A program made the translations under genes and the position numbers. The notes beneath the pieces were generated by a model. That model was given only the letters and a program-made list of their open reading frames with translations, had not been told where the DNA came from and made no database searches. Below are positions 1 through 64,000 of a stretch of 64,000 nt of DNA, one piece after another. Location of the stretch: assembly GCA_965277805.1 (NCBI GenBank), contig OZ255842.1:416001-480000 (forward strand), given 5' to 3'. Source of the DNA: Candidatus Lustribacter sp. GTDB lineage: Bacteria; Vulcanimicrobiota; Vulcanimicrobiia; Vulcanimicrobiales; Vulcanimicrobiaceae. How positions within the stretch are numbered: position 1 is the first letter of the stretch; every line of letters begins with the position of its first letter.

Positions 1-811
1 GCATATCGCGATGAAGGTTGCGAGCGCACAGCTCGCGAGTTCGCTGATGCTGGCGGCCACCGGCGCGCACGGGCGCGTGACGATTTCCGGCGCGGGCACG
101 GCGCGCGATCACACAGCGAAGATGCTGCCGCACTTCGGCGTTGCGGTACAGCGCGACGGTGACGACATCGTCGTCGAGGGCCCGCAGCGCTTCCGCGCGG
201 CGGATTTCCACGTGCCCGGCGATCCGTCGGCAGCCGCGTTTTGGCTCGCGGCGGCAGCCATCGTGCCCGGCGCGCGCATCGTCGTGGAGAACGTCAACCT
301 CAATCCGACGCGCCTGGGCTTCGTCGACGCGCTCGAACGGATGGGCGCCGGCGTCACGATCACCGTGACCGCGGAAGAACCCGAACCGATGGGCCATATC
401 GAGGTGAGCGCGCGCCCGCTGCGCGCGATCGCGATCGAGGAGCCCGAAGTTCCGGCGATTCTCGACGAGTTGCCGCTGCTCGGCATCGTGGCCGCCTACG
501 CGACCGGCACGACGACCGTGCGCGGCGCGCGCGAGCTGCGCGTGAAGGAGAGCGATCGCATCGCAGTGCTCGTCAAGGGCCTGCGTGCGCTCGGCGGTTC
601 GATCGCCGAACTCGACGACGGCTTCGATGTGACCGGTGGGGCGCCGCTGCACGGCGCGACGGTCGAGAGCGGTGGCGATCATCGTTTGGCGATGGCCTTC
701 GCGATCGCGGCCCTAGGCGCGAACGCGCCGGTAACGATTGAGGATTCCGGCTGCGTCGCGATCTCGCATCCGTCGTTCTTCGCAGATTTGGCGGCAGTAT
801 GTCGGGGCTAG
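1..811 (+). CDS. aroA: 3-phosphoshikimate 1-carboxyvinyltransferase (EPSP synthase), 5' end outside window
   Basis: ASAQ, VPGDPS, ELRVKESDRI and DHRLAMA motifs; frame open to the window edge; heads the shikimate cluster. Confidence 0.95.
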   Translation, partial: HIAMKVASAQLASSLMLAATGAHGRVTISGAGTARDHTAKMLPHFGVAVQRDGDDIVVEGPQRFRAADFHVPGDPSAAAFWLAAAAIVPGARIVVENVNLNPTRLGFVDALERMGAGVTITVTAEEPEPMGHIEVSARPLRAIAIEEPEVPAILDELPLLGIVAAYATGTTTVRGARELRVKESDRIAVLVKGLRALGGSIAELDDGFDVTGGAPLHGATVESGGDHRLAMAFAIAALGANAPVTIEDSGCVAISHPSFFADLAAVCRG

Positions 812-1641
812 TGCCGGCCGTTTCCGCGGGTCCGTGGACGAAACGCTTCGCCGTAGTCGGTCAGCCGATCGCACACTCGCGCTCGCCCGAAATTTTCGCC
901 GCGCTCTCGCGCCAGTCGGGTATCCCGCTCTCGTACGAGCGCCTCGAACTGACGCCGGACGATTTCGCCTTCGCGTTTTCGGAAGCGCGCGAAAACTTCG
1001 ACGGCTGGAACGTTACGGCGCCGCACAAAGAACGCGTGCTGGCCAAGGCCGACGTTGTGAGCGATGACGCGCGCTTGGTTGGTGCAGCGAACGTGGTCAC
1101 CTTTCGCGATGGCGAGGCCTACGCGGCGAACACCGACGTCGGCGGCGTCATCTCGCTCTTGCGCAAGAGCAACATCGATCCGGCCGGTAGCGTCGTGACG
1201 CTGCTCGGCGCCGGCGGCGCAGCGCGCGCGACGATCGTTGCGCTCGTGCAGATGGGCGCGAAACGGATCGTGGTCTCGAATCGCACGCTCGAACGCGTCC
1301 GGGCGCTGGTCGACGATTTGCGCGTCGCTGCCGGAACGACCGAACTCGCGATCGGCGACCCGGTAGCATCGCAGCTCGTGATCAACGCGACCAGCAACGG
1401 CGCGGCCGTCGCCGATGCCGTAAGTGCGTGCGTGCCCGGCGGCTGGTGCGTGGATCTGCAGTACCGTCCCGCCGATACGCCGTTCGTGCTGGCCGCGCGC
1501 GCTGCCGGCCGCAACGCTGTCAGCGGCGCGCACATGCTGGTCGCGCAAGCGATCGCGACGTTCTATCTCTGGTACGGCGACGACGTGCGTTTCGGACGCG
1601 CCGCCGAGGCCGAACTCACTGCTCTCGTGGAGGCTCCCTAG
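799..1641 (+). CDS. aroE: Shikimate dehydrogenase
   Basis: GQPIAHSRSP, NVTAPHK, NTD, GAGGAARA and NRT motifs. Confidence 0.93.
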   Translation: MSGLVPAVSAGPWTKRFAVVGQPIAHSRSPEIFAALSRQSGIPLSYERLELTPDDFAFAFSEARENFDGWNVTAPHKERVLAKADVVSDDARLVGAANVVTFRDGEAYAANTDVGGVISLLRKSNIDPAGSVVTLLGAGGAARATIVALVQMGAKRIVVSNRTLERVRALVDDLRVAAGTTELAIGDPVASQLVINATSNGAAVADAVSACVPGGWCVDLQYRPADTPFVLAARAAGRNAVSGAHMLVAQAIATFYLWYGDDVRFGRAAEAELTALVEAP

Positions 1642-1644
1642 ATC

Positions 1645-2817
1645 ATGTCGCGGTTGCGATATCTCACCGCCGGTGAATCCCACGGTCCCGCGCTGACCGG
1701 GATCATGGAAGGGTTGCCCGCCGGTTTGCCGATCACGGTCGAAGAGATCCATACCGACGGCCGGCGGCGCATGATGGGCTACGGCCGCGGCAACCGCATG
1801 AAGATCGAGACCGACGAGGTGAAGATTCTCGCCGGCGTGCGCCGCGGCGAAACGCTGGGCAGCCCGGTCTCGCTCTACATCGAGAACCGCGATCACCAGA
1901 AGTGGCTCGAGATCATGACCGCGGAACCGCGCGAGGGCGAGGCGGCGCGCGCGGTCTACATTCCGCGGCCGGGTCATACCGACCGCGTCGGCGGTTTGAA
2001 GTACGACCGCGCCGACATGCGCGACATCCTCGAGCGCGCCAGCGCGCGCGAAACGGCGATGCGCGTGGCGCTCGGCGCGCTGGCGCGCAAGTTGCTGAGC
2101 GAACTCGGCGTCTCGATCGCGAGCCGCGTCGTGCGCATCGGCGAGGTGGTCGACGAAACGCCGCTCGACGCCGACATCGCGACGCTCAACGCCCGCGTCG
2201 ACCAATCACCCGTGCGCGTGCTCGATAGCGGCGCGGCGGAACGTATCATGAAAAACATCGATGCATCGAAGGAAGCCGGCGACACGCTCGGCGGCGTGTT
2301 CGAAGTCGTGGCCGGCGGCGTGCCGATCGGCCTTGGGTCGCACGCTCAATGGGATCGCCGTCTCGACGGCCGCGTCGGCGAAGCGTTCCTCGCGCTCAAC
2401 GCGATGAAGGGCGTCGAATTGGGCCTCGGTTTCCGCGGTTCCGCGCTGCCCGGTTCGGCCGTGCACGATTCGTATTTTCCCGGCGAGAACGGGACGCTCA
2501 CGCGTTACGGCAGCAACCGCGCAGGCGGGATCGAGGGCGGCATCAGCACCGGTCAGCCGATCGTCGTGCGCGTCGCAATGAAGCCGATCTCGACGCTGAT
2601 GAAACCGTTGCCGTCGGTCGATCTGCGCACGGGCGAAGCGACCAATGCCTACATCGAGCGTAGCGACGTGTGCGCCGTGCCGGCCGCGGCAGTGATCGGC
2701 GAATCGCTGCTCGCGCTCGTACTGGCCGACGCCCTGCTCGAGACCTTTCCCGGCGACACAATGAATTTGCTGCGTGACTATGTCGGCGCGTGGCGGGAGC
2801 GCATTCATGCCCGTTGA
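1645..2817 (+). CDS. aroC: Chorismate synthase
   Basis: TAGESHG, PRPGH, ERASARET, GGIEGGISTG, MKPIST and ERSD motifs. Confidence 0.97.
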   Translation: MSRLRYLTAGESHGPALTGIMEGLPAGLPITVEEIHTDGRRRMMGYGRGNRMKIETDEVKILAGVRRGETLGSPVSLYIENRDHQKWLEIMTAEPREGEAARAVYIPRPGHTDRVGGLKYDRADMRDILERASARETAMRVALGALARKLLSELGVSIASRVVRIGEVVDETPLDADIATLNARVDQSPVRVLDSGAAERIMKNIDASKEAGDTLGGVFEVVAGGVPIGLGSHAQWDRRLDGRVGEAFLALNAMKGVELGLGFRGSALPGSAVHDSYFPGENGTLTRYGSNRAGGIEGGISTGQPIVVRVAMKPISTLMKPLPSVDLRTGEATNAYIERSDVCAVPAAAVIGESLLALVLADALLETFPGDTMNLLRDYVGAWRERIHAR

Positions 2818-3343
2818 TCCCAACCAGCACATCCTATTCTGCGGCACCGCCGGTTCGGGGAAGACGACGGTCGGCGCGCTCGTCGCGCGCGCGCTCGGGC
2901 GTGAGTTCGTCGACATCGATCGGATGGTCGAGCGCGCGACCGGCCGCAGCGTGCAAGCGATCTTCGCCAAAGAGGGTGAAGCGGCGTTCCGCGCGCACGA
3001 GCGGGCGGCGGTCGTCCGCGCGCTCGGAGCCGCCAAACCGGGTGTGATCTCTCTCGGCGGCGGCGCGCTCGAAAACGATGAAACGTTCGCCGACGCGCGG
3101 CGCCACACGCTGGTCTGGCTCAAGGCGACGGTTACGACGCTCGCCTCGCGCCTCTCGGGCAACGGCGAGCGTCCGCTCTTGGCCGGCGATCCGCTGGCGA
3201 AGCTGCACGAACTTGCGGCCGCGCGCGAGCCGCGCTATCGTCAAGCGCACGTGATCGTCGATGCGTCGCTCGCGCCCAAGGGCGTTGCGGCCTCGGTACT
3301 GGAAGCGCTGCGCGCGAACGAACTCGTCGGTGACCGCGCGTGA
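2807..3343 (+). CDS. aroK: Shikimate kinase
   Basis: Walker A GTAGSGKTT, EGEAAFR, SLGGG, RPLL; ATG 2807 overlaps the aroC end. Confidence 0.92.
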   Translation: MPVDPNQHILFCGTAGSGKTTVGALVARALGREFVDIDRMVERATGRSVQAIFAKEGEAAFRAHERAAVVRALGAAKPGVISLGGGALENDETFADARRHTLVWLKATVTTLASRLSGNGERPLLAGDPLAKLHELAAAREPRYRQAHVIVDASLAPKGVAASVLEALRANELVGDRA

Positions 3344-4422
3344 TCTCAAACGAAGTGCAGCGCATCCGCGTCGAGCTCGGCGACGAGCGTTCGTACGACG
3401 TCGTCATCGGCGCAGGCGCGATCGACGAAATCACCGCGATTGACGCCCGCACCGTGGTCGTGCTCTACGACATCGCGGTGGAACCGCTGGCGCAACAAGT
3501 GCTCACGGCCTTCGGCTCGCGCGTGCTGCTGACGCGCGGTTTGGTCGGCGGCGAAGACGTGAAAACACTGGAAATGGCGGGCGAACTCTACGACTGGCTC
3601 GCTGAAGTTCACGTCGATCGTGAGACCGTGCTGATCGCCATCGGCGGCGGTACCGTCACCGATCTCGGCGGATTCATCGCCGCGACGTACTTACGCGGCC
3701 TGCGCTGGTGCGCCGTACCGACCACGCTATTGGCCGCGGTCGATGCGGCCGTGGGCGGCAAGACCGCGATCAACCTCGGCGCGGGGAAGAACCTCGTCGG
3801 CGTGTTCCATCATCCCTCGCTCGTCGCGATCGAACCGGAGGCGTTCACCACGCTCGATCCGCGCGATATCGCGGCCGGCATGGGCGAAGCGCTGAAGACC
3901 GCGCTCGTCGCCGATCCCGAACTGTTTGAGTTCCTCGAACGCGAGATGCCGCGCGCGCTGGCCGCAGATCCCGCCGTGCTCGCAACGACGGTCGCGCACT
4001 GCGTCGCGGCGAAGGCGCGCGTCGTTGCCGGTGACGAGCGCGAGACCGACGATAGCGGCGCCGGCGGCCGGGCGATCCTGAACTTCGGCCACACGGTCGG
4101 GCACGCGCTCGAGAAGACGTGCGGCTACGGCGCGCTACGTCACGGCGAAGCGATCGTGCTCGGCATGCGCGCCGCACTCGCGCTCTCGCGCGAACGCGGT
4201 CTCGCACCGGCGCAAGCCGAACGCATCACGGCCCTGGTCAACGCAATCCCGGCGCCGCATCCGGATGCCGCGCCGGATGCGATCATCAAGGCGACCGCGT
4301 CGGACAAGAAACGCAAGGCGGGCAAGGTTCGCTTCATCCTGATCCGCGACGTCGCCGATCCCTACATCGTCGACGACGTGACCGAGGAGTCGGTGCGCGC
4401 GGCGTTGACCGCGATCGCATGA
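3340..4422 (+). CDS. aroB: 3-dehydroquinate synthase
   Basis: GGGTVTDLGGF, PTTLLAAVDAAVGGKTAIN, LNFGHTVGHALE, HGEAI. Confidence 0.96.
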   Translation: MISNEVQRIRVELGDERSYDVVIGAGAIDEITAIDARTVVVLYDIAVEPLAQQVLTAFGSRVLLTRGLVGGEDVKTLEMAGELYDWLAEVHVDRETVLIAIGGGTVTDLGGFIAATYLRGLRWCAVPTTLLAAVDAAVGGKTAINLGAGKNLVGVFHHPSLVAIEPEAFTTLDPRDIAAGMGEALKTALVADPELFEFLEREMPRALAADPAVLATTVAHCVAAKARVVAGDERETDDSGAGGRAILNFGHTVGHALEKTCGYGALRHGEAIVLGMRAALALSRERGLAPAQAERITALVNAIPAPHPDAAPDAIIKATASDKKRKAGKVRFILIRDVADPYIVDDVTEESVRAALTAIA

Positions 4423-4847
4423 CGATCCTCGTCGTTCACGGGCCGAACCTCAACTTGCTCGGCGAACGCGAACCCGGCGTCTACGGCACGCTCACGCTCG
4501 ACGAACTGAACGCGAAGATTCGCGAACACGGCCGCGCCAAAGGCTGCGAGATCCGCACGTACCAGTCCAACCACGAAGGACGCCTGCTCGACGCACTCCA
4601 GCGCGCGCGCCGCTGGGCGAGCGGCATCGTCATCAACCCCGGCGCATACGGCCACACGTCGTACGCGTTGCGCGACTGCATCGCCGGCATCAACACCCCT
4701 ACGGTCGAAGTCCACCTCAGCGACGTCGAAGCCCGCGAACCGTTCCGCAAAATCTCCACCATCGCCGACGTCTGCATCGCCAAAATCAGCGGCCTCGGCC
4801 CCCAATCCTACCTAAATGCCATCGACCTACTACTATCGCGTTTATAA
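4419..4847 (+). CDS. aroQ: Type II 3-dehydroquinate dehydratase
   Basis: HGPNLNLLGEREP, QSNHEG, INPGAYGHTS, EVHLS; ATGA overlap with aroB. Confidence 0.96.
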   Translation: MTILVVHGPNLNLLGEREPGVYGTLTLDELNAKIREHGRAKGCEIRTYQSNHEGRLLDALQRARRWASGIVINPGAYGHTSYALRDCIAGINTPTVEVHLSDVEAREPFRKISTIADVCIAKISGLGPQSYLNAIDLLLSRL

Positions 4848-5177
4848 TTTGAGACGCGTCGTAATCACGAGCTCGAGCAGCTCCTTCGAGATCGGGCGAT
4901 CGAGGGGCACTTGGATCGCTCCTTTCGAGACGGTATAATCGCTGAGCTCGTCTTTCAACTGCGGTATAACCTTGCCGCTGTAGGGATACAGGCCGATGTG
5001 ATTCGCGTGCGCGTCGAAGCCGAGAAACGCTTTGCCCTCGTATGTGAGCGTCGGCATCTTGTACGAGATCGTCTCTTCGGCTTCGGGCACGATCTCTTTG
5101 GCAAGCGCGCGAATGCGCTCCAGCTCTTTTCGCTTTGACGGTTCGACGTTCTTGAGATAGTCGTCAATCAGGCTCAT
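4842..5177 (-). CDS. YdhG/DUF1801-family small protein
   Basis: IDDYL...EETISYKMPT...HIGLYP pattern; SD-like GGAGG upstream. Confidence 0.8.
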   Translation of the reverse strand: MSLIDDYLKNVEPSKRKELERIRALAKEIVPEAEETISYKMPTLTYEGKAFLGFDAHANHIGLYPYSGKVIPQLKDELSDYTVSKGAIQVPLDRPISKELLELVITTRLKL

Positions 5178-5236
5178 CGCGAACCTCCCGCCTCGACGTC
5201 TTATCCGAGCGCCTGCGCGTTCCCGCCGAGCGCCAG

Positions 5237-6007
5237 CTACGACGTGATGGGAAGATCGACCGTGAACGTGGCGGCATAGCCGCTCATGGAGCCCGTTAGC
5301 GTGAGGAGGGTCGCGCCTTTGGTTTGCCGGCTGTAGACGCGATCGAGGGCGTTGGTCGTCGAGTTTATGCCCTCGTCATCGTAGGGGCTCACCGACGTGC
5401 TCAGCGTGTCGATCACGGTTTGCGAGAAGAAGAGCTGCGTCGTGTTCGTGTCGTCCGATGTGGACGACGCCTCGCTGTATGACGAGCGCACGCGGAGGTG
5501 GATGTGGGTCGTACGTCCGGAGTACCAGCCCGGAAGGATCGTCGTGAACGTAACGCTGCCTGCGGCGTTCGTGATCTGATACCCGCGTAGCCATTGCTGA
5601 CCGGTCGTTGCTTCGACCGATTCGTTGGAGTAGACGCCCGCGGCGTTGCAGTGCCAGATGTCGAGCTGTGCCCCGGCCAGCGCCGCACAACCGTTTTCGC
5701 CGTCCCGCACGATTACGGTGAGCGTGAGCGGGATGCCCGATTGGGCTTGCGACCCGTCGAGGTTCGCCAGGATGTTGCTGCGGTTGTAGCCCGTCGCGGA
5801 ATCGTCGGTGAAGTAGGGACCGATCTCACCTTCCGGCGTCACCGCGCAGGTTGTGCTCGTGGTCGTGGTCGTCGATGTCGCGGCCGCGGTTGCCGCTGCC
5901 GTTGCCGTGGATGGCGTGGCGGCACTCCCGCCGCCGCCGCAACGGGCGGCCAGAACGCCGCCACCGGCAACGCTCAAATACTTCAACATCGTCTTGCGGC
6001 TGATCAT
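5237..6007 (-). CDS. Exported intradiol ring-cleavage dioxygenase-like protein
   Basis: GPYF, DIWHCNAAGVYS, LRGYQIT, PGWYSGRTTHIH, TTQLFF; Tat/lipoprotein-like N-terminus (SRK..LK..AARC) and Thr-rich linker. Confidence 0.85.
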   Translation of the reverse strand: MISRKTMLKYLSVAGGGVLAARCGGGGSAATPSTATAAATAAATSTTTTTSTTCAVTPEGEIGPYFTDDSATGYNRSNILANLDGSQAQSGIPLTLTVIVRDGENGCAALAGAQLDIWHCNAAGVYSNESVEATTGQQWLRGYQITNAAGSVTFTTILPGWYSGRTTHIHLRVRSSYSEASSTSDDTNTTQLFFSQTVIDTLSTSVSPYDDEGINSTTNALDRVYSRQTKGATLLTLTGSMSGYAATFTVDLPITS

Positions 6008-6037
6008 GAAGTCAGCTTGCGTCTTCTAGCTGAACGA

Positions 6038-6118
6038 AATCTGGAGCGCGATTGAGATGCGCTTGGGAAACATCCGTCTCGGGATGACAGGGGCGGGGAA
6101 TCTTGGAGGCGATTGAGA
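6038..6118 (+). promoter_or_regulatory. Two 20-bp direct repeats in a divergent intergenic region (candidate regulator boxes)
   Basis: AATCTGGAGCGCGATTGAGA (6038-6057) and AATCTTGGAGGCGATTGAGA (6099-6118). Confidence 0.5.
6078..6089 (+). repeat. REP-like element half site CTCGGGATGACA
   Basis: Identical to 59116-59127. Confidence 0.5.
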
Positions 6119-6163
6119 GTTTCTCGAAGCGGTCTCTCAGGCGGGAAAGCGAAAATAGGGGTC

Positions 6164-6856
6164 GTGGCAGAGCAGCAGCGGCCTCGCGTTGCGGTGGTCG
6201 ACGACGAAGCGCATTTGCGCGAAGTGCTCGAGATCGGTCTCGCGCAAGAGGGCTTCGAGGTTCGGTCGGCTCCCGACGGTGCGGCGGGCTTGACGCTCGT
6301 CCGCGACTGGGAGCCGGAGTGCATCGTGCTCGACGTCATGATGCCGAAGATCGACGGCCTTGCGGTGATCCCGATGATCCGGCGGCTGACGCAAGTGCCG
6401 ATCATCATGCTGACCGCGCGCGGCGACGTGCGCGATCGCATCGACGGCTTGCAGGCCGGCGCCGATGACTACGTGAGCAAGCCGTTCGACCTCGGCGAAC
6501 TTGCGGCGCGGCTGAAGAGCGCGCTGCGCCGGCCGATGCTCAAGCGCGTCAACAACCTGCGGTATGCGGATCTCGAACTCGATCTCGACGCGCGCAGCGC
6601 CAAGCGCGGCGAACGCTGGATCTCGTTCTCGACGCGCGAGTTCGATCTGGTCGCGACGCTGCTGCGCTACCCGCAGCGCGTGTTCACGCGCGAGGAACTG
6701 CTCGATCTCGTCTGGGGCATCGACCGCGACGTCACGCGCAACACGGTCGAAACCTATATCTCGTACGTGCGCGCGAAAGTCGACACCGAGAACGAACCCC
6801 GGCTTCTGCATACGATTCGCGGCGTGGGGTATTCGATTCGTAGCGAAACGCATTGA
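6164..6856 (+). CDS. OmpR/MprA-like response regulator
   Basis: VVDDE, LDVMMP, GADDYVSKPF, winged helix ending HTIRGVGY; GTG start inferred. Confidence 0.93.
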   Translation: MAEQQRPRVAVVDDEAHLREVLEIGLAQEGFEVRSAPDGAAGLTLVRDWEPECIVLDVMMPKIDGLAVIPMIRRLTQVPIIMLTARGDVRDRIDGLQAGADDYVSKPFDLGELAARLKSALRRPMLKRVNNLRYADLELDLDARSAKRGERWISFSTREFDLVATLLRYPQRVFTREELLDLVWGIDRDVTRNTVETYISYVRAKVDTENEPRLLHTIRGVGYSIRSETH

Positions 6857-8271
6857 CCGCGCTGCGGCGGCGCCTGACGTTCTCGTACACCGTGCTCGTC
6901 GGGGGCATCATCGCAATCGTCGCGATCGCGCTGGCCGTCTTCGCCGCCGATCGCGTCACGCGCTCGGCCGGCGATGCCATCATGGCTGCGGCGAGTGAAG
7001 CGCGCGAGATCGTCGCCAACGAGCCGTCGATCGCGCCGGCGGCATTGGCCTCACGCGTGCGAGCACTCGTCAATCGCAGCGACATCGAGGTCTTCGTTCT
7101 GCGACCGCGCAGCCGCGGAGCGCGTTTCGACGGCGGCCCGCCCGGCGGCATCGGCGGTCCCGGTCCTGGTCCCGGCTTCGGCGCAGGCCCGCCGCCGGGA
7201 AACGGGGCGCCGCCCGGCTTCGGCGGCCTTCCCTATCGCTCGCCATGGTGGCCGTCAAACGTGCGGCCGGAATTCGTGCCGGCGGGCGGCGCGCAACTCG
7301 CGATCCGTCCCAACGGCCCGCTGCTCGACGCGCGGGTCCGCGAAATCTTCGGCCTGCTCGCGCTCGTGCTCGTGGCGGCCTTCGTGCTCGCCTGGCTCAT
7401 CGCGCGCTGGATCGCGGGCCAAGCCGTCGCGCCGCTCGTCGCGGTCACGGCGGAGCTGCGCCGCTTCGCCTCGGGCGATTTCACGCCGAACGCCGTTCCG
7501 TTCGGGCGTTTCTCCGACGTCGGCGAACTGATCACCGCGTACAACGGCGCGGGTGCACAAGTTGCCGCGGCGTTCGCCGCAGCAGAGCGCGGTGAAGCGA
7601 GTATGCGGCGCTTTCTCGCGGATGCCGGACACGAATTGCGCACGCCGCTGTCGGTCGTGACCGCGTATATCGACATCTTGCGTAAAGGCGGCGCCGACGA
7701 TCCGGACATGCGCGCGCAAGCGTTCAGCACGCTCGCGAGCGAGACGCTGCGCATGCGCCGGCTCGTCGACCGGCTTGTCGCGCTCGCGCGGCTCGAACAG
7801 CCGGAGACGACGCAGCCGGTAGTGCTCGACCTTGGTGCGCTCGCCCGCGATGCGGTCGAGGCGATCGTGGCCGCGCGTGGCGGCGACGTTTCGTGCGAGG
7901 TGGAGTCCGGCACGTACGTGCGCGCCGATCCGGCCGACTTGCACGAAGCGATCGCCAACCTCGTCGACAACGCGCTCAAATACGGCGTCGGGTCGCTCGT
8001 GCGCGTGATGGTCGAGCACGAGCGCGACACGGTCGTCGTGCGCGTGAGCGACTGCGGCCCCGGCATCGAGCCGCCCGATCGCGAGAAGATCTTCGAGCGC
8101 TTCTATCGCGCCGCGGGCCACGCGGACATCTCCGGCTCGGGTCTGGGCCTCGCGATCGCGGCGCGCGCGGCCAAGCGAGCCGGCGGCGACCTGACGCTCG
8201 AACGCTCGGAACCCGGCGAAACGGTCTTCGCCGTGCGCCTGCCCCTGCACGTCGTCGCAAGCGTCAGCTGA
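6853..8271 (+). CDS. HAMP-containing sensor histidine kinase
   Basis: Two TM helices, Gly/Pro-rich loop, H-box DAGHELRTPL, N-box NLVDNALKY, G-box GSGLGL. Confidence 0.93.
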   Translation: MTALRRRLTFSYTVLVGGIIAIVAIALAVFAADRVTRSAGDAIMAAASEAREIVANEPSIAPAALASRVRALVNRSDIEVFVLRPRSRGARFDGGPPGGIGGPGPGPGFGAGPPPGNGAPPGFGGLPYRSPWWPSNVRPEFVPAGGAQLAIRPNGPLLDARVREIFGLLALVLVAAFVLAWLIARWIAGQAVAPLVAVTAELRRFASGDFTPNAVPFGRFSDVGELITAYNGAGAQVAAAFAAAERGEASMRRFLADAGHELRTPLSVVTAYIDILRKGGADDPDMRAQAFSTLASETLRMRRLVDRLVALARLEQPETTQPVVLDLGALARDAVEAIVAARGGDVSCEVESGTYVRADPADLHEAIANLVDNALKYGVGSLVRVMVEHERDTVVVRVSDCGPGIEPPDREKIFERFYRAAGHADISGSGLGLAIAARAAKRAGGDLTLERSEPGETVFAVRLPLHVVASVS

Positions 8272-8314
8272 GGCCGCAAATCCCAGGCGCGGAAATGCGT
8301 TATACTAGGTGACC

Positions 8315-8839
8315 ATGGCCTATCTCCGCGAGATCGTCACCGAGGGTCACCCGACCTTGCGCAAGGTTGCAAAGCGGGTGAACGTGGGTGAGATTGCCGA
8401 CCCGATCTTCCAACAGCTCATCGACGACATGTTCGAGACGATGTATGCTGCCCCGGGGATCGGCTTGGCTGCGCCGCAAGTTAATGTAAGCAAGCGTATT
8501 TTCACCGTCGACCTTCAGGACGACGACCCGGAACACGGGCCGCTGGTGCTTATCAATCCGAAGTTCACGCTGACCGAAGGCGAGATCGAGGCGACCGAAG
8601 GCTGCCTCTCCGTGCCCGGAATGGTCGGCGAGATGACCCGCTTCGAGCACGTCGTCTGTCACGCGCTCGACCGGCACGGGAAGAAGATCGAACTCGACGC
8701 CGTGGGCTGGTTTGCGCGTTGCCTGCAGCACGAGATGGACCATCTCGACGGTGTGCTCTACATCGACAAGGCGCAGAACCTTCGTCCCGCCGTGACGGAC
8801 GAGGAGCAAGCGGAAGCCGAAGCGGCGTTAACGCGCTGA
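8315..8839 (+). CDS. def: Peptide deformylase
   Basis: GIGLAAPQ, EGCLS, QHEMDHLDG; TATACT -10-like hexamer at 8301-8306. Confidence 0.96.
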   Translation: MAYLREIVTEGHPTLRKVAKRVNVGEIADPIFQQLIDDMFETMYAAPGIGLAAPQVNVSKRIFTVDLQDDDPEHGPLVLINPKFTLTEGEIEATEGCLSVPGMVGEMTRFEHVVCHALDRHGKKIELDAVGWFARCLQHEMDHLDGVLYIDKAQNLRPAVTDEEQAEAEAALTR

Positions 8840-9894
8840 AGGCTGTATTTTTCGGAACCAGCACGTTTGCGGTTCCGGCACTCCAGCGACTGGCCGCGCT
8901 CGCCGATGTGGTCGCGGTCGTCACGCAGCCCGATCGTCCGGCCGGGCGCGGTCAGCAACTCACGCCCACGCCGGTGAAGGTCGCGGCGCAAGCGCTCGGC
9001 CTCACCGTGCTGACGCCCGAAAAGCTGCGCCCGTTCGCGACCGAACTCGCCCGGCTCGCGCCCGACCGCTGCGTCGTCGCGTCGTACGGGCGCATCGTGC
9101 CGCAGGCCTTGCTTGACGTCGTGCCGTTGTGGCTGAACATTCATCCCTCGATGCTTCCGCTCTACCGCGGCGCAACGCCGATTCAATCGGCAATTCGCGA
9201 CGGACGGAGCGTGACCGCGGTATCGATCATCGCGATGGATGCCGGTATGGATACGGGCGACTTGCTCGCGCAGACGGAGCCGCTCGCGATCGGCGCCGAC
9301 GAAACGTACGGCGAACTGCACGACCGGCTGGCCGATATCGGCGCCGAACTGCTCGCCGACGTGCTCGCGGCCGATGCGCGCGGCGAACTCTATCCAAACC
9401 GCCAGTCGCAGCGGGCGGGCGACCTCGGCCTCAGCGATGAGGAAATCGCGAGCACGGCGACGCGGCCGTTCGGCAAAGAAGATCGCGTGCTGCCGCCGTA
9501 TGCGACGGCGCGTGAGGCGATCGATCGCATCCGCTCGCTGGCACCGAGTCCGGGCGCGCAACTGATCGGCGGCCTGCGTCCGTCGATCGGCGAAACGCCG
9601 CTGCCGGCTTTCAAGATTTTGCGCGCGCACAAGAGCACGAAATCGCCGCTCGCCGATGGCCGCGACGTGCCGGCCGGGACGGTCGTTGCGCATCGCGGGT
9701 TTCTCTACGTGCGCGCCAACGACGCGTGGATCGTCGTCGACGAAGTCCTGCCGGCCGGCAAGAGCGCGATGCCGATCGAAGCGTTCGCCAACGGACGGCG
9801 TATCGATAACGTGTACGTGCCCGAAGACGACGTGGTCGACGGTCTCGGTGCGTTGCGCTTCCGCGAACGTACCGGCGAGCTGCTCGCGCGATGA
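8836..9894 (+). CDS. fmt: Methionyl-tRNA formyltransferase, probable CTG start
   Basis: FFGT..FAVPAL, TQPDRPAGRG, NIHPSMLPLYRGATPI, MDAGMDTGD; CTGA overlap with the def stop. Confidence 0.92.
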   Translation: MKAVFFGTSTFAVPALQRLAALADVVAVVTQPDRPAGRGQQLTPTPVKVAAQALGLTVLTPEKLRPFATELARLAPDRCVVASYGRIVPQALLDVVPLWLNIHPSMLPLYRGATPIQSAIRDGRSVTAVSIIAMDAGMDTGDLLAQTEPLAIGADETYGELHDRLADIGAELLADVLAADARGELYPNRQSQRAGDLGLSDEEIASTATRPFGKEDRVLPPYATAREAIDRIRSLAPSPGAQLIGGLRPSIGETPLPAFKILRAHKSTKSPLADGRDVPAGTVVAHRGFLYVRANDAWIVVDEVLPAGKSAMPIEAFANGRRIDNVYVPEDDVVDGLGALRFRERTGELLAR

Positions 9895-11237
9895 CGACCG
9901 CGTTACGTCCGGCGCCGAGCGCGCGCAACGTTGCCTTCGCCGTCATTCGCGACGTCTTCGGGCCCGACGCGCGTGGTGCGGCCGAATCGCTCGACCGGCA
10001 TCTGCGCAAGTCGTCGCTCGATCCGCGCGATCGCGCGTTCGTGACCGAACTCGCCTATGGCACGATCGAGCGCCGGCGCTGGCTCGATTGGCAACTCGAA
10101 CCCTACCTCGGCGCACGCGCGGCGAAGCTGCCGCAGATGATCGCCGAGATCTTGCGGCTGGGCACCTACCAGCTGCGCGCGATGCGCGTACACGAATACG
10201 CCGCGGTGTCGGAGAGCGTGCAGCTTGCGCGGCGCTTCGGCCATCCCGGCACGGCCGGCCTGGTGAATGCGGTGCTGCGCCGCGTGTCGACCGATCCCGA
10301 GCGCGAAGTCACCGAAGCGGACGTAGCCTCACACGACGATTTGCTCGGCACGCGCGTCTCGCTGCCGACCTGGATCGTGCGGATGTGGCGCGAACGTTTC
10401 GGCGAGGCACAGCTGCAAGCGATCCTCGACGGCGTAAACGGTCCGGCTGCGACCGGCCTATCGATCGACCGCCGCAAAACCACGCGCGATGAAACGATCG
10501 CGCGCCTAGCCGAATACGGCATCGTCGCGCGGCCGTCCGCGTTCGCGGCGGATGCGATCGTGCTTGCTGCCGCGGTGCCGACGCCGGCACTGCGCGAGGC
10601 GCTCGGCGACCGCGCCGAACTGCACTCCGAAGTCGCGTGCTTTCCGGTCGACTTGCTCGATCCGCAGCCGGGCGAACGCATCCTCGAAGCGTGCAGCGGG
10701 CGTGGGAACAAGACGCTGCAACTCGCGAGCGCGATCGGCGATCGGGGCACGATCGTCGCGATCGATACCGATGCGCGCAAGATCGCGCGCGCGCAAGCGC
10801 GTTTGGCCGAGGCCGGCGTTACGTCGGTCACGCTGCGCACCGGCGATGCGGGCGCGCTCGACGGCAGCGAAACGTTCGACGCGATCCTCGTCGATGCGCC
10901 CTGTTCCGGCTTGGGCATCATCGGACGCCAGCCGGAAGCGCGCTGGCGCAAGTCGCCCGAGGACGGCGCGCGCCTCGCGCCGCAACAGCGCGCGCTCATC
11001 GATGCCGCCGCGCGAGCGCTCGCACCCGGCGGCCGGCTCGTGTACGCGGTCTGTTCGACCGATGCACGCGAAGGCGAAGGCGTGATCGACCCGTTTCTCG
11101 CCGCGCATCCCGAACTCGAACGCGCCGCGCTGCCGGAGCGCTACGCAGCGCTTGCGACGCCGGCCGGCGACGTGCTCGTCGCGCCGGGCATCGAAGGCCG
11201 GGACGGCTTCTACATCGGGGTGATGCGCCGGCGGTGA
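9891..11237 (+). CDS. rsmB: 16S rRNA m5C967 methyltransferase (NusB-like + RsmB domains)
   Basis: ELAYGT, GLVNAVLR, DAPCSGLG, PGGRLVYAVCS, DGFY; follows def-fmt. Confidence 0.9.
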   Translation: MTTALRPAPSARNVAFAVIRDVFGPDARGAAESLDRHLRKSSLDPRDRAFVTELAYGTIERRRWLDWQLEPYLGARAAKLPQMIAEILRLGTYQLRAMRVHEYAAVSESVQLARRFGHPGTAGLVNAVLRRVSTDPEREVTEADVASHDDLLGTRVSLPTWIVRMWRERFGEAQLQAILDGVNGPAATGLSIDRRKTTRDETIARLAEYGIVARPSAFAADAIVLAAAVPTPALREALGDRAELHSEVACFPVDLLDPQPGERILEACSGRGNKTLQLASAIGDRGTIVAIDTDARKIARAQARLAEAGVTSVTLRTGDAGALDGSETFDAILVDAPCSGLGIIGRQPEARWRKSPEDGARLAPQQRALIDAAARALAPGGRLVYAVCSTDAREGEGVIDPFLAAHPELERAALPERYAALATPAGDVLVAPGIEGRDGFYIGVMRRR

Positions 11238-11833
11238 ACGCGATCGCGCGTTTCGAGGCGCTCTGTGCGCGCGTCGTCGAAGGCACGTTTGCCCGCATCT
11301 TTCCCAGTGCGCTCGAGCCGGCGCAAGTCGGGCGCAAGCTCATCGCGGCGCAGGCCGCGACCCCGACCGACACCTATCTCGTGCGCGTGCACCCGGTCGA
11401 CTACGCGCGCTTCGCGAGCGATCGCGCGTTTCTCGAAGCGCGCTGGAGCGCGATGTTGCGCGAAGGCGCGGCCGAGCGCGATTCGCCGCAAGCGATCTTA
11501 CACGAAGATCCGGAAATCGTGGCCGGTTCGGTGACGGTGGAAGCACTGGTCGATGATCGGCCCGTCGTGCTCACACTGGTGCGTCCGGGCGAGACGATCG
11601 CGCTCTTCGACGGCTTGCGCATCGGCCGTCACGAGGACAACGACGTCACGATCCCCGACGGCCGTGTGTCGCGTCATCACGCGCGCATTGTTGCCGACGG
11701 CGACGGGTTCGCGATCGAAGACCTGCAATCATCGAACGGCACGTTCGTCGACGGCGCGCAAGTGCAGCGCGCGCGATTGCATCCCGGCGCGTCGATCGTG
11801 GTCGGCGAGACGGTGCTCGAGATCCGTGGCTGA
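11234..11833 (+). CDS. FhaA-like protein (DUF3662-like N-terminus + FHA domain)
   Basis: VEGTFARIF...P.QVGRKL; FHA motifs IGR, VSRHHA, DLQSSNGTFV; GTGA overlap. Confidence 0.85.
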   Translation: MNAIARFEALCARVVEGTFARIFPSALEPAQVGRKLIAAQAATPTDTYLVRVHPVDYARFASDRAFLEARWSAMLREGAAERDSPQAILHEDPEIVAGSVTVEALVDDRPVVLTLVRPGETIALFDGLRIGRHEDNDVTIPDGRVSRHHARIVADGDGFAIEDLQSSNGTFVDGAQVQRARLHPGASIVVGETVLEIRG

Positions 11834-12242
11834 CCCGCGATACGCCACCCTGGCGGTCACCGCCGGCCTCGCGCTTTTCGTGGTGCTGGTTCGCGACCGG
11901 CGCGGTGCCCCGCCCCGGCCCGCGCTCGAGGCGACGATCCCGGCCGGCATCGAGCTGGTCGTCGACGACGGCGCCACGATCACGACCCGGCGCCTGGGAC
12001 GCCGCATTCTGGTCGGCCGCGCACCCAGCGCCGACGTACGAATCGACGATCCCAGGGTGAGCCGCTTGCACGCGCGCATTGAAATGCGGGATGATGGTGT
12101 GTACGTGGAAGATCTCGGGAGTCGGAACGGCACCCTTGTCGACGGGGTACCGGTGGTGAGCAGTCGCCAGCTTGCTCATGGAGCCGAACTCACGATCGGA
12201 ACCGCGTCCATCATTTTCCGAGGGGTCGGCTCATGGAAATAG
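11826..12242 (+). CDS. FhaB-like membrane-anchored FHA domain protein
   Basis: N-terminal TM helix; VGR, VSRLHA, EDLGSRNGT. Confidence 0.85.
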   Translation: MADPRYATLAVTAGLALFVVLVRDRRGAPPRPALEATIPAGIELVVDDGATITTRRLGRRILVGRAPSADVRIDDPRVSRLHARIEMRDDGVYVEDLGSRNGTLVDGVPVVSSRQLAHGAELTIGTASIIFRGVGSWK

Positions 12243-13078
12243 CGGTCGGTTCGAAGCCTGGAGCCCGCTCGCGCGGGAACGTCGACGCCCACGTGGCGGA
12301 AGTGATCGCTCCGGGTGTCGTGCTGCTCGCCGTCGCCGAGGGCTTCGGCTCCGTCCGCGGTCAGGCCGCGCCGCTGGTCGCGGCGCTCGCCGTTCGCGAT
12401 GCCTTGCGCCACCGCGTCCGTCCGGACGGCCGCGATGCGCGCGCCGCCCTGCTCTCCGCCTTTGCCAGCGCCAACGCGCGCGTCTTCGCGCACTCGGGCA
12501 GCCACGACGACTTCGTCGCGTCCGGTTCGTCAATTTCCGCCGCGCTGATCGTCGGCGATCGCGCGCACATCGCCCACGTCGGCGGCACGCGCGCCTACCT
12601 CAGCCGTGACGGTTCGCTGATGGCGCTCACCACCGACGACGAGCTCGGCGGTGAAGATTGGCTGTCGGCGTGGACGAGCGTGCCGACCGAAGCGCTGACG
12701 GGGCCCGTGCTCACGCGCACGCTCGGCACGCAGGCGACGCTCGATGCGACGGTGACCAACGTGCGTTTGATGCACGGCGACGCGCTCGTGCTCGCGACCG
12801 GCGGCTTCCACAAAGCGATTAGCGACGATGAGATCTCGTACGCGCTGCGCACGACCGACTCATCGGAGTCGGTCACGCAGCGGTTGCTTGAAACCGGCAG
12901 CATGCGCGGCAGCGCGTTCGGCGGCACCGTCATCGTCGGCCGAGCGCTCACCGACGCCGCCCCGCCGATCGACGCCGGCCCGTCGTTTCACATCCGTACG
13001 GCGGCGCTCGCGCTGACGATGCTCATCATCGCATCGCTCATCGCCGCCGCCGTCTTCCACATCTTCCTACAGCCTTAG
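12233..13078 (+). CDS. PP2C/PstP-fold protein with C-terminal TM helix; metal-binding Asp residues degenerate
   Basis: PP2C scaffold (AHVG..RAYL, LTRTLG, GD.LVL) and position after fhaAB. Confidence 0.8.
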   Translation: MEIAVGSKPGARSRGNVDAHVAEVIAPGVVLLAVAEGFGSVRGQAAPLVAALAVRDALRHRVRPDGRDARAALLSAFASANARVFAHSGSHDDFVASGSSISAALIVGDRAHIAHVGGTRAYLSRDGSLMALTTDDELGGEDWLSAWTSVPTEALTGPVLTRTLGTQATLDATVTNVRLMHGDALVLATGGFHKAISDDEISYALRTTDSSESVTQRLLETGSMRGSAFGGTVIVGRALTDAAPPIDAGPSFHIRTAALALTMLIIASLIAAAVFHIFLQP

Positions 13079-14196
13079 AGATTTCCGCGCTTCGCTTGTT
13101 CCTTTTCGATCGAGACGAAGAGCGCTTTGAAGTTGCCTTTGCCGAACGACTCGGCGCCGTGGCGCTGGATGATTTCGAAGAACAGCGTCGGACGGTCTTG
13201 CAGCGGTTTGGTGAAGATCTGCAGCATGTAGCCCTGATCGTCGCGGTCGACGAGAATGTTCAGTTCGCGCAGCGTTGCAACGTCTTCGTCGATCGCGCCG
13301 ACGCGCGCCGAGAGGTCGTCGTAATAGGACGCCGGCGTGGTGAGCAGCTCGACGCCGTTGGCTTGTAGCGCGCGCACCGTTGCGACGATGTCGTCGGTGG
13401 CGATCGCAACGTGCTGCACGCCCGCGCCGCCGTAGGACTCGAGGTATTCCTCGATCTGCGAGCGTTTACGGCCGTGCGCAGGTTCGTTGATCGGCAGCTT
13501 CACGGTGCCGGTGGCGTTGCGCATCACTTTCGAACGCAGTGCGGTGTATTCGGTCGAGATGTCGCGATCGTCGAAGCTGATCAGTTCCTGAAAGTCGAAC
13601 GCGTCGGCGTAGAACCGGCACCAGGTTTCCATCTCGTTCCAGCCGACGTTGCCGACGCAGTGGTCGATCGCGCGCAAACCCACCGGCGTGCCCGCATGCG
13701 CGGTACTCTGCCAAGCGATGAAACCGGGCAGCCAGATCGCGCTCGCACCCGAGCGCTCGACCAGCGTGTGAATCGTATCACCGTAGGTTCCGACCGCCGC
13801 CAGCACCGCGCGCGCGCCGGTTTCTTCGACGACGGCCGGCCCGAACACGGGCTTTGCGCCGTGCGCGACGAGATGCCGAAACGCCGCAGTTGCGTCGGGC
13901 GTCGAGAACGCGACGCCGCGTACGCCGTCGCCGTGCCGCGCAACGTGATCGTTGATCGGACCGCCCGGCCGCAATGCCGACGTCAGCACGAGGCGGATGT
14001 CGCCCTGCGCGACCACGTAGGAGGCGCGGTCGGCGAGCCCGGTTTCGGGGCCGGCGTAGGCCAGGGGCCGGAAGCCGAGGGCGGTGATGTAGTACTCTGC
14101 GGCCTGCTTCGCATTGCCGACCCACAGCTCGAGGTGGTCGAAGCGCAGGGCGCCGCCGTCATAGCGGCCGACGGGGAGCGGAGCAGTCATCGTCAT
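13075..14196 (-). CDS. hppD: 4-hydroxyphenylpyruvate dioxygenase
   Basis: IDHCVGNV, LPINEP, SQIEEYL, GVQHVA, LQIFTKP, FFEIIQR, FGKGNFKALF. Confidence 0.96.
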   Translation of the reverse strand: MTMTAPLPVGRYDGGALRFDHLELWVGNAKQAAEYYITALGFRPLAYAGPETGLADRASYVVAQGDIRLVLTSALRPGGPINDHVARHGDGVRGVAFSTPDATAAFRHLVAHGAKPVFGPAVVEETGARAVLAAVGTYGDTIHTLVERSGASAIWLPGFIAWQSTAHAGTPVGLRAIDHCVGNVGWNEMETWCRFYADAFDFQELISFDDRDISTEYTALRSKVMRNATGTVKLPINEPAHGRKRSQIEEYLESYGGAGVQHVAIATDDIVATVRALQANGVELLTTPASYYDDLSARVGAIDEDVATLRELNILVDRDDQGYMLQIFTKPLQDRPTLFFEIIQRHGAESFGKGNFKALFVSIEKEQAKRGNL

Positions 14197-14280
14197 ACTA
14201 CCAAGATACCGCGCAGCAGGCGCGAACGGGGCGGCCGAGCCGCAATAATCCGCTAAAGAATAGGGCCGCCGGGGCAAAAG

Positions 14281-14772
14281 ATGGCGCAAATCGCGTTAGA
14301 CGCAATCGACCGTGAAATCCTGATCGCGCTTCAGGCCAATGCCCGCCTGCCCAACAACGATCTGGCGGCCGCCGTCGGCCTCTCGCCCTCGCCGTGCCTG
14401 CGGCGCGTGCGGCGGCTGGAGAAGCTGGGCGTGATCACCGGTTACAGCGCGCTGCTGAACCGCGCGGGGGTCGGGATCGGGCTGACCGCGTTCGTCAGCG
14501 TCGACATCGAGCGCAATCGCAAGGCCGAGACCGATCTCTTGCGCGCGCAGATCCAAGCCTTGCCCGAAGTCGTCGCCGCGCACATCGTCACCGGCGATTC
14601 CGATTTTCTGCTCGAGGTCGCAACCGCAAACCTCGAGACGTTTTCGCAGTTCGTGCTCGGCGTGCTCAACAAACTCCCCGGCGTCAAGGGCGTTCGCTCG
14701 AACATCTCGCTCGACGTCGTCAAACACGCGGCAGCGCTGCCGATTCCGCCGGTCGAACGCAGCGCATCGTGA
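14281..14772 (+). CDS. Lrp/AsnC family regulator
   Basis: LDAIDREIL...VGLSPSPCLRRVRRLE HTH; divergent from hppD. Confidence 0.93.
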   Translation: MAQIALDAIDREILIALQANARLPNNDLAAAVGLSPSPCLRRVRRLEKLGVITGYSALLNRAGVGIGLTAFVSVDIERNRKAETDLLRAQIQALPEVVAAHIVTGDSDFLLEVATANLETFSQFVLGVLNKLPGVKGVRSNISLDVVKHAAALPIPPVERSAS

Positions 14773-16010
14773 TACTCGAGCGCGTGCGCGAACTTTGGCC
14801 GATGGCGACGGCTCTCGTGTTTGCCGCGGCCATGTTCACGCTGGCCGCGCCGCATTCGCTCGGTCCGCCGTGGATCGCCGGCTTGTTGGCCGTGCTCGCG
14901 ATCGTGTGGGTTGCAGTGCAACCGTCCTCGACGACGCGCGACGATACGCTGCCGGCGCTCGCAATCGTGATCGCCGCGCTCGGCGTGATCCTGGTTGCGC
15001 GTCTGTCGCCCGATCTCGCGGCCAAGCAAATGCTCTGGCTTGCGTTTTCGCTCGTGCTCGTGCTGATCGCGGGTCCGGCGTTCACGCGCTTTCGCGTGCT
15101 TTCGGCGTACACGTACGTGTGGATCGTTGTCGCGATCGTGCTCTTTGTTGCTCTCGCGCTATTCGGGCAAGAAGTCAACGGCGCGAAGCTGTGGATTCGC
15201 ATCGGCGGCGTGCAGTTCGAACCGGTGGAAGTCATCAAACTGCTCGTCGTGCTTTTTATGGCCTCCTATCTGGCCGCAACGGCCGATGTGATCGAGCGCA
15301 CGAAGCCCTGGTCGTTGCGCGCCAACGCGAAATATCTCGGGCCGCTCTTCATCGGCTGGGGCGCATCGATGGCGATTCTCGTGCTTGAACGCGACTTGGG
15401 GATGGCGGTGCTGCTGCTCTCCACGTTTGCGGCGATGCTGTACGTTGCGACCCGGCGCGTCGATCTGATCGTCGGCTGCACCGCGATCTTCGCCGCGGCG
15501 ATCTGGTTTGCGGCGACGCACTTTCACTACGTGCAAGCGCGCATCGCGGTGTGGCACGATCCGTTCCGCGATCCCTACGGTGCCGGCTATCAAGCGATGC
15601 AGTCGCTGTTCTCGCTCGCGGCCGGCGGCCTGTTCGGCACCGGCTATCACGCCGGACGGCCGGACTTCATTCCCGACGTTGCGACCGACTACGTCTACGC
15701 CGCCTATACCGAAGAGTGGGGCGCCGTCGGCGCGATCGTGTTGTGCGCGGCGTTTCTTGCGCTGATCCTGCGCATGCTCGTCGTCGCGCAGCGTCAGCCC
15801 GATCTGTATTCGAAGCTGCTCGCCACCGGTCTGGCGGCGACGCTCGGGTTTCAGGTTGTGATCATCGTCGGCGGCGTGTTGCGGCTCTTCCCCCTCACCG
15901 GGATAACGCTGCCGTTCGTTTCGTACGGCGGGAGTTCGCTCGTGACGAACTTTTTGCTCGTCGCACTCGTATGGGCAATTTCGGGCGAACGTCGAAGAGT
16001 GCCTGAGTGA
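14769..16010 (+). CDS. rodA: SEDS family protein (RodA/FtsW)
   Basis: NGAKLWI, P.E..K, DLG, YQ..QS, TDY, PLTGITLPFVSYGGSS; GTGA overlap with the lrp stop. Confidence 0.88.
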   Translation: MILERVRELWPMATALVFAAAMFTLAAPHSLGPPWIAGLLAVLAIVWVAVQPSSTTRDDTLPALAIVIAALGVILVARLSPDLAAKQMLWLAFSLVLVLIAGPAFTRFRVLSAYTYVWIVVAIVLFVALALFGQEVNGAKLWIRIGGVQFEPVEVIKLLVVLFMASYLAATADVIERTKPWSLRANAKYLGPLFIGWGASMAILVLERDLGMAVLLLSTFAAMLYVATRRVDLIVGCTAIFAAAIWFAATHFHYVQARIAVWHDPFRDPYGAGYQAMQSLFSLAAGGLFGTGYHAGRPDFIPDVATDYVYAAYTEEWGAVGAIVLCAAFLALILRMLVVAQRQPDLYSKLLATGLAATLGFQVVIIVGGVLRLFPLTGITLPFVSYGGSSLVTNFLLVALVWAISGERRRVPE

Positions 16011-16870
16011 GGGGTGTATCGACGGCTATTTGGTCGGTCGTACTTGCTGGTTCGATCATTTCGATCGGAGCCGGTTTCGTCGGCGGCCGTTCGATTGGGT
16101 CGGCGGGCAGCCTACCAGTCGCGAACGCCAAGAAGACTGACGACGAGCTCCCCGCGCCGATCCGCCAGCGCCTCATGCGGCGCTCCCTCTTCGGCGCCCA
16201 TTCGCTCGACGCGGCCGAGTCGTACGACCCCTACGGTGACCCCGAGCTCGGCGTGACCGACCGCTCGCGCGCAGCTGCCGGCTACGATCCGCGCACCGAC
16301 CGGGCGAAGATCGCCGTGATCGTGATCGACGCGGGCAGTGCCGGACCCGGCCTTGATATGTTCACCCGTTCGCCGTTGCCGCTCACCTTGGCGGTGGCGC
16401 CGGCCGACGACAACGCGGGTTCGGCCGTGCAATCGATCGAGGCCGCCGGCAAGACCGCCGTCGTCGACGGCACTCAGGGCTCGCCGGCGCGGATCGCGGC
16501 CTTGATTCACGACGGCGCACGCGGCGTGATCGCCTCGCTCGACGAACAGCGTGCGGGCGCACTGCTGCGCGGCATCGATCGCAACGCTCTGGTCGTGGAC
16601 GCGGCGCTGTCGGAAGACGACGCCATCGCGTCGGCCGCACGCGCGTTGCACCGTCCGCTCTACACGCGCGACGTGATCGCCGATGCGCGCGACGACGGTG
16701 CGTACGTCGATTTTATGCTGCGCAATGCTCTGGCGATCGCCCAGCGCACCGGCACGGCGATCGTCGCGGTCCACGCGCGTGCGCAGAGCTTCGATGCGAT
16801 TACGCGTTTCGCCGATCGGGCGAGCCGTGATGGCGCCGATATCGTCGCGTTGACCGACCTCACTCATTGA
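16007..16870 (+). CDS. Divergent polysaccharide deacetylase-like protein, degenerate active site
   Basis: Aligns by eye with 37889-38875 (AVIVID, PLTLAV, RDV..D, GTAIVAVH); N-terminal TM/signal. Confidence 0.65.
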   Translation: MRGVSTAIWSVVLAGSIISIGAGFVGGRSIGSAGSLPVANAKKTDDELPAPIRQRLMRRSLFGAHSLDAAESYDPYGDPELGVTDRSRAAAGYDPRTDRAKIAVIVIDAGSAGPGLDMFTRSPLPLTLAVAPADDNAGSAVQSIEAAGKTAVVDGTQGSPARIAALIHDGARGVIASLDEQRAGALLRGIDRNALVVDAALSEDDAIASAARALHRPLYTRDVIADARDDGAYVDFMLRNALAIAQRTGTAIVAVHARAQSFDAITRFADRASRDGADIVALTDLTH

Positions 16871-17703
16871 CGACGCGCGATTACCTGACGCGCACCCCCG
16901 CCGCCGGTATCCGCATCGCGTACGCGAGCGAAGCGCCGGAACAGTTCGGCGATCTGCGCGTTCCCGCCGGCGATGGCCCGTTTCCCGTTGCCGTGGTCGT
17001 GCACGGCGGCTGGTGGCGCTCGACCTACGGTCTCACCTATGCCGGGCATCTGGCCGAAGCGCTGACGTCGGACGGTTTTGCCACCTGGAACATCGAGTAC
17101 CGGCGCGTCGGAAATCCGGGCGGCGGCTATCCGAACACGCTCTTCGACGTGACGGCGGCGCTCGGCGCGTTGCGTGAGATCGCGGGCGAGTACCCGCTCG
17201 ATCTCGCGCGCATCGTCGTGACTGGACACTCGGCCGGCGGACACATCGCGGCGTGGCTTGCCTCAAAGCAGGCGCATCGCGAACTCGACGTCTTCGGCGA
17301 GCCGCTGCCGCTGATCGGCGCGGTGCCGGTTGCCGGCGCGCTCGACCTGGTGCACTGCTCCGCGATGCGGGTGAGCGATTCCGCCGGCATTCCCGTGCAC
17401 GATTTTCTCGGCGGCACGCCGGGTGACGTGCCCGAATACTACGCGATGGCATCGCCGACCGCGTGGCTGCCGACCGGCATTCCGGTGATCGCCGTGCACG
17501 GCACGGAGGACGACGTCGTCCCGATCGAGATCTCGCGCCGCTACGTGCAGCGCGCGCAAGCCGCCGGCGATCGCGCCAAACTGATCGTGCTCGACGGCAT
17601 TGACCACTTCGCGCCGTTCGACCCGTCGACCAAGGCCGGCGCGATCGTCTGGGACACCGTTTCCGAACTCCTCACGAGGGACTTTGGGAGGGGAGCGTCG
17701 TAA
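16867..17703 (+). CDS. Alpha/beta hydrolase (esterase-like)
   Basis: HGGWW, EYRR, GHSAGG nucleophile elbow, HGTEDDVVP, terminal His. Confidence 0.9.
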   Translation: MTTRDYLTRTPAAGIRIAYASEAPEQFGDLRVPAGDGPFPVAVVVHGGWWRSTYGLTYAGHLAEALTSDGFATWNIEYRRVGNPGGGYPNTLFDVTAALGALREIAGEYPLDLARIVVTGHSAGGHIAAWLASKQAHRELDVFGEPLPLIGAVPVAGALDLVHCSAMRVSDSAGIPVHDFLGGTPGDVPEYYAMASPTAWLPTGIPVIAVHGTEDDVVPIEISRRYVQRAQAAGDRAKLIVLDGIDHFAPFDPSTKAGAIVWDTVSELLTRDFGRGAS

Positions 17704-17714
17704 AGGTGCCCTTG

Positions 17715-17768
17715 ATGACCACCTTGGCCGCGCTGTTCCTCCTCCTTCTTAGCGATACGACTCCGTAG
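17715..17768 (+). CDS. leuA leader peptide MTTLAALFLLLLSDTTP
   Basis: 17-codon ORF with 6 Leu codons including CTC CTC CTT CTT, directly upstream of a terminator and leuA. Confidence 0.85.
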   Translation: MTTLAALFLLLLSDTTP

Positions 17769-19549
<1,781 letters not shown>

Positions 19550-19550
<1 letters not shown>

Positions 19551-20482
19551 TGCTCTCGCGCCGGCTCGCGCTTACGCTAACGGCGGCCGCGCCGTTTGCG
19601 TTAGGCGCGCCGCGCCCGGCCGCCGCAGCCGATGCGGTGACGCTGAAGGCCGGCACGTCGCCGACCGATGCCTACGCCGAGCCGCTGTATTTCGCGCCGG
19701 CCGGGATGGCCGCCAAGTCAGGCATCACGCTCGACGTTAGCCTCTACTCGAGCAGCACCGTAACGGCGGCGGGTTGCGCATCGGGCGCGCTCGACGTCGG
19801 CGTCGCCGATCCGATCGCGATCGCCAACGGCGTCGTACAGGGCATTCCATTTCGCATTCTTGCGCCGGGTTCGGTATACACCGGCGTGACGACGTCGTAC
19901 ATCTGCGTTGCCAAATCATCGCCGATCACGAGCGCAAAAGATTTGAACGGCGCGACGATGGGTTCGGTCACGCTGGCGTCGTCGGTCGCCTTCGTTGCAA
20001 CGAAGTCGTGGCTTGCCGCCGGCGGCGCGGATCTTTCGACGGTCAAGTTCGTGGAGATGCCGTACGCTTCGATGGCTGCTGCGATCGAACGCGGCACGAT
20101 CGCCGGCGCATCGATCGCCGAGCCGTTCATCTCGCAGCTGCCGCCGACGGTGCGCATCCTCGCGAACCCGAACGATGCGATCGGCGGTCACTATGCCACG
20201 AGTGCCTGGTTCACCACCAAAACGTGGCTCGATAAGAATCCCGCGCTCGCGCGCCAGCTCACGACGGCCATCTACGACGTGGCGCGCTGGTCGAACGAGC
20301 ATCAGGCCGATACGGCCGCCGTGCTGGCCGGCGCAACGCACGTTGATGTCGAGCGCGCACGCTCGATGAAGCGCGCGTCGTTCGTCACCTCACGCGACCT
20401 TCAGCCGATCGCCGTGAGCCTCGCCGCCGCCGTGAAAGTCGGCGTGCTCAGCCGCCCCGTGACGATCGCGGAATTGACGTAG
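19550..20482 (+). CDS. SsuA/THI5(NMT1)-type substrate-binding protein
   Basis: Tat-like LSRR leader; KDLNGAT, KFVEMP, EPF, WFTT; paralog of 23561 and 57941. Confidence 0.8.
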
Positions 20483-20930
20483 GAAACGGGCAACTGCGTC
20501 CGGAGCGGTAAGGCGAATTGTTTGGACAATGCCCGACCGGCCCAGCAGCCGAGCGAGACACGGGTAACGTCGCCGACACTCTCATTCCACCAAATTCCCC
20601 TCGCTCGGCTGAGACGCTGCGCGAAAGGGCCAGCACCAAATTCAAACCTCGCCCGGTCTCGTCGCCGTCCGCCGGCTGGTCCTCGAAGCTCCGGTCAAAT
20701 CCTGGCCCACTGTCATGGACGACGAGTGTCGGTTCGCTTGCGCGCCAATCAAGCTCGACGCACATCGGCCCGGGCGCATGGCGAGCAACGTTGGAGAGCA
20801 CTTCGCCGACGATCAGTTCTGCGCCGGCAATGTCGTCGTCCGGTTGCGCATACTGGCGGATGAGATGACAGATTTCCCGCCGCAGCGGCCCTGCGTCTTG
20901 ATGACCCATTCTCTCGCGCGTCCAGCACAC
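20448..20930 (-). CDS. Stand-alone RsbW/SpoIIAB-like HATPase (anti-sigma kinase fold); start uncertain
   Basis: ELIVGEVLSNVARHA, VHDSGPGF, GRGL. Confidence 0.75.
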   Translation of the reverse strand: MCWTRERMGHQDAGPLRREICHLIRQYAQPDDDIAGAELIVGEVLSNVARHAPGPMCVELDWRASEPTLVVHDSGPGFDRSFEDQPADGDETGRGLNLVLALSRSVSAERGEFGGMRVSATLPVSRSAAGPVGHCPNNSPYRSGRSCPFPTSIPRSSRGG

Positions 20931-21138
20931 ACGCTCGTCAATACCCCATCAACGGGAAGAGAAACGCACACCCCTCCCCTCGGTGCGCGAGCGTACTGTG
21001 CGGGGCTCGCGGCCTCCGGCCTCTACACCCCGGCCTTTTGTGCTAAACCGCGACTTATGTAAACGGATCGTGAAGGGTCTGAGAAGACTCTGTATTCGGC
21101 CTAGCGCCCGTAAATGGGTGGCCGAACCTATAGACATC

Positions 21139-21345
21139 ATGCATCCTTTCCGAGTCCAGCCCGAAGCCATCGACCGGGTCATCTGCGGTAACTGCGGTCA
21201 CCCCGCGTGGGACCACTGTGTGAGCGAGGGCGCCGAATACGACGCTCACGAGAGCAACGGCGCTTGCCGCCACTTTGCGCTCACCGGCTTCCTCGTCTCG
21301 CCGCAGGTGCTAGTCGATAACCTTCGCGTCTCGCAACTCGCGTAA
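21139..21345 (+). CDS. 68-aa Cys/His micro-protein, putative Zn finger (paralog A)
   Basis: DRVICGNCGHPAWDH...ACRHFALTGF; paralog at 33945 with identical offset from Met. Confidence 0.75.
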   Translation: MHPFRVQPEAIDRVICGNCGHPAWDHCVSEGAEYDAHESNGACRHFALTGFLVSPQVLVDNLRVSQLA

Positions 21346-22491
21346 ACGCGCCTCGCTGTAACCGAGGACGTCTCGCAAAATAGCATCGCTATGCTCGCCG
21401 AGAGCCGGCGGTGCACTTGGCGTCCGCACCGGCGTCGCGGAGAAGTGCATCGGCGAACCAGTCGTGCGGACGCCGCCGGTCTCGTAGATCATCCCGCGTT
21501 CGGCGACTTCCGGCGCTGCCAGCACTTCCTCAACCGTGCGCACGCGACCGGCGGGAATATTCACCGCGGCACACGCGGCGAGCACGTCGTCGCAGGTCCG
21601 TTGCGCGAAGTCTTCGCCGAGGATCGCGATCAGCGTCTCCCGGTTCGCGACGCGCTGCGCGTTGGTCGCGAACCGCTCGTCGCCGGCGAGGTCGGGACGT
21701 TCGACGACGGATTCGCACAGGTCGCGGAACTGCCGGTTGTTCGCGCAGGCCAGCACGAACGGCGCATCGGCCGCCTCGAACGTCTGGTAGGGAACGATGC
21801 TTGCGTGCGCGTTGCCGTAGCGCTTCGCGTTTACGCCGCCGTTGAGCGACGCGCTCGCCACGTTGATCAGTGCCGCGACCGACGCATCGTGCAGCGCGAT
21901 ATCGAGCAGCTGCCCCGTGCCGGTGCGTTCGCGGGCATAGAGCGCCGCGAGGATCGCTTGCGTCGCCGCGTTGCCGGCCAGCAGATCGGAAATCGCAACG
22001 CCGAACTTGTGCGGCGTTCCGTCGACCTCGCCGTTGATCGACATCAAGCCGCTCTCGGCCTGGATCACGAAGTCGTAACCGGCGCGTTCGGCTAAGGCGC
22101 CCGTACGTCCGTAGCCCGAGAGCGAACAGTAGATCAGCCGCGGGTTCAACGCGGCGAGCGAGAGGTAGTCGAGGCCGTAACGCGCCAGGGTTCCGGTGAG
22201 ATAGTTCTCGACCAGGATGTCGGCGCGTTGCGCGAGTTCGCGCACGATCGTTTGTCCGTCTCGGGTGCGGAAGTCGACGGCGAGGCTCGACTTGTTGCGG
22301 TTGACGGCGAGATAATACGTCGCGGTGCCGTGGAAGGCCGGCGGCGTCCAGCTGCGCGTTTCATCGCCGCCGGCGGGATTTTCGATCTTCCAAATCTCGG
22401 CACCCAAATCGCCGAGCGCCATCGTGGACCAGGGGCCCGCGAGAACGCGCGACAGATCGAGCACCCGAATTCCGTCGAGCGGCGGGGCCAT
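21310..22491 (-). CDS. CoA-transferase family III (CaiB/BaiF)
   Basis: LDGIRVLDLSRVLAGP, LGDLGA, NRNKSS, GYD..IQAESGLM, PALGEH. Confidence 0.94.
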   Translation of the reverse strand: MAPPLDGIRVLDLSRVLAGPWSTMALGDLGAEIWKIENPAGGDETRSWTPPAFHGTATYYLAVNRNKSSLAVDFRTRDGQTIVRELAQRADILVENYLTGTLARYGLDYLSLAALNPRLIYCSLSGYGRTGALAERAGYDFVIQAESGLMSINGEVDGTPHKFGVAISDLLAGNAATQAILAALYARERTGTGQLLDIALHDASVAALINVASASLNGGVNAKRYGNAHASIVPYQTFEAADAPFVLACANNRQFRDLCESVVERPDLAGDERFATNAQRVANRETLIAILGEDFAQRTCDDVLAACAAVNIPAGRVRTVEEVLAAPEVAERGMIYETGGVRTTGSPMHFSATPVRTPSAPPALGEHSDAILRDVLGYSEARLRELRDAKVID

Positions 22492-22502
22492 GGCGCTGTG
22501 CG

Positions 22503-23501
22503 CTACGCCGTGCCGGCGACGTGCGCGGCGAGTTTGCGGAACGTGCCCGCGCGAATTGCATCGAGCGCCGGCCCGTCGAACGAGACGTCCTTGAGCACTT
22601 CGCCCGGCGGATCTTCCATCACGCCGAAGGGATAATCGCTGCCGACCATCAGATGATCGAGCCCGATGCGCTTGGCGATCAGCTCGAGGTTCGTCGCATC
22701 GAACGTCAGCGTGTCGGCGTAGAACTTCTGCGCTTCGACCGACGGCCGCGTCGGCAACATCGCTTGCCACGCTTTCTGCGTGCTCCAGAAGCGGTCGAGC
22801 CGTGGCAGCATCCACATCAGCGTGCCTCCGCCGTGGGCCAGCACGATCTTCATGTCGGGAAAGCGCGTGAGGTAACCGCCGAGCAGCAGCTTCGCCGAGA
22901 TCACGCCGGTTTCGGTCGGGTAGGCGCCGGCGGCGCTGAAGCCGAGGATGTTGCGGTGGCGCTCGAAGCCCGGCGCCGTTTCCGGATGGATGAAGATCAG
23001 TGCGCGCAACGCGTTGCACTGCTCCCAGAACGGGACCAGCGCGGGATCGTCGAGTTCGCGGCCGGCCGCGGTCGTGCCGATCTCGACGCCGAGCAAGCCG
23101 AGGTCGTTGCGTAAGTAGCTCAGCTCGGCGCACGCCGCGTCGACGTCTTGCAACGGAATGGCGCCGAGGCCCGAAAAGCGGTCGGGGCGTTTGCGCACGA
23201 CTTCGGCGATACCGTCATTGTGCAGACGTGCCCATGCGCGTCCGTCTTCAGATGAGGACGCGTACGAGTTCGTGACCGGAATCGGCGAGATGACTTGGCG
23301 CGCGATGTTGCGCTCGTCCATATCGTTGATGCGGCGTTGCGCGTCCCAGCAGCGTTCGTCGATCGTCCGGTAGTGCTTGCCGTTTTCGTAGAGCTGCCCG
23401 CAGGTCGGCGTTTCGATTTCGAGTTTGGTCGTGCCGGCCGCGCGATACGTTGCGGCGCTATCCGGAATGTAGTGCGTGTGGAAGTCGACGATTTGTTCCA
23501 T
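22503..23501 (-). CDS. Amidohydrolase_2 protein, ACMSD-like decarboxylase
   Basis: DFHTH, CWD...RI.DMD, GVEIGT, FIHP, AHGGG, GSDYPF. Confidence 0.85.
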   Translation of the reverse strand: MEQIVDFHTHYIPDSAATYRAAGTTKLEIETPTCGQLYENGKHYRTIDERCWDAQRRINDMDERNIARQVISPIPVTNSYASSSEDGRAWARLHNDGIAEVVRKRPDRFSGLGAIPLQDVDAACAELSYLRNDLGLLGVEIGTTAAGRELDDPALVPFWEQCNALRALIFIHPETAPGFERHRNILGFSAAGAYPTETGVISAKLLLGGYLTRFPDMKIVLAHGGGTLMWMLPRLDRFWSTQKAWQAMLPTRPSVEAQKFYADTLTFDATNLELIAKRIGLDHLMVGSDYPFGVMEDPPGEVLKDVSFDGPALDAIRAGTFRKLAAHVAGTA

Positions 23502-23560
23502 CTCGGTCAGCCTTCGACGGGACCGGAAGGTTGCGCCTCCAGCGGACAGAAGCGCTCCGC

Positions 23561-24505
23561 ATGATACGACGTTCTTCTGCGTTAACGCTCATCGCCGGCG
23601 GCATTCTCGCCGGCATTCGTCCGGCGAGCGCGCAGACGGCGCCGGCGCCGGTGCGAATCGGCGCGATGGCGATCGACGCGTTTGGTGAAGCGTACTTCGG
23701 CAACGATGCCGGAATTTTCGTCAGCAACGGCATCGCGCCGCAGATCACGACGCTCACCAACGGCGCCGCGATCATGTCGGCCGTGATCGGCGGCGATCTC
23801 GACGTCGGCATGGCCAACACGGTCAACGTCGCCGGCGCGATCGCGCGCGGCATTCCCGTCCAGATGATCGCGCCCGCTTCGCTGTATTCGAAAAAGGACG
23901 CGAATCCGAACCTGATGATCGCGAAGACGTCGCCGATCAAGTCGCCGAAGGATCTGACCGGCGCAACGATCGCCGTCTCGGCACTCGGCGACTTCAACCA
24001 GTTGAGCCTCTTGGCATGGCTAGATACGAACAAAGTGCCGCGCGATAGCGTGCACTTCGTCGAGATGAAGTTCGGCGAGATGGGAGCCGCGGTAGCGCGT
24101 GGGACGGTGCAAGCCGCGATCATCACCGAACCCGCCAAGACCGATGCGATCCTGGCCGGCCAAGTGCGCGACTTCGCCGACACGTACATCGCGGTCGCGC
24201 CGGAGTTCGCGACGATCGTGTGGTTCACGACGAAGGGCTGGCTGCAGAAGAACCCCGACACGGCGAAAAAGCTCGTTGCCGGGATTTACGCGACAGCGCG
24301 CTGGGCGAACGCCCACACCGATCTATCGGCGCCGATGCTGGCGAAAGCCGCGAAGATGGACCCGGCCGTCGTTGCGGGCATGCGCCGCTTGTACTTCGCG
24401 ACCGCCAACGATCCGAAATATATCGAAGGCACGCTCGCGCTCGGATCGCGCTACGGCATGTTGCCGCGTCCGGTCACGGTTGCGGAATACACCGCCGGAA
24501 TATGA
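23561..24505 (+). CDS. SsuA/THI5-type substrate-binding protein
   Basis: MIRR leader; NGAAIM, KDLTGATIAV, FVEM.F, WFTT. Confidence 0.82.
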   Translation: MIRRSSALTLIAGGILAGIRPASAQTAPAPVRIGAMAIDAFGEAYFGNDAGIFVSNGIAPQITTLTNGAAIMSAVIGGDLDVGMANTVNVAGAIARGIPVQMIAPASLYSKKDANPNLMIAKTSPIKSPKDLTGATIAVSALGDFNQLSLLAWLDTNKVPRDSVHFVEMKFGEMGAAVARGTVQAAIITEPAKTDAILAGQVRDFADTYIAVAPEFATIVWFTTKGWLQKNPDTAKKLVAGIYATARWANAHTDLSAPMLAKAAKMDPAVVAGMRRLYFATANDPKYIEGTLALGSRYGMLPRPVTVAEYTAGI

Positions 24506-25662
24506 GATCGATTCGCGCCCTGACGCTGCTCGCCGCCGTTTCGCTGCTGGGCGCTTCCCCGGCTAGCGGAACGCCGATCACCATCGACGTGATCCTGCCG
24601 CTGACCGGCGGACAGGCGTTCTCGGGCGCGATCCACGCGCAGACGATCGGCGTGTACGAACGCTACGTCAACGCGAACGGCGGGATCAACGGCCGCCCGG
24701 TACACTTCGACATTCACGACGACAAGTCGAGTCCGCTCGTCGACGTCCAACTGACGAACGCGATCGTCGCAAACAAGACGCCCGTGATGCTGGGCTCATC
24801 GTATCAGGCGGGGTGTCTCGCGGAGTTGCCGATCCTCGGAACGAGCACGGTCGCCTATTGTCTCTCGCCCGGCCTCAACCCGAAACAGCCGAACATGTTC
24901 TCGGCAGCCGTCTCGACGAATTACATCGTGCCGGCAATCTACAAATTCATGCGCGATCGCGGCTACAAGAAGATCGCGGTCATCACCTCGATCGACGCCA
25001 CCGGCCAGAGCCACGACGTGCTCAGCCAAGTCACGATGGACCGCCCCGACTTCAAGAACATGAGCATCGTCGACTACGAGCATTTCTCGCCGGCCGATCT
25101 GAGCGTTAGCGCCCAGATCGCGCGCATGAAGAGCGCGAATCCGCAGGGTGTCGTCGTCGTGGCCACCGGGAACGCGTTCGCCACCGTGCTGCGCAGCATG
25201 CACGATGCGGGCCTCGACATCCCCGTGATCACGAGCGCGGTCAACATGAACGAGGACGAGCTCAAGCAGTACCAGCCGTTCTTGCCCAAAGAGATCGTCT
25301 TCAATAGCACGCTCTTCTACGCGCGCCCGCAGGACCGCAAAGGCTCCGTCCGTGCCGCCGTTGATGAGTTCTACAGCGCGTATAAAACCGCCGGCATCAA
25401 CCCATCACCCGAAGCAACCTCATGGGACCCCGCCAAAATCGTCGTCGCCGCGCTAAAAGCGCTCGGACCAAATACGACCGGCGAACAAGTCGCCGCGTAC
25501 ATCGCGAACCTGCACGACTTCGCCGGCTCGAGCGGCCTCTACGATTTCCGCACCGGCGACCACCACGGCCTCAGCGACGCCGACATCGTGTGGGTCAAAT
25601 ACCAACCCGACACCCCAACCAAGTACGCCCCCGTCTCCAAACCGGGCGGCGCCCCGCTCTAG
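24502..25662 (+). CDS. LivJ/LivK-type substrate-binding protein
   Basis: Signal peptide; PLTG, NANGGINGRP, DD.S.P; ATGA overlap. Confidence 0.85.
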   Translation: MRSIRALTLLAAVSLLGASPASGTPITIDVILPLTGGQAFSGAIHAQTIGVYERYVNANGGINGRPVHFDIHDDKSSPLVDVQLTNAIVANKTPVMLGSSYQAGCLAELPILGTSTVAYCLSPGLNPKQPNMFSAAVSTNYIVPAIYKFMRDRGYKKIAVITSIDATGQSHDVLSQVTMDRPDFKNMSIVDYEHFSPADLSVSAQIARMKSANPQGVVVVATGNAFATVLRSMHDAGLDIPVITSAVNMNEDELKQYQPFLPKEIVFNSTLFYARPQDRKGSVRAAVDEFYSAYKTAGINPSPEATSWDPAKIVVAALKALGPNTTGEQVAAYIANLHDFAGSSGLYDFRTGDHHGLSDADIVWVKYQPDTPTKYAPVSKPGGAPL

Positions 25663-25676
25663 TCATCGGCAGCACA

Positions 25677-26456
25677 TTGTTGCCACTTCGTCGCATCGAC
25701 CTCGACCGGCGTTCCGTTGAGAATTGGAACGAATATCCGTTCGCGGTTCCGGCGATTTCGGCGTTTACGCCAATCGACGTCCGCAGCCCGGTATTATGCT
25801 TCGTGGGAGAAAATGGGAGCGGCAAGTCGACGTTGCTCGAAGCCATCGCGCTGTCTTGCGGGTTCGGCCGGGAAGGCGGAACGAAGAACTTCAGCTTCTC
25901 GACCCAAAACGAGCAATCGACGGACGTCAACCCCGACGAGGCCGCGATCGATCGGCTGGCAGACGCGCTAGCCTTATCGTGGCGAAAACGCCAACGCGAT
26001 GGGTTCTTTTTGCGAGCTGAGAGTTTTTATAACGTCGTATCCTACCTCAATCGAGATCCGGCCAATCTGAGAAATTACGGTTGGAAGTCGCTTCACGCTC
26101 GCTCGCACGGTGAATCATTCCTGACCCTCATGCTCGAGCGGTTCTCGCCAAACGGCTTGTTCTTGCTCGACGAGCCGGAAGCGGCGGTGTCGCCGGCCCG
26201 GCAGCTCGCGCTCCTGCGCCGAATGCACGATTTGCTGCACGCGGGTCGCGACACGCAGTTCATCGTCGCCACCCACTCCCCGATTATCTTGGCATATCCC
26301 GGTGCTCAGATTTGCGAATTCTCAAGCGCCGGCATTAAAGAAGTTTCGTATCGCGACACGGATGCGTATATCATAACGCGCCGCTTTCTCGAAAATCCCG
26401 ATCGCGGTCTCGCGGAGGTCCTTAGCGACTTAACTGATGAGGTCGATTTCGAATAG
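25677..26456 (+). CDS. ABC-like AAA ATPase (COG3910-like); TTG start inferred
   Basis: YPFAVP, GENGSGKSTLLEA, FFLRAE, SHGESF, LLDEPE, IVATHSP. Confidence 0.85.
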   Translation: MLPLRRIDLDRRSVENWNEYPFAVPAISAFTPIDVRSPVLCFVGENGSGKSTLLEAIALSCGFGREGGTKNFSFSTQNEQSTDVNPDEAAIDRLADALALSWRKRQRDGFFLRAESFYNVVSYLNRDPANLRNYGWKSLHARSHGESFLTLMLERFSPNGLFLLDEPEAAVSPARQLALLRRMHDLLHAGRDTQFIVATHSPIILAYPGAQICEFSSAGIKEVSYRDTDAYIITRRFLENPDRGLAEVLSDLTDEVDFE

Positions 26457-26485
26457 TGACGCGGAGGCCACAATTGCTGGAGTCA

Positions 26486-26980
26486 TTAGTGTATAAAGCG
26501 GACGATCGTGTCGCGCCGCGCCGGGCCGGTACGCAGCCATGGGAGATCTTTGCCGATCGCAATCAGCGCTTGGGCGAAGCCCGGGAGATCTGCTAGCCCG
26601 ACGTCGTTGAACGTTTTCACCTGATCGCCGCAGCGCACACGCACAAGGACCCTCGGAGCGGTCATGTGGAGGCTCGATGCAGCCGGTATGATGAGCGGAA
26701 TACCGCTGCGTTCGCATAGCTTCGCGTGCTCGACTTCAGCCTCGACCGCGACGAAGTCGGCCTTTGCCACGTAGTGGCCGTCGTATCCCCGCAGCCGGCC
26801 GTCGTACGCGGCGCCCCCGTCACGGGTGAACCTGAGCGTATAGCCCGGGGAATTCGCGCCGATCACCATTCGAGCGGTCGTGACCACCACATCGTCTGCC
26901 TGCGGCACCGTAGCCGTAGCGGGAGCTGCGATCAGGGCGAATGCGATGACCAGCGCGGAAGCCAAGCGAGCACTGTGCAT
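26486..26980 (-). CDS. Hypothetical secreted protein
   Basis: Signal peptide (ALVIAFALIAAPATA); two Cys; TATTAT 7 nt upstream of ATG. Confidence 0.6.
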   Translation of the reverse strand: MHSARLASALVIAFALIAAPATATVPQADDVVVTTARMVIGANSPGYTLRFTRDGGAAYDGRLRGYDGHYVAKADFVAVEAEVEHAKLCERSGIPLIIPAASSLHMTAPRVLVRVRCGDQVKTFNDVGLADLPGFAQALIAIGKDLPWLRTGPARRDTIVRFIH

Positions 26981-27072
26981 GGCCAGGATAATATCATGCC
27001 GCCTCAGGCACTTCATAAAAATTCGATGAGACCGCTGCCGGAGGCGGCTGATTTTCTGCCGGGGGCCTCGCT

Positions 27073-27279
27073 CTAGCCCTTGGTCGCCGGCACCATCGTT
27101 TTGCACTTGGTGAATTTGCCCTTGGCATCGCGGCAGCGCTTCGGCGCCGGCGTGACGACGGCGGTCGGGCACTTGATGAATTTGCCCTTCGCATCGCGGC
27201 ACGTCTTGGCCGAAGCGATCCCCGAGCACAGGGTTACCGCGAAAAGAAACCCGAGCACCGACGTAAGTAAACGCGCCAT
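27073..27279 (-). CDS. 68-aa secreted basic peptide with a duplicated CRDAKGKFxKC repeat
   Basis: GGAGG SD; signal peptide ending ASA; repeat visible in both DNA and protein. Confidence 0.8.
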   Translation of the reverse strand: MARLLTSVLGFLFAVTLCSGIASAKTCRDAKGKFIKCPTAVVTPAPKRCRDAKGKFTKCKTMVPATKG

Positions 27280-27456
27280 ACAAGACCTCCATCGAAAAAA
27301 AACGTGGGAGCGAGCGCTTCTCCGGTCGGCTTTAGCTTGCCTAGCGGATGCCGAACGCGGCCGCGAAGGATTGCGTGAGGTCGCCGGATGCGCGTGTAAC
27401 GCGAATGTAATTTTGCTGAGCCGCGGCTGTAAGGCGCAATTCGCTACGGTCGTAGC

Positions 27457-27861
27457 ATGAAAAACATCACAACGTCCACCCACCTCGCCGCAGCCGCCCT
27501 CATCGCCGGCTCCGCCCTGCTAGCAACGAGCGCGCCGGCCGACGCTCAGACTCCTGGGGTCCCATCCGGCGTGGCCTGCTCCGCGCAAAACAGGAACGCC
27601 CAACCGACGTATCTCGAAACACCCGAATGGCCGGCAGTCGCTCAGTTAATGAATCTTACCGGTACGACGTACGTGCGCGTGCAGATCGACCCAACCGGCT
27701 CACCCTCGCAACCAGAGGTTGCGCGAACGTCCGGCGCGGGAGTACTCGACCGGGCAGCGATCGATGCGGTCTTGAAGAGCACCTTTAGGCCGGAAGTCGA
27801 CGATTGCGTTCCCGTCAGCGGCAAGTACATAATCATCGTAGACTTTCCGTCGACCCAATGA
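27457..27861 (+). CDS. Secreted TonB C-terminal domain protein
   Basis: Signal peptide ending ADA; PEWP, GTTYVRVQID..G, SGAGVLDRAAIDAV, F.P. Confidence 0.75.
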   Translation: MKNITTSTHLAAAALIAGSALLATSAPADAQTPGVPSGVACSAQNRNAQPTYLETPEWPAVAQLMNLTGTTYVRVQIDPTGSPSQPEVARTSGAGVLDRAAIDAVLKSTFRPEVDDCVPVSGKYIIIVDFPSTQ

Positions 27862-27942
27862 GCGCTCGACAGTATACCGAGCAATCAATGGGATGCCCGT
27901 CGTTGTTAAAACATAAGCCGACGCTCGCGAGAACTATTTAGC

Positions 27943-30450
27943 ATGCATGTCTGGCCGCGCGCTCGAGTCAGGTTCGTTACGCTCGTGATCGCGTTGACGG
28001 TCGTTGCGATCGCCATCAACGTTCCGGGCTTCGTCATGCACGCACGGCACGTCTATGGAATCAACGGAATAGTTCTGAGCGGTAATCGGGTCGTCGGCCT
28101 CTTGAAGCGCGGCGGAGCGCCGAACCAATTCAGGGTCGGGGACGTCGTCCTGCTGGACCAGGTGCCGATCGGCGATCGCTATGAAATGGGCCAGTTCTCG
28201 CGCCTGGGTCCAATCGCGAAGACGGTACGCATACCGGTGTTGAGAAACGGCAGGCCGGTAACCGTTCTTGAAAACTTCGTCTATGAACCGCGGCTCCTTG
28301 GCGATGCGCCCCTTGACGTTACGATCGACCTGATCGAGAAAACGTCCATTCTGTTGCTGGCATTGGTGGGCGCCGCACTCCTGCTGTTGTGCCCGTCACC
28401 CGTTTCGTGGACGTTTTTCTTCTACACCGCCGGCCTAGCCGTCTGGGACGGGCCGATGTTCTGGACGTTTCTGCCGGCGATTCCGTACATGATCGTCAGC
28501 TGGGTCGCCATCATCTACGCGTCCCTTGCGCCGATCATGTTCGCCCTCTTCGCACTGCGCCTGACAGATATCCTCAAGCCGGCCGTGCGCCTCCTGGCAG
28601 AGCGTATCGTCGTCGTGGCCGGGCTCGCATACCTGATCTTTCCAGCGATCGAAACGGTGCTGGTCTTTACGAAGCCGGTCGGCGAATTCTACTATACCGT
28701 TTCATTTGCGTTTGTAATTGCGCTGCTGGCCGGTGCCACAGCAGTCTTTATCGTGGCGGCGTTTCGCACCGCACGCACCGGCACAGGCGTGCCCGTAGCA
28801 GCATCGCTCTGCTTCGCCGGCGCGGGCCTGACGCTACTCCTGCACCTCTTCACGGGACTTTTTCTCAACTTCGATAGTGCGCTGCTCAATACGATGCTGC
28901 CGGTATTCGAGGCATCGTTGTACTTCCCACTCTCACTAGCGGGAATATTCATTATCGTCCGTTCCCGAACGATCGACATCAAGCTCACGATTTCGCGAAC
29001 CGCAGCGTTTGCATTTCTCAGCTACGCGGTCATCGCAGTCATTGTCGCGGCGAACTGGACATTTGCTCGGCACCTCGCCGACTATTCGTTCTTGATCCCG
29101 CTGCAGCTCATTTTTGCCGTGTGGCTCGGTTACCGGTTGAGCGGCTTGGGGGACTTGTCGCGTACGTTCGCGCTGGCAACATCGGAAGCGACCGCGGCAC
29201 GTTTAAGCGGTGACCTCACCGCCGAGCAGCAGCTTCTCACCAAAGGATTAGCCGCGGCCGAACTCACTCGCAAGGCAACTCTCGTCGCGGAAGTGCATGC
29301 TCGCATGGCCTTCAGCGCTTGGCTCGACGGCGACGAGAACCGGCGCGATACCCATCTGCAGGCGCTTGAAGCGGCAATCGGCGAGACTCGCTCCCGCGGA
29401 TTGCGCTTCTACTTGGCTGCGGCACGCAACCAACTGGATGAGATCGAACCATCCGATTCAGATCTGGCGGAATGGATTGCCCGCGGTTACCTCATCGCAA
29501 GTGCCAAAGCGAAGGACGCCGCCGAGTCCTTGCTGCTGGCACGCGAAGCGAAGCATGCTGCAGAACAAAGCGGTCAGCATTTCTTGACGGCTCTCGCACT
29601 CATCGCCAACGCCGAACTAAATCCCTCGGCGAGCGTCGAAAAGATGCGCGAACGCGCAGAAGAACTCGCGCGCGAGTTGGCATCCGAACCATTCCGAAAC
29701 CTCGTCCGAGCGTACTTCGATGGATCGGACAACCTCGGCATGCTGGAACCGTTCGTCCGCAGGTTCAAACCATCGGTCCACGCGCCGCCTGTGCTCGAAG
29801 TAGCATTTTCTCGCGCGGAGGTTCGCGTCTCGGACGTACCAGTCGCGTTACGCGAAGCGGAGCGCGCTCTGCTGTTCGCGATCGCGTACCGGCCCGGGCC
29901 GGTTTCGAGCGACGCACTCGCCGATGAGCTTTGGCCGGACCGGGACGGCGACGTAGCGAAAAATGCACTGCGCGTGTGCATGCACCGCCTACGGCGTGCC
30001 CTCGGGCCGGAAGAATGTGTTTTGCGCAGGGATAACGGATACGCGTTGCGCACCGACGCGTCCGTCGATCTTCATGAGATGCCGAAAGTACAGCGTTCCA
30101 TCACCTTCCCCCTAACACCGAGCCAGCGATCCCGCATGGCTGCCGTATTCGAAACGCTCCAAGCAACGGAAGATCTTCGTGCTGCGGCAGGCAGCTGGTT
30201 TTCCCGCTACGCCTCCGACATTCTGACACGTTACAACGCCTATGCGCTCACGCTCTGCCGGGACGCTTTGCGTCGCGGTGCACCTGATGAAGCGCTCGGA
30301 TTCGTGCGGTCCGTCCTTAAAAGCGACCCGAGCGATGCCGAGGCCTGCGAGCTCCGAAATACCGCGAATGATATGATCCGGCAACGCGGCGCTTCGAGGC
30401 GCGGCGACCCGGTCACCCGACCAAGTCGAATTCGAACAATGATGCGATGA
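27943..30450 (+). CDS. Membrane protein: PDZ-like loop, multiple TM helices, helical region, C-terminal SARP-type winged helix/BTAD-like domain
   Basis: FRVGDVV...VLRNG; about 8-10 hydrophobic segments; LADELWPD...NALRVCMHRLRRALG...GYAL. Confidence 0.75.
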   Translation: MHVWPRARVRFVTLVIALTVVAIAINVPGFVMHARHVYGINGIVLSGNRVVGLLKRGGAPNQFRVGDVVLLDQVPIGDRYEMGQFSRLGPIAKTVRIPVLRNGRPVTVLENFVYEPRLLGDAPLDVTIDLIEKTSILLLALVGAALLLLCPSPVSWTFFFYTAGLAVWDGPMFWTFLPAIPYMIVSWVAIIYASLAPIMFALFALRLTDILKPAVRLLAERIVVVAGLAYLIFPAIETVLVFTKPVGEFYYTVSFAFVIALLAGATAVFIVAAFRTARTGTGVPVAASLCFAGAGLTLLLHLFTGLFLNFDSALLNTMLPVFEASLYFPLSLAGIFIIVRSRTIDIKLTISRTAAFAFLSYAVIAVIVAANWTFARHLADYSFLIPLQLIFAVWLGYRLSGLGDLSRTFALATSEATAARLSGDLTAEQQLLTKGLAAAELTRKATLVAEVHARMAFSAWLDGDENRRDTHLQALEAAIGETRSRGLRFYLAAARNQLDEIEPSDSDLAEWIARGYLIASAKAKDAAESLLLAREAKHAAEQSGQHFLTALALIANAELNPSASVEKMRERAEELARELASEPFRNLVRAYFDGSDNLGMLEPFVRRFKPSVHAPPVLEVAFSRAEVRVSDVPVALREAERALLFAIAYRPGPVSSDALADELWPDRDGDVAKNALRVCMHRLRRALGPEECVLRRDNGYALRTDASVDLHEMPKVQRSITFPLTPSQRSRMAAVFETLQATEDLRAAAGSWFSRYASDILTRYNAYALTLCRDALRRGAPDEALGFVRSVLKSDPSDAEACELRNTANDMIRQRGASRRGDPVTRPSRIRTMMR

Positions 30451-30952
30451 TGGCGGCCATTCGCGGGTCGACCGACCACAGGCGAGAGCGCGTGGCGCGC
30501 GGCCAAAGCGAGTGCGGATCGTTGACCTCGACGAACGCGCGGACGCACTCGGCGAAGTATTCATCGCACGCGCTGGCAGCATAGGGCGTAACGAATGCGG
30601 TGGCTCCCGCGAAGGCGCGGCGGATGCGCGGGTCGACCCCGCTGAGATACACGCCGCCGCCCAACGCGCAGTCGAGCGCGTGTGCGAACTCGTGCGCAAT
30701 CGTCATTGGGCTCAAGCTGCGCAGGTAGATCGTCCGTTCCTCGACCACGAACAAGCCCGCCGGTGGGATCGGCCAGCCGTCAACGCCCGCAACGATGCGT
30801 CGTAAGACCGGAGAGCGATCGCCGAAGCGTTCGCCTTCACCGAGTACGGTAATGCGGATGCCGGCGCGTTCGGCAACGGCGATCGCGCCCGGGCCGAACC
30901 GCTGGAGTACTGCCTCGACGGCGGCGGCATGCGGGGGCGCGGCTTCGATCAT
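30413..30952 (-). CDS. Zn metallopeptidase of ATLF (anthrax lethal factor catalytic)/MtfA-like fold
   Basis: HEFAHALD, YA....EYFAE. Confidence 0.75.
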   Translation of the reverse strand: MIEAAPPHAAAVEAVLQRFGPGAIAVAERAGIRITVLGEGERFGDRSPVLRRIVAGVDGWPIPPAGLFVVEERTIYLRSLSPMTIAHEFAHALDCALGGGVYLSGVDPRIRRAFAGATAFVTPYAASACDEYFAECVRAFVEVNDPHSLWPRATRSRLWSVDPRMAAIIASLFEFDLVG

Positions 30953-31086
30953 CCGGCCTACGATACGCGCCTGCCATTACGCTACGATGTCCGAACTATT
31001 GCCTAGTCACCCGTCAGTTGCGAGCGTATTGCGCTCCCGCGTGCGCGATGATCGACGTACTAGGTCCGCGGCGGAGGCGCACGTTG

Positions 31087-31845
31087 TCAGCGTACCGTCA
31101 TTCCGCCATCGACACGATAGTTTGCGCCGGTTATGAACTTGCCGCGATCCGACGCGAGTAACGCAACGACTTCAGCGACGTCCTCGGTGCCGCCGAGACG
31201 GGCCAGCGGAATATTGCGAACCCAGTCATCGGAAGAAAATCCTGGAGTCGTCTTGGCAAACTCGGCGGACCCCGGCGTCGCGATGACGCCGGGCGACACG
31301 ACGTTCACACGGATCCCGCTCGGCGCAAGTTCCGTCGCGAGTGTGCGGGAGTAGTACTCGAGCGCAGCCTTTGCGGCGCCATAGTGCACAGAGGGCGCAA
31401 ACGGGATCGTCGCTGCCGCCGAAGAGATGTTTACGACGGCTGCAGCCTTCGACGCACGAAGCGCCGGGAGAAGGGCGTTCGTAAGGCGGATTGCGGCGAA
31501 AAGGTTGAGCGCGAAGCTCTCATTCCAGGCCGTCTCGGGTATCGTCCACGATCCACCGAGGAACGCGCCTCCACCGCCCGCATTGTTCACGAGAATGTCG
31601 AGACCGCCAACCGCCGCAAGCGCCTGCTTCGCGATTGCGTCCACGCCCTCGATCGTCGTGACATCGCCGGAAACGAACGTCGCCCCCGCGGGTGTTTCGT
31701 CGTTACGCGAACGCGCGGCGACGACGACTTTTGCGCCGGCATCAAGCAGGCGCTGCGTGATGGCGGCGCCGATGCCTTTGGTGCCGCCGGTGACGAGTGC
31801 GCGGCGACCGATGAGTTCTTTCGAGAGATCAAGTTTATTTGCCAT
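31087..31845 (-). CDS. Short-chain dehydrogenase/reductase
   Basis: TGGTKGIG, LVNNAG, YGAAK, IRVNVVSPG, VDGG. Confidence 0.94.
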   Translation of the reverse strand: MANKLDLSKELIGRRALVTGGTKGIGAAITQRLLDAGAKVVVAARSRNDETPAGATFVSGDVTTIEGVDAIAKQALAAVGGLDILVNNAGGGGAFLGGSWTIPETAWNESFALNLFAAIRLTNALLPALRASKAAAVVNISSAAATIPFAPSVHYGAAKAALEYYSRTLATELAPSGIRVNVVSPGVIATPGSAEFAKTTPGFSSDDWVRNIPLARLGGTEDVAEVVALLASDRGKFITGANYRVDGGMTVR

Positions 31846-31890
31846 GGGATATTCCTACGAAGATGCGTCCACCTAGACGATTGTAGATTC

Positions 31891-31909
31891 ACGACACGCG
31901 TCGTATAAT
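31891..31909. promoter_or_regulatory. Palindrome ACGAC-ACGC-GTCGT abutting TATAAT; candidate TetR operator and -10 box
   Basis: Between divergent SDR and TetR genes. Confidence 0.5.
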
Positions 31910-31961
31910 CGAGCTATGTCGCATATGATACGGCCGTCCGAACCGCCGGTCAACCAACAAA

Positions 31962-31978
31962 CTGGCACGAATGTTGCT
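31962..31978 (+). promoter_or_regulatory. Sigma-54 (-24/-12) promoter consensus
   Basis: CTGGCACGAATGTTGCT matches YTGGCACGNNNNTTGCW exactly, about 23 nt before the TetR start. Confidence 0.6.
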
Positions 31979-32001
31979 TATCTGGCGAAACTGAGAGATT
32001 G

Positions 32002-32559
32002 ATGCTTAGCGGTGCACCACGCTCGTCTCGCGTCGATCCGCGGGTAACCCGGACGCGCAAGCTCATCCGGGACGCGCTGACGGCGCTTATCGGTGAAAAG
32101 AGTTTCGAAGCAATCACCGTGCAGGACATCGCAGAACGCGCTACGATCAATCGCGCGACGTTCTATGCCCACTATACGGATAAGTTCGCTCTGCTTGATG
32201 CTTTGGTTCGGGAAGACTTCACGGCCCGTCTAGCCGAGGGTGATCCGCTGAAGATTCGAAGCGTTCAGCCGATGTTGCTGGCGGTGGGCAGCAACGTCTT
32301 CGCCTACGTCGCGTCGAAGAAGAAATGTCGAATCGACCGCGATTTTGAGTCGCAGGTTCAACGAACTATGGACACGGCGCTAACCGGCTTCTTGTCACCC
32401 GCCTTCGGGCAACGCACGGCGATGATGATCGCGTCGGCGTTCGCCGCCGCCGCAATGAATTGGCGCCATCAGTCGCCGAAATCGCCGACGGAACCAATCG
32501 TAGCGGATATCGTTCAGATTCTCGTGGACGGCGTGAAAACGCGTCGGCTCTCGGTTTAG
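32002..32559 (+). CDS. TetR family regulator
   Basis: DPRVTRTRKLIRDA, ITVQDIAERATINRATFYAHY. Confidence 0.93.
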   Translation: MLSGAPRSSRVDPRVTRTRKLIRDALTALIGEKSFEAITVQDIAERATINRATFYAHYTDKFALLDALVREDFTARLAEGDPLKIRSVQPMLLAVGSNVFAYVASKKKCRIDRDFESQVQRTMDTALTGFLSPAFGQRTAMMIASAFAAAAMNWRHQSPKSPTEPIVADIVQILVDGVKTRRLSV

Positions 32560-32624
32560 ATGCGGGCGGTCGCTGCTCTGAAGAAGAACGGTGAGTCAAT
32601 CGCTGATAGCGGCGATTGGGGCGG

Positions 32625-32648
32625 CCCTTCGACAAGCTCAGGGTGACA
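32625..32648 (+). repeat. REP-like element CCCTTCGACAAGCTCAGGGTGACA
   Basis: Near-identical to 42705-42727; its last A is the A of the MFS ATG. Confidence 0.7.
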
Positions 32649-33856
32649 TGAGAGAGAAGCCACGGAATCTGCTGTTGTTCTTCATTGCTTTTCTCACGGG
32701 CGATGGGGCGGCGCAGATTCAGCAAGTTGCGGTCGCCTGGACGGTTTACAGCGTCCACCATCGTGCGTTCGATCTCGGTCTTGTCGGCATCGTGTCGTTT
32801 CTGCCGTCGTTGCTGCTGGTGTTCGTCGCGGGTCAGGCCGCCGATCGCTACGACCGCAAGGGGATCATCATCGCGGCGGCCGTGGTCGAGGCGCTCACCT
32901 CGCTCGTCCTCGCGGGCCTCGTGTTCGCTGGCGTCCGCGATCTCGCGATCATGCTGGGCGTGCTGTTCGTGCTCGGTATCGGGCGTGCGTTCGGCTCGCC
33001 GGCAGAGTCGACCGTGCTGATCAGTATGGTGCCGACCGAGGAATATCTCAGCGTTCAGGCGCGCTACAACTCGTTTCGCGAGGTGGTCGGGATGGCGGGC
33101 CCCGTCATCGGCGGCGCGCTAGTGGCGTTCTCCGACATCACCGCGTTCGTCGGCGCGGCCGTGCTCATGCTGATCTCGGTTGCCGCGTTTGCGTTCGTTC
33201 ACGTTCGCGCAGTCGTGCGCGAGCCGGGCAAGGAACTCGATCCGGGCAAGGCGCTCGACGGGCTGCGCTTCATCGCTTCGCGGCCGATCGTGCTCGGCGC
33301 GATCTCGCTCGATCTGTTCGCCGTGCTCTTCGGCGGCGCGAGCGCGCTGTTGCCGATTTTCGCCGATCAGGTGCTGCACGTCGGCGCCTTCGGCTTCGGC
33401 ATGCTGCGCGCTGCGGGCGGCATCGGCGCGTTCGCGATGGCGGTGTTACTCTCGCATCGTTCGCCCAGCCGGCACGTCGGCCGCACGCTGCTGCTCAACG
33501 TCGCCGCCTACGGCCTCGCGATGCTCGTCTTCGCGTACTCGCGCGACCTCTGGCTCTCGATCGCGGCGCTGGCCATTGGGGGCGCGTTCGACATGGTCAG
33601 CGTCGTCATTCGCCGGGGACTGATCGGCTTGAACACACCCGATGCGATGCGGGGCCGCGTCTATTCGGTCGAGGGCGTCTTCATCGGCGGCTCGTATCAA
33701 CTCGGCGCCTTCGAATCTGGGACGCTCGCGCAGTTCATCGGGCCGGTCGCGTCGGTCGCGGTCGGCGGGGCAGCGACGCTAGCGATCGTCGCTATCTGGG
33801 CCGGACTGTTCCCGGCATTGCGCCGCAGCGACCGGCTGGCCGACGAGTCATTGTAA
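32648..33856 (+). CDS. MFS transporter (DHA3/EntS-like)
   Basis: About 12 TM; GQAADRYDRK, SLDLFAVLFGG, TPDAMRGRV, LGAFESG. Confidence 0.9.
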   Translation: MREKPRNLLLFFIAFLTGDGAAQIQQVAVAWTVYSVHHRAFDLGLVGIVSFLPSLLLVFVAGQAADRYDRKGIIIAAAVVEALTSLVLAGLVFAGVRDLAIMLGVLFVLGIGRAFGSPAESTVLISMVPTEEYLSVQARYNSFREVVGMAGPVIGGALVAFSDITAFVGAAVLMLISVAAFAFVHVRAVVREPGKELDPGKALDGLRFIASRPIVLGAISLDLFAVLFGGASALLPIFADQVLHVGAFGFGMLRAAGGIGAFAMAVLLSHRSPSRHVGRTLLLNVAAYGLAMLVFAYSRDLWLSIAALAIGGAFDMVSVVIRRGLIGLNTPDAMRGRVYSVEGVFIGGSYQLGAFESGTLAQFIGPVASVAVGGAATLAIVAIWAGLFPALRRSDRLADESL

Positions 33857-33944
33857 CGGCTCCGCGAAGCCTTAGCGAAGCTTCCGCATACCTACGACTA
33901 AAGTCGCGTTTTTGGCTGTTCCGGCGGCCGATGCTGTATCTATC

Positions 33945-34148
33945 ATGTATCTTCCGCCTCCCGACCGCGGCCGCGTCGACCGCGTCACGTGCCAACATTG
34001 CGGCCATCCCGTGTGGGATCACGAGGCCGGCGACGTGTGTACCGAGTGCGACCGCGGCGACGCCTCGAGCGCCTGCGGCCTCTTCTCGCTCTACGGCTTC
34101 GCGCAATTGCCTGCGACCGGAATCGAAGACCGCCCATTTCAACACTAG
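33945..34148 (+). CDS. 67-aa Cys/His micro-protein, putative Zn finger (paralog B)
   Basis: DRVTCQHCGHPVWDH...CTEC...ACGLFSLYGF. Confidence 0.75.
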   Translation: MYLPPPDRGRVDRVTCQHCGHPVWDHEAGDVCTECDRGDASSACGLFSLYGFAQLPATGIEDRPFQH

Positions 34149-34213
34149 CGCCAATCTGTGAAGCGGAACGGAAAGGCGTTCCGCCAGATCGGCGAGCATA
34201 TTATCTTCGTCGC

Positions 34214-35776
34214 ATGGATGCCGTATCGGCTCTTCTTCGGGCCGCGATTCGCATCGCGGGTGCCTCTGCCGCGATCGTCGCTTACGACGACGATCACCGG
34301 CCCGTTGCCTTCACTGGGTGCAGTCAGGGCGCCGCTGCGCTAGCATTGCGCGACGGTAGCGGCGCGTACATCGACTGCCGTACGCCGGTCACCCCGATGA
34401 CGCTCGTGCTGCTCGAACCCGCGCGCACAACCGCCGGCGATGCCGCGTTAATGGCGCTGGCGAACGAACTCGGGCACGCGGTGCTCGAAAGCCAATCCGT
34501 GTTCGACGGTGACTTGGCTGCTCTCTCGGCGAGCATCGAAACGCTTGCCGATCCGGTGGCCGTCTTCCATCCGCCGGTACCGGGGGAAGAAGTCGCGCGC
34601 TTCGCGTGCGTCAACGGCGCCTTCGAGCGGCTCTTCGGCTACGCGTCGCGCGATCTCGCCGGGCTGACGGAAGATCTGCTCTACATGGAGTCGACCTCCA
34701 TGGAAAACGTGATGCACATGCGCGACCGGCTGGCCGCCGGCGATCCGGTGCGCGGGATCCTCGAGTTGCAAACGCGCGAGAGCCTGCCGCTCTGGATCGA
34801 GATGACCTCGCGCGTCGCTTACGATTCGACCGAGCATCCCACGTACTATGTGTCGACGCTGCGCGACATCTCGGCGCGCAAAGAGTTTGAGGCTGCCGTT
34901 GCGGCGGAGAAGCTGCGGCTGAGCGTCACGCTCAAGGCGATCGGCGACGCCGTGATCACGGCCTTACCGGACGGCCGCATCGATTTCATCAACGCCGCGG
35001 CGCAGCGGCTGCTCAACGTTGCCTTCTCCGAGGCCTACGGCATGCCGTTGCGCTCGATCGTCGACTTGCGTGACGAGCAGGACGCGCCGTGCGAGATCCA
35101 TCTCGATCCGTCCGGCGAGGTGCGGGGCGAAGGCTTGCTCTACGGGCCCGAACGCAACACGCAGATCGCGTTCGTCAGCTCGCCCATGTGCGGCGTGCTC
35201 AATCCGCGCGTGCCGTTCGGCTACGTGATCGTGCTGCGCGACGTCACCGCGCAAGTGCGCCTGACGCGGCGTCTCGCCTACGAGGCGAGTCACGATTCGC
35301 TCACGCGGCTGCCCAACCGCCGCCGCTTCGAAGAGATGATCGAGGGCGCGCTGGTCAGTGCACGGCACAGCACCGCCGTGCACACGGTTGCGTTCATCGA
35401 CCTCGATCGTTTCAAACAAGTCAACGACTCGTTCGGCCACGAGACCGGCGATCGATTGCTGCGCGACGTCGCACACCGCATGTCGCTCAACGTGCGCGGC
35501 AACGATATTCTCGCGCGCCTCGGCGGCGATGAGTTCGCGATGTTGCTGCACGAATGCACGCCCGCTCAGGCCGAACGCGTCGTCGAGAAGATTCGCCAAT
35601 CGGTGGAATCGCTGCCGGTAGTCTACAACGGCAAGACGATCGTTCTCAGCGCGAGCATTGGGCTAGCGGCGCTCGATCACCGGTCCGTCAGCGCGGCCGC
35701 GGTGATGGCCGAAGCCGACAAGGCTTGCTACGAAGCGAAGGCGCGCAGCCACGGAGCGCCCGCTCCGGAACCTTAA
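34214..35776 (+). CDS. PAS-PAS diguanylate cyclase
   Basis: Two PAS-like domains; HDSLT.LPNR, DLDRFKQVNDSFGH, intact ARLGGDEF. Confidence 0.92.
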   Translation: MDAVSALLRAAIRIAGASAAIVAYDDDHRPVAFTGCSQGAAALALRDGSGAYIDCRTPVTPMTLVLLEPARTTAGDAALMALANELGHAVLESQSVFDGDLAALSASIETLADPVAVFHPPVPGEEVARFACVNGAFERLFGYASRDLAGLTEDLLYMESTSMENVMHMRDRLAAGDPVRGILELQTRESLPLWIEMTSRVAYDSTEHPTYYVSTLRDISARKEFEAAVAAEKLRLSVTLKAIGDAVITALPDGRIDFINAAAQRLLNVAFSEAYGMPLRSIVDLRDEQDAPCEIHLDPSGEVRGEGLLYGPERNTQIAFVSSPMCGVLNPRVPFGYVIVLRDVTAQVRLTRRLAYEASHDSLTRLPNRRRFEEMIEGALVSARHSTAVHTVAFIDLDRFKQVNDSFGHETGDRLLRDVAHRMSLNVRGNDILARLGGDEFAMLLHECTPAQAERVVEKIRQSVESLPVVYNGKTIVLSASIGLAALDHRSVSAAAVMAEADKACYEAKARSHGAPAPEP

Positions 35777-35829
35777 ACATAGGCGGCTTGGGCGCAGCCC
35801 AAACGCAACGGATTCGACGAGGTCGAATC

Positions 35830-36687
35830 CTAGTGTCCGGCGCCGACGCTGGCGGCGAACAGAATTCCGAAAACGAGTTCGAGCCGGCCCGTGTCGATCA
35901 GTGCCGGCACGAGTGCGCGGCCGGTGGCACCACTGCGAACGGCCTGCACGGGCCGGATGGCGATCGCCGCGGCCACGAACGCGAGCAATGCCCATGGGCG
36001 CAAGACGACCACCGCTAACGTCGCCAGCGCGGCGGCGGCGAGCAGCGCGAGATAGAGCTGACGCGTGGGGCCGTCACCCATCTTGACGGCAAGCGTGCGT
36101 TTGCCGTTGGCCGCATCGCCGGGAATGTCGCGCAGGTTGTTGACGACGAGCAGCGCCGTCGTGAGCGAACCGACCGCAAGCGATGCGAGCACGGACACGA
36201 CCGTGAACGAGCCATGCTGCACGTACGTCGACCCGAGCGTGCCGACGAAGCCGAAGAAGATGAAACAGACGACTTCGCCCATGCCGTTGTAGCCGTACGG
36301 CTTCGCGCCGCCGGTGTAGAACCACGCCGCGGCGATTGCCGCGAAGCCGACGGCGATCAGCCAGGGATCGACTTGCAGCGAGAGCACGATGCCGGCGATG
36401 GTTGCGACGCCGAACGAGATCCACGCGGCGCGCAGCACCGTGGCCGGCGTTGCAAGCCCGGAGGCGACGAGACGTTGCGGTCCGGTGCGGTTCTTATCGG
36501 TTCCGCGAATCCCGTCGCTGTAGTCGTTGGCGAAATTGCAGCCGATCTGTATCGCGAGCGCGACGATCGCTGCGAGCGCAGCGCGGCCGAAATGATACGG
36601 CATGCCTGCCGCAGCCGTGCCGATCAACACCGGTACGATCGACGCGGGCAACGTCGGCAGGCGTGCTCCCGCGATCCATTTCTTCAT
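35830..36687 (-). CDS. menA: 1,4-dihydroxy-2-naphthoate polyprenyltransferase
   Basis: AR..TLP, NFANDYSD..RGTD, YTGG.KPYGY.G.GE, NNLRD..GD...GKRTLAV. Confidence 0.93.
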   Translation of the reverse strand: MKKWIAGARLPTLPASIVPVLIGTAAAGMPYHFGRAALAAIVALAIQIGCNFANDYSDGIRGTDKNRTGPQRLVASGLATPATVLRAAWISFGVATIAGIVLSLQVDPWLIAVGFAAIAAAWFYTGGAKPYGYNGMGEVVCFIFFGFVGTLGSTYVQHGSFTVVSVLASLAVGSLTTALLVVNNLRDIPGDAANGKRTLAVKMGDGPTRQLYLALLAAAALATLAVVVLRPWALLAFVAAAIAIRPVQAVRSGATGRALVPALIDTGRLELVFGILFAASVGAGH

Positions 36688-36705
36688 CGTCTGCTGCGAA
36701 TCGGA

Positions 36706-37269
36706 TTAGGTCGAGGTCGGCGTGGGGCTCGGGCTCGGAATGTCCGTCGTGCCGGTCGTGAAGGCGCCCTCCGCGATTCCCGTCCCGCAGCTCGTGTTTG
36801 CGAGGTAGATGGTGAATGTCGTCGCCGTCGCCGAGAAGTTTCCGATCGATGCGGTTTCGTAGATCGGGTTGGTCACGATCGGCGGCGCTGACGGCGTGGG
36901 AAGCGGCGTCGGGGTCGAGCCGGCGGTCGAACCCGGTGCGGGTCCCGGGGTCGCTAGGAACGCGATCGAATTCGTGTTCTGCGTCGATCCGAACGAAGAC
37001 GTCGCGTACATATACCAATTCGTCGGCAGCGGGTTCGGCGAGACCGCGAACACGACGCCTTGCGTGTTCGGCGCCTGCGACTGCGACGGGATTGGGAAAA
37101 CCATCTGCACCGTCTCGCCGCTGGGCAGCACGCACTGGCCGGTCGCGCTCGGCAACGGGGTCGGAGTGCTGTTGGTGTTGGGGTTGTAGGCGTTGGTCCC
37201 CGAACAGCCCGCGGCGATCACGGAAGCGAGCGCAATGGCAATTAAAGGCAGGACGACGGTTTTTCTCAT
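36706..37269 (-). CDS. Pro/Thr-rich lipoprotein, unknown function
   Basis: MRK + hydrophobic stretch + IAAGC lipobox; PTP repeats. Confidence 0.7.
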   Translation of the reverse strand: MRKTVVLPLIAIALASVIAAGCSGTNAYNPNTNSTPTPLPSATGQCVLPSGETVQMVFPIPSQSQAPNTQGVVFAVSPNPLPTNWYMYATSSFGSTQNTNSIAFLATPGPAPGSTAGSTPTPLPTPSAPPIVTNPIYETASIGNFSATATTFTIYLANTSCGTGIAEGAFTTGTTDIPSPSPTPTST

Positions 37270-37892
37270 GCTCGCCCGATGATACGCCGCGGGTCATGGA
37301 GTTCTCTGCGAGCTTGGTAGATGAGACCGAATCCAACGTCGCCGATCAGCTCGAATCGCGGGTGGGCGTCGATCGTGGCCCGCTCGAGCGGCGTATGGTA
37401 GAGGATGACGACCTCGCGGCGCCCGTCGGCCCCGAGCCGGTCCAGCATCGGCGCCAGCACCGCTGCGCTGAATGGGTTGTAGAGGTAGACGACCAGGTTG
37501 CCGCGCGGAAACCGGAACGTGGCCGCGTCGGCGCGCACGAGGCGAATGTCTTTGCACAGCAGCTCGCCGCGGTAGGCCGCGCGGTTGTCCTTCGCGATCT
37601 CGACCAGCGCCGGCGAGATCTCGAGGCCGACGATCTGGCGGTAGGGCCGCCGCGCCGCATGGAGCACGACACGCCCGAGGCCCGCGCCCACGTCGACCAG
37701 CGTGGCGCGTTCGGGCGCCAGCGGCACGGCATCGAGCAGACGGTCGAGGTCGGCGATCGGCGTCGGTTCGTAGTGGGTGGCGAACGCGAGGCTCGGCCCG
37801 ATCGCCTCGGGGTCGAGTTCGCCGAGGAAAATCAGCGCCTCGGTCGTGATCCCGTGCTCGGCATCAAAACGTTGCCCCGCGCGGCGGCTCAG
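37266..37892 (-). CDS. Class I SAM-dependent methyltransferase, probable CTG start
   Basis: FDAEHGITT...HYEPTP, VDVGAGLGRV, GLEIS, YLYNPF; frame open 55 codons upstream of the tracked GTG to a CTGA overlap. Confidence 0.8.
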   Translation of the reverse strand: MSRRAGQRFDAEHGITTEALIFLGELDPEAIGPSLAFATHYEPTPIADLDRLLDAVPLAPERATLVDVGAGLGRVVLHAARRPYRQIVGLEISPALVEIAKDNRAAYRGELLCKDIRLVRADAATFRFPRGNLVVYLYNPFSAAVLAPMLDRLGADGRREVVILYHTPLERATIDAHPRFELIGDVGFGLIYQARRELHDPRRIIGRA

Positions 37893-38875
37893 TGGACGAG
37901 CGCGCTCGCGAGCGTCAGTTCCACGCCGTCGGCCGCAGCCCGCGGTGCGACGCTGCGTACGGCGGCCAGCGTCGCGGCGCGCGGATGCCCAATCGCGATC
38001 GCGCTGCCGGTGTTGCGCGCGTCGGAGATCGCTTCGAGCAAACGCGCTTCTACCGCCGGCTCGCTGTCGACGTTGTCGAGAAAGACGCTGCGGCTCGCAG
38101 TCAACACGCCGCGTTCGTGCGCCACCGATTGGCCGACGCTGGCGCTGCTGGTGCGTGAATCGATGAAGTAGCGCCCGTCTTGCGCCAACACGTCGGCGAT
38201 GTCGCCCATCACGCGCGCATCCTGCGTTGCAAGGCTGCCCTCATGATTGTTCACGCCGCGCGCTTGCGGTAATTCGGCTAGATCGCCGGCGACCTCGCTG
38301 CGGATCGCCGCGTCCGACATCGTGGTGGTGATCGTTCCCGGGCCCGGATAGCGGCCGGAGATCGTTTGCATCGGAAGATGCAGCATCACGCCCTGACCGG
38401 CGGCGCTCGCATCGCGCGCGATCGCGCTGCCGAAGCGGACGTGCGGCAACACCGAGAGCGTCACGGGAAACGGGAGTGCGACGAAGGCTCGCTCGGTGTC
38501 CGGCCACTGACCGCAGTCATCGATGATGATCGCGAGCCGCGCGCCGCTCTTGCCCGCCGCGTGGGTCGCGATGGGAGCGGCCGTTGCAAGTAGAGCGACC
38601 GGCGACGGCGTGCCCGGCACCGGCGTGCCGGCGTACTTCGGCTCCTCGCTCGCCGCTTCGGTCGTTGTCGCGACGGGCGGCGGCGCAGTTGCGGCCGGAA
38701 TGGCCGGAGCAGCCGGAGCGGCCGGCGGCGGGGTTGCTCGCGCGGTTTGCGGCGTCCCGTCGGGAGCCCACAACCAGATCGCTGCGGCGATCGCGACGCA
38801 CCCGAACCCGAGCAGAAAGAGCAGTAAGAAGGCCGGCGACCGTTTGCGACGTCGCGATTTTCTCCGGGTGGGCAC
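37889..38875 (-). CDS. Divergent polysaccharide deacetylase (YibQ-like), membrane anchored
   Basis: AIIIDDCG, LHLPM, GVNNHEGS, FIDSRT, VFLDN, AIAIGHP; basic N-terminus, TM, Pro linker. Confidence 0.88.
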   Translation of the reverse strand: MPTRRKSRRRKRSPAFLLLFLLGFGCVAIAAAIWLWAPDGTPQTARATPPPAAPAAPAIPAATAPPPVATTTEAASEEPKYAGTPVPGTPSPVALLATAAPIATHAAGKSGARLAIIIDDCGQWPDTERAFVALPFPVTLSVLPHVRFGSAIARDASAAGQGVMLHLPMQTISGRYPGPGTITTTMSDAAIRSEVAGDLAELPQARGVNNHEGSLATQDARVMGDIADVLAQDGRYFIDSRTSSASVGQSVAHERGVLTASRSVFLDNVDSEPAVEARLLEAISDARNTGSAIAIGHPRAATLAAVRSVAPRAAADGVELTLASALVH

Positions 38876-38915
38876 GTTGCTAGTCTTTCGCCACCGGTTG
38901 CGAAGAGTATTCCTC

Positions 38916-40736
38916 ATGGCAACCTATCGTGCTCCGCTGCGCGACATGGCGTTCGTCTTGCGCGAACTCGCCGGCATCGACGAAATTGCGACGTTTCCGG
39001 GTTTTGAAGAAGCCGCCGGCGTGCTCGATCCGGTGCTCGCCGAGGCCGCCACCTTTGCAGCGGAAGTGCTGGATCCGCTCAACGCATCGGGCGATCGCGC
39101 CGGCTGCACGTGGAACGATGGCGCGGTCACGACGCCGCCCGGATTCAAAGCCGCCTACCAGCAGTTCGCACAGGCCGGCTGGATCGGATTGCCGGTTGCT
39201 GCCGAGCACGGCGGACAAGGCTTACCGCAGGTGCTGCTCGGCGCGGTGCTCGAGATGTGGAACGGCGCGAACGTCGGCTTCGCCAACGGTCCGCTGCTCA
39301 ATCAAGGCGCGATCGAGGCGATCGAACTCGTCGGGAGCGCGGAGCAGAAACAGACCTACATCCCGCGGCTCGTCTCGGGCGAGTGGATGGGCACGATGTG
39401 CCTCACCGAAGCGCAAGCCGGTTCCGATTTGGCCGCGGTGCGCACGAAAGCCGTGCCCAACGGCGACCACTACGCGATTAGCGGGCAGAAGATTTTCATC
39501 ACGTTCGGCGAGCACGACCTCACACCGAACATCATGCACCTCGTGCTCGCGCGTTTGCCCGACGCGCCCGAGGGCACGAAGGGCATCTCGATGTTCATCG
39601 TGCCGAAGATGCTGATCGACGCCGGCGGCACGCTCGGCGAACGCAACGACGTCCACTGCGCGGGCATCGAGCACAAGCTCGGCCTCAACGCGAACCCTAC
39701 GTGCACGCTGAACTATGGTGAGAAGACCGGCGGCGCAACCGGATATCTGCTCGGCGAACCCAATCGCGGCCTCGAGTACATGTTCATCATGATGAACGTG
39801 GCGCGCTTCGCGGTCGGGGTGCAGGCGATCGGGATCGCCGACCGCGCGTATCAGAGCGCGTTGACATACGCCAAGGAACGCATCCAAAGCCGCGACGCAG
39901 CGGCGCGCACGCCGGAGCCCGTCGCGATCATCCGTCATCCCGACGTGCGGCGCATGCTGATGTCGATGAAGGCGCAGATCGAAGCGATGCGCGCGCTGGC
40001 ATATGTCACCGCCGGCGCGCTCGATACGGCGCACAAGTCACCCGACGAGGCGACGCGCAAACGGTGCAAGGCGTTTGCCGAGTTCATGATTCCGATCGTC
40101 AAGGGCTGGTGCAGCGAAACGGCGACCGAACTGTGCTCGACGGCCGTGCAGGTCTTCGGCGGTATGGGCTACATCGAAGAGACCGGCATCGCGCAGCAGT
40201 ACCGCGACATCAAGATCGCCTCGATCTACGAGGGCACGACCGGCATTCAAGCCCTCGACCTCGTCGGCCGTAAGCTGATCCGCGACATGGGCACGACCGC
40301 GACCAAGATCGTCAAAGAGATCGCTGCGTTCACGCAAACGCTCGAGGGCGATGACCCCGACATCATCGCGATCAAGGCCGAACTCGAGAAAGCGGTCAAA
40401 GCCCTCGGCGATGCGTCGAGCCGGCTCGGCATGAACGCGATGAGCGACCTCAACCTCGCGTTCGCCGCGTCGGTGCCGTACTTGAAACTCTGGGGCATCG
40501 TCGCGGGCGGCTGGCAGATGGCACGCGCCGCACAGATCGCGGCCGCGCACCTCGCCGCGGGCGATTCCGAAGCGGAGTTCTATCGCGCCAAGCTGACGAC
40601 CGCGCGTTTCTACGCGGATCACGTGCTGAGTCAAGCCGGCTGGCTGCAACATCAGGTCGTCTACGGCGCGGCATCCGTCATGCGCCTCACCGACGAAGGC
40701 TACGATCTGGATCGCCGCGCGCTCGCGCAACGATGA
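38916..40736 (+). CDS. Acyl-CoA dehydrogenase
   Basis: YRAPLRDM, GTMCLTE..AGSDL, GQKIFIT, IEHKLG, QVFGGMGYIEE, IYEGTTGIQA. Confidence 0.94.
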   Translation: MATYRAPLRDMAFVLRELAGIDEIATFPGFEEAAGVLDPVLAEAATFAAEVLDPLNASGDRAGCTWNDGAVTTPPGFKAAYQQFAQAGWIGLPVAAEHGGQGLPQVLLGAVLEMWNGANVGFANGPLLNQGAIEAIELVGSAEQKQTYIPRLVSGEWMGTMCLTEAQAGSDLAAVRTKAVPNGDHYAISGQKIFITFGEHDLTPNIMHLVLARLPDAPEGTKGISMFIVPKMLIDAGGTLGERNDVHCAGIEHKLGLNANPTCTLNYGEKTGGATGYLLGEPNRGLEYMFIMMNVARFAVGVQAIGIADRAYQSALTYAKERIQSRDAAARTPEPVAIIRHPDVRRMLMSMKAQIEAMRALAYVTAGALDTAHKSPDEATRKRCKAFAEFMIPIVKGWCSETATELCSTAVQVFGGMGYIEETGIAQQYRDIKIASIYEGTTGIQALDLVGRKLIRDMGTTATKIVKEIAAFTQTLEGDDPDIIAIKAELEKAVKALGDASSRLGMNAMSDLNLAFAASVPYLKLWGIVAGGWQMARAAQIAAAHLAAGDSEAEFYRAKLTTARFYADHVLSQAGWLQHQVVYGAASVMRLTDEGYDLDRRALAQR

Positions 40737-42739
40737 ATGTTCCCACCGCCGACCGCGATGGGGTGCGGGTCATCACGCTCGACAACCCGCCGATCAACGC
40801 GATCTCGTTTGCGTACTCCGCCGCGCTCGTAACGGCGCTCGAGGCGGCGGAACTGGATCCCGGCGTGCACGCGATCGTGTTGACCGGTGCCAACGGGCTC
40901 TTCAGCGGCGGCGCCGACATCAACGATTTCGCAACCGAACCCACGGCCGAGACGAAGACGATTCGCGACGTGATCGCCGGCGTCGAGAAGAGCGCGAAGA
41001 CGTACGTCGCGGCGCTCGAGAAAACCGCGCTCGGCGGCGGCATCGAGCTCGCTCTCGCGTGCGATTACCGCGTCGCGGTCGCCGGCACGAAACTCGGCTT
41101 TCCCGAAATCAAGCTCGGGCTGATTCCTGGCGCAGGCGGAACGCAACGGCTGCCGCGGCTGATCGGCGCGCAAGATGCGCTGCAGATGATGCTCAGGGGC
41201 GATAACATCGATGCCGACGAGGCGCGCAAGAAAGGCCTGCTCGATGCGGTCGTCGCGAGCGATGCGGTCGCCGCGGCGCAGGCGCTGATTGCACGCGTGC
41301 GCGTGACGGCGCCGAAACGCCGCACGTCGGCGCGGCGGACGGAGTTGGGCATCGCGGGCCTGGCGTTATTTGCTACGCCCTTCGTGGTCGCGCAAGCACA
41401 CAAGATGGTGCCGCCGGAAGACCGCGGCGGTTTCGCCGCGCACAAGCTCGTCGATGCGGTCGCGGCATCGATCGAACTCGAATTTCCGCGCGGCCTGGCG
41501 CGCGAATACCGGCTCTTCGACGAACTCGTCCGGTCCGCGCCCTCGGCCGCGCTGCGCCACGTGTTCTTCGCCGAGCGCGAACTCGGCAAGATCCCGGGCA
41601 TGCCGCCGGCCGCGCCGCTGACGATTGCCAGTGCCGGCATCGTCGGTGCCGGAACGATGGGCACCGGCATTGCAATCACGTTCGCGAACGCCGGCATTCC
41701 AACCGTGGTGATCGAGCCCAACGACGAGCAGATCGAACGCGCGAAGCAGATGGTCTTCGGAATGTTCGCGCACCAAGTGCAGCGCGGCCGCATGACGCAA
41801 GAAGAAGCGTGGGAGCGCGGTCAATCGATTCGCTTCGAGAACGACATGGCCGAGCTGGCGCAGGCCGACATCGTGGTCGAGGCCGTGTTCGAAAACATGG
41901 AGGCGAAGAAGGCCGTCTTCGCGCAGCTCGACGCGATCGCGAAGCCGGGTGCGATCCTCGCGAGCAACACCTCGACGCTCGACATCGATGCGCTGGCCGC
42001 GATGACCACGCGTCCGGAACGCGTGCTCGGGCTGCACTTCTTCGTGCCGGCCAACATCATGAAGCTGCTGGAGATCGTGCGCGGCAAAGGCACCTCGCCC
42101 GAAACGCTGGCCACCGCGATCGCGCTTGGGAAGACGCTGCGCAAACTGGGCGTCGTGTCGGCGAACGCGTTCGGCTTCATCGGGAACCGGATGCTCTTCG
42201 ATTATGCGCGCGCGGCGATCGGTTTGGCCGAAGAGGGCGTTGCGCCCGAGCGCATAGATCGCGTGATGAAAGAGTTCGGCATGGCGATGGGTCCGTTTGC
42301 GATGTTCGATCTCTCCGGCCTCGACGTGTTCTGGCACATCGAGCAAGGGAATCCGGAGGTGCGAAGCCGCTCGGCGATCGTCGACCGCCTCTATCGCGAG
42401 AACCGCCTCGGTCAGAAGACGGGCGCCGGCATCTACCGTTACGAGAAGGGCAGCCGCGAACCGATCCCCGATCCGGTGACGCTAGAGCTCTTTCGCGAGG
42501 AAGCGGCAAAGGCGGGCATCGCGCCCCAGCCCGACGTGAGCGATGCCGAGATCGTGCAGCGTCTCACCGGCGCGCTGATCGCGGTGGGCGAAGAGCTCGT
42601 GCGCACCGGCGTTGCGCTGCGGCCGGGTGACATCGACATCGTCTACGTCTACGGTTACGGCTTCCCGCCCCACCGCGGGGGCCCAATGTGGTACTCTTCC
42701 GCTGCCCCTCGACAAGCTCGGGTGACAAGGGGTGACTGA
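40733..42739 (+). CDS. Enoyl-CoA hydratase/3-hydroxyacyl-CoA dehydrogenase
   Basis: [51 protein letters not shown]. Confidence 0.94.
42705..42727 (+). repeat. REP-like element inside the 3' end of the hydratase/dehydrogenase gene
   Basis: CCCCTCGACAAGCTCGGGTGACA versus 32625-32648. Confidence 0.7.
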
Positions 42740-43913
42740 GGCCGTGATCGTTTCGACGGCACGGACGCCGATCGGGCGCGCGTTTCGCGGGGCGTTCAAT
42801 CAGACGCACGGTGCAACGCTGGCCGGACATGCCATCGCACACGCGGTCGAACGCGCGGGCGTCGAACCGGCGGAGGTCGACGACGTGATTCTCGGCGTCG
42901 GCTTACCGGAAGGCGCGACCGGCAACAATCTCGGACGCGTTGCGGCGCTGCGCGCCGGTTTGCCGGTGAGTGTTCCCGGCGTGACGATCAACCGTTACTG
43001 CGCCTCCGGACTGCAGTCGATCGCAACGGCGGCCGGACGCATTCTTGCCGACGGCGCGAAGATCGTCGTTGCGGGCGGCTGCGAGTCGATCTCGATGGTG
43101 CAGAACGTCATGAACGTGCACCACTTCACCGAGGAGTGGACGCTGCGGCACGAGCCCGATCTCTACATGCCGATGCTGCAAACGGCCGACGCGGTCGCGA
43201 AGCACTACAAGATCTCACGTGAGGCGCAGGACGAGTACGCGTTGCAGAGTCAGCAGCGCACCGCGGCTGCGCAAGCGGCCGGGCGATTCGATGCCGAGAT
43301 CGTTCCGCTTACGACGTGGAAGTACGTCGAGCACAAAGCGGATGGATCGTTCAGCGAAGAGCTCGTCACGCTCCGGAACGATGAAGGCAATCGCGCCGAC
43401 ACGACGGCGGCCGGTCTCGCCGCGCTCAAAGGCGTGCTCGATGCGAAGTCGACGGTCACGGCGGGCAACTCATCGCAGCTCTCCGACGGGGCCGGAGCCG
43501 TCGTGGTCATGGACGCGCGCGAAGCCGCCCGCCGTAACCTGCAGCCGCTGGGGATCTACCGCGGCCTCGTGGTCTCGGGCTGCGAGCCGGGCGAGATGGG
43601 CATCGGACCTGTCTTCGCTATTCCCAAGTTGCTACAACGCCACGGCCTGAGCGTCGACGACATCGGTCTCTGGGAGCTGAACGAGGCCTTCGCGGTGCAA
43701 ACCGTGTACTGCCGCGACGCGCTGGGCCTGCCAAACGAGCGCTTTAACGTTGACGGGGGTGCGATTTCCGTCGGACACCCGTATGGGCTCAGCGGCACCC
43801 GCATGACGATGCACGCGCTGCTCGAGGGCAAGCGGCGCAACGTCAAATACGTCGTCGTCACGATGTGCATCGGGGGCGGCATGGGCGCCGCGGGGCTCTT
43901 CGAGGTGGCGTGA
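42732..43913 (+). CDS. Acetyl-CoA C-acyltransferase (thiolase)
   Basis: [42 protein letters not shown]. Confidence 0.95.
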
Positions 43914-43955
43914 GGCAGGGAGGGTGCGTGCTAAAGGGCGTGGCATTTTGGCTGG

Positions 43956-44438
43956 GTGAGCGTTCACCAGATATCATTCGAACTCAACGGTAAGACCGTC
44001 GAGCGGTCCGTCACTCCCGAGACCCTCGTGGCCGACATGCTGCGCGACGACATCGGCCTGACCGGTACCAAGATCGGCTGCAGCATCGGCGTGTGCGGCG
44101 CCTGTAGCATCCTCGTCGACAACACGTTGATGTCGGGTTGCTTGCTGCTGGCCATCATGGTCGACGGCAAATCGGTGACGACGATCGAGGGCATCGCGCC
44201 GTCGGAAACCGAGCTCTCGCCGCTGCAGGATGCGTTCATCCGCAAGGGCGGCTTCCAGTGCGGCATCTGCACGTCGGGGCAGATCATCGCCGCGACCGCG
44301 CTGCTCGCGCAGAACGCGAAACCGAATCGCGAAGAAATCAAGGAGTGGATGATGGGTAACCTCTGCCGCTGCACCGGTTACTACAAGATCATCGATTCGA
44401 TCGAAGACGCCGCCGGGATCGTTCATGAAAACGTTTGA
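43956..44438 (+). CDS. CoxS/XdhC-like 2Fe-2S subunit
   Basis: GC..GVCGAC, QCGICT, GNLCRCTGY. Confidence 0.92.
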   Translation: MSVHQISFELNGKTVERSVTPETLVADMLRDDIGLTGTKIGCSIGVCGACSILVDNTLMSGCLLLAIMVDGKSVTTIEGIAPSETELSPLQDAFIRKGGFQCGICTSGQIIAATALLAQNAKPNREEIKEWMMGNLCRCTGYYKIIDSIEDAAGIVHENV

Positions 44439-45294
44439 TTACAGCGCGGCCGCTTCGATCGACGAAGCGCTCGCAGCACTCCAAGAACACGGCGACGACG
44501 TCGAGTTCATCGCCGGCGGCACCTCGCTCGTGCTGATGATGCAGCAGGGCCTCGTGCAGCCCTCCAAAGTCGTCGGCCTCGGCCAGATCAAAGAACTGCG
44601 CGGCATCAAGCGCACGGCCAACGGCGGACTCGAAGTGGGCGCGATGACGACGCACCGCCAGCTCGAGACCTCACCCGAAGCATTCGCCTACGCGGCGGCC
44701 TTGCCGCAGTCGCTCGGCGTCATCGCGACGATTCGCGTGCGCAATCAAGCCACGCTCGGCGGCAACCTCGTCCACGCGGATCCCGCGCAGGATCCGCCGC
44801 CCGTGTTGATCGCGCTCGACTCGATCGTCGACGTCGTGAGTGCCGGCGGCGGCGCGCGTGCGATTGCGATGGAAGAGTTCTTCACCGATTTCTTCGAGAC
44901 GCAGCTTGGGGAAAACGAACTGGTCCGCTCGGTGAAGATTCCGCCGATGCCGGCCGGCTCGCGCCTGGCCTACAAGAAGTTCTTGCCGCGCACCGAGGAC
45001 GACTACGCGACCGTTTCGGTTGCCGTACGCCTCGGCGTCGATCCGGATGGAACGTGTAAGGATATCCGCATCGGTCTCGGCGCGCTCGCGGTGACGCCGC
45101 TGCGCGCAAAGGCCGTCGAGCAGGCGCTGCTCGGCCAGAAGCTGACGGAAAAGTCGATTAAGGAAGCTGCCGCTCTCGTGCGCGATGAAGTCGACCCCCT
45201 CGACGACGTGCGCGGTTCGGCCAAATACAAGCGCGAGATGGCGCGTGTCTGGACGGAGAGAACGATCGCCCTGTTGGCGAAGCCCGTTGCATGA
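44425..45294 (+). CDS. CoxM-like FAD-binding subunit
   Basis: AGGTSL, RNQATLGGN..HADP..D, DD.RGSA.YK. Confidence 0.92.
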   Translation: MKTFDYSAAASIDEALAALQEHGDDVEFIAGGTSLVLMMQQGLVQPSKVVGLGQIKELRGIKRTANGGLEVGAMTTHRQLETSPEAFAYAAALPQSLGVIATIRVRNQATLGGNLVHADPAQDPPPVLIALDSIVDVVSAGGGARAIAMEEFFTDFFETQLGENELVRSVKIPPMPAGSRLAYKKFLPRTEDDYATVSVAVRLGVDPDGTCKDIRIGLGALAVTPLRAKAVEQALLGQKLTEKSIKEAAALVRDEVDPLDDVRGSAKYKREMARVWTERTIALLAKPVA

Positions 45295-45746
45295 AGTTTG
45301 AGCAGACCATTGACCTCCCGGGGGCGAGCCCCGATCGCGTCTGGGACTTTGTCATGGACGTGCCGTCGATGGCAAAGTGCATTCCCGGCTGCAGCGGGGT
45401 CGAAGACCTCGGCAACAATCACTACAAAGCAACCGTGAAGATTAAGGTGGGCCCGATCGGGCTCTCGTTGGCGAGCGAAATTTCGATCGTCGAGAAAAAC
45501 GAAGCCGATCGCACCGCGTCGCTGCTCGTGGAAGCGGCCGACAAACGGGTCGGCGGCGCGGTCAAGGCCACGATGGCGATGAAGCTCACCCCCGCGGGCG
45601 ACGGCTCGAAGCTCGAAGTGACCACCGATGCCAACGTGATGGGCCGTATCGGCGATTTCGGTCAGCCGATCATTCGCAAGAAAGCAGATCAAACGCTCCA
45701 AGAGGTCGCCGAGAACCTGCGAAAGGCACTCGCAACGCCGGTATGA
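45291..45746 (+). CDS. CoxG-like (SRPBCC) accessory protein
   Basis: VWDF..D...CIPG, KVGPI, G.I..FG..II. Confidence 0.85.
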   Translation: MKFEQTIDLPGASPDRVWDFVMDVPSMAKCIPGCSGVEDLGNNHYKATVKIKVGPIGLSLASEISIVEKNEADRTASLLVEAADKRVGGAVKATMAMKLTPAGDGSKLEVTTDANVMGRIGDFGQPIIRKKADQTLQEVAENLRKALATPV

Positions 45747-47938
45747 CGACGATCGTTGCACCGCGTCAAGCCGGCGCGGTCCTCGGTTCCGACGAGATCC
45801 GGGTTGAAGGGCGCGACAAAGTCAGCGGCAAGCAGAAGTACACGGCCGACGTGCAGCTGCCCAACATGCTGTGGGCGGCATTTACGACCAGCCCGCTGGC
45901 GCACGCGCGCATCATCAGCATCGACACGAGCGAAGCGAAGCGCGTGCCGGGCGTGCATGCGGTCTTGACGTCGGCCGATATCGGTCCCAACAAGCGTTCG
46001 GGCCGCATGCTCTACGATTTGCCGGTCCTGGCCTACGACACCGTGCGCATGATCGGCGATCGCGTCGCGGCCGTCGCCGCCGAAACACGCGAAGCCGCCG
46101 AGGAAGCGGCGCGGCTGGTGCAGGTCGAGTACGAAGAACTGCCGGTGCTGCTCGATCCGTTTGCGGCGCTTGCGCCCGACGCGCCGGTGCTGCACCCCGA
46201 CGTCGACAGCTACTTCTTCGCCGGCAAGGCGCAGCCCAAACGCAAGCACCCGAACGTGCAAGGCTGCCAACTGATCACCAAGGGTGAAACCGACCTCGAG
46301 CCGATCTTCGCACGCGCGCACCGCGTCTTCGAGCATAAGTTCGAGACGCCGCGCCAGCATGCCGGGTACATCGAGCCGCACGCCGGGATGGTGTGGATCG
46401 ACGATCAGGACGTCGTTCACGTCTATACCGTCAACAAGCAGCCGTTCTCGGTGCAGCAGTGGATGGCGAACACGCTCGGCCTGCCGCTCGAGAAGATCGC
46501 GGTCGAGCCGATCGGCATCGGCGGCGATTTCGGCGGCAAGGGCCTCACGACCGACGAGTACGCGTGCTACTATCTCGCGCGCGCGACGGGCCGCCCGGTG
46601 AAGCACGTCTACACCTATGTCGAGGAACTGCAGGCGAGTTCGACGCGCCATAAAGCATACATCATGCTCAAGACCGCGGTCGACGAACACGGCAAGTTCC
46701 TCGCGCACGCTTCGGAAGTGATCTACGACGGCGGCGCGTACGCGGCGGGTAAGCCGACGCCGTTCCTCGTGCCCGGCGGCGGCTACGCGACGGTCGGGTA
46801 TCAGATTCCGAATGTGCGGCTCGACGTGAGTTGCGTGTACACCAACACGATCGTCGGCGCGCACGTCCGCTCGCCCGCCGACGTCCAGTGTTTCTTCGCC
46901 TGGGAGCAGCACGTCGATATCATCGCGCATGAACTCGGCATCGACCCGCTCGAGCTGCGCATGCTCAACGTCGTGCGGGAGGGCGAGTCCGCCGTGACCG
47001 GTGAGCACCTGCACAACCCGCAGGGCTATGCCGTGCTGGAGGTGCTCAAGCGCGAACTCGAGGCGCACCCGGCCAAGGACGGCAGTGCGTGGGGCATTGC
47101 ACTGATTTGCCGGCACACCGGCGGCGGAAAAACCGCCGTCGATGCGACGCTCTTTCCCGATGGACACATCGAGATCATGATCGGCGTTCCCGATCAGGGT
47201 TCCGGCGCGTTCACGGTGGCGCAGCGCGTGTTCGCGGCGACGTTCGGGTGCGAGCTCGACCGGGTGACGGTGCGCCAAGGCTCGACGCTCAAAGCGAAAC
47301 GCGATCCCGGATCGGGTGGAAGCCGCGTCACCTACATCGTCGGCAACGCGACGCGCATTGCCGCCGAAGCATTGCTCACCGAGCTCAAGCGCCGCGACGG
47401 CGCGCCGGTCGATGCGCCGATCCACGTCGTCGGCGAGTTCGACGGAACCCAGCACGATGAAGCACATCCGGCCGACTATAGCTTCACCGGGTTCGGCTTC
47501 GATCTGCGCGTCGATCGCGACACCGGCGCACTCGATATCCGCGACGTGCTGTTGGTGTGCGACGTCGGCAAGATCATCAACCCGGTCGCGCATCAAGGCC
47601 AGATCGACGGCGGCTTCATCTACGGCATCGGCAGCGCGACGATGGAAGAGATGCCGGTCGACGAGAGCGGCAAGCTCACCTCGCTTAGTCTCGGCGATTA
47701 CAAGCTGCCCTCGATGCGCGACATCCCGCCGCTGCGGACGGTGTTAGTCGAGTCTCCGACGGCCGGCGGCCCGTACGGATCGAAGATGGCCGGCGAGATG
47801 ACCAACAGTGGCGTCGCGCCCGCGATCGTCAATGCGATCTTCAACAACGCCGGCGTGCGAATCGATGAGTTTCCGGTGACCGCGGAGCGCGTGTTCGACG
47901 CGCTCCAGCAGCACGCTACGACGAACTCGCGACCGTAG
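45743..47938 (+). CDS. Xanthine dehydrogenase-family molybdopterin subunit (not form I CO dehydrogenase)
   Basis: KVSG...YTAD, YIEPH, GGDFGGK, DVGKIINP, GQIDGG, GE; active-site loop AHVRSPAD. Confidence 0.88.
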   Translation: MTTIVAPRQAGAVLGSDEIRVEGRDKVSGKQKYTADVQLPNMLWAAFTTSPLAHARIISIDTSEAKRVPGVHAVLTSADIGPNKRSGRMLYDLPVLAYDTVRMIGDRVAAVAAETREAAEEAARLVQVEYEELPVLLDPFAALAPDAPVLHPDVDSYFFAGKAQPKRKHPNVQGCQLITKGETDLEPIFARAHRVFEHKFETPRQHAGYIEPHAGMVWIDDQDVVHVYTVNKQPFSVQQWMANTLGLPLEKIAVEPIGIGGDFGGKGLTTDEYACYYLARATGRPVKHVYTYVEELQASSTRHKAYIMLKTAVDEHGKFLAHASEVIYDGGAYAAGKPTPFLVPGGGYATVGYQIPNVRLDVSCVYTNTIVGAHVRSPADVQCFFAWEQHVDIIAHELGIDPLELRMLNVVREGESAVTGEHLHNPQGYAVLEVLKRELEAHPAKDGSAWGIALICRHTGGGKTAVDATLFPDGHIEIMIGVPDQGSGAFTVAQRVFAATFGCELDRVTVRQGSTLKAKRDPGSGGSRVTYIVGNATRIAAEALLTELKRRDGAPVDAPIHVVGEFDGTQHDEAHPADYSFTGFGFDLRVDRDTGALDIRDVLLVCDVGKIINPVAHQGQIDGGFIYGIGSATMEEMPVDESGKLTSLSLGDYKLPSMRDIPPLRTVLVESPTAGGPYGSKMAGEMTNSGVAPAIVNAIFNNAGVRIDEFPVTAERVFDALQQHATTNSRP

Positions 47939-49010
47939 CCGCCTTGAGCAGATAGTGGTCGACGGCGGCGTCGGCCGATTTTGAGACGGCAGCTTGCCAG
48001 GTGCTGCCGTAGCCGCGAAGGCCGTTTCCGGGTGCCAAGAACTTCTGCGCGCTGCAGCTATAGAGCGAGACGTTGAGCAGCGCGTTCACGCTATTGATGT
48101 AGTTGTTATATTCCTGGCCCTTCTGCGCGACGGCCGACACGGAACCGAACACGAGATAAGACGCCCCGGTGTCGGCGCAGAGTTCGGGACTCGGAAGCCG
48201 GTGCGCGGTCGAAAGCGGATCGCCCTCCGCAACGGTTTGGCCCCGCCGTTTCAGTGAGGCCTCGATTGCGGTGACGGTGTAGTCACGCACGGCCGGCGGC
48301 ACGTCTTTGGCGACGAAGTTCAGCACCACGAAGCGGCTCGGCCGGCTGGCCGCGGCGTACACTTTCGGCGGTGCGGTTGGTTTCGATGAGAAGCCGTAGG
48401 CTTCGTTGGGCAGTCTCTGGGGCGGCCCGTCGGCGCCCGGTTGGGCACTCCCGCCGCGCGATGCCGAACTCGTGACCTTCTTGGGAGCTTCGGTCGGCTT
48501 CGCCACGGGTCTCGGGGGCGGCGGATTGAGCACGGTTTCGTATCCGCGCGTGAGGTATTGCGTGACCGCGGTCTTCACCGCCGGCGCCTGCAGGATGACA
48601 TCGTCGGACGCCGCCAGATACGCGGTCGTCGACCATACGACGGTGCCGCTGCGCGCACTGACGATTTGTTCGATCAGCGGGACCGTACTCTGCGTCGGCG
48701 GCGAGAACGAGCCCATGAAATAATAATCGGCGCCTGCGGCTTTCGCCGTGCGCAAGTAATCCGCGGGGACGGTGGCGGGATCGGCCATCACGACGTTCAC
48801 GCCGCCGAGATTCTTGAGCGCCGCACCGAGCTGGTTCGCATATCCGATGCCGGCGGCCGGGTCCATGCCCTGCGACGGACGGTACGGAAAGATGACGAGC
48901 GTCGGCGTTGGGAAGAAGTTCACCGTACCTGCGCCCAAGAGCGCGACGGCCAATGCCGCGCAGAAAACGGCAACGAGCGAACGCGTCGTCAGGCGGAGGG
49001 AAACGAGCAT
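47916..49010 (-). CDS. Exported protein with two similar alpha/beta domains joined by a Pro-rich linker
   Basis: Signal-like N-terminus; LVIFPY..GADYYFMGS and FVVLNF..GASYLVFGS; GGAG SD. Confidence 0.65.
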   Translation of the reverse strand: MLVSLRLTTRSLVAVFCAALAVALLGAGTVNFFPTPTLVIFPYRPSQGMDPAAGIGYANQLGAALKNLGGVNVVMADPATVPADYLRTAKAAGADYYFMGSFSPPTQSTVPLIEQIVSARSGTVVWSTTAYLAASDDVILQAPAVKTAVTQYLTRGYETVLNPPPPRPVAKPTEAPKKVTSSASRGGSAQPGADGPPQRLPNEAYGFSSKPTAPPKVYAAASRPSRFVVLNFVAKDVPPAVRDYTVTAIEASLKRRGQTVAEGDPLSTAHRLPSPELCADTGASYLVFGSVSAVAQKGQEYNNYINSVNALLNVSLYSCSAQKFLAPGNGLRGYGSTWQAAVSKSADAAVDHYLLKAATVASSS

Positions 49011-49046
49011 CTCCGGAGGTTCGCGAGCCGGGCGGAAATCCTTACG

Positions 49047-50045
49047 TCAATTGCGGGACGGTTGCTTGACCCGTTCCAACACGGTTTCGGCGCCGTGCAC
49101 GGCACCGTCGGGCCACACCCGCACGAAACGGTAAAGCCCGAAGTTGACGTCGAGGTAGTCGCCCGGACGCGGCAAGCGATCGACGAACAGCTGCAGCGTC
49201 GGACGCCGGTCGGCTTCGATGTCGCTCTCCCACGTTCGTTCGGCGGGCGTTGCGGCGATGCGTGCGCGCACTTCCAGCGAACCGCTGCGCACGTTGGTGT
49301 AGATGCGCGGTTCGAACGCCACGAGTTCCGGCAACGCGTCGGCGATCGTGCGGTAGCGATAGCCGATCGGATCGACGGCGTTTTCGAGAACGTCGCTCAT
49401 CAGCTCGCGCAGCGCGCAATTCTGCGAGATCCATTCTTCCGCGCTGTCGGGTTCCGGCGTCGCTAGGGTGACCGCGCCGCCGTCGCCCGCGTTGACCGCG
49501 ATCCCGAGATCGGCGGCCAATTCGAGCACGCCGCTTTCGCGCAATCGGTCGGCCGTCGCCGCCGTAAGCGCCACGCGCGCGCCGGTGACGGTCGGATAGC
49601 CTTCGTCCAGTGCGGTAGTGCCGAAGTCGACGGCCGTTACGGTCCCGCTGAGCAGCAAGCGCTCAGCAAGGTCGGCGTCGTCGGCCAGCGCCGGCGGATG
49701 GGCGGGCGGGGCGGGCGCCGATGCGTCGACCGCATCGTCATCGCACGGGTCGGCGAGGCCGAAACGGTCGGCGGTGAACAGCACGTCGAAGGCATGACCG
49801 AGATGACGGTGACACGCCCCGAGCGCGTAGGAAAGGTCGTCTTCGACGCCGCTGCCGACCTGCAGATAATAGGTGATCAGTTGCTCGCACGGCTCGCCGT
49901 CGAAGCGCAGAAACGGGCACACGACCGCGACGGTCGGCGCGACCTGGGCGAAGCGGATCGTATCGAGTTCGCCGACGATGCCGGGTTCCAGATTCGCGAT
50001 CAGCTTCGCGCGCCAGCGATCGAAGAACGGCTGATCTATCATCAT
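49047..50045 (-). CDS. Hypothetical acidic protein
   Basis: Long ORF with genome-like codon usage filling the gap; no family recognised. Confidence 0.6.
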   Translation of the reverse strand: MMIDQPFFDRWRAKLIANLEPGIVGELDTIRFAQVAPTVAVVCPFLRFDGEPCEQLITYYLQVGSGVEDDLSYALGACHRHLGHAFDVLFTADRFGLADPCDDDAVDASAPAPPAHPPALADDADLAERLLLSGTVTAVDFGTTALDEGYPTVTGARVALTAATADRLRESGVLELAADLGIAVNAGDGGAVTLATPEPDSAEEWISQNCALRELMSDVLENAVDPIGYRYRTIADALPELVAFEPRIYTNVRSGSLEVRARIAATPAERTWESDIEADRRPTLQLFVDRLPRPGDYLDVNFGLYRFVRVWPDGAVHGAETVLERVKQPSRN

Positions 50046-50105
50046 GGACTGTTCTTTGTCGTGCCGCGGCATGAACGCCTGGCCCGGACTCGGAAGAGCC
50101 TGCCG

Positions 50106-50505
50106 ATGAAGGAGATCATCACCTCCCCGAACGCGCCGGTCACCGGTTTTCACCGATGCCTCGAAGCCGGCCCCGATCGCGCAGGCGATTCGCGCCGGCA
50201 ACTTGCTCTTCGTTTCGGGGCAAGGCCCCCTCAACGCGCAGCGCGAGGTGGTCTCGGCCGAGATCGGCGCGCAGACGCGTCAGACCCTCGAAAATCTGCG
50301 CGCGATCTTGGCCCACGCGGGGGCAAGCTTCGCCAACGTCGTCAACATGCGCGTCTGTTTGCGCGACGTCGCGGACTTTCCGAAGTTCAACGAAGCCTTC
50401 GGCGAAGTGATGGCGGGCGAGAAGGTCACGCGCACGTGCATCGGCGGAACGCCGCATCGCACCGGCGTCAACGTCGAGATCGACTGCATCGCAGTTCTGG
50501 ATTAG
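50106..50505 (+). pseudogene. RidA/YjgF family protein with a +1 frameshift (pseudogene or sequencing error)
   Basis: MKEIITSPNAP in one frame, QAIRAGNLLFVSGQGP...VEID in the next; removing one T from 50147-50150 gives a 132-aa protein. Confidence 0.8.
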
Positions 50506-50515
50506 GAGTGTTGCT

Positions 50516-51046
50516 ATGATGAAGATGCCGCCGGCGTTCAAGATGCCGTTGATCGATCTCAAAGAAGTCGCGGCCGAGCTCGCGCGCACCGGCCGCCGCG
50601 TGCACGTGCTCTGGCAAGAGGACGAGACGCTGGCGTTCGTGGCTCGCGGCCGCGAGTACCGCAGCGAGTTCCATATCAACCCGGCCGACGAAGTGATGTA
50701 CATGCTGCGCGGCGAGATGCGCCTGCACTACCGCACTTCGGAAGGCAAGGAGGACGTCGCCGTGCTGACCGAGGGTTCGATCATCTACACCCCGAGCGGA
50801 ATTCCGCATTCGCCGCGCTTCCCGCCTGACGCGTTCGCCCTGATCATCGAGCGCAAGCGCGCGGGCGGGGAGATCGACACGTTCCAATGGTACTGTCCGT
50901 CGTGCGATGGGTTGCTGCACGAAGAACGCTTTGAGGTCAGCGACTACGCACTCGATCCGGTCTCGAAAGCCTACGCGACGTTTTTCGATAGTGAACCGAA
51001 CCGCACGTGCACGGCCTGCGGCTCCGTGATGCCCGACCCTCGTTAA
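50516..51046 (+). CDS. 3-hydroxyanthranilate 3,4-dioxygenase family protein
   Basis: FHINPADE, PHSP, IERKR, WYCPSC and CTACG rubredoxin-like site. Confidence 0.88.
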   Translation: MMKMPPAFKMPLIDLKEVAAELARTGRRVHVLWQEDETLAFVARGREYRSEFHINPADEVMYMLRGEMRLHYRTSEGKEDVAVLTEGSIIYTPSGIPHSPRFPPDAFALIIERKRAGGEIDTFQWYCPSCDGLLHEERFEVSDYALDPVSKAYATFFDSEPNRTCTACGSVMPDPR

Positions 51047-51055
51047 GGAGGAATT

Positions 51056-52255
51056 ATGGCGTCGTTCTCTCGCTTTGTAGCCCTCGCGGCCGCCGTCTCG
51101 CTCGGCGTCGCGCTCGCGCCGCCGCCGTCGACCGCGCAGACCGCGCAACCGCCGTTGAAGATCGGCCTGATCATGTCGATGACCGGCGGGGTGCCGTGGG
51201 CGCCGCAACAGTCGGCGGCAGCGGTCGGCGCCATCACGAAGCTCTACGGCGACACGGCGGGCGGGCGGAAGGTCCAGATCATCGTGCGCGACGACACCGG
51301 GATCGCGCCCGAAGTGGCGCGGCGTCAAGCGCAAGAGCTGATCGTACAAGACCACGTCGACATTCTGGTCGGCACGAACCTCACCCCGAACGCGATCGCG
51401 GTCGCGCAGGTGTCGACGCAAGCCAAGAAGCCGTTCTTCATCGTCAACTCGGCGACGTCGAACGTGATGAAGGATCAGCCTTACAGCGCGCGCTTCGGTT
51501 TCGACACCCAGACGATCGTGCCGCCGCTGGCCGTCTATGCCGAGAAGAATTACGGCAAAACCGCCTACTCGATCTTTCAGAACTACGGCCCGGGCATCGA
51601 TGCCGGCAAGTCGTTCGAGAAGAGCTTCACCGATGCGGGCGGGACGATGGTCGGTTCGGATCCGATTCCGGTGACCAACAAAGAATTCTCGGCCTACATC
51701 CAGCGCGTGCGCGATGCCAAGCCCGCGATCTTGTTCGTGTTTCTCAACGCCCAGGGCGGCGGCGCCGAGCTGCTCAAAAATATCGAGCAAGCCGGGCTGA
51801 TGAAGAGCGGCATTCATGTCGTCGCGACCGGCGACATCGTCGATGAATACATCAACCCGACGATCGCGGTTCCCCCGCTCGGCCTCGTCACCGCGTTCAA
51901 CTACTCGCGCATGCACAATTCGCCGACCAACGCGAAATTCGTGGCCGCCTATCACGCCGCGCAAGGCAACGACGGCGGGCCCGACTTCACCGCCGTGCAA
52001 GAATTCGACGCGCTGCATGCGGTGTACATGGTTGCGGATGCGCTGCACGGCGATCTCTCCGACCCCGACAAGGTGATGAGCGTCGTCAAGACGCTCAAGT
52101 TCGAAAGCCCGCGCGGGCAGTTCGCGATCGATCCGGCCACGCGCGATTCGGTGCAAAACGTCTACTTGCGCAAGCTGACGATGGTAAAGGGCCAACTCGA
52201 AAACATCGAGTTCGAAACCGTGCCGATGGTGAAGGATCCGACTGAAACCTACTAG
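51056..52255 (+). CDS. LivJ/LivK-type substrate-binding protein
   Basis: AGGAGG SD; signal peptide; KIGLI..MTG, RDDTG, ESPRG. Confidence 0.88.
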   Translation: MASFSRFVALAAAVSLGVALAPPPSTAQTAQPPLKIGLIMSMTGGVPWAPQQSAAAVGAITKLYGDTAGGRKVQIIVRDDTGIAPEVARRQAQELIVQDHVDILVGTNLTPNAIAVAQVSTQAKKPFFIVNSATSNVMKDQPYSARFGFDTQTIVPPLAVYAEKNYGKTAYSIFQNYGPGIDAGKSFEKSFTDAGGTMVGSDPIPVTNKEFSAYIQRVRDAKPAILFVFLNAQGGGAELLKNIEQAGLMKSGIHVVATGDIVDEYINPTIAVPPLGLVTAFNYSRMHNSPTNAKFVAAYHAAQGNDGGPDFTAVQEFDALHAVYMVADALHGDLSDPDKVMSVVKTLKFESPRGQFAIDPATRDSVQNVYLRKLTMVKGQLENIEFETVPMVKDPTETY

Positions 52256-53573
52256 GCTCGCGCTCGTTCTCGCCTTTGTCTGCGGGTGCGTGCTCCCGCA
52301 GGCGAAGGCGGCATCGGCGACACCGTGGCTCTTCGTCACCGACATCCATCTCATAGCGCGCTCGAGCGGCCAGAAACGGCCCTCACGCATCGGTCAGGAC
52401 ACCGATGCGGCGTTATGGGAGTCGGCGGTGCACGCGATGCAGCGCGCCGATCCCGACCCGCCGGTTGTGGTCGTGACCGGCGACTTGCTCGCACACCACA
52501 TCACGCGGCGCGACTCGGCGCCGACCGCCGTCGCGATCGCGCAGCGCCTCGGCCGCGCGTTTCCGCACGCGCAGTTCGTCTTAGCGCTGGGTAACGAAGA
52601 TTCGGCGTGCGGCGACTACGCGGTCGCGCCCGACGCGGCGTTCTTGCGTACGGTGGCCGCGGCATGGGGACCGCTCGTCAACCGCCGCGGCGCAGCGCCG
52701 GACTTCATGCGCACGTTCGTGCATGATGGCTTCTACACCGCAACGCTGCCGATTGCCGGGCTGCACGTGATCGTGGTCGACGACGTCTTCTGGTCGCCGC
52801 GCTATCGCGCCGGCTGCGGCAAGGCCGGAAACGTGGTCAACGGATCGTTCACCGAACTCGAGTCGGCGCTGCACGCGCTGCGGGGCCCGGTGTGGGTGCT
52901 CTTTCACATTCCGCCGGGCGTCGATACGTTCTCGACCGCGCTGATTTCCAAACGCACCGTCATCGTGCCGTTCATGCGGCCGGATCTGCGCGACCGCTTC
53001 ACGGCCGATCTGGCCGCGAAACACGTCGCGCTCGCGGTGGCGGGACACACGCACAAGTTCGCCTACCGCATCGTCGATGCCGGCGGTCCCGATCCGGTGC
53101 CGATGCTGCTCGTTCCGGCGATCTCGCCGATCTTCGGCAATTATCCGGCCTTTCTCACGGCCGACGTCAGCGATGACGGCACGTTGCGCCACGTCGAGGC
53201 CACCTCGTACGCGCACGGCCGCTGGAGTGCTATCGGCGGGATGCCGTCGCTCGGCGTCGATGCGTTCACCGGCAAGGCGCTCGTCGATTTGCAGGCGCGC
53301 CTCGCGGCGAATCCGTCGTTGCGGCCCGAGTTCGAGCGGCTCTATAACGCCGGTGCGCCGTCGGAGATCAACGAGCGGAACTGGCCGATCTACTGGTGCG
53401 CCGCCACCGCCCTCGCGACGACGCCGTTTCGCAATTGCACCCAAGCCGGCGGCTTCAGCTTCATCACGCAGCGCGGGCTCGAGCTGGCCGGCGGCGTGGT
53501 GCTGTTCGTGATCGCCGCCGTGATCGCGATCGATCGCCGGCAGCGCTTGCGCCGGCGCAGGCTAGGGCTTTAG
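52242..53573 (+). CDS. Acid sphingomyelinase-like metallophosphoesterase with C-terminal TM anchor, probable CTG start
   Basis: TDIH, TGD..AH, GNED, HIPPG, GHTH, PAISP..GN.P; signal peptide complete only from CTG 52242. Confidence 0.8.
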   Translation: MKPTRLALVLAFVCGCVLPQAKAASATPWLFVTDIHLIARSSGQKRPSRIGQDTDAALWESAVHAMQRADPDPPVVVVTGDLLAHHITRRDSAPTAVAIAQRLGRAFPHAQFVLALGNEDSACGDYAVAPDAAFLRTVAAAWGPLVNRRGAAPDFMRTFVHDGFYTATLPIAGLHVIVVDDVFWSPRYRAGCGKAGNVVNGSFTELESALHALRGPVWVLFHIPPGVDTFSTALISKRTVIVPFMRPDLRDRFTADLAAKHVALAVAGHTHKFAYRIVDAGGPDPVPMLLVPAISPIFGNYPAFLTADVSDDGTLRHVEATSYAHGRWSAIGGMPSLGVDAFTGKALVDLQARLAANPSLRPEFERLYNAGAPSEINERNWPIYWCAATALATTPFRNCTQAGGFSFITQRGLELAGGVVLFVIAAVIAIDRRQRLRRRRLGL

Positions 53574-54182
53574 CCCGTTCATCGCCAGTTCCAGCTGCCG
53601 GCGCAAACGGGCGATGCCGTCAGGCACTTGCGGATCGCGTTCGCTGAGCCAGAAGCGCGCGTGCGCGAGGTAGGTGCCCATGAGGAAGAGCGCGATCGTT
53701 TCCGGATCGTCGGGCTTGCCGAGCCGTCCCGCGCGCTGCTCTTCATCGACGAGCTCGGCGATGCGGTCGAGCATGCGATAGCGCCGGCGATAGAAGCGCT
53801 CCGTTTCGCTCGGAACGTCTTTCACGCGGGCCGAGGCGGTCTCGTGCAGTGCGAACGTCGAGAGTTCGGGGTCGCGCACCCAATAACGGTAGCGCGGTTC
53901 GAAGAGCGCGATCAGCTTGTCGAGAAACGGTCCTTCGCGGCGCAGGTTGGCGAGCGAGGCCTCGGTGACCGCCTCGAGATCGTCGTTGACGATCGTCATC
54001 AGCAGGTCGCGTTTATCGCGCGCGTAGACGAAGACCGTGCCGACGGCGACGCCGGCGCGCGCGGCGATCTCACGCGTGGTCGCGTTCTCATAACCGTGTT
54101 CGAGAAACACGGCGCGCGCGGCTTCGAGGACACGCCGGCGCCGCTCCGCTTTATTACGCTCGCGAACGCCTTCCTGAATCAT
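53562..54182 (-). CDS. TetR family regulator
   Basis: RERNKAERRRR, TTREIAARAGVAVGTVFVY. Confidence 0.92.
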   Translation of the reverse strand: MIQEGVRERNKAERRRRVLEAARAVFLEHGYENATTREIAARAGVAVGTVFVYARDKRDLLMTIVNDDLEAVTEASLANLRREGPFLDKLIALFEPRYRYWVRDPELSTFALHETASARVKDVPSETERFYRRRYRMLDRIAELVDEEQRAGRLGKPDDPETIALFLMGTYLAHARFWLSERDPQVPDGIARLRRQLELAMNGLKP

Positions 54183-54216
54183 CCCGCGAAGCTTCCGCTA
54201 GCGGGGGCTCAGGTCC

Positions 54217-54780
54217 TTAGCCGGTCTTCTTGTAGGCCGACTCATTCGCGGGCGTCGGACGCGCGGCGCGGCGGATCGGGGCGGCGGCCGGAACCTGTGA
54301 GGGGGCGGGCGACTCGAAGCGGGTCGTGGCGGTCGGCACGGGCACGGGGGCGGGTTCGGGAACGGCGCGGGGCCGGACCACCTTGTTGGCCGCCGACGGC
54401 GGGGCGAAGCCGGGCGTGCGCATCTTGGGCGCGACGGCTTCCGGCGAGGTGGTCGCGCGCGGCGGATAGGCCATCGGGTTGTCTTCGAGCGGGTGCACGT
54501 AGCCGCCGCGGACCAGGTATGTCTGCGGTTCGGTGACCGAGCGGGCCACATTCCAGGTGGCGCCGCGGCCGCGGTAGCGGCTCTCGATGATCGCGGCGCC
54601 CGCGCGCACGAGCGGTTCGCCCGCCGGGCCGGAGTCGTCGATGACCTCGTAGCGGTAGCTGTACGTCTTGGGAATCGGGCGCCGGAAATTCTCTTTGGTG
54701 CTGACGCTGACGAACTTCCCGTTATGGGGAACCTGCGGATTCGTGTTGGCCGGCGGAGTCTTCGCGTTCTTGGCAGCCAT
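54217..54780 (-). CDS. Hypothetical protein with a Pro/Ala-rich C-terminal tail
   Basis: GAGGG SD; TGG-TACATT promoter-like element upstream on the minus strand. Confidence 0.6.
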   Translation of the reverse strand: MAAKNAKTPPANTNPQVPHNGKFVSVSTKENFRRPIPKTYSYRYEVIDDSGPAGEPLVRAGAAIIESRYRGRGATWNVARSVTEPQTYLVRGGYVHPLEDNPMAYPPRATTSPEAVAPKMRTPGFAPPSAANKVVRPRAVPEPAPVPVPTATTRFESPAPSQVPAAAPIRRAARPTPANESAYKKTG

Positions 54781-54909
54781 CGTTTGCCCTCAAGACTGAT
54801 CAGGCGGGAAGCACCCGCCCGCTTGGCAGCACTAATGTACCACGACGTGATTCCGCCCGGCCACTCCCAAGATCGGGTGAGGGAGGGCAGTCACACTTTG
54901 GCGCCGGGC

Positions 54910-56950
54910 TCAGGCGAGTACGAGGGCCTCGGCGCCGAAATAGTCGCGCCGGGTCGCTGCGATGGCGGCCGCGTCGAGGTCACCGCTATCGATCAGCCGC
55001 TCGAACAGACGCCGCCCCGCGGCCGGCTCGGCGAGACGCCGGTCCAGCGCCTCGCGCGCGATGAAGCCGCGCCCGACGAGCCAGGCGCCGATCGGCATCC
55101 GCCGTTCGCCCGAATGGCTATAGGCGCGCTCGAGGGCGGCTTTGAGGCGTTCGGGCTCCACCAAGAGCGTCGTCACCGGCAGGCCGGCGGCAGTGCGCAC
55201 GGCATCGAGGATTTGGCGCGGGACGACATCGGCCACGCCGGCTTCGAGGCTGCCGTCGCAGATGCGCAACGGGACGATGCCCAGCTCGCGCGCCAGCGCT
55301 TCGGGCACGAGTGCGGCGGCGGCGGGATCGATGATCAGGTCGTCGCCGGTGCCGTGCGCGACGCCGTGCTGTTCGGCCAGCGCTTCGACGAGGTCGCGCG
55401 GCTGCACCATCTCGAGGCGCAGCAGGGTATCGCCGATCCGTTCGCCCTCGAGCTGGTTGCCGAGCGCGTGCGCAAGCTGCGTCTTGTCGATCTTCTGCTG
55501 ATCGACGAGCACGTCGCCGAGCTGGCGGCGGAATTCGCGCAGCACGCTCGCCGACGGGAAGACGTGGGCGGTTTTGTTCCAGGACATGTCGCGCCGGTCG
55601 TGGAGCGCGTGGAAGAAGAGCGTAAGCGCGCGCAAGGTCGCGAGGCCGTTGATGATCGCGCCCCACGGCTGGCGGAAGATCGCGAGGATCCCTTGCAACG
55701 AGCCGTAGACGGCCGAGACGAAGATCGCCTTCTGCAGTAAGCGCCACAGCGTGAGGAACAGCACCAGATCGAGCAGCAGCCACAAGTAGTGGTTGTTGCC
55801 GACGCTGGGCACGGCGACGCGCCGGTCGAAGCCGTGCCACAGTTCCAGCAGCAATACCGGCGCGATCACGACGTAACCGCACAGCGCGAAGAGATTCGTG
55901 AACAGACCCTTGCGGTCGCGATAGAGCGAATAGCGGGTCGCCGCGTTGCCGCGCCAGCCCAACGTTTGCCACGCTTGCAGGCAGATGCCGGCGACCCAGC
56001 GCGATTTCTGGCGAACGGCGGTCGAAAGATGGTCGGGAAAGTGCGCGCGTGGCGACATACGATGCGGCGGTGCTGTACTTGTGGCCGCGCTGACCGAGCC
56101 GCTGATGCACGAGGATCGTCGAATAGCCGCGCAGGCTCAAGCGCAGCGCGGTTTGGTAGTCCTCGGTGATCGTGCGGCTGGGGAAAACTTCGAGTTCGCT
56201 CTCACCGACGGCCGCGAGTGCTTCGCGTCCAAACGCGCAGCCGACGCCAGCGCACGGCACGAAGCTGCCCATCGCTTCGCGCATCACCATGTCTTTGAGA
56301 TGGTTCTCGGCGAATTCGTCGACGTACGTCCACGAGGTCCACTCATTCCACGGGCGTTCGAGCGGCAGCACGGGCAACTGGACCATGTCGAAGCGCGGCA
56401 TCAGGTGGTTGTACACGCGCAGCGAGAGCGGGTGGATCACGTCTTCGACGTCGTGCAGCACGACGATCGCGTACGGGTTGCCGGCTTCCTCGCGTTGCAC
56501 GGCCGCGAACATCTGGTTGAGGTTCTGCGCTTTGGTGGTGGGACCGGGCAGCTCGTTGATGACCGGATGCACGCGCGGCGAACGTTTGGCGGCGGCCTTC
56601 ACTTCGCGCACGGTCTCTTCGTCGTTCGGATAGACGCCGACAAAGATATCGTAGTTGCTGTAATCGAGCGACGTGCAGGCGAACTCGAGCATCGGTCCGA
56701 GGATGCCGGCTTCGTGCCAGCACGGCACCATGAGCGCAATGCGCTTCTCGGGTTGTTCGCGCAGCGCTTCGATCGTAAGCCGCGGATATTTGCGCAGCAG
56801 GCTGATCGCCCAGCGCCAGGCGGCGCGCATCCAGAACGCGAGGTCACCGCATAGATCGTCGAAACCGAGCAGTACGTAGACCGCAGCGATGACGATGGTC
56901 GCGATGCCGAGGACGTGCGCGACGGGGAGCGTTACTCCCGCGGGATTCAA
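54910..56950 (-). pseudogene. nfrB: NfrB-like GT2 glycosyltransferase with MshEN domains, split by a frameshift near 56045
   Basis: VPCWHE, GVYPND, GPTTKA.NLN, HD.ED, DEFAE.H.KD, AGVG, TEDY, RQKSRW, W.KT.H.FP, MshEN-like repeats. Confidence 0.82.
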
Positions 56951-57069
56951 GGACGTTGGTGCGATGCGACCGAGACGGCGAGAACGACAACGACCGAAAA
57001 CGCGCAGAGGATCATTGTCATTGAGCTTTGGATCGGATCGACGAGCAGTTGGGCTAACACATCCATCAT
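56947..57069 (-). CDS. Putative 40-aa single-TM peptide coupled to the nfrB-like start
   Basis: MMDVLAQLLVDPIQSSMTMILCAFSVVVVLAVSVASHQRP; stop overlaps the TTG start as TTGA. Confidence 0.5.
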   Translation of the reverse strand: MMDVLAQLLVDPIQSSMTMILCAFSVVVVLAVSVASHQRP

Positions 57070-57225
57070 GGTCGCACGCACGAATAATGGGCGATAGGTG
57101 CAAGCGTTAAGCGACGGAACCGATCGCCTCAAAATTTGGTAAAGCCGGGCAAAACGTTACCGTCGCTTGACGGTGGACGGGCCGAGGGAACGTCCCGGCT
57201 CGTGGGCAACGTTGCGGGAGAGGGT

Positions 57226-57903
57226 ATGCAACCACCAGAGATCCGGCGCGCCGTCCGGTTGAACGACGGCGACACGGTCCCGTTTCAGACGGTCGAAGGG
57301 TCGCTCGACCGTCCTACCGCGCGCGCCGCGAGCATCAAGCTCACCGAGAAGGCGCCGCCGAAATTGGCGAAGATGCTGCTGCCGGGCGAACGCATCACGT
57401 TCGGGACCGCAGTGCATCCGGTCGTACTGCTGCTGCCGCTCTTTTATCTGATCGCGTTGCCGGTGGCGTTTTCCGCGTTGCAATGGTACGGGCACATGCA
57501 CGCGCACCTGTGGTTTGCGGAAGGCGTGTGGCCGAAGGTCGAGACCGGTATCGAACTTGCGCTCTTGGCCGCGTCGCTCGGACTGCTGGTAAAACGCGCG
57601 TTCCGCTTTCTCAGCTTGCGCATCGTGGCGACGAACCGGCGCATCTTCGCGATCCGAGGCGTCATCATTCGCCGCATCACCCCGCTCGGCAACACCGCGC
57701 TTGCGGGCTCCACGCTATCGCAAGGCTTCTTCGGCCGGATGTTCGGCTACGGTTCGATCGACTTGCCGTTGGCCGACGGCACGCCCGACCGGTTTCGCGA
57801 CATGCGCGACGCGCTGCAGCTCTACCGTGAATTCCAAGCCGTTGCGAACGGCGTCGACGGCGATGAGTGGAAGCCCGCCGTCCGCCAAACGATCATACCC
57901 TAA
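57226..57903 (+). CDS. Bacterial PH domain (bPH_2-like) membrane protein
   Basis: LLPGE, two TM, TNRR, RGVI, QG.FGRMFGYGSI; GGAGAGG SD. Confidence 0.75.
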   Translation: MQPPEIRRAVRLNDGDTVPFQTVEGSLDRPTARAASIKLTEKAPPKLAKMLLPGERITFGTAVHPVVLLLPLFYLIALPVAFSALQWYGHMHAHLWFAEGVWPKVETGIELALLAASLGLLVKRAFRFLSLRIVATNRRIFAIRGVIIRRITPLGNTALAGSTLSQGFFGRMFGYGSIDLPLADGTPDRFRDMRDALQLYREFQAVANGVDGDEWKPAVRQTIIP

Positions 57904-57940
57904 GCAAGGCCGCTCGCTCGCCCGCTGAGAAGGGGGCGCG

Positions 57941-58891
57941 ATGCAACATCTTTCGCGTTCACGGGCACTCGGCGTCATCGCAGCGGGCGCGGCACTGCTT
58001 CCTCGCATGGCGACGGCGCAGAGCGCGCTCGTGCCGTTGCGCGTCGGCAGCGTCGCGGCGGACACGTACGCCGGCGGTTACTACGCGCTCGATCTGGGGC
58101 TCTTCGAGAAAGCCGGCCTCGGCGTCGAGATCACGCCGTTTGCCAACGGTGCGGCGATGGCCGCCGCGGCGGCCGGCGGCAGCATCGACGTCGGCATCGG
58201 CGACGCCACCGAACTCGCGAACGGCATCAGCCGCGGCATTCCGTTCGTGCTGCTCGCCGGCGGCGGCGTCTACGCGACCGCAGCCCCGACCACGACGCTG
58301 TGCATCAGCAAAACGTCGACCATCGCGAAAGCGTCGGACCTCGAGGGGCAGACCGTGGCAGTGGTTTCGCTCGTGTCGCTGATGAGCGCGGCCGTGAAGA
58401 GCTGGCTCACGCAAAACGGCGCCGACATCACAAAGATCAAGTTCGTCGAGATGCCGTTCCCGCAAATGCCGGGCGCGCTGTCGCGCGGTGCGCTGCAAGC
58501 GGCGACGTTGAGCGAGCCGATCATGAGCGACGCGCTCGCCGCCGACGCCAAAATCTTCGCCAAGCCGTACGACGCGATCGCGAAACAGTTCTACATCAGC
58601 GACTGGTTCACCACACGCGATTGGCTCGCGAAGAACCTCGACGTTGCAAAACGCTTCGTCGGCGCGATCTACGACGCCGCGCGCTGGGCCAACGCCCACC
58701 ACGACGATTCCGCCGCCATTCTCTCGAAATACACGAAGATCGACGTCGACCGCATCAAACGCATGAACCGCTCCGGCTATGCCACCGACCTCAAGGCGTC
58801 CCTGGTGCAACCCGTGCTGGACACGGCCTTCAAATACAAAGCCCTCGCAACCGCCACCCAAGCCACCGCAATGATCGCCAAAGGCTTCTAA
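57941..58891 (+). CDS. SsuA/THI5-type substrate-binding protein
   Basis: LSRSR leader; NGAAM, DLEGQTVAV, KFVEMPF, WFTT, ARWAN. Confidence 0.85.
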   Translation: MQHLSRSRALGVIAAGAALLPRMATAQSALVPLRVGSVAADTYAGGYYALDLGLFEKAGLGVEITPFANGAAMAAAAAGGSIDVGIGDATELANGISRGIPFVLLAGGGVYATAAPTTTLCISKTSTIAKASDLEGQTVAVVSLVSLMSAAVKSWLTQNGADITKIKFVEMPFPQMPGALSRGALQAATLSEPIMSDALAADAKIFAKPYDAIAKQFYISDWFTTRDWLAKNLDVAKRFVGAIYDAARWANAHHDDSAAILSKYTKIDVDRIKRMNRSGYATDLKASLVQPVLDTAFKYKALATATQATAMIAKGF

Positions 58892-58920
58892 AGGAGAGCC
58901 CGCTAGCGCGGGCTTTTTTA
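58892..58920 (+). terminator. Intrinsic terminator
   Basis: AGCCCGC-TAGC-GCGGGCT-TTTTT right after the stop. Confidence 0.8.
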
Positions 58921-58921
58921 A

Positions 58922-59127
58922 TGTCATCCCGAGTGGAGCGCCGATAGGCGCGTAATCGAGGGACGCGCCACGACCTTGGCGATCGAGTGCGAGCGCGAAG
59001 GCGCGAGCAGTGGTGTAAAAAAAGCGGAGAAGTAACCACTGCTCCCGCCTTCGCGGTCGCACTCCAAGTGTAGAGATTGTCTCGGTCCCTCGACGACGCG
59101 CCTGACGGCGCTTTGCTCGGGATGACA
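58922..59127. repeat. REPIN-like nested inverted repeat
   Basis: 43-bp arms 58922-58964/59085-59127 (36/43) enclosing 30-bp arms 58985-59014/59035-59064 (28/30). Confidence 0.85.
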
Positions 59128-59145
59128 AGTTAGGGGAACGTCAGC

Positions 59146-59180
59146 TTAAAAAAAGCCCGCGTATCACGCGGGCTCTCCCT
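59146..59180 (-). terminator. Intrinsic terminator for hyi
   Basis: Minus strand AGCCCGCGT-GAT-ACGCGGGCT-TTTTTT. Confidence 0.8.
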
Positions 59181-59197
59181 TTTTGGGAGCATGATGG

Positions 59198-59977
59198 CTA
59201 TTTGAGATACGGCGCCGTCCAGCTGAGGCCGGCTTCTGTTGTTGCGGCGGGTTTGTATTCGAGGCCGACGTAGTTGGGGTAGTTGTCGGCGTCGAGTTGG
59301 GCTAGGGCGGCGGTGATGTTGAGGTCGCCGGTGTTGGGTTCGTGGCGGTCGGGGCAGCCGGCGATTTGCACGTGCGCGAAGCGGCCGCGCAGTTCGTGCG
59401 CGCGCTCGATTGCGCGGCCTTCGGTGTGGAAGACGTGGTAGAAGTCGAATTGCAGCGCGACGTTGGGCTGCGCGACGCGGTCGAGAATCCCGATCGCTTG
59501 CGTGGTCGACTGCAAGACGTAGGTCGGATTTTCTTTTGCGTTCAGCGGCTCGATCGTCAGCGTGATGCCCTCGGCCGCGCAGCGCGGTGCGGTAGCGGTG
59601 AGGTTCGCAACCAGCGTGTCTTCGTGTGCGCAGAGCGCAACGCCGTTGACGCGCAGGCCCGACATCGCATGCAGCCGCGGACAACCCGTGGTTTTCGCGT
59701 AGGTTAGCGCGAGTTCGAGACCGGCCGCGAAGCGCGTTTCGTCACCCGGGCGCGCAGCGAATCCGCGTTCGCCCTTCGACATATCACCGGCCGGAAGGTT
59801 GATGAGCACGAGTGCGAGATCGTGCGCCCGCAGCTCCGAGGCGATCTCGTCCGCCGTGAGTTCGTACGGCCACAGAATTTCGACGGCCCGGAACCCGCAG
59901 GCCGCCGCCGCGGCAAAGCGTTCGCGCAGCGGCCGCTCCGTGAAGAGCCAGCTCAGGTTCGCCGACAGTTTGGGCAC
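59198..59977 (-). CDS. hyi: Hydroxypyruvate isomerase family protein
   Basis: ANLSWLFTE, GF.AVE..WPY, IEPLN, D.YH, HVQIA..PDRHEP, GLEY.P. Confidence 0.88.
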   Translation of the reverse strand: MPKLSANLSWLFTERPLRERFAAAAACGFRAVEILWPYELTADEIASELRAHDLALVLINLPAGDMSKGERGFAARPGDETRFAAGLELALTYAKTTGCPRLHAMSGLRVNGVALCAHEDTLVANLTATAPRCAAEGITLTIEPLNAKENPTYVLQSTTQAIGILDRVAQPNVALQFDFYHVFHTEGRAIERAHELRGRFAHVQIAGCPDRHEPNTGDLNITAALAQLDADNYPNYVGLEYKPAATTEAGLSWTAPYLK

Positions 59978-60666
59978 TAGGCTTTGGTCAATTCGCGTAC
60001 GCCCTCGTCGGCCGTGCAGAGCACCGCGTCGGCTAGGTCGAGGAAGATGCCCACGTCGAGCACGCCATGGATCGCTTGCACCGCTGCGGCGAGCGCGCGC
60101 GGATCGGCGATCGTGCCGAAGGCGCAGTCGAGGATGGCGTTGCCGTTGTCGGTCCGGTACGGCTCCCCGTCCCGGACACGCTCGGTTGCTTTGGCGGTCG
60201 GGAAGCGGGCCGCGATTTCGCGCTCGACCCACGCGAGCGTGAACGGCACCACCTCGACCGGGGTCGGGAAGCGGCCCAGGTGCTCGACCACCTTGGAGTC
60301 GTCGACGATCACGACGAAGCGCCGGGCGGCGATGGCGATCGCCTTCTCGCGAAAAAGCGCGCCCCCGCCGCCTTTGGTGAGGGCCCAATCGGGAGCGACC
60401 TCGTCGGCGCCGTCGATTGCCACGTCGATGTCCCGGCTCATGAACGGGATCACCGGCACCCCGAACTCGCGGCAGAGCTGCTCGGTCGCCGCCGAGGTCA
60501 CGACGGCTTCGAGTTTGTCACCCCCCGCGATCCGCTCGCCGGTCCGTTTGACGGCCCAGTAGGCGGTGGTCCCGGTCCCGAGTCCCACGCACATGCCGGC
60601 CCCGACGTACCGGTCCACGGCGGCATAGCCGACGAGTCGCTTGGCCGCTTCCTTAGGATCGCTCAA
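59977..60666 (-). CDS. rpiA: Ribose-5-phosphate isomerase A
   Basis: GLGTGTT, DGADEV, KGGGGALFREK, PVEV, TDNGN. Confidence 0.95.
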   Translation of the reverse strand: MSDPKEAAKRLVGYAAVDRYVGAGMCVGLGTGTTAYWAVKRTGERIAGGDKLEAVVTSAATEQLCREFGVPVIPFMSRDIDVAIDGADEVAPDWALTKGGGGALFREKAIAIAARRFVVIVDDSKVVEHLGRFPTPVEVVPFTLAWVEREIAARFPTAKATERVRDGEPYRTDNGNAILDCAFGTIADPRALAAAVQAIHGVLDVGIFLDLADAVLCTADEGVRELTKA

Positions 60667-60714
60667 CGGGGTCCTCCGTACGGGTGCTTGTGAACAAAAA
60701 TCGAATGACCGCGG

Positions 60715-60743
60715 TTGACGCTTCGGCGAGGCCGTGTTAGTCT
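60715..60743 (+). promoter_or_regulatory. Sigma-70-type promoter of the ilv leader
   Basis: TTGACG-17 nt-TAGTCT with extended TG. Confidence 0.7.
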
Positions 60744-60752
60744 CGGTGCAAC

Positions 60753-60830
60753 GTGTTAAATCCCGTTCGCCTCGGTCTCGTCGTTATCGTTCTTGTCGCC
60801 CTTACGGGTCGGCGAGGCATTGCTGCGTAG
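60753..60830 (+). CDS. ilv leader peptide [25 protein letters not shown]
   Basis: Run of Leu/Val/Ile codons ([11 protein letters not shown]) upstream of a terminator and ilvC. Confidence 0.85.
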
Positions 60831-60850
60831 AACGAATCAACGAACGCTGC

Positions 60851-60886
60851 AAGCCCCTCGCCGGAGTCGACGAGGGGTTTTTTGTT
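60851..60886 (+). terminator. Attenuator terminator of the ilv leader
   Basis: AAGCCCCTCG-CCG-GAGT-CGA-CGAGGGGTT-TTTT; antiterminator GGCGAGG 60811-60817 can pair with CCTCGCC 60856-60862. Confidence 0.88.
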
Positions 60887-60907
60887 GCCAACCGTTCCGG
60901 AGGATCC

Positions 60908-61921
60908 ATGGAAGCCATCTATGACCGCGATATCGACCGCGGCGCAATCGAAGGAAAGACGATCGCCATCATCGGCTACGGGAGCCAGGGCCGCGCGCAC
61001 GCGCTGAACCTGCGCGACTCGGGCTGCAACGTTGTCGTCGGTCTGCGCGGCGATTCGAAGTCGCGGCCCGAGGCTCAGCGCGAAGGGCTCGAGGTAGCGG
61101 AAGTCGCCGACGCCGTCAAACGCGCCGACGTCACGATGATCCTGATCCCCGATGAAGAGCAGCCGGCAACGTACATGCGCGACATCAAGGACAATCTCAA
61201 GCCGGGATCGGCGCTGGCGTTTGCGCACGGCTTCGGCATTCACTTCGGTACGATCGTCCCGCCGGCCAACGTCGACGTGTGGATGTGCGCACCGAAGGGG
61301 CCGGGCCGCATGGTCCGCCACGAATACGAAATGGGCCGCGGCGTGCCGTGCCTGATCGCGATCCACCAAGACTACTCCGGCAAGGCCAAAGCGATCGCGG
61401 CCGCATACGCGAGCGGCATCGGCGGCGGACGCGCGGGCATTCTCGAGACGAACTTCCGCGAAGAAACCGAAACCGATCTGTTCGGCGAACAAGCCGTGCT
61501 CTGCGGCGGCACGACGGCGCTCGTCACGGCCGGATTCGAAACGCTGGTGGACGCCGGCTACGCGCCCGAGATGGCGTACTTCGAATGCCTGCACGAGCTC
61601 AAGCTCATCGTCGACTTGATGTACGAAAAAGGCATCGAGGGCATGCGCGAGAGCATCAGCAACACCGCCAAGTACGGCGACTACACGCGCGGTCCGCGCA
61701 TCGTGAACGACGAGACCAAAGCGACGATGAAGACAATGCTCAAAGAAATCCAGTCCGGCGATTTCGCGAAGCAGTGGGTCGCGGAACACGCCGCCGGCAA
61801 GCCGAACTTCAAGAACTACAAGGCAGCTGCGGAAAAACACCCGATCGAAGCGGTCGGCGTCAAACTCCGCCAGCTCATGCCGTGGTTCCAAACCAACAAG
61901 GCTCCGGCAATAGCGAAATGA
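60908..61921 (+). CDS. ilvC: Ketol-acid reductoisomerase
   Basis: [41 protein letters not shown]. Confidence 0.97.
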
Positions 61922-63612
61922 TTCCCGCAATTACGCCGCGGCCGCGTACCGGCGGTGACGCGGTGCTCGAAGCGCTCGAACGTGAAGGGGTCGATGTCAT
62001 TTTCGGCTACCCCGGCGGCACGATCATGCCGTTCTACGATGCGCTCTACGGACACCCCATGCGTCACATCCTCGTCCGGCACGAAGCGGGCGCGGCGTTT
62101 GCAGCGGGTGGGTATGCGCGAACCAGCGGACGCGTCGGCGTCTGCTGCGCAACCTCGGGTCCGGGGGCGACGAACCTCGTCACCGGCCTCGTCGATGCGA
62201 TGATGGATTCGATCCCGGTCGTGGCGATCACGGCTAACGTGCGCATGGCGCTGATGGGCACCGATGGTTTCCAAGAAGCCGACGTCTGCGCGATCACGCA
62301 GTGCGCGACCAAAGCCTCGATCCTGATCACGGATCCCGGTCAGCTCTACACCAAAGTGCGTGAAGCGTTTGCGCTCGCGCGCAGCGGCCGGCCGGGCCCC
62401 GTGCTGGTCGACATCCCGACCGACGTGCTGAAAGCACCGTACGTGCCCGAACAGCATCCGCCGCGCAAGGTCAACGACGTGAAACCGGTCGCAACGCCGG
62501 AATCAATCAAGGCCGCAGCCGACGCGATTCGCAATTCGCACCGTCCGGTGGCGATTGCCGGCGGCGGCGCGCGCGAACCGCGCGCGGTCAAAGCGTTCCG
62601 CGAACTCTGCGCGCTATTGGGCCTGCCGCACACGACGACGATCTGCGGTCTCGGCGCATCGGATCCGAACGACGTGCACGGGCTCGGCATGCTCGGCATG
62701 CACGGCACGAAAGCCTCGAACCTCACCGTGCACACGGCCGACGTCGTGCTGGCGTTCGGCATGCGGTTCGACGATCGCGTCACCGGCCGTCCCGATCGCT
62801 TCGCCAAGGGCGCGACGGTCGTGCACAACGACATCGACGTTTCCGAATTCAACAAGATCATCCCGACCGACGTGATGCTGCACGGCGATTCGGCCGACAC
62901 GATCAAGGCGCTGATCGCCGAGCTGAAAACCGGGCACGTGCCGCGCTTCGACGATTGGGCCGTGCAGGCCAAAGCGCTGGGCGGTCCGCTGCCGAGCGAT
63001 GAGTCCAAAGACGGTCATCTGTCGGCGACCGACTTCCTCGATCAGCTCTTCGCCTCGATGCCGCCCAAGTCGATCGTCTCGACCGACGTCGGCCAGCATC
63101 AGATGTGGAGCGCGCAGCGTTTCAAACCGAACACGCCGCGCGACTTCTGCACCTCGGCGGGGCTCGGCTCGATGGGCTTCGGCTTTCCGGCCGCAATCGG
63201 CGCGTGTTTCGCCAATCCCGGCCGGCCCGTGTTTGCGATCTGCGGCGACGGCGGCTTCCAGATGACGATGCCCGAACTCGCGACCGTGAAACGCTACCAG
63301 GTGCCGGTGAAGATCGTGCTGATCGACAACCGCAATCTCGGCATGGTGCGTCAATGGCAAGAGCTGTTCTACGACGAGCGCTACTCGGCGACGAACCTCT
63401 CCGACAACCCGGACTTCGGCACGATCGCCAGCGCCTACGACATCGAAGCGTTCCGCATCAGCGGACCCGAGGATGCGCCGTCGGTGCTCGCGGCGTTCCT
63501 CGCCTACAGCGGCCCGGCATTGCTCCACGTTTCGTGCTACCCCGACGAACTCGTCTGGCCGATGATTCCGGCCGGCGGCGTCGTCGAAGATCTGATGGAA
63601 TCGCGGACCTGA
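61918..63612 (+). CDS. ilvB: Acetolactate synthase large subunit
   Basis: [54 protein letters not shown]. Confidence 0.96.
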
Positions 63613-63613
63613 C

Positions 63614-63829
63614 GTGACCTACGACCTCGTGGTTGGTGATCCGCGCACCGTAGCGCGGGTCATCAACATGGCTCACCGTTTCCAATGCCGCGCGTCGCGC
63701 GTCGACTCGACCTCGAGCGACACCGTGACGACGGCGCACTTCGAATTCGCCGGCGATGCGAAACAGCTCGACCGGTTGCGCGCGCAAATCGATCGCATCG
63801 TCCAATTCGAGAAAATATTTGTATCGTGA
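63614..63829 (+). CDS. 71-aa ACT-like acetolactate synthase small subunit (IlvM-sized)
   Basis: Follows ilvB; size and RV....HR pattern. Confidence 0.6.
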   Translation: MTYDLVVGDPRTVARVINMAHRFQCRASRVDSTSSDTVTTAHFEFAGDAKQLDRLRAQIDRIVQFEKIFVS

Positions 63830-64000
63830 AAAAGTCACTGTTCGATAAAATTTGGGAATCCCACGTCGTCGAGGAACTCGCCGGCGGCAACGCGCTGATC
63901 TTCGTCGACCTGGTGGTCGCGCACGAGATCACGTCGCCCCAGGGCATCATCGCGATCGAGAAAGACTTCGGCGACAAGCTCTACGATCCGAACAAGATCG
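63826..64000 (+). CDS. leuC: 3-isopropylmalate dehydratase large subunit, runs off the window
   Basis: MKKSLFDKIWESH...HEITSPQ; GTGA overlap. Confidence 0.9.
   Translation, partial: MKKSLFDKIWESHVVEELAGGNALIFVDLVVAHEITSPQGIIAIEKDFGDKLYDPNKI

Follow-up and report, generated by a model that had tools for sequence, protein, structure and literature searches.

The diguanylate cyclase DgcZ is under zinc control, its sensor being a helical CZB domain that belongs to the same polypeptide. Small proteins with a Cys/His knuckle are represented by the CPxCG-related zinc-finger proteins, which, as far as the class is described in PMC2253796, are shorter than 100 aa, mostly annotated as hypothetical, and form a motif class rather than a homologous family; their second Cys/His pair (two such residues 2–3 residues apart) lies 7–40 residues from the first. 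One protein of this type, Brz of Halobacterium, regulates the gene that lies directly downstream of its own (PMC2253796). The operators of winged-helix activators of the OmpR/SARP type, as outlined in PMC10936776, comprise direct repeats 11 bp (one helical turn) apart, located upstream of the promoter or overlapping it. Small proteins are systematically under-annotated, and the Eremiobacterota, an uncultured soil phylum, have no cultured model for genetics. The DNA analysed here (the window) is a 64,000-nucleotide stretch from Candidatus Lustribacter sp.

The window carries two micro-protein genes on the plus strand, A (21139–21345, 68 aa) and B (33945–34148, 67 aa). Their products are paralogs (20 of 52 residues identical, pairwise BLASTP, E 5e-12) with a common motif, [IV]DRVxCxxCGHPxWDH followed, after 15 residues in A or 16 in B, by ACxxFxLxGF, and with the first Cys at residue 16 in both, as the first-pass annotation had described them from their coordinates and translations. 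A lacks a second CxxC, while B comprises both CxxCG and CxxC and carries the motif CGLFSLYGF at its C-terminal end. Both are real coding genes, codon-biased in the manner of expressed genes and under purifying selection, which bears out the annotation. The G+C content at codon positions 1/2/3 is 0.70/0.43/0.77 in A and 0.69/0.51/0.78 in B, resembling that of neighbouring known genes, and the rival frames overlapping them reach only 0.47–0.68 at the third position. dN/dS values are mostly 0.07–0.6; they range from 0.07 to 0.46 in all 15 ortholog pairs of the B type and from 0.17 to 0.61 in 33 of the 36 A-type pairs (two of the others are saturated and one, at 1.20, is based on 5 differences only), the constraint on the B type being the stronger. 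The ATG is the true start, since in relatives (L005 and L007) in-frame stops lie immediately 5' of it. Neither ATG is preceded by a Shine-Dalgarno sequence, which is common in this genome, where only ca. 20% of crude ORF starts carry an SD-like motif. Alignments of A with B display in-frame indels, and the last 36 nt of A overlap the 3' end of a convergent CoA-transferase gene. The products are acidic cytoplasmic micro-proteins of ca. 67 aa.

A and B represent an undescribed family which, in all the material covered by the searches, is restricted to one genus of the Eremiobacterota. Just as the first-pass annotation had not recognised it, no family in Pfam, NCBIfam, PHROGs, PADLOC or the PDB sequences matches A or B: A has no match at E<=1, and both the best match of B (DZR_2, 13.2 bits, cut-off 27) and the best NCBIfam score (13.7 bits, cut-off 117) fall below the thresholds. 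Zinc-ribbon, rubredoxin and HypA families from Pfam and NCBIfam were rejected, as no model reaches its curated cut-off. In a comparison of the family profile with PDB sequences, the best match was the Trx2-type N-terminal finger of 3p2a (E 0.021, one knuckle only), the others being weak generic zinc-knuckle resemblances to RPB12 and S27ae; in one database source the family member P0028 carries the label HypA/HybF Zn finger. The zinc-binding anti-sigma (ZAS) domain has the motif H-x3-C-x2-C within an anti-sigma helical domain; this identity was also rejected, the order of residues here being C-x2-C-x6-H, with no match to an anti-sigma model. A search of 1.84 billion representatives gave 25 matches at E<=1e-3, of which 23 are family members (59–91 aa), word-index searches gave 8 and 5, and the clusters are small, with 1–3 members each. 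Within the taxonomic family, matches occur in eight of 348 genomes, seven of them from the one genus (in which seven of eight congeners carry micro-protein genes), leaving one weak match among the 340 other genomes; at the phylum level, 4 of 401 genomes match. The clusters P0030–P0032 and P0036 are B-like and comprise more distant homologs. The explanation considered best as a whole, to which we give about even chances, is that A and B are real micro-protein cassettes with a metal-binding core, and that B modulates the cyclase encoded next to it.

The two genes had been annotated as lying each beside a signalling gene, and the neighbouring ORFs are indeed as described, but as a conserved arrangement this holds for B and fails for A. 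The ORF divergent from A at a distance of 208 bp (20448–20930, minus strand) codes for an RsbW/SpoIIAB-like HATPase_c_2 protein (PF13581, E 3.1e-12, 47.1 bits with a cut-off of 27.4), which remains below the cut-off of NCBIfam RsbA_anti_sig (40 versus 210 bits). Its orthologs (>90% identity) are found in only two of eight genomes, the genome itself and its closest relative (G000 and G003), as against A-type genes in seven of eight congeners. In the six other informative loci, A-type genes lie beside genes for a Rieske oxygenase, a periplasmic binding protein, a CoA-transferase, a glyoxalase or an isopropylmalate-synthase-like protein. The commonest neighbour, within 3 kb in seven of eight informative loci, is the CoA-transferase family III gene (here at 21310–22530, minus strand; Pfam, 1.4e-117), and since A converges on it, A has no same-strand gene downstream. 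A appears to be devoid of a fixed signalling partner.

B is followed, 65 nt past its stop codon, by a gene for a PAS-PAS-GGDEF diguanylate cyclase (34214–35776, plus strand; PF00990, E 3.3e-44), with matches to PAS_9, PAS_4, PAS and PAS_8, each in two stretches, an N-terminal region of ca. 96 aa without an assigned domain, and an intact GGDEF domain (RLGGDEF and, as RxxD, RGND), for which activity is predicted. The cyclase has orthologs in seven of eight congeners, and in all seven loci with an intact B the two genes are adjacent on the same strand, with a gap of 65–71 nt in which no terminator-like site was found. An obligate partnership does not hold, the cyclase gene being open in three genomes that lack an intact B: one with B deleted (G001), one with B deleted along with cyclase residues 1–96 (G007) and one with B degenerate (G006). 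The spacer (34149–34213, plus strand) contains the cyclase's own upstream sequence, conserved in eight loci, with a hairpin or palindrome around CGTTCC (ca. 34163–34184) and CATATTAT at 34197–34204, 9 nt before the cyclase ATG; G001, despite its deletion of B, retains the cyclase-proximal part of the spacer in altered form. Co-transcription with B is therefore not required. Every homolog whose context is known belongs to a single genus and a single syntenic accessory island, so that neighbour enrichment is uninformative and the adjacency of B and the cyclase may reflect inherited position only.

It is possible, although doubtful, that the proteins are structural zinc micro-proteins peculiar to this lineage and unconnected with signalling, their neighbourhoods being accidents of one accessory catabolic island; as one form of this explanation, they would act elsewhere, e.g. 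as a metal buffer, as a chaperone or with an unlinked partner. The change of A-type neighbours in nearly every genome, the three losses of B with the cyclase retained and the assignment of the conserved spacer to the cyclase itself speak in its favour, as does G005, the sole congener without micro-genes, which also lacks the whole island and with it the orthologs of the CoA-transferase, MFS and cyclase genes. Against it, intact B is never found away from the cyclase, even in G002, where its upstream neighbour is an MscS-cNMP gene instead of the MFS gene, and the constraint on the B type exceeds that on the A type.

The conserved core of the family spans residues ca. 10–52 and is followed by a variable C-terminal tail. 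C16, C19 and C43/44 are invariant in all 40 family sequences, G20 of CxxCG is found in 38 and H26 in 37; the motif as first described therefore stands in its Cys residues, but not in the His of CGHP, which is His in only 32 of 40 and hence not conserved. Of the 40 members, 24 have a complete second CxxC; all three without H26 retain this second pair, and none of the 40 lacks both. B-type sequences form a single clade (support 96/82). All 40 proteins are acidic (pI 4.2–6.9, median net charge -5), with no candidate for a basic surface among them. The AlphaFold2 models are poor (mean pLDDT 59 for A and 55.5 for B), which ruled out a fold comparison. From these residue patterns the Cys/His core is plausibly capable of binding metal, and it probably forms a single knuckle or ribbon with C16, C19 and C43/44 as obligatory ligands, H26 or a Cys of the second CxxC as the fourth, and Zn(II) as the most likely metal. 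The same residues might instead bind a labile [2Fe-2S] cluster or form a thiol switch, making the protein a redox sensor. Three Cys and one His constitute the ligand set of labile 2Fe-2S proteins of the CDGSH/mitoNEET type, which the three invariant Cys with a near-invariant His recall, and B adjoins a cyclase with PAS domains, by which the redox state is often sensed. Nevertheless, no Fe-S family in Pfam or NCBIfam matches at E<=1, CxxCG with CxxC 12 residues further on is zinc-ribbon spacing, and the only weak matches are zinc proteins, which makes a redox or iron-sulfur sensor quite unlikely.

A finding new for this gene pair is that each gene travels as a cassette with a dedicated upstream DNA element of ca. 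45 nt, followed by a variable spacer of ca. 45 nt, the ATG and the conserved core. The element of A (21057–21100, plus strand; nhmmer, genome positions 437057–437100) consists of TGTAA, two GNNAAG repeats 11 nt apart and then T..G; in that of B (33850–33893, plus strand; nhmmer, genome positions 449850–449893) TGTAA takes in the stop codon of the MFS gene. Both match the pattern exactly and are the only copies in the 5.5-Mb genome. In an alignment of 14 upstream regions (A4), 15 of 22 invariant columns, among them G at 21, 32, 43 and 54, lie inside the element, whose self-identity is 0.51 at offset 11 and 0.16–0.31 at other offsets. The exact pattern occurs 12 times in seven of eight congeners, always upstream of micro-ORFs. 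A profile built from the A-type elements of other genomes recovered the element of B as the second-best match in the genome (E 0.019), and one built from B-type elements only did not recover that of A at E<=1. A conserved regulator cognate to the element was not found: the local candidate, a winged-helix membrane regulator (Trans_reg_C, 27943–30450), has orthologs in two of eight genomes (G000 and G003) and cannot be the conserved factor. An ECF-type promoter (TGTAAC, ca. 17 nt, CGAAG, which we take to be the consensus) is as possible a reading of the element as an operator of the OmpR/SARP type.

The micro-proteins might themselves bind the repeats upstream of their genes, and/or the cyclase promoter, as small zinc-finger regulators. 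The element and the ORF are strictly coupled, being duplicated together, deleted together and found nowhere else, and the Halobacterium precedent, as far as PMC2253796 describes it, also lies directly upstream of its target. Such autoregulation is very unlikely, however, as the acidic proteins offer no basic surface, the element has no pattern mismatch in G006 despite the degenerate ORF, and so tight a linkage is equally expected of an ordinary promoter. It is barely credible that the conservation stems not from a protein but from a RiPP-type precursor peptide, from a uORF whose leader peptide serves the gene downstream, or from an element acting as DNA or RNA. The missing Shine-Dalgarno sequences, upstream DNA better conserved than parts of the ORF and the variable tail would fit such a reading. 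Against it stand coding-type GC3, dN/dS below 1, invariant Cys residues, in-frame indels, the scarcity of SD-like motifs in this genome, an A gene with nothing on its strand downstream, and the absence of a consensus RNA structure or Rfam match for the element and of a conserved modifying enzyme beside the genes.

In the preferred explanation it is tentatively proposed that the A and B proteins, being acidic, have proteins and not nucleic acids as binding partners, and that the element they share would place both genes under one common DNA-binding factor, in the simplest case a winged-helix activator or else an alternative sigma factor. Equally tentatively, B would modulate the PAS-PAS-GGDEF cyclase encoded 65–71 nt downstream as an accessory protein that is dispensable and depends on metal or the redox state, A having no fixed signalling partner. 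An unlikely, more specific version is a self-contained genus-specific cassette in which the 11-nt periodic operator or promoter would drive an acidic Cys3His micro-protein sensing zinc or the redox state, the B copy docking on cyclase residues 1–96 and thereby tuning c-di-GMP output. What is gained is a family of micro-proteins validated by its evolution, for which candidate ligands are defined (C16, C19 and C43/44 with H26 or the second CxxC) and whose genes have a cis-regulatory element to themselves. Control of c-di-GMP synthesis by a separate micro-protein would be a rare case, should B indeed act on the cyclase beside it, and docking on the enzyme would define a new class of micro-proteins that regulate diguanylate cyclases in trans; should B have no such effect, the pair still serves as a test case of how neighbourhood inference within a single genus can mislead, as it did with the HATPase. 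With a family so rare (clusters of 1–3 sequences) and so narrow in its taxonomic range, the practical reach is limited.

The element resembles the OmpR/SARP operators, as outlined in PMC10936776, in its 11-nt periodicity and differs from them in having no -10 element 8 bp past the last repeat. With the CPxCG class, as far as PMC2253796 describes it, the proteins share their length, below 100 aa throughout the family, and the C16-x2-C19-G20 knuckle, and B also the second pair (C32-x2-C35, 12 residues after C19), present in 24 of 40 members and replaced by GAEY in A. The family adds an invariant third Cys in AC..F.L.GF, a W-x-H motif and the acidic charge, and no sequence relationship is detectable, the PDB entry 8q5b, 'Small CPxCG-related zinc finger protein', matching at E 1. 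Like Brz in the same description, B is encoded directly upstream of its neighbour in the same orientation; unlike Brz, the family is unlikely to act on transcription. The zinc ribbons and knuckles (3p2a, RPB12, S27ae, L37 and the HypA site) display a similar local CxxCG(H), with a second CxxC 12 residues on, but the best E value is 0.021, for one knuckle, and the C-terminal motif of A and B has no counterpart in them. What the locus would have in common with DgcZ is a GGDEF enzyme governed by a metal, the candidate here being a separate, dispensable protein of 67 aa with a tentatively proposed interaction.

The micro-protein genes A, at 21139-21345(+) of the window, and B, at 33945-34148(+), are open over 68 and 67 codons, respectively. 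As the first-pass annotation had claimed, they are paralogs sharing the motif [IV]DRVxCxxCGHPxWDH-x15/16-ACxxFxLxGF, with the first Cys at residue 16 in both; the two products have 20 identities over 52 aligned residues (BLASTP E 5e-12). Its further claim that they are real coding genes is borne out by the G+C content of their codon positions and by dN/dS values mostly below 1. The G+C content at positions 1, 2, and 3 is 0.70/0.43/0.77 in A and 0.69/0.51/0.78 in B, resembling that of the flanking known genes, and 0.69/0.47/0.82 in the diguanylate cyclase gene downstream of B, with third-position values of 0.47-0.68 in the alternative frames overlapping A and B. The dN/dS ratio (Nei-Gojobori) is 0.07-0.46 in all 15 ortholog pairs of B-type genes and 0.17-0.61 in 33 of the 36 A-type pairs; two of the remaining pairs are saturated, and one gives 1.20 from only five differences. 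A and B are thus genuine genes, two paralogous micro-protein genes under purifying selection.

Translation starts at the ATG, since two relatives (loci L005 and L007) have a stop in frame 2-6 codons before it and the distance from the upstream motifs to the ATG is shifted by 1 nt in L007. The same observations, together with AT-rich third positions, rule out a longer N-terminus read through the upstream in-frame 'ADALxIM'. No Shine-Dalgarno sequence precedes the ATG of either gene. The 16S rRNA tail of the genome is the canonical CCUCC, and SD-like words occur at just 589 of 2962 crude ORF starts (20%, vs 8% at a control offset), so their lack in A and B tells little. Scans for sigma-70-type promoters and intrinsic terminators around A and B gave 0 sites.

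Both proteins belong to a family marked by a fixed Cys3(His/Cys) pattern and an acidic charge. C16, C19, and C43/44 occur in all 40 aligned sequences, W24 in 39, G20, F47, and F52 in 38 each, H26 in 37, and the 'CGHP' His in only 32; 24 sequences have a complete second knuckle, C32-x2-C35. The three sequences devoid of H26 all keep a complete second knuckle, and none of the 40 lacks both. Such complementarity would be expected if the three fixed Cys residues and either H26 or a second-knuckle Cys bound one metal ion, and a single Zn-type site is quite likely. All 40 proteins are acidic (pI 4.2-6.9, median net charge -5), so that protein binding is favoured over binding to nucleic acids; we put the chances of a protein-binding role at about even. 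AlphaFold2 models built from the 40-row alignments were of low confidence (mean pLDDT 59.3 for A and 55.5 for B), too poor for a fold search.

The functional core comprises residues ~10-52, where the DNA similarity of the two cassettes (21117-21291 vs 33923-34100) also stops. Beyond it, the final 12 codons of A overlap the 3' end of a convergent CoA-transferase gene by 36 nt (21310-21345). The well-conserved tail PQVLVDNLRVSQLA is found in A, in the copies from the congeners G003 and G004, whose loci share this overlap, and in five database relatives. Unrelated tails replace it in the copies from the congeners G006, G002, and G001 and from the locus L023, none of which overlaps the CoA-transferase gene, and it is also replaced in that from G007, where the overlap is just 4 nt. 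The conserved tail of A is probably constrained by the C-terminus of the CoA-transferase encoded on the opposite strand.

The first-pass annotation did not recognise the family, and no family match for A or B was found in Pfam, NCBIfam, or PADLOC, the top scores being well under the cut-offs. Four of the 40 members weakly match one unnamed PHROGs family (best E 0.0048), the 40-row profile run against all PDB sequences gave at best a single knuckle of a Trx2-type zinc finger (E 0.021), and the ESM Atlas returned unnamed, uninformative clusters only (top scores 0.89-0.90). Eight relatives of A and five of B, all of 67-75 aa, came from a word-index search over 5.8 billion clusters, while an exhaustive profile search of 1.84 billion representatives yielded 25 proteins at E<=1e-3, of which 23 are family members of 59-91 aa and two are longer zinc-ribbon proteins matching weakly; fused or longer forms of the family are therefore absent among these representatives. 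Ten family clusters looked up have 1-3 members each and uninformative names, bar the label 'HypA/HybF Zn finger' given by one source. The relatives belong to Candidatus Eremiobacterota/Vulcanimicrobiota.

Among the genomes searched, all matches except a single weak one lie within the genus. The own genome has two copies (next match E 0.12), and matches occur in seven of the eight congener genomes, none being found in G005; since orthologs of the cyclase N-terminus, the CoA-transferase, and the MFS gene were not found there either, the entire accessory island is missing from G005 and the absence of micro-genes carries no specific meaning. At E<=1e-4, matches were obtained in eight of 348 genomes of the taxonomic family, seven of the genus and one weak, in G283 from another genus, and in the phylum sample in four of 401 genomes, namely the same weak match and genus members. 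These counts refer to samples of species-representative genomes, so that absence means not found in those searched. The G283 match (E 7e-5), the sole one outside the genus, is a 76-aa ORF (L033:1399-1629) with the pattern CxxCGH...H...CxxCD...C, devoid of the Trp and of the C-terminal aromatic motif; the ORF directly upstream of it has three repeats of a Cys-x2-Cys...HAER..AW motif. In a tree of the 40 sequences the B-type proteins (...CGLF[AS]LYGF) form one clade (support 96/82), and the A-type proteins are the remainder. The family is real, undescribed, narrow, and rare, a new sequence family among small zinc-ribbon-type proteins.

Alignment of positions -100 to +12 of eight A-type and six B-type genes revealed a non-coding block, at about -95 to -55, more conserved than much of the ORF. 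Its invariant columns (T20 G21 T22 A23 A24, G32 A35 A36 G37, G43 A46 A47 G48, T51, G54) describe an element composed of TGTAA followed by two copies of GNNAAG, with an invariant G every 11 nt; in both gene types self-identity is 0.51 at offset 11 vs 0.16-0.31 at all other offsets from 4 to 18. This element with its 11-nt periodicity, absent from the first-pass annotation, is private to the micro-genes. Searched with a profile of the block, the 5.5-Mb genome gave exactly two sites, at 21057-21100 and 33850-33893 of the window. A profile made only from the A-type elements of other genomes ranked the own B element second among all sites of the genome (E 0.019); its counterpart, made from five near-identical B rows, did not recover the element of A. 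The pattern of invariant bases has 12 exact matches in seven of the eight congeners, every one upstream of a micro-ORF, including the decayed B of G006, and none in G005; one site with a single mismatch lies elsewhere, and the reversed control pattern gave two.

RNAalifold (0 pairs) and Rfam (0 matches) speak against an RNA leader as the nature of this element, which is better read as a site acting at the level of DNA. TGTAAC and CGAAG, separated by ~17 nt, could possibly be read as an ECF-type promoter. Direct repeats spaced by 11 bp are the typical binding-site arrangement of OmpR/SARP-type winged-helix activators (PMC10936776). We lean towards co-regulation of A and B by one DNA-binding factor. 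Another candidate regulon motif, GCCGA-N8-10-ATCATG, is too unspecific, a crude genome scan giving 45 matches, mostly in unrelated contexts, vs ~7 expected from composition. In the G004 locus, no counterpart of the TetR gene at 31999-32559 was detected beside the MFS gene.

The 835-aa protein encoded between A and B, at 27943-30450(+), has several membrane helices in its N-terminal half and, at residues 633-700, a Trans_reg_C domain of the OmpR/PhoB type, and is hence a membrane-anchored one-component regulator. As the conserved factor it is ruled out by the presence of its orthologs in G000 and G003 only; the G003 copy carries an internal TAG. The segment comprising this gene, a TonB_C gene, 26486-27292, and an AAA_21/AAA_15 ATPase ORF at 25698-26456(+) is found only in G000 and, in part, G003. 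The ATPase ORF matches the PADLOC models of AriA, mad3, and PtuA-type ATPases (best E 1e-17) and may belong to a defence system or be a remnant of one. At 30413-30952(-), a 179-aa ORF carries an HExxH-type motif (...AHEFAHALD...) and matches nothing in Pfam, PADLOC, or the PDB sequences. Its conservation is 86-99%, in synteny with the MFS/B/cyclase block, in the loci of the relatives G002, G003, and G004, which extend this far, and in two metagenome loci; it possibly codes for an unassigned small metallopeptidase-like protein.

The first-pass annotation placed each micro-gene beside a signalling gene, a reading that is borne out by half. Both neighbours are present, and for B the adjacency is strict, with repeated loss of B, but the link is positional only. 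The gene for a PAS-PAS-GGDEF diguanylate cyclase (34214-35776(+)) starts with an ATG 65 nt past the stop codon of B, and in all seven loci with an intact B (the own genome, G002, G003, G004, L027, L028, and L029) an ortholog lies 65-71 nt downstream on the same strand, even in G002, though there an MscS-cNMP gene takes the place of the MFS gene upstream. In three congeners the cyclase gene is open although B is not intact. B is cleanly deleted in G001, from the MFS stop codon to inside the spacer, one deletion in G007 takes out B and residues 1-96 of the cyclase, and in G006 B is degenerate, with W24, C35, C44, and the aromatic motif gone. In the G003 cyclase ortholog (loci L012 and L020) the frame is broken in two near residue 95 and a second time near residue 400, and the CoA-transferase of G003 is likewise split, which points to frameshift or long-read assembly errors and not biology.

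No terminator-like site was found between B and the cyclase gene. The stretch 34163-34204 of the spacer includes a GC-rich hairpin, GCGGAACG-GAAAGG-CGTTCCGC, which overlaps a palindrome of the CGTTC-N5-GAACG type, exact in the loci of five relatives and with one base changed in the own genome and G003. The sequence CATAYTAT lies 9 nt upstream of the cyclase ATG in six loci with an intact B (CATATTAT in the own genome), and in G001, devoid of B, only altered forms of it and of the palindrome remain. Judged from their sequence, the two look like an operator and a -10 box giving a near-leaderless cyclase mRNA, and with this conserved pair in the spacer the cyclase could plausibly be transcribed independently. 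A role of B as an accessory, dispensable modulator of the cyclase encoded downstream is a tentative and rather doubtful proposal.

For A, the neighbour is a HATPase_c_2 ORF (20448-20930(-)), divergent from it at a distance of 208 bp. This arrangement is not conserved, as orthologs of over 90% identity are found in the own genome and G003 only, and the HATPase relatives elsewhere are paralogs of at most 42% identity. Partner-switching, proposed for A in the first-pass annotation, has no support other than this single neighbour. A 160-aa HATPase_c_2 query has 11 matches within the own genome and 2-12 per congener, many inside long open frames of 500-1400 aa, and RsbW-like kinase domains are expanded in the genus. 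Other A-type genes lie beside a Rieske/LigXa-like oxygenase gene (G004 and L023), genes for a periplasmic binding protein and an SDR (G006), a CoA-transferase and a Tat-signal protein of no recognised family (G002), glyoxalases (G001), or an isopropylmalate-synthase-like gene (G007). Downstream of the A-type gene and on its strand, G002 (L019:6296-7024) and a metagenome contig (L023:5291-6004) have a gene for a ~240-aa protein that bears a twin-arginine-like signal (...SRRSFVIGA...) and falls into no Pfam family; the two copies share 78% identity, and the gene is not beside A in the window.

No description of the micro-protein family was found in the open-access literature searched on small or CPxCG zinc fingers and on Eremiobacterota diguanylate cyclases, and no sequence relationship to Brz or to solved CPxCG members was seen (8q5b, E 1). 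In PMC2253796, the term 'small CPxCG-related zinc-finger protein' denotes a class set by motif pattern and not by homology; B conforms to the motif definition published there, whereas A of the window falls outside its strict form. A crude scan of the own genome with the CPxCG definition and a coding-type G+C content gave just five small ORFs, namely B, two probable ribosomal zinc proteins and one probable ferredoxin-like ORF, as read by eye, and one other.

Follow-up and report, generated by a model that had tools for sequence, protein, structure and literature searches.

An 835-residue open reading frame of Candidatus Lustribacter sp., an uncultured soil bacterium of the Eremiobacterota, probably (at a rough probability of 0.6) encodes a membrane-integrated one-component transcription activator that is tethered to the membrane, triggered through a periplasmic PDZ domain and acts on the promoter of an adjoining gene for a TonB_C-domain protein. 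The stretch of DNA analysed (64,000 nucleotides, GCA_965277805.1 OZ255842.1:416001-480000) is referred to below as the window, and positions are counted from its first letter. From its N-terminus onwards, the regulator comprises a first transmembrane helix, a periplasmic PDZ domain, nine further transmembrane helices, a helical-repeat domain, an OmpR-type winged helix-turn-helix (wHTH) and a BTAD-like bundle:

27943..30450, plus strand: transmembrane one-component regulator, whole reading frame (reading frame and homologues)
27943..28041, plus strand: arginine-rich cytoplasmic N-terminus and TM1, residues 1-33 (hydropathy; AF2 helices 5-26 and 29-34)
28042..28308, plus strand: periplasmic PDZ domain, residues 34-122 (family profile, PDZ_6 in relatives, AF2)
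28309..29142, plus strand: nine-helix membrane bundle, residues 123-400 (AF2, conservation)
29146..29760, plus strand: cytoplasmic helical-repeat (TPR-like) domain, residues 402-606 (AF2, blocks mostly at pLDDT 77-93)
29818..30048, plus strand: OmpR/PhoB-type wHTH, residues 626-702 (PF00486 and 7lz9 profile matches)
30118..30402, plus strand: BTAD-like helical bundle, residues 726-820 (AF2 helices, homology to a paralogue)

Results

The regulator is a polytopic protein with a periplasmic PDZ domain

The reading frame is open throughout and has the third-position GC content of a gene (0.70). Homologues are 42-95% identical across 95-98% of the length, with P0001 reaching 95% identity over 95% of it, and both the start and the architecture are common to five full-length homologues and one fragment.

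Hydropathy and AF2 place TM1 at about residues 5-33 and nine further helices between residues 123 and 400. The AF2 model of residues 1-420 has a pLDDT of 83.7 and a pTM of 0.80; that of the full-length protein is poor (pLDDT 64.8, pTM 0.40). By eye, lysine and arginine cluster at the N-terminus and around residues 204-216, 276-281 and 339-352, positions that fit an N-in/C-in topology with the loop of residues 34-122 outside. We infer from this a cytoplasmic N-terminus, an external PDZ domain and a return of the C-terminal domains to the cytoplasm.

The PDZ domain emerges from the family. Pfam found no PDZ match in the query alone, and a profile of seven close relatives matched PDZ structures only at E 0.75-0.96, while the profile of the 49-sequence family matched PDZ domains of known structure, with E values from 3.5e-6 to 1e-3, over profile positions 40-125. 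The best of these matches were to a DegP-like protease (3.5e-6), the RseP homologue PA3649 (5.2e-6 and 6e-6) and RseP (1.5e-4), with DegS, DegQ and CtpA among the others, and PDZ_6 itself was matched in 15 of the 49 members at E<=0.1. AF2 models a beta-rich region in the loop at residues 38-111, where mean pLDDT per 10-residue block runs from 70 to 95. A Gly-Asp pair at residues 66-67 is near-invariant (47/48 and 48/48 rows); G39 and G42, conserved in 37/49 and 36/49 rows, may contribute to a carboxylate-binding loop.

Within the bundle, TM2-TM8 are arranged in the AF2 model like a 7TM receptor, and 7TM bundles fill the Foldseek and VIA lists obtained with the N-terminal model. Alignment of these helices with GPCR bundles by VIA-align gave Z 13.5 and an rmsd of 4.9 A over 221 residues, a score that helical bundles may reach by chance. 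No Pfam family of transmembrane domains was matched in the 49 family members at E<=0.1, nor was PF16927 (HisKA_7TM) matched anywhere in the genome at E<=10. A cytoplasmic loop of the bundle is conserved as an R-x-R-x-x-D motif (R340, R342 and D345), followed by R352.

The cytoplasmic portion ends in a SARP-like unit

The first cytoplasmic domain after the bundle is helical, and the top Foldseek rows for the full-length model are TPR or solenoid proteins, weakly matched at E about 1e-2. It is followed by a wHTH for which Trans_reg_C (PF00486) scored 31.9 bits on residues 633-700 (cut-off 26.2); the family profile also matched the OmpR-family response regulator 7lz9 at E 1.4e-6. PF03704 (BTAD) was unmatched in the query at E<=1, and in residues 610-835 at E<=0.1; it was matched in the relatives P0019, P0023, P0027 and P0034, and at 38.5 bits in a soluble SARP paralogue from the same genome (L002:1354-2154), to which residues 624-829 (wHTH and BTAD) are similar by BLASTP at E 2e-19. 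AfsR (8k60_J) was recovered by Foldseek with a probability of 0.99 over 221 columns. The SARP-like unit occupies residues 626-820 of 835, at the C-terminus and after ten transmembrane helices, and a family profile search matched no kinase or ATPase family in the protein.

These results bear out the architecture drawn in the first-pass annotation, which had described a polytopic membrane protein with a PDZ-like loop, a multi-helix bundle and a C-terminal SARP-like wHTH/BTAD output, free of kinase and ATPase motifs: the reading frame is intact, hydropathy and AF2 give ten transmembrane helices, the PDZ domain is supported at family level and the output unit by both the Trans_reg_C match and the SARP paralogue.

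The sensor module is lineage-specific and occurs in two fusion classes

The module formed by the PDZ domain and ten transmembrane helices is lineage-specific: a search with the N-terminal 420 residues returned 52 representatives among 1.84 billion at E<=1e-3, and within the phylum the module was present in 100 of the 401 genomes searched. It is fused to either a GAF domain or a SARP-like output. The representatives correspondingly fall into proteins of about 730-860 residues with Trans_reg_C (the wHTH class) and proteins of about 560-620 residues with GAF.

Most family members belong to the GAF class and carry no recognisable output domain, which raises the possibility that the membrane module is more than a sensor. 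It might instead be mainly an effector, transporter or scaffold, whose state the GAF or SARP domain reports or controls and whose PDZ domain recruits a periplasmic partner. The multiplicity of the module within genomes, partly in tandem (as on G273:C45 and G160:C121, each with three copies), lends this some weight, as do Atlas look-alikes (leads, with scores <=0.91) that are PDZ membrane proteins of 340-470 residues without cytoplasmic domains. One such cluster, again a lead, includes HisKA_7TM in 10% of its members. Yet no transporter or enzyme family was matched, and conservation is concentrated in the PDZ domain and the one cytoplasmic loop rather than along a polar transmembrane pathway; we consider an effector role doubtful.

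A SARP-type operator is predicted upstream of the TonB_C gene

The TonB_C gene precedes the regulator, from which it is separated by 81 nt, and both are on one strand; the predicted operator is found just upstream of TonB_C:

27395..27434, plus strand: predicted operator, heptamers TGTAACG, TGTAATT and TGTAAGG at 27395, 27406 and 27428 (spacings of 11 and 22 bp)
27445..27450, plus strand: -10-like hexamer TACGGT, set 10 nt beyond the last heptamer, with 6 nt between it and the TonB_C ATG
27457..27861, plus strand: exported TonB_C-domain protein of 134 residues, the predicted target (PF03544 at 57.5 bits)

With the hexamer so close to the ATG, a leaderless transcript start for TonB_C is possible. 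According to PMC10936776, SARP operators consist of repeats 11 or 22 bp apart with the 3' repeat near the -10 element, and the SARP binds as a side-by-side dimer over the -35 position, replacing -35 recognition. Judged from the DNA sequence, the repeats and -10 spacing beside the regulator have the geometry of a SARP operator.

GTAAY-type direct repeats 11 bp apart adjoin the regulator gene at 13 of 13 wHTH-class loci, although these loci are kin, mostly from one genus-level group, and amount to perhaps five independent subfamilies. In the subfamily of the window's regulator, a third repeat follows 22 bp further on. The exact form TGTAA-N6-TGTAA stands beside the regulator at six of the 13 loci, and at eight when one mismatch is allowed; at this tolerance, none of the ten matches in 242,820 bp is more than 550 bp from a regulator. 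The other loci include WTAATG repeats (L048, L051 and L053) and GGTAATG repeats (L049 and L050). With the pattern relaxed to embrace these, 15 of 19 matches were near a regulator and covered all the loci, the pattern having been found post hoc and relaxed twice (to WTAATG, then to GGTAATG); as a control, 86,444 bp from 22 GAF-class loci contained one match. The change in repeat is tracked by a change in the recognition helix, from HRLR to [YH]GLR. At nine of the ten sites examined, an xAxxxT hexamer follows the last heptamer at a distance of exactly 10 nt; these -10-like hexamers are weak, and T6 is missing in L047, L049 and L050.

Across the 5.5-Mb genome, TGTAA-N6-TGTAA occurs at two sites exactly and at 17 with up to one mismatch, as against 34 in a reversed control, and the site at 27395-27434 is the only one where the three-repeat arrangement and the -10 spacing are both complete. 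The second exact site (G000:C1:3486726) has a palindromic context and no promoter geometry, and is probably a chance occurrence.

In relatives, the operator precedes genes for TonB-dependent receptors (TBDRs), peptidases, exported beta-propeller proteins or lipoproteins, and XRE regulators. The regulator family therefore appears to control genes for envelope uptake and exoproteins. The C-terminal strands of the family's TonB-dependent receptors read …FKL and …VKI.

That the reading frame is a decaying or non-functional fusion, with the repeats belonging to some other regulator, is scarcely credible in our estimation. Certain family-conserved positions are substituted in the query (A61/G62 to N/Q, R150 to C and E388 to Q), a search of three other same-genus genomes did not recover the gene, and one relative (L046) carries a frameshift. 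Set against this, all 835 codons are intact with gene-like GC3, the identity to P0001 is high along nearly the whole length, and the repeats follow the regulator across differing neighbours while being near-absent from GAF-class loci.

TonB_C is more plausibly a target than a ligand

The 134-residue TonB_C protein has, by eye, a signal-peptide-like N-terminus, and it contains a conserved cysteine pair (C41 and C117); it is probably a soluble periplasmic protein consisting of TonB_C alone. Its gene adjoins the regulator in three lineages (window/L003, L004 and L005), in differing gene order, which corresponds to three of the 13 wHTH-class loci (window, L042 and L043). The TonB_C HMM matched only in these lineages (window/L003, L004/L042 and L005/L043), in L002 and in L021, a locus of the N-terminal-module set, and had no match in L044-L056. 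A metagenome scan added two loci, one with a regulator 45% identical and an operator but without TonB_C (L055) and one incomplete (L056).

It could be envisaged that the exported TonB_C protein is itself the ligand of the PDZ domain, a periplasmic co-sensor or feedback partner in a two-protein receptor. The adjacency has survived rearrangement in three lineages and both proteins face the periplasm. Nevertheless, TonB_C genes are also paired with soluble, cytoplasmic SARP paralogues (266 and 362 residues) that have no PDZ domain, in the same genome (L002) and in a same-genus genome (L062), one of these TonB_C paralogues being 42% identical. This argues that TonB_C is a regulated target rather than a PDZ ligand. 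Furthermore, the position of the operator explains the adjacency as that of a regulator and its target, and the C-termini of the TonB_C proteins (…PSTQ, …YADP) differ between lineages. A co-fold of the PDZ loop (residues 33-122) with mature TonB_C (residues 31-134) scored 0.02 relative to a mark of 0.32, which speaks neither for nor against binding. We regard a ligand role as very unlikely.

Other neighbours are not conserved, and proteolytic release is unlikely

Three small reading frames with signal-peptide-like N-termini (by eye) adjoin the regulator, together with a convergent one:

30413..30952, convergent with the regulator: reading frame with an HExxH motif, HEFAH (weak peptidase similarity, E 0.06)

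The HExxH protein was considered as a zinc metallopeptidase and set aside, no peptidase family scoring above its cut-off: Peptidase_Mx1 reached 13.2 bits and M90 13.3 bits (cut-offs about 26), and TIGR04549 reached 16.1 bits (cut-off 75). Judging by its N-terminus, by eye, it is cytoplasmic. Both it and a micro-protein recur in L003 only, a relative with 95% identity. A 164-residue exported reading frame and an AAA ATPase lie within a strain-specific indel and are absent from L003. By phmmer, none of the HExxH protein, the 164-residue frame and the micro-protein was found among the called reading frames of L042-L054, a set that takes in the 11 remaining wHTH-class loci (L042-L051 and L053).

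The suggestion of the first-pass annotation that the neighbours belong with the regulator consequently holds in part: TonB_C is kept in three lineages, and the HExxH, 164-residue and micro-proteins are not conserved. The peptide-sensing circuit it had drawn, with three small exported proteins and a zinc peptidase, is not supported in that form, given an HExxH protein that looks cytoplasmic and neighbours that are not conserved. The underlying notion, in which a one-component transmembrane regulator is coupled to an exported neighbour, finds support in the SARP-type direct-repeat operator that is predicted before the adjoining TonB_C gene.

Activation by regulated proteolysis has also to be weighed. 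Here the membrane module would keep the SARP unit inactive until a signal at the PDZ domain led to cleavage within or beyond TM10; the soluble helical-repeat/SARP piece released in this way would then switch on the promoter in the manner of soluble SARPs. The soluble SARP paralogues, sharing a neighbour of the TonB_C type, indicate that the DNA-binding unit can act untethered, and the PDZ domain most resembles its counterparts in the RseP and DegP/DegS proteolytic cascades. There is also a proposed precedent in the membrane regulator CadC, whose activation is suggested in PMC11484849 to depend on cleavage. Against this, the loci have no conserved protease gene next to the regulator. The genes for S8 and S9 peptidases in L044 and L045 have the operator upstream of them and look like targets, and the S41 peptidase of L053 lies beyond a TBDR-like gene. 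Nor does the bundle suggest self-cleavage by a His/Glu or Ser/His pair: across the 49-member family the transmembrane helices contain no conserved HExxH/LDG site-2 protease motif, conservation of every His and Glu in TM1-TM9 stays below 60%, and the sole conserved acidic transmembrane position is E388 (Q in the query). Peptidase families were likewise unmatched in the regulator. On balance we consider proteolytic release unlikely, and favor an activator that works while tethered.

Discussion

Taken together, our findings suggest how a tethered activator could operate. The regulator, anchored in the membrane, would bind the predicted operator at 27395-27434 and activate the TonB_C gene, and read-through from the TonB_C promoter would probably also activate the regulator's own gene. 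The likely trigger would be a periplasmic signal at the PDZ domain, for which the free C-terminus of a peptide or protein is the most plausible candidate. Relayed by the helical bundle and the R-x-R-x-x-D cytoplasmic loop, the signal would reach the helical-repeat domain, which in turn may gate the SARP unit.

It is tempting to speculate further that the PDZ-capped, 7TM-like bundle represents an unnamed kind of bacterial receptor that reads free C-termini in the periplasm and is coupled directly to class-II (SARP-type) activation, with TonB_C serving as a TonB-box decoy. We would call this more elaborate version a long shot. The C-termini in question would come from imported peptides or from unassembled TonB-dependent receptors or other outer-membrane proteins. 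Coupling would then need no kinase, protease or sigma factor, and the sole output in this genome would be a secreted TonB C-terminal domain. An overexpressed periplasmic TonB fragment is reported to inhibit transport in E. coli, and, were the speculation correct, the secreted domain could throttle TonB-dependent uptake.

Transmembrane transcription regulators are, to our knowledge, described almost exclusively in the ToxR/CadC layout, and we know of almost no experimental genetics in the Eremiobacterota. The present family unites a SARP unit with a polytopic, 7TM-like module bearing a periplasmic PDZ domain; our literature search, which stopped short of subscription journals, returned no account of a membrane-bound PDZ/SARP-type protein. 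The family may reveal how a PDZ signal can cross the membrane without proteolysis, and how Eremiobacterota control genes for TonB-dependent uptake and exoproteins. With an operator readable at 13 of 13 loci and a predicted regulon of one promoter, it offers a small, directly testable system. Moreover, the GAF-fused form of the sensor module, in about a quarter of the phylum's genomes searched, points to a wider, unnamed signalling family.

Comparison with known systems

The TonB_C domain is common to TonB and the neighbour at 27457-27861; unlike canonical TonB, the neighbour has only 134 residues and a signal-peptide-like N-terminus in place of the transmembrane anchor and proline-rich spacer.

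As in bacterial 7TM receptors and GPCR-like bundles, TM2-TM8 of the regulator are N-out/C-in with an ectodomain in front. The regulator differs from HisKA_7TM and 7TMR-DISM proteins in having two additional helices behind the seven and a further one ahead of the PDZ domain, and in the missing PF16927 match.

With DegS and RseP of the sigma-E pathway the regulator shares a periplasmic PDZ domain that is membrane-anchored next to transmembrane segments, and its PDZ profile is closest to the DegP-like protease, DegS, DegQ, RseP and PA3649. Unlike them it has no protease domain, and its output would be direct DNA binding rather than cleavage of an anti-sigma factor.

As in ToxR, CadC and TcpP, a single polypeptide links an extracytoplasmic sensor to an OmpR-type wHTH. 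ToxR and CadC have an N-terminal cytoplasmic wHTH, a single transmembrane segment and a C-terminal periplasmic sensor; the regulator inverts this order and has ten transmembrane helices, a PDZ sensor and a BTAD bundle.

SARPs are described as soluble activators of antibiotic clusters in actinomycetes, with the SARP unit at the N-terminus. Like SARPs (AfsR, ActII-ORF4, DnrI and EmbR-like proteins), the regulator has a PF00486 wHTH followed by a helical BTAD-like bundle, and, like the 'large' SARPs, it has a TPR-like domain attached. Its predicted direct repeats, at 11 and 22 bp near a -10 element, also resemble those that PMC10936776 gives for SARPs. The regulator departs from SARPs in having no NOD/ATPase, in leaving PF03704 unmatched in the query and in its origin in the Eremiobacterota rather than actinomycetes; its helical-repeat domain precedes the SARP unit, which is C-terminal and fused to a ten-helix membrane module with a periplasmic PDZ domain.

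An intact gene with few close relatives

The open reading frame proposed by the first-pass annotation at 27943-30450 (+) proved exact in its coordinates: it runs uninterrupted for 835 aa in a translation table-11 ORF listing, has a third-position GC content (0.70) resembling that of neighbouring genes, and shares its start position with the aligned relatives. When 5.8 billion proteins were searched by word index, seven matches emerged among 7,999 scored candidates: five full-length relatives (42-95% identity, 95-98% coverage), a 512-aa fragment, and an unrelated SARP/NB-ARC protein aligned to the C-terminal 27% only. Relatives are entered in databases as ‘hypothetical protein’, ‘GAF domain’, ‘TPR repeat protein’ or ‘SARP family activator’. 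The window corresponds to G000:C1:416001-480000 in a genome assembled as one 5.5-Mb contig, and the nearest public relatives are Eremiobacterota MAGs. The homologue at locus L046 (6710-9293, -) is split over two frames by a frameshift or assembly error.

A ten-helix membrane module with a divergent PDZ domain

A hydropathy scan revealed one N-terminal hydrophobic segment and about nine later ones. The full-length AF2 model, built on seven sequences, was mediocre (pLDDT 64.8, pTM 0.40), with confident regions at helices 402-606 and the bundle 726-820. Modelling residues 1-420 on a 49-sequence family alignment gave a pLDDT of 83.7 and a pTM of 0.80, with these features:

N-terminus: TM1
38-111: beta-rich domain
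123-149, 153-176, 179-208, 213-243, 248-279, 285-307, 313-340, 346-373, 384-419: helices TM2-TM10

The predicted transmembrane helices thus make ten in total. K/R clusters, read by eye, occur at the N-terminus and behind TM4, TM6 and TM8; they would fit a protein with both ends inside (N-in/C-in) and domain 34-122 on the outer face.

The PDZ-like loop claimed by the first-pass annotation is borne out at family level. Searched against all PDB sequences, the 49-sequence profile matched at positions 40-125 a DegP-like protease PDZ (E 3.5e-6), the PDZ of the RseP homologue PA3649 (E 5.2e-6 and 6e-6), the RseP PDZ (E 1.5e-4), and the PDZ domains of DegS, DegQ and CtpA. A seven-sequence profile of the close family reached only E 0.75-0.96 against PDZ structures. 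PDZ_6 was matched in 15/49 family members at E<=0.1, although Pfam did not match it in the query at that threshold. The query carries N61/Q62 where the alignment has A in 35/48 and G in 38/48 rows. Together, the profile matches and the PDZ_6 matches in members other than the query identify the loop, on homology, as a PDZ domain of which the window holds a divergent copy.

TM2-TM8 aligned with GPCR 7TM bundles (Foldseek best E 6e-3; VIA-align Z 13.5, rmsd 4.9 Å, 221 residues, model range 117-359), a score to be read against the Z of about 13 that unrelated helical bundles may reach. No Pfam transmembrane family was matched in any of the 49 members. One Atlas look-alike cluster pointed to HisKA_7TM, an identity rejected after no genome match at E<=10. 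Outside the PDZ, conservation is highest at P151, R342, D345, R352 and G396; R342, D345 and R352 belong to a cytoplasmic loop that follows TM8 and has the pattern R-x-R-x-x-D…R, likely the coupling surface.

The output is SARP-like

Trans_reg_C, at residues 633-700 (31.9 bits, cut-off 26.2), is the sole Pfam family in the query; NCBIfam gave only weak response-regulator DNA-binding matches, and the family profile matched an OmpR-family regulator in the PDB at the winged helix (wHTH; E 1.4e-6). PF03704 (BTAD) was not matched by Pfam in the query and is present in relatives P0019, P0023, P0027 and P0034. A soluble 266-aa paralogue in the same genome (L002:1354-2154; Trans_reg_C 42.9 bits, BTAD 38.5 bits) is 28% identical to the query over residues 624-829 (E 2e-19), and Foldseek matches to the full-length model included AfsR chain 8k60_J (probability 0.99 over 221 columns, E 0.15). 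The soluble paralogue and the BTAD matches in relatives therefore justify the earlier label ‘SARP-like’; membership of the SARPs proper fails on domain order.

Distribution of the module

Residues 1-420 matched 52 proteins at E<=1e-3, 20 of them at E<=1e-10 (phmmer, 1.84 billion representatives). A Pfam scan at E<=1e-3 took in 49 of the 52 (P0001, P0003 and P0004 were left out) and found Trans_reg_C in 13/49, BTAD in 4/49, a GAF family in 10/49 and a PDZ family in 11/49. Two length classes emerged: about 730-860 aa (wHTH-class, the module plus a SARP-like output) and about 560-620 aa (GAF-class, the same module plus GAF). Within the phylum, the module was matched in 100/401 genomes at E<=1e-5, tallies that include four genomes flagged unpublished: 83/296 in family f1, 16/30 in f3 and none in the other 19 sampled families (74 genomes). 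The three other genomes of the same genus yielded no match. It is frequently multi-copy, partly in tandem. Up to four matches fall in one genome, three tandem GAF-class copies lie within about 8 kb on G273:C45 and on G160:C121, and at L052 a GAF-class gene adjoins a second GAF protein. Because the GAF paralogues carry no output domain, the membrane module may be more than a sensor.

Gene neighbourhood

The following features flank the regulator gene:

25422-26456 as listed, true start probably later: AAA_21/AAA_15 (AbiEii/OLD-like) ATPase ORF
26486-26980 (-): small exported ORF, 164 aa, signal-peptide-like N-terminus
27073-27282 (-): micro-protein, 69 aa, signal-peptide-like N-terminus, two CRDAKGKFxKC repeats
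27457-27861 (+): TonB_C protein, 134 aa, PF03544 at 57.5 bits
30413-30952 (-): HExxH protein (HEFAH…DEYFAE), 179 aa, without signal peptide

GC drops to about 0.60 over 26-30 kb. Positions 25663-27071, carrying the ATPase and 164-aa ORFs, are an indel relative to L003, the 95%-identical relative, which has 125 bp there. The micro-protein, without a family match, is kept in L003. The HExxH ORF and the regulator gene are convergent, with a 38-bp overlap at the regulator's 3' end. The first-pass annotation had called it a Zn peptidase; the motif is there, while peptidase similarity is below threshold (weakly like MtfA-like M90 peptidases; TIGR04549, a TonB-associated HExxH lipoprotein family, scored 16 bits where 75 is the cut-off), and that call is not supported.

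For wider comparison, ORFs were called in 13 regions around longer homologues and neighbours Pfam-scanned; L052 and L054 proved not to be wHTH-class. Adding the window and L055, a metagenome locus, to the remainder gives 13 wHTH-class loci. The claimed link between regulator and neighbours stood in part. TonB_C small proteins adjoin the regulator in the window, L003, L042 and L043 (in the last two on the regulator's strand, in gene order opposite to the window) and were absent from the examined flanks of the ten remaining loci. Among the ORFs called in L042-L054, none was homologous to the HExxH protein, the 164-aa ORF or the micro-protein. In L042, L043, L048, L051 and L053 the regulator has a divergent neighbour, a TonB-dependent-receptor-like gene of 1,200-1,400 aa (CarboxypepD_reg + Plug). 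A CarboxypepD_reg ORF adjoins the regulator in L046, and an XRE-family gene immediately precedes it in L047, L049 and L050. Across the source genome CarboxypepD_reg was matched 25 times, always outside the window, and TonB_C ten times.

A less likely reading makes TonB_C the PDZ ligand. TonB_C also occurs beside soluble SARPs: in the own-genome L002 cassette (G000:C1:3097813-3101379), a 129-aa exported TonB_C, 42% identical to that of the window, is divergent from the 266-aa SARP, and in a same-genus genome (L062) TonB_C is followed in tandem by a 362-aa soluble SARP. TonB_C thus travels with the SARP unit with or without the membrane module, and is therefore best explained as a regulated target of this DNA-binding unit. 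The L002 SARP is followed by an XRE-HTH/NB-ARC STAND protein, and its intergenic region holds a different candidate operator, ATCCGTAC repeated 13 bp apart.

A candidate operator and its predicted targets

When intergenic regions were compared, TonB_C in the window, L042 and L043 proved to be preceded by TGTAAY heptamers at 11-bp spacing. The candidate window operator, TGTAACG-cgaa-TGTAATT with TGTAAGG 22 bp on, consists of:

27395: TGTAACG
27406: TGTAATT
27428: TGTAAGG

After the last heptamer come 10 nt, TACGGT, 6 nt and the ATG at 27457. The divergent micro-protein gene shares this intergenic region. In SARP targets, according to PMC10936776, direct repeats are spaced by 11 or 22 bp, the 3' repeat is close to the -10 element, and a side-by-side dimer sits over -35; the candidate window operator has the same spacings.

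Across the wHTH-class loci (242,820 bp, both strands), all 10/10 hits of TGTAA-N6-TGTAA at <=1 mismatch lay within 550 bp of the regulator gene, in 8/13 loci. The relaxed pattern [GTA]TAA[CTG]-N6-[GTA]TAA[CT], widened post hoc from one itself found post hoc, gave 19 matches, 15 at the regulator or up to 700 bp from it (13/13 loci, including the close kin window/L003, L042/L043 and L048/L051/L053) and four elsewhere; 22 GAF-class loci totalling 86,444 bp gave one match. Variants are ATTAATG-ggyg-AATAATG, 10 nt, TACGTT between regulator and receptor gene (L048, L051, L053), GGTAATG-N4-GGTAATG upstream of the XRE gene (L049, L050) and a second GGTAACG pair (L047, L050). In L047/L050, GGTAACG x2 precedes GGTAATG/TGTAATG x2, the pairs about 42 bp apart, which suggests four candidate binding sites in this XRE-linked subfamily. 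In L042 (6682), L043 (10504) and L055 (3915) the regulator ends with a TAA stop codon that is part of the first repeat, so the operator would overlap the regulator's coding end.

The recognition helix of the wHTH covaries with the repeat: it reads A[RK]NA[LF]xVC[LM]HRLR in 9/10 GTAAY loci (AGAF replaces A[RK]NA[LF] in L046) and ARNSLRVCL[YH]GLRK in 3/3 WTAATG loci. An xAxxxT hexamer stands exactly 10 nt past the last heptamer in 9/10 tabulated sites; in L047, L049 and L050 it is TACGTG or TATCTG, lacking T6. Judged by consensus, the hexamers make weak promoters; a simple sigma-70 scan of 26900-28200 called no promoter.

Genome-wide, TGTAA-N6-TGTAA occurs twice exactly (reversed control, 1) and 17 times at <=1 mismatch (control, 34). 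The other exact copy (L088, G000:C1:3486726-3486752) lies inside a palindrome, AGTGTAA…TTACACT, and with that context is probably unrelated. GTAAY-N6-GTAAY occurs five times (control, 4), with a third repeat and the -10 geometry at the window site alone; the predicted regulon in this genome is therefore one promoter. A scan found no terminator-like site between TonB_C and the regulator, its sole match there being a small hairpin overlapping repeat 1, so autoregulation by read-through is plausible.

Predicted targets: genes that follow the candidate operator

Window, L042, L043: TonB_C
L048, L051, L053: TonB-dependent-receptor-like
L045: S9 peptidase; GloVer-repeat lipoprotein (TIGR03803, 131.8 bits)
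L044: NHL/ScyE-like beta-propeller, then S8 peptidase
L055: Tat-signal protein, no family assigned
L046, L047, L049, L050: XRE-family regulators

The common theme of these predicted targets is envelope and exported proteins, above all TonB-dependent transport.

A working model and comparison with known systems

With domain order, topology, PDZ and SARP homology and operator placement shown here from sequences and models, the regulator would, while tethered, occupy the repeats as a dimer and activate in the manner of SARPs. The PDZ would serve as input, its ligand most likely being C-termini, as for its nearest PDZ relatives. The helical-repeat domain (402-606) may gate the SARP unit, by analogy with the NOD/TPR domains of AfsR, described as inhibitory in PMC10936776; alternatively, the SARP unit may be released by proteolysis. 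Full-text literature searches returned no description of such an architecture, and we rate the protein as a putative transmembrane one-component regulator with an unnamed sensor module.

It resembles SARPs at its DNA end but departs from their defining layout, and shares the overall logic of ToxR/CadC-type transmembrane regulators without their defining layout. Its PDZ is similar to the PDZ domains of DegS and RseP, yet no protease accompanies it.
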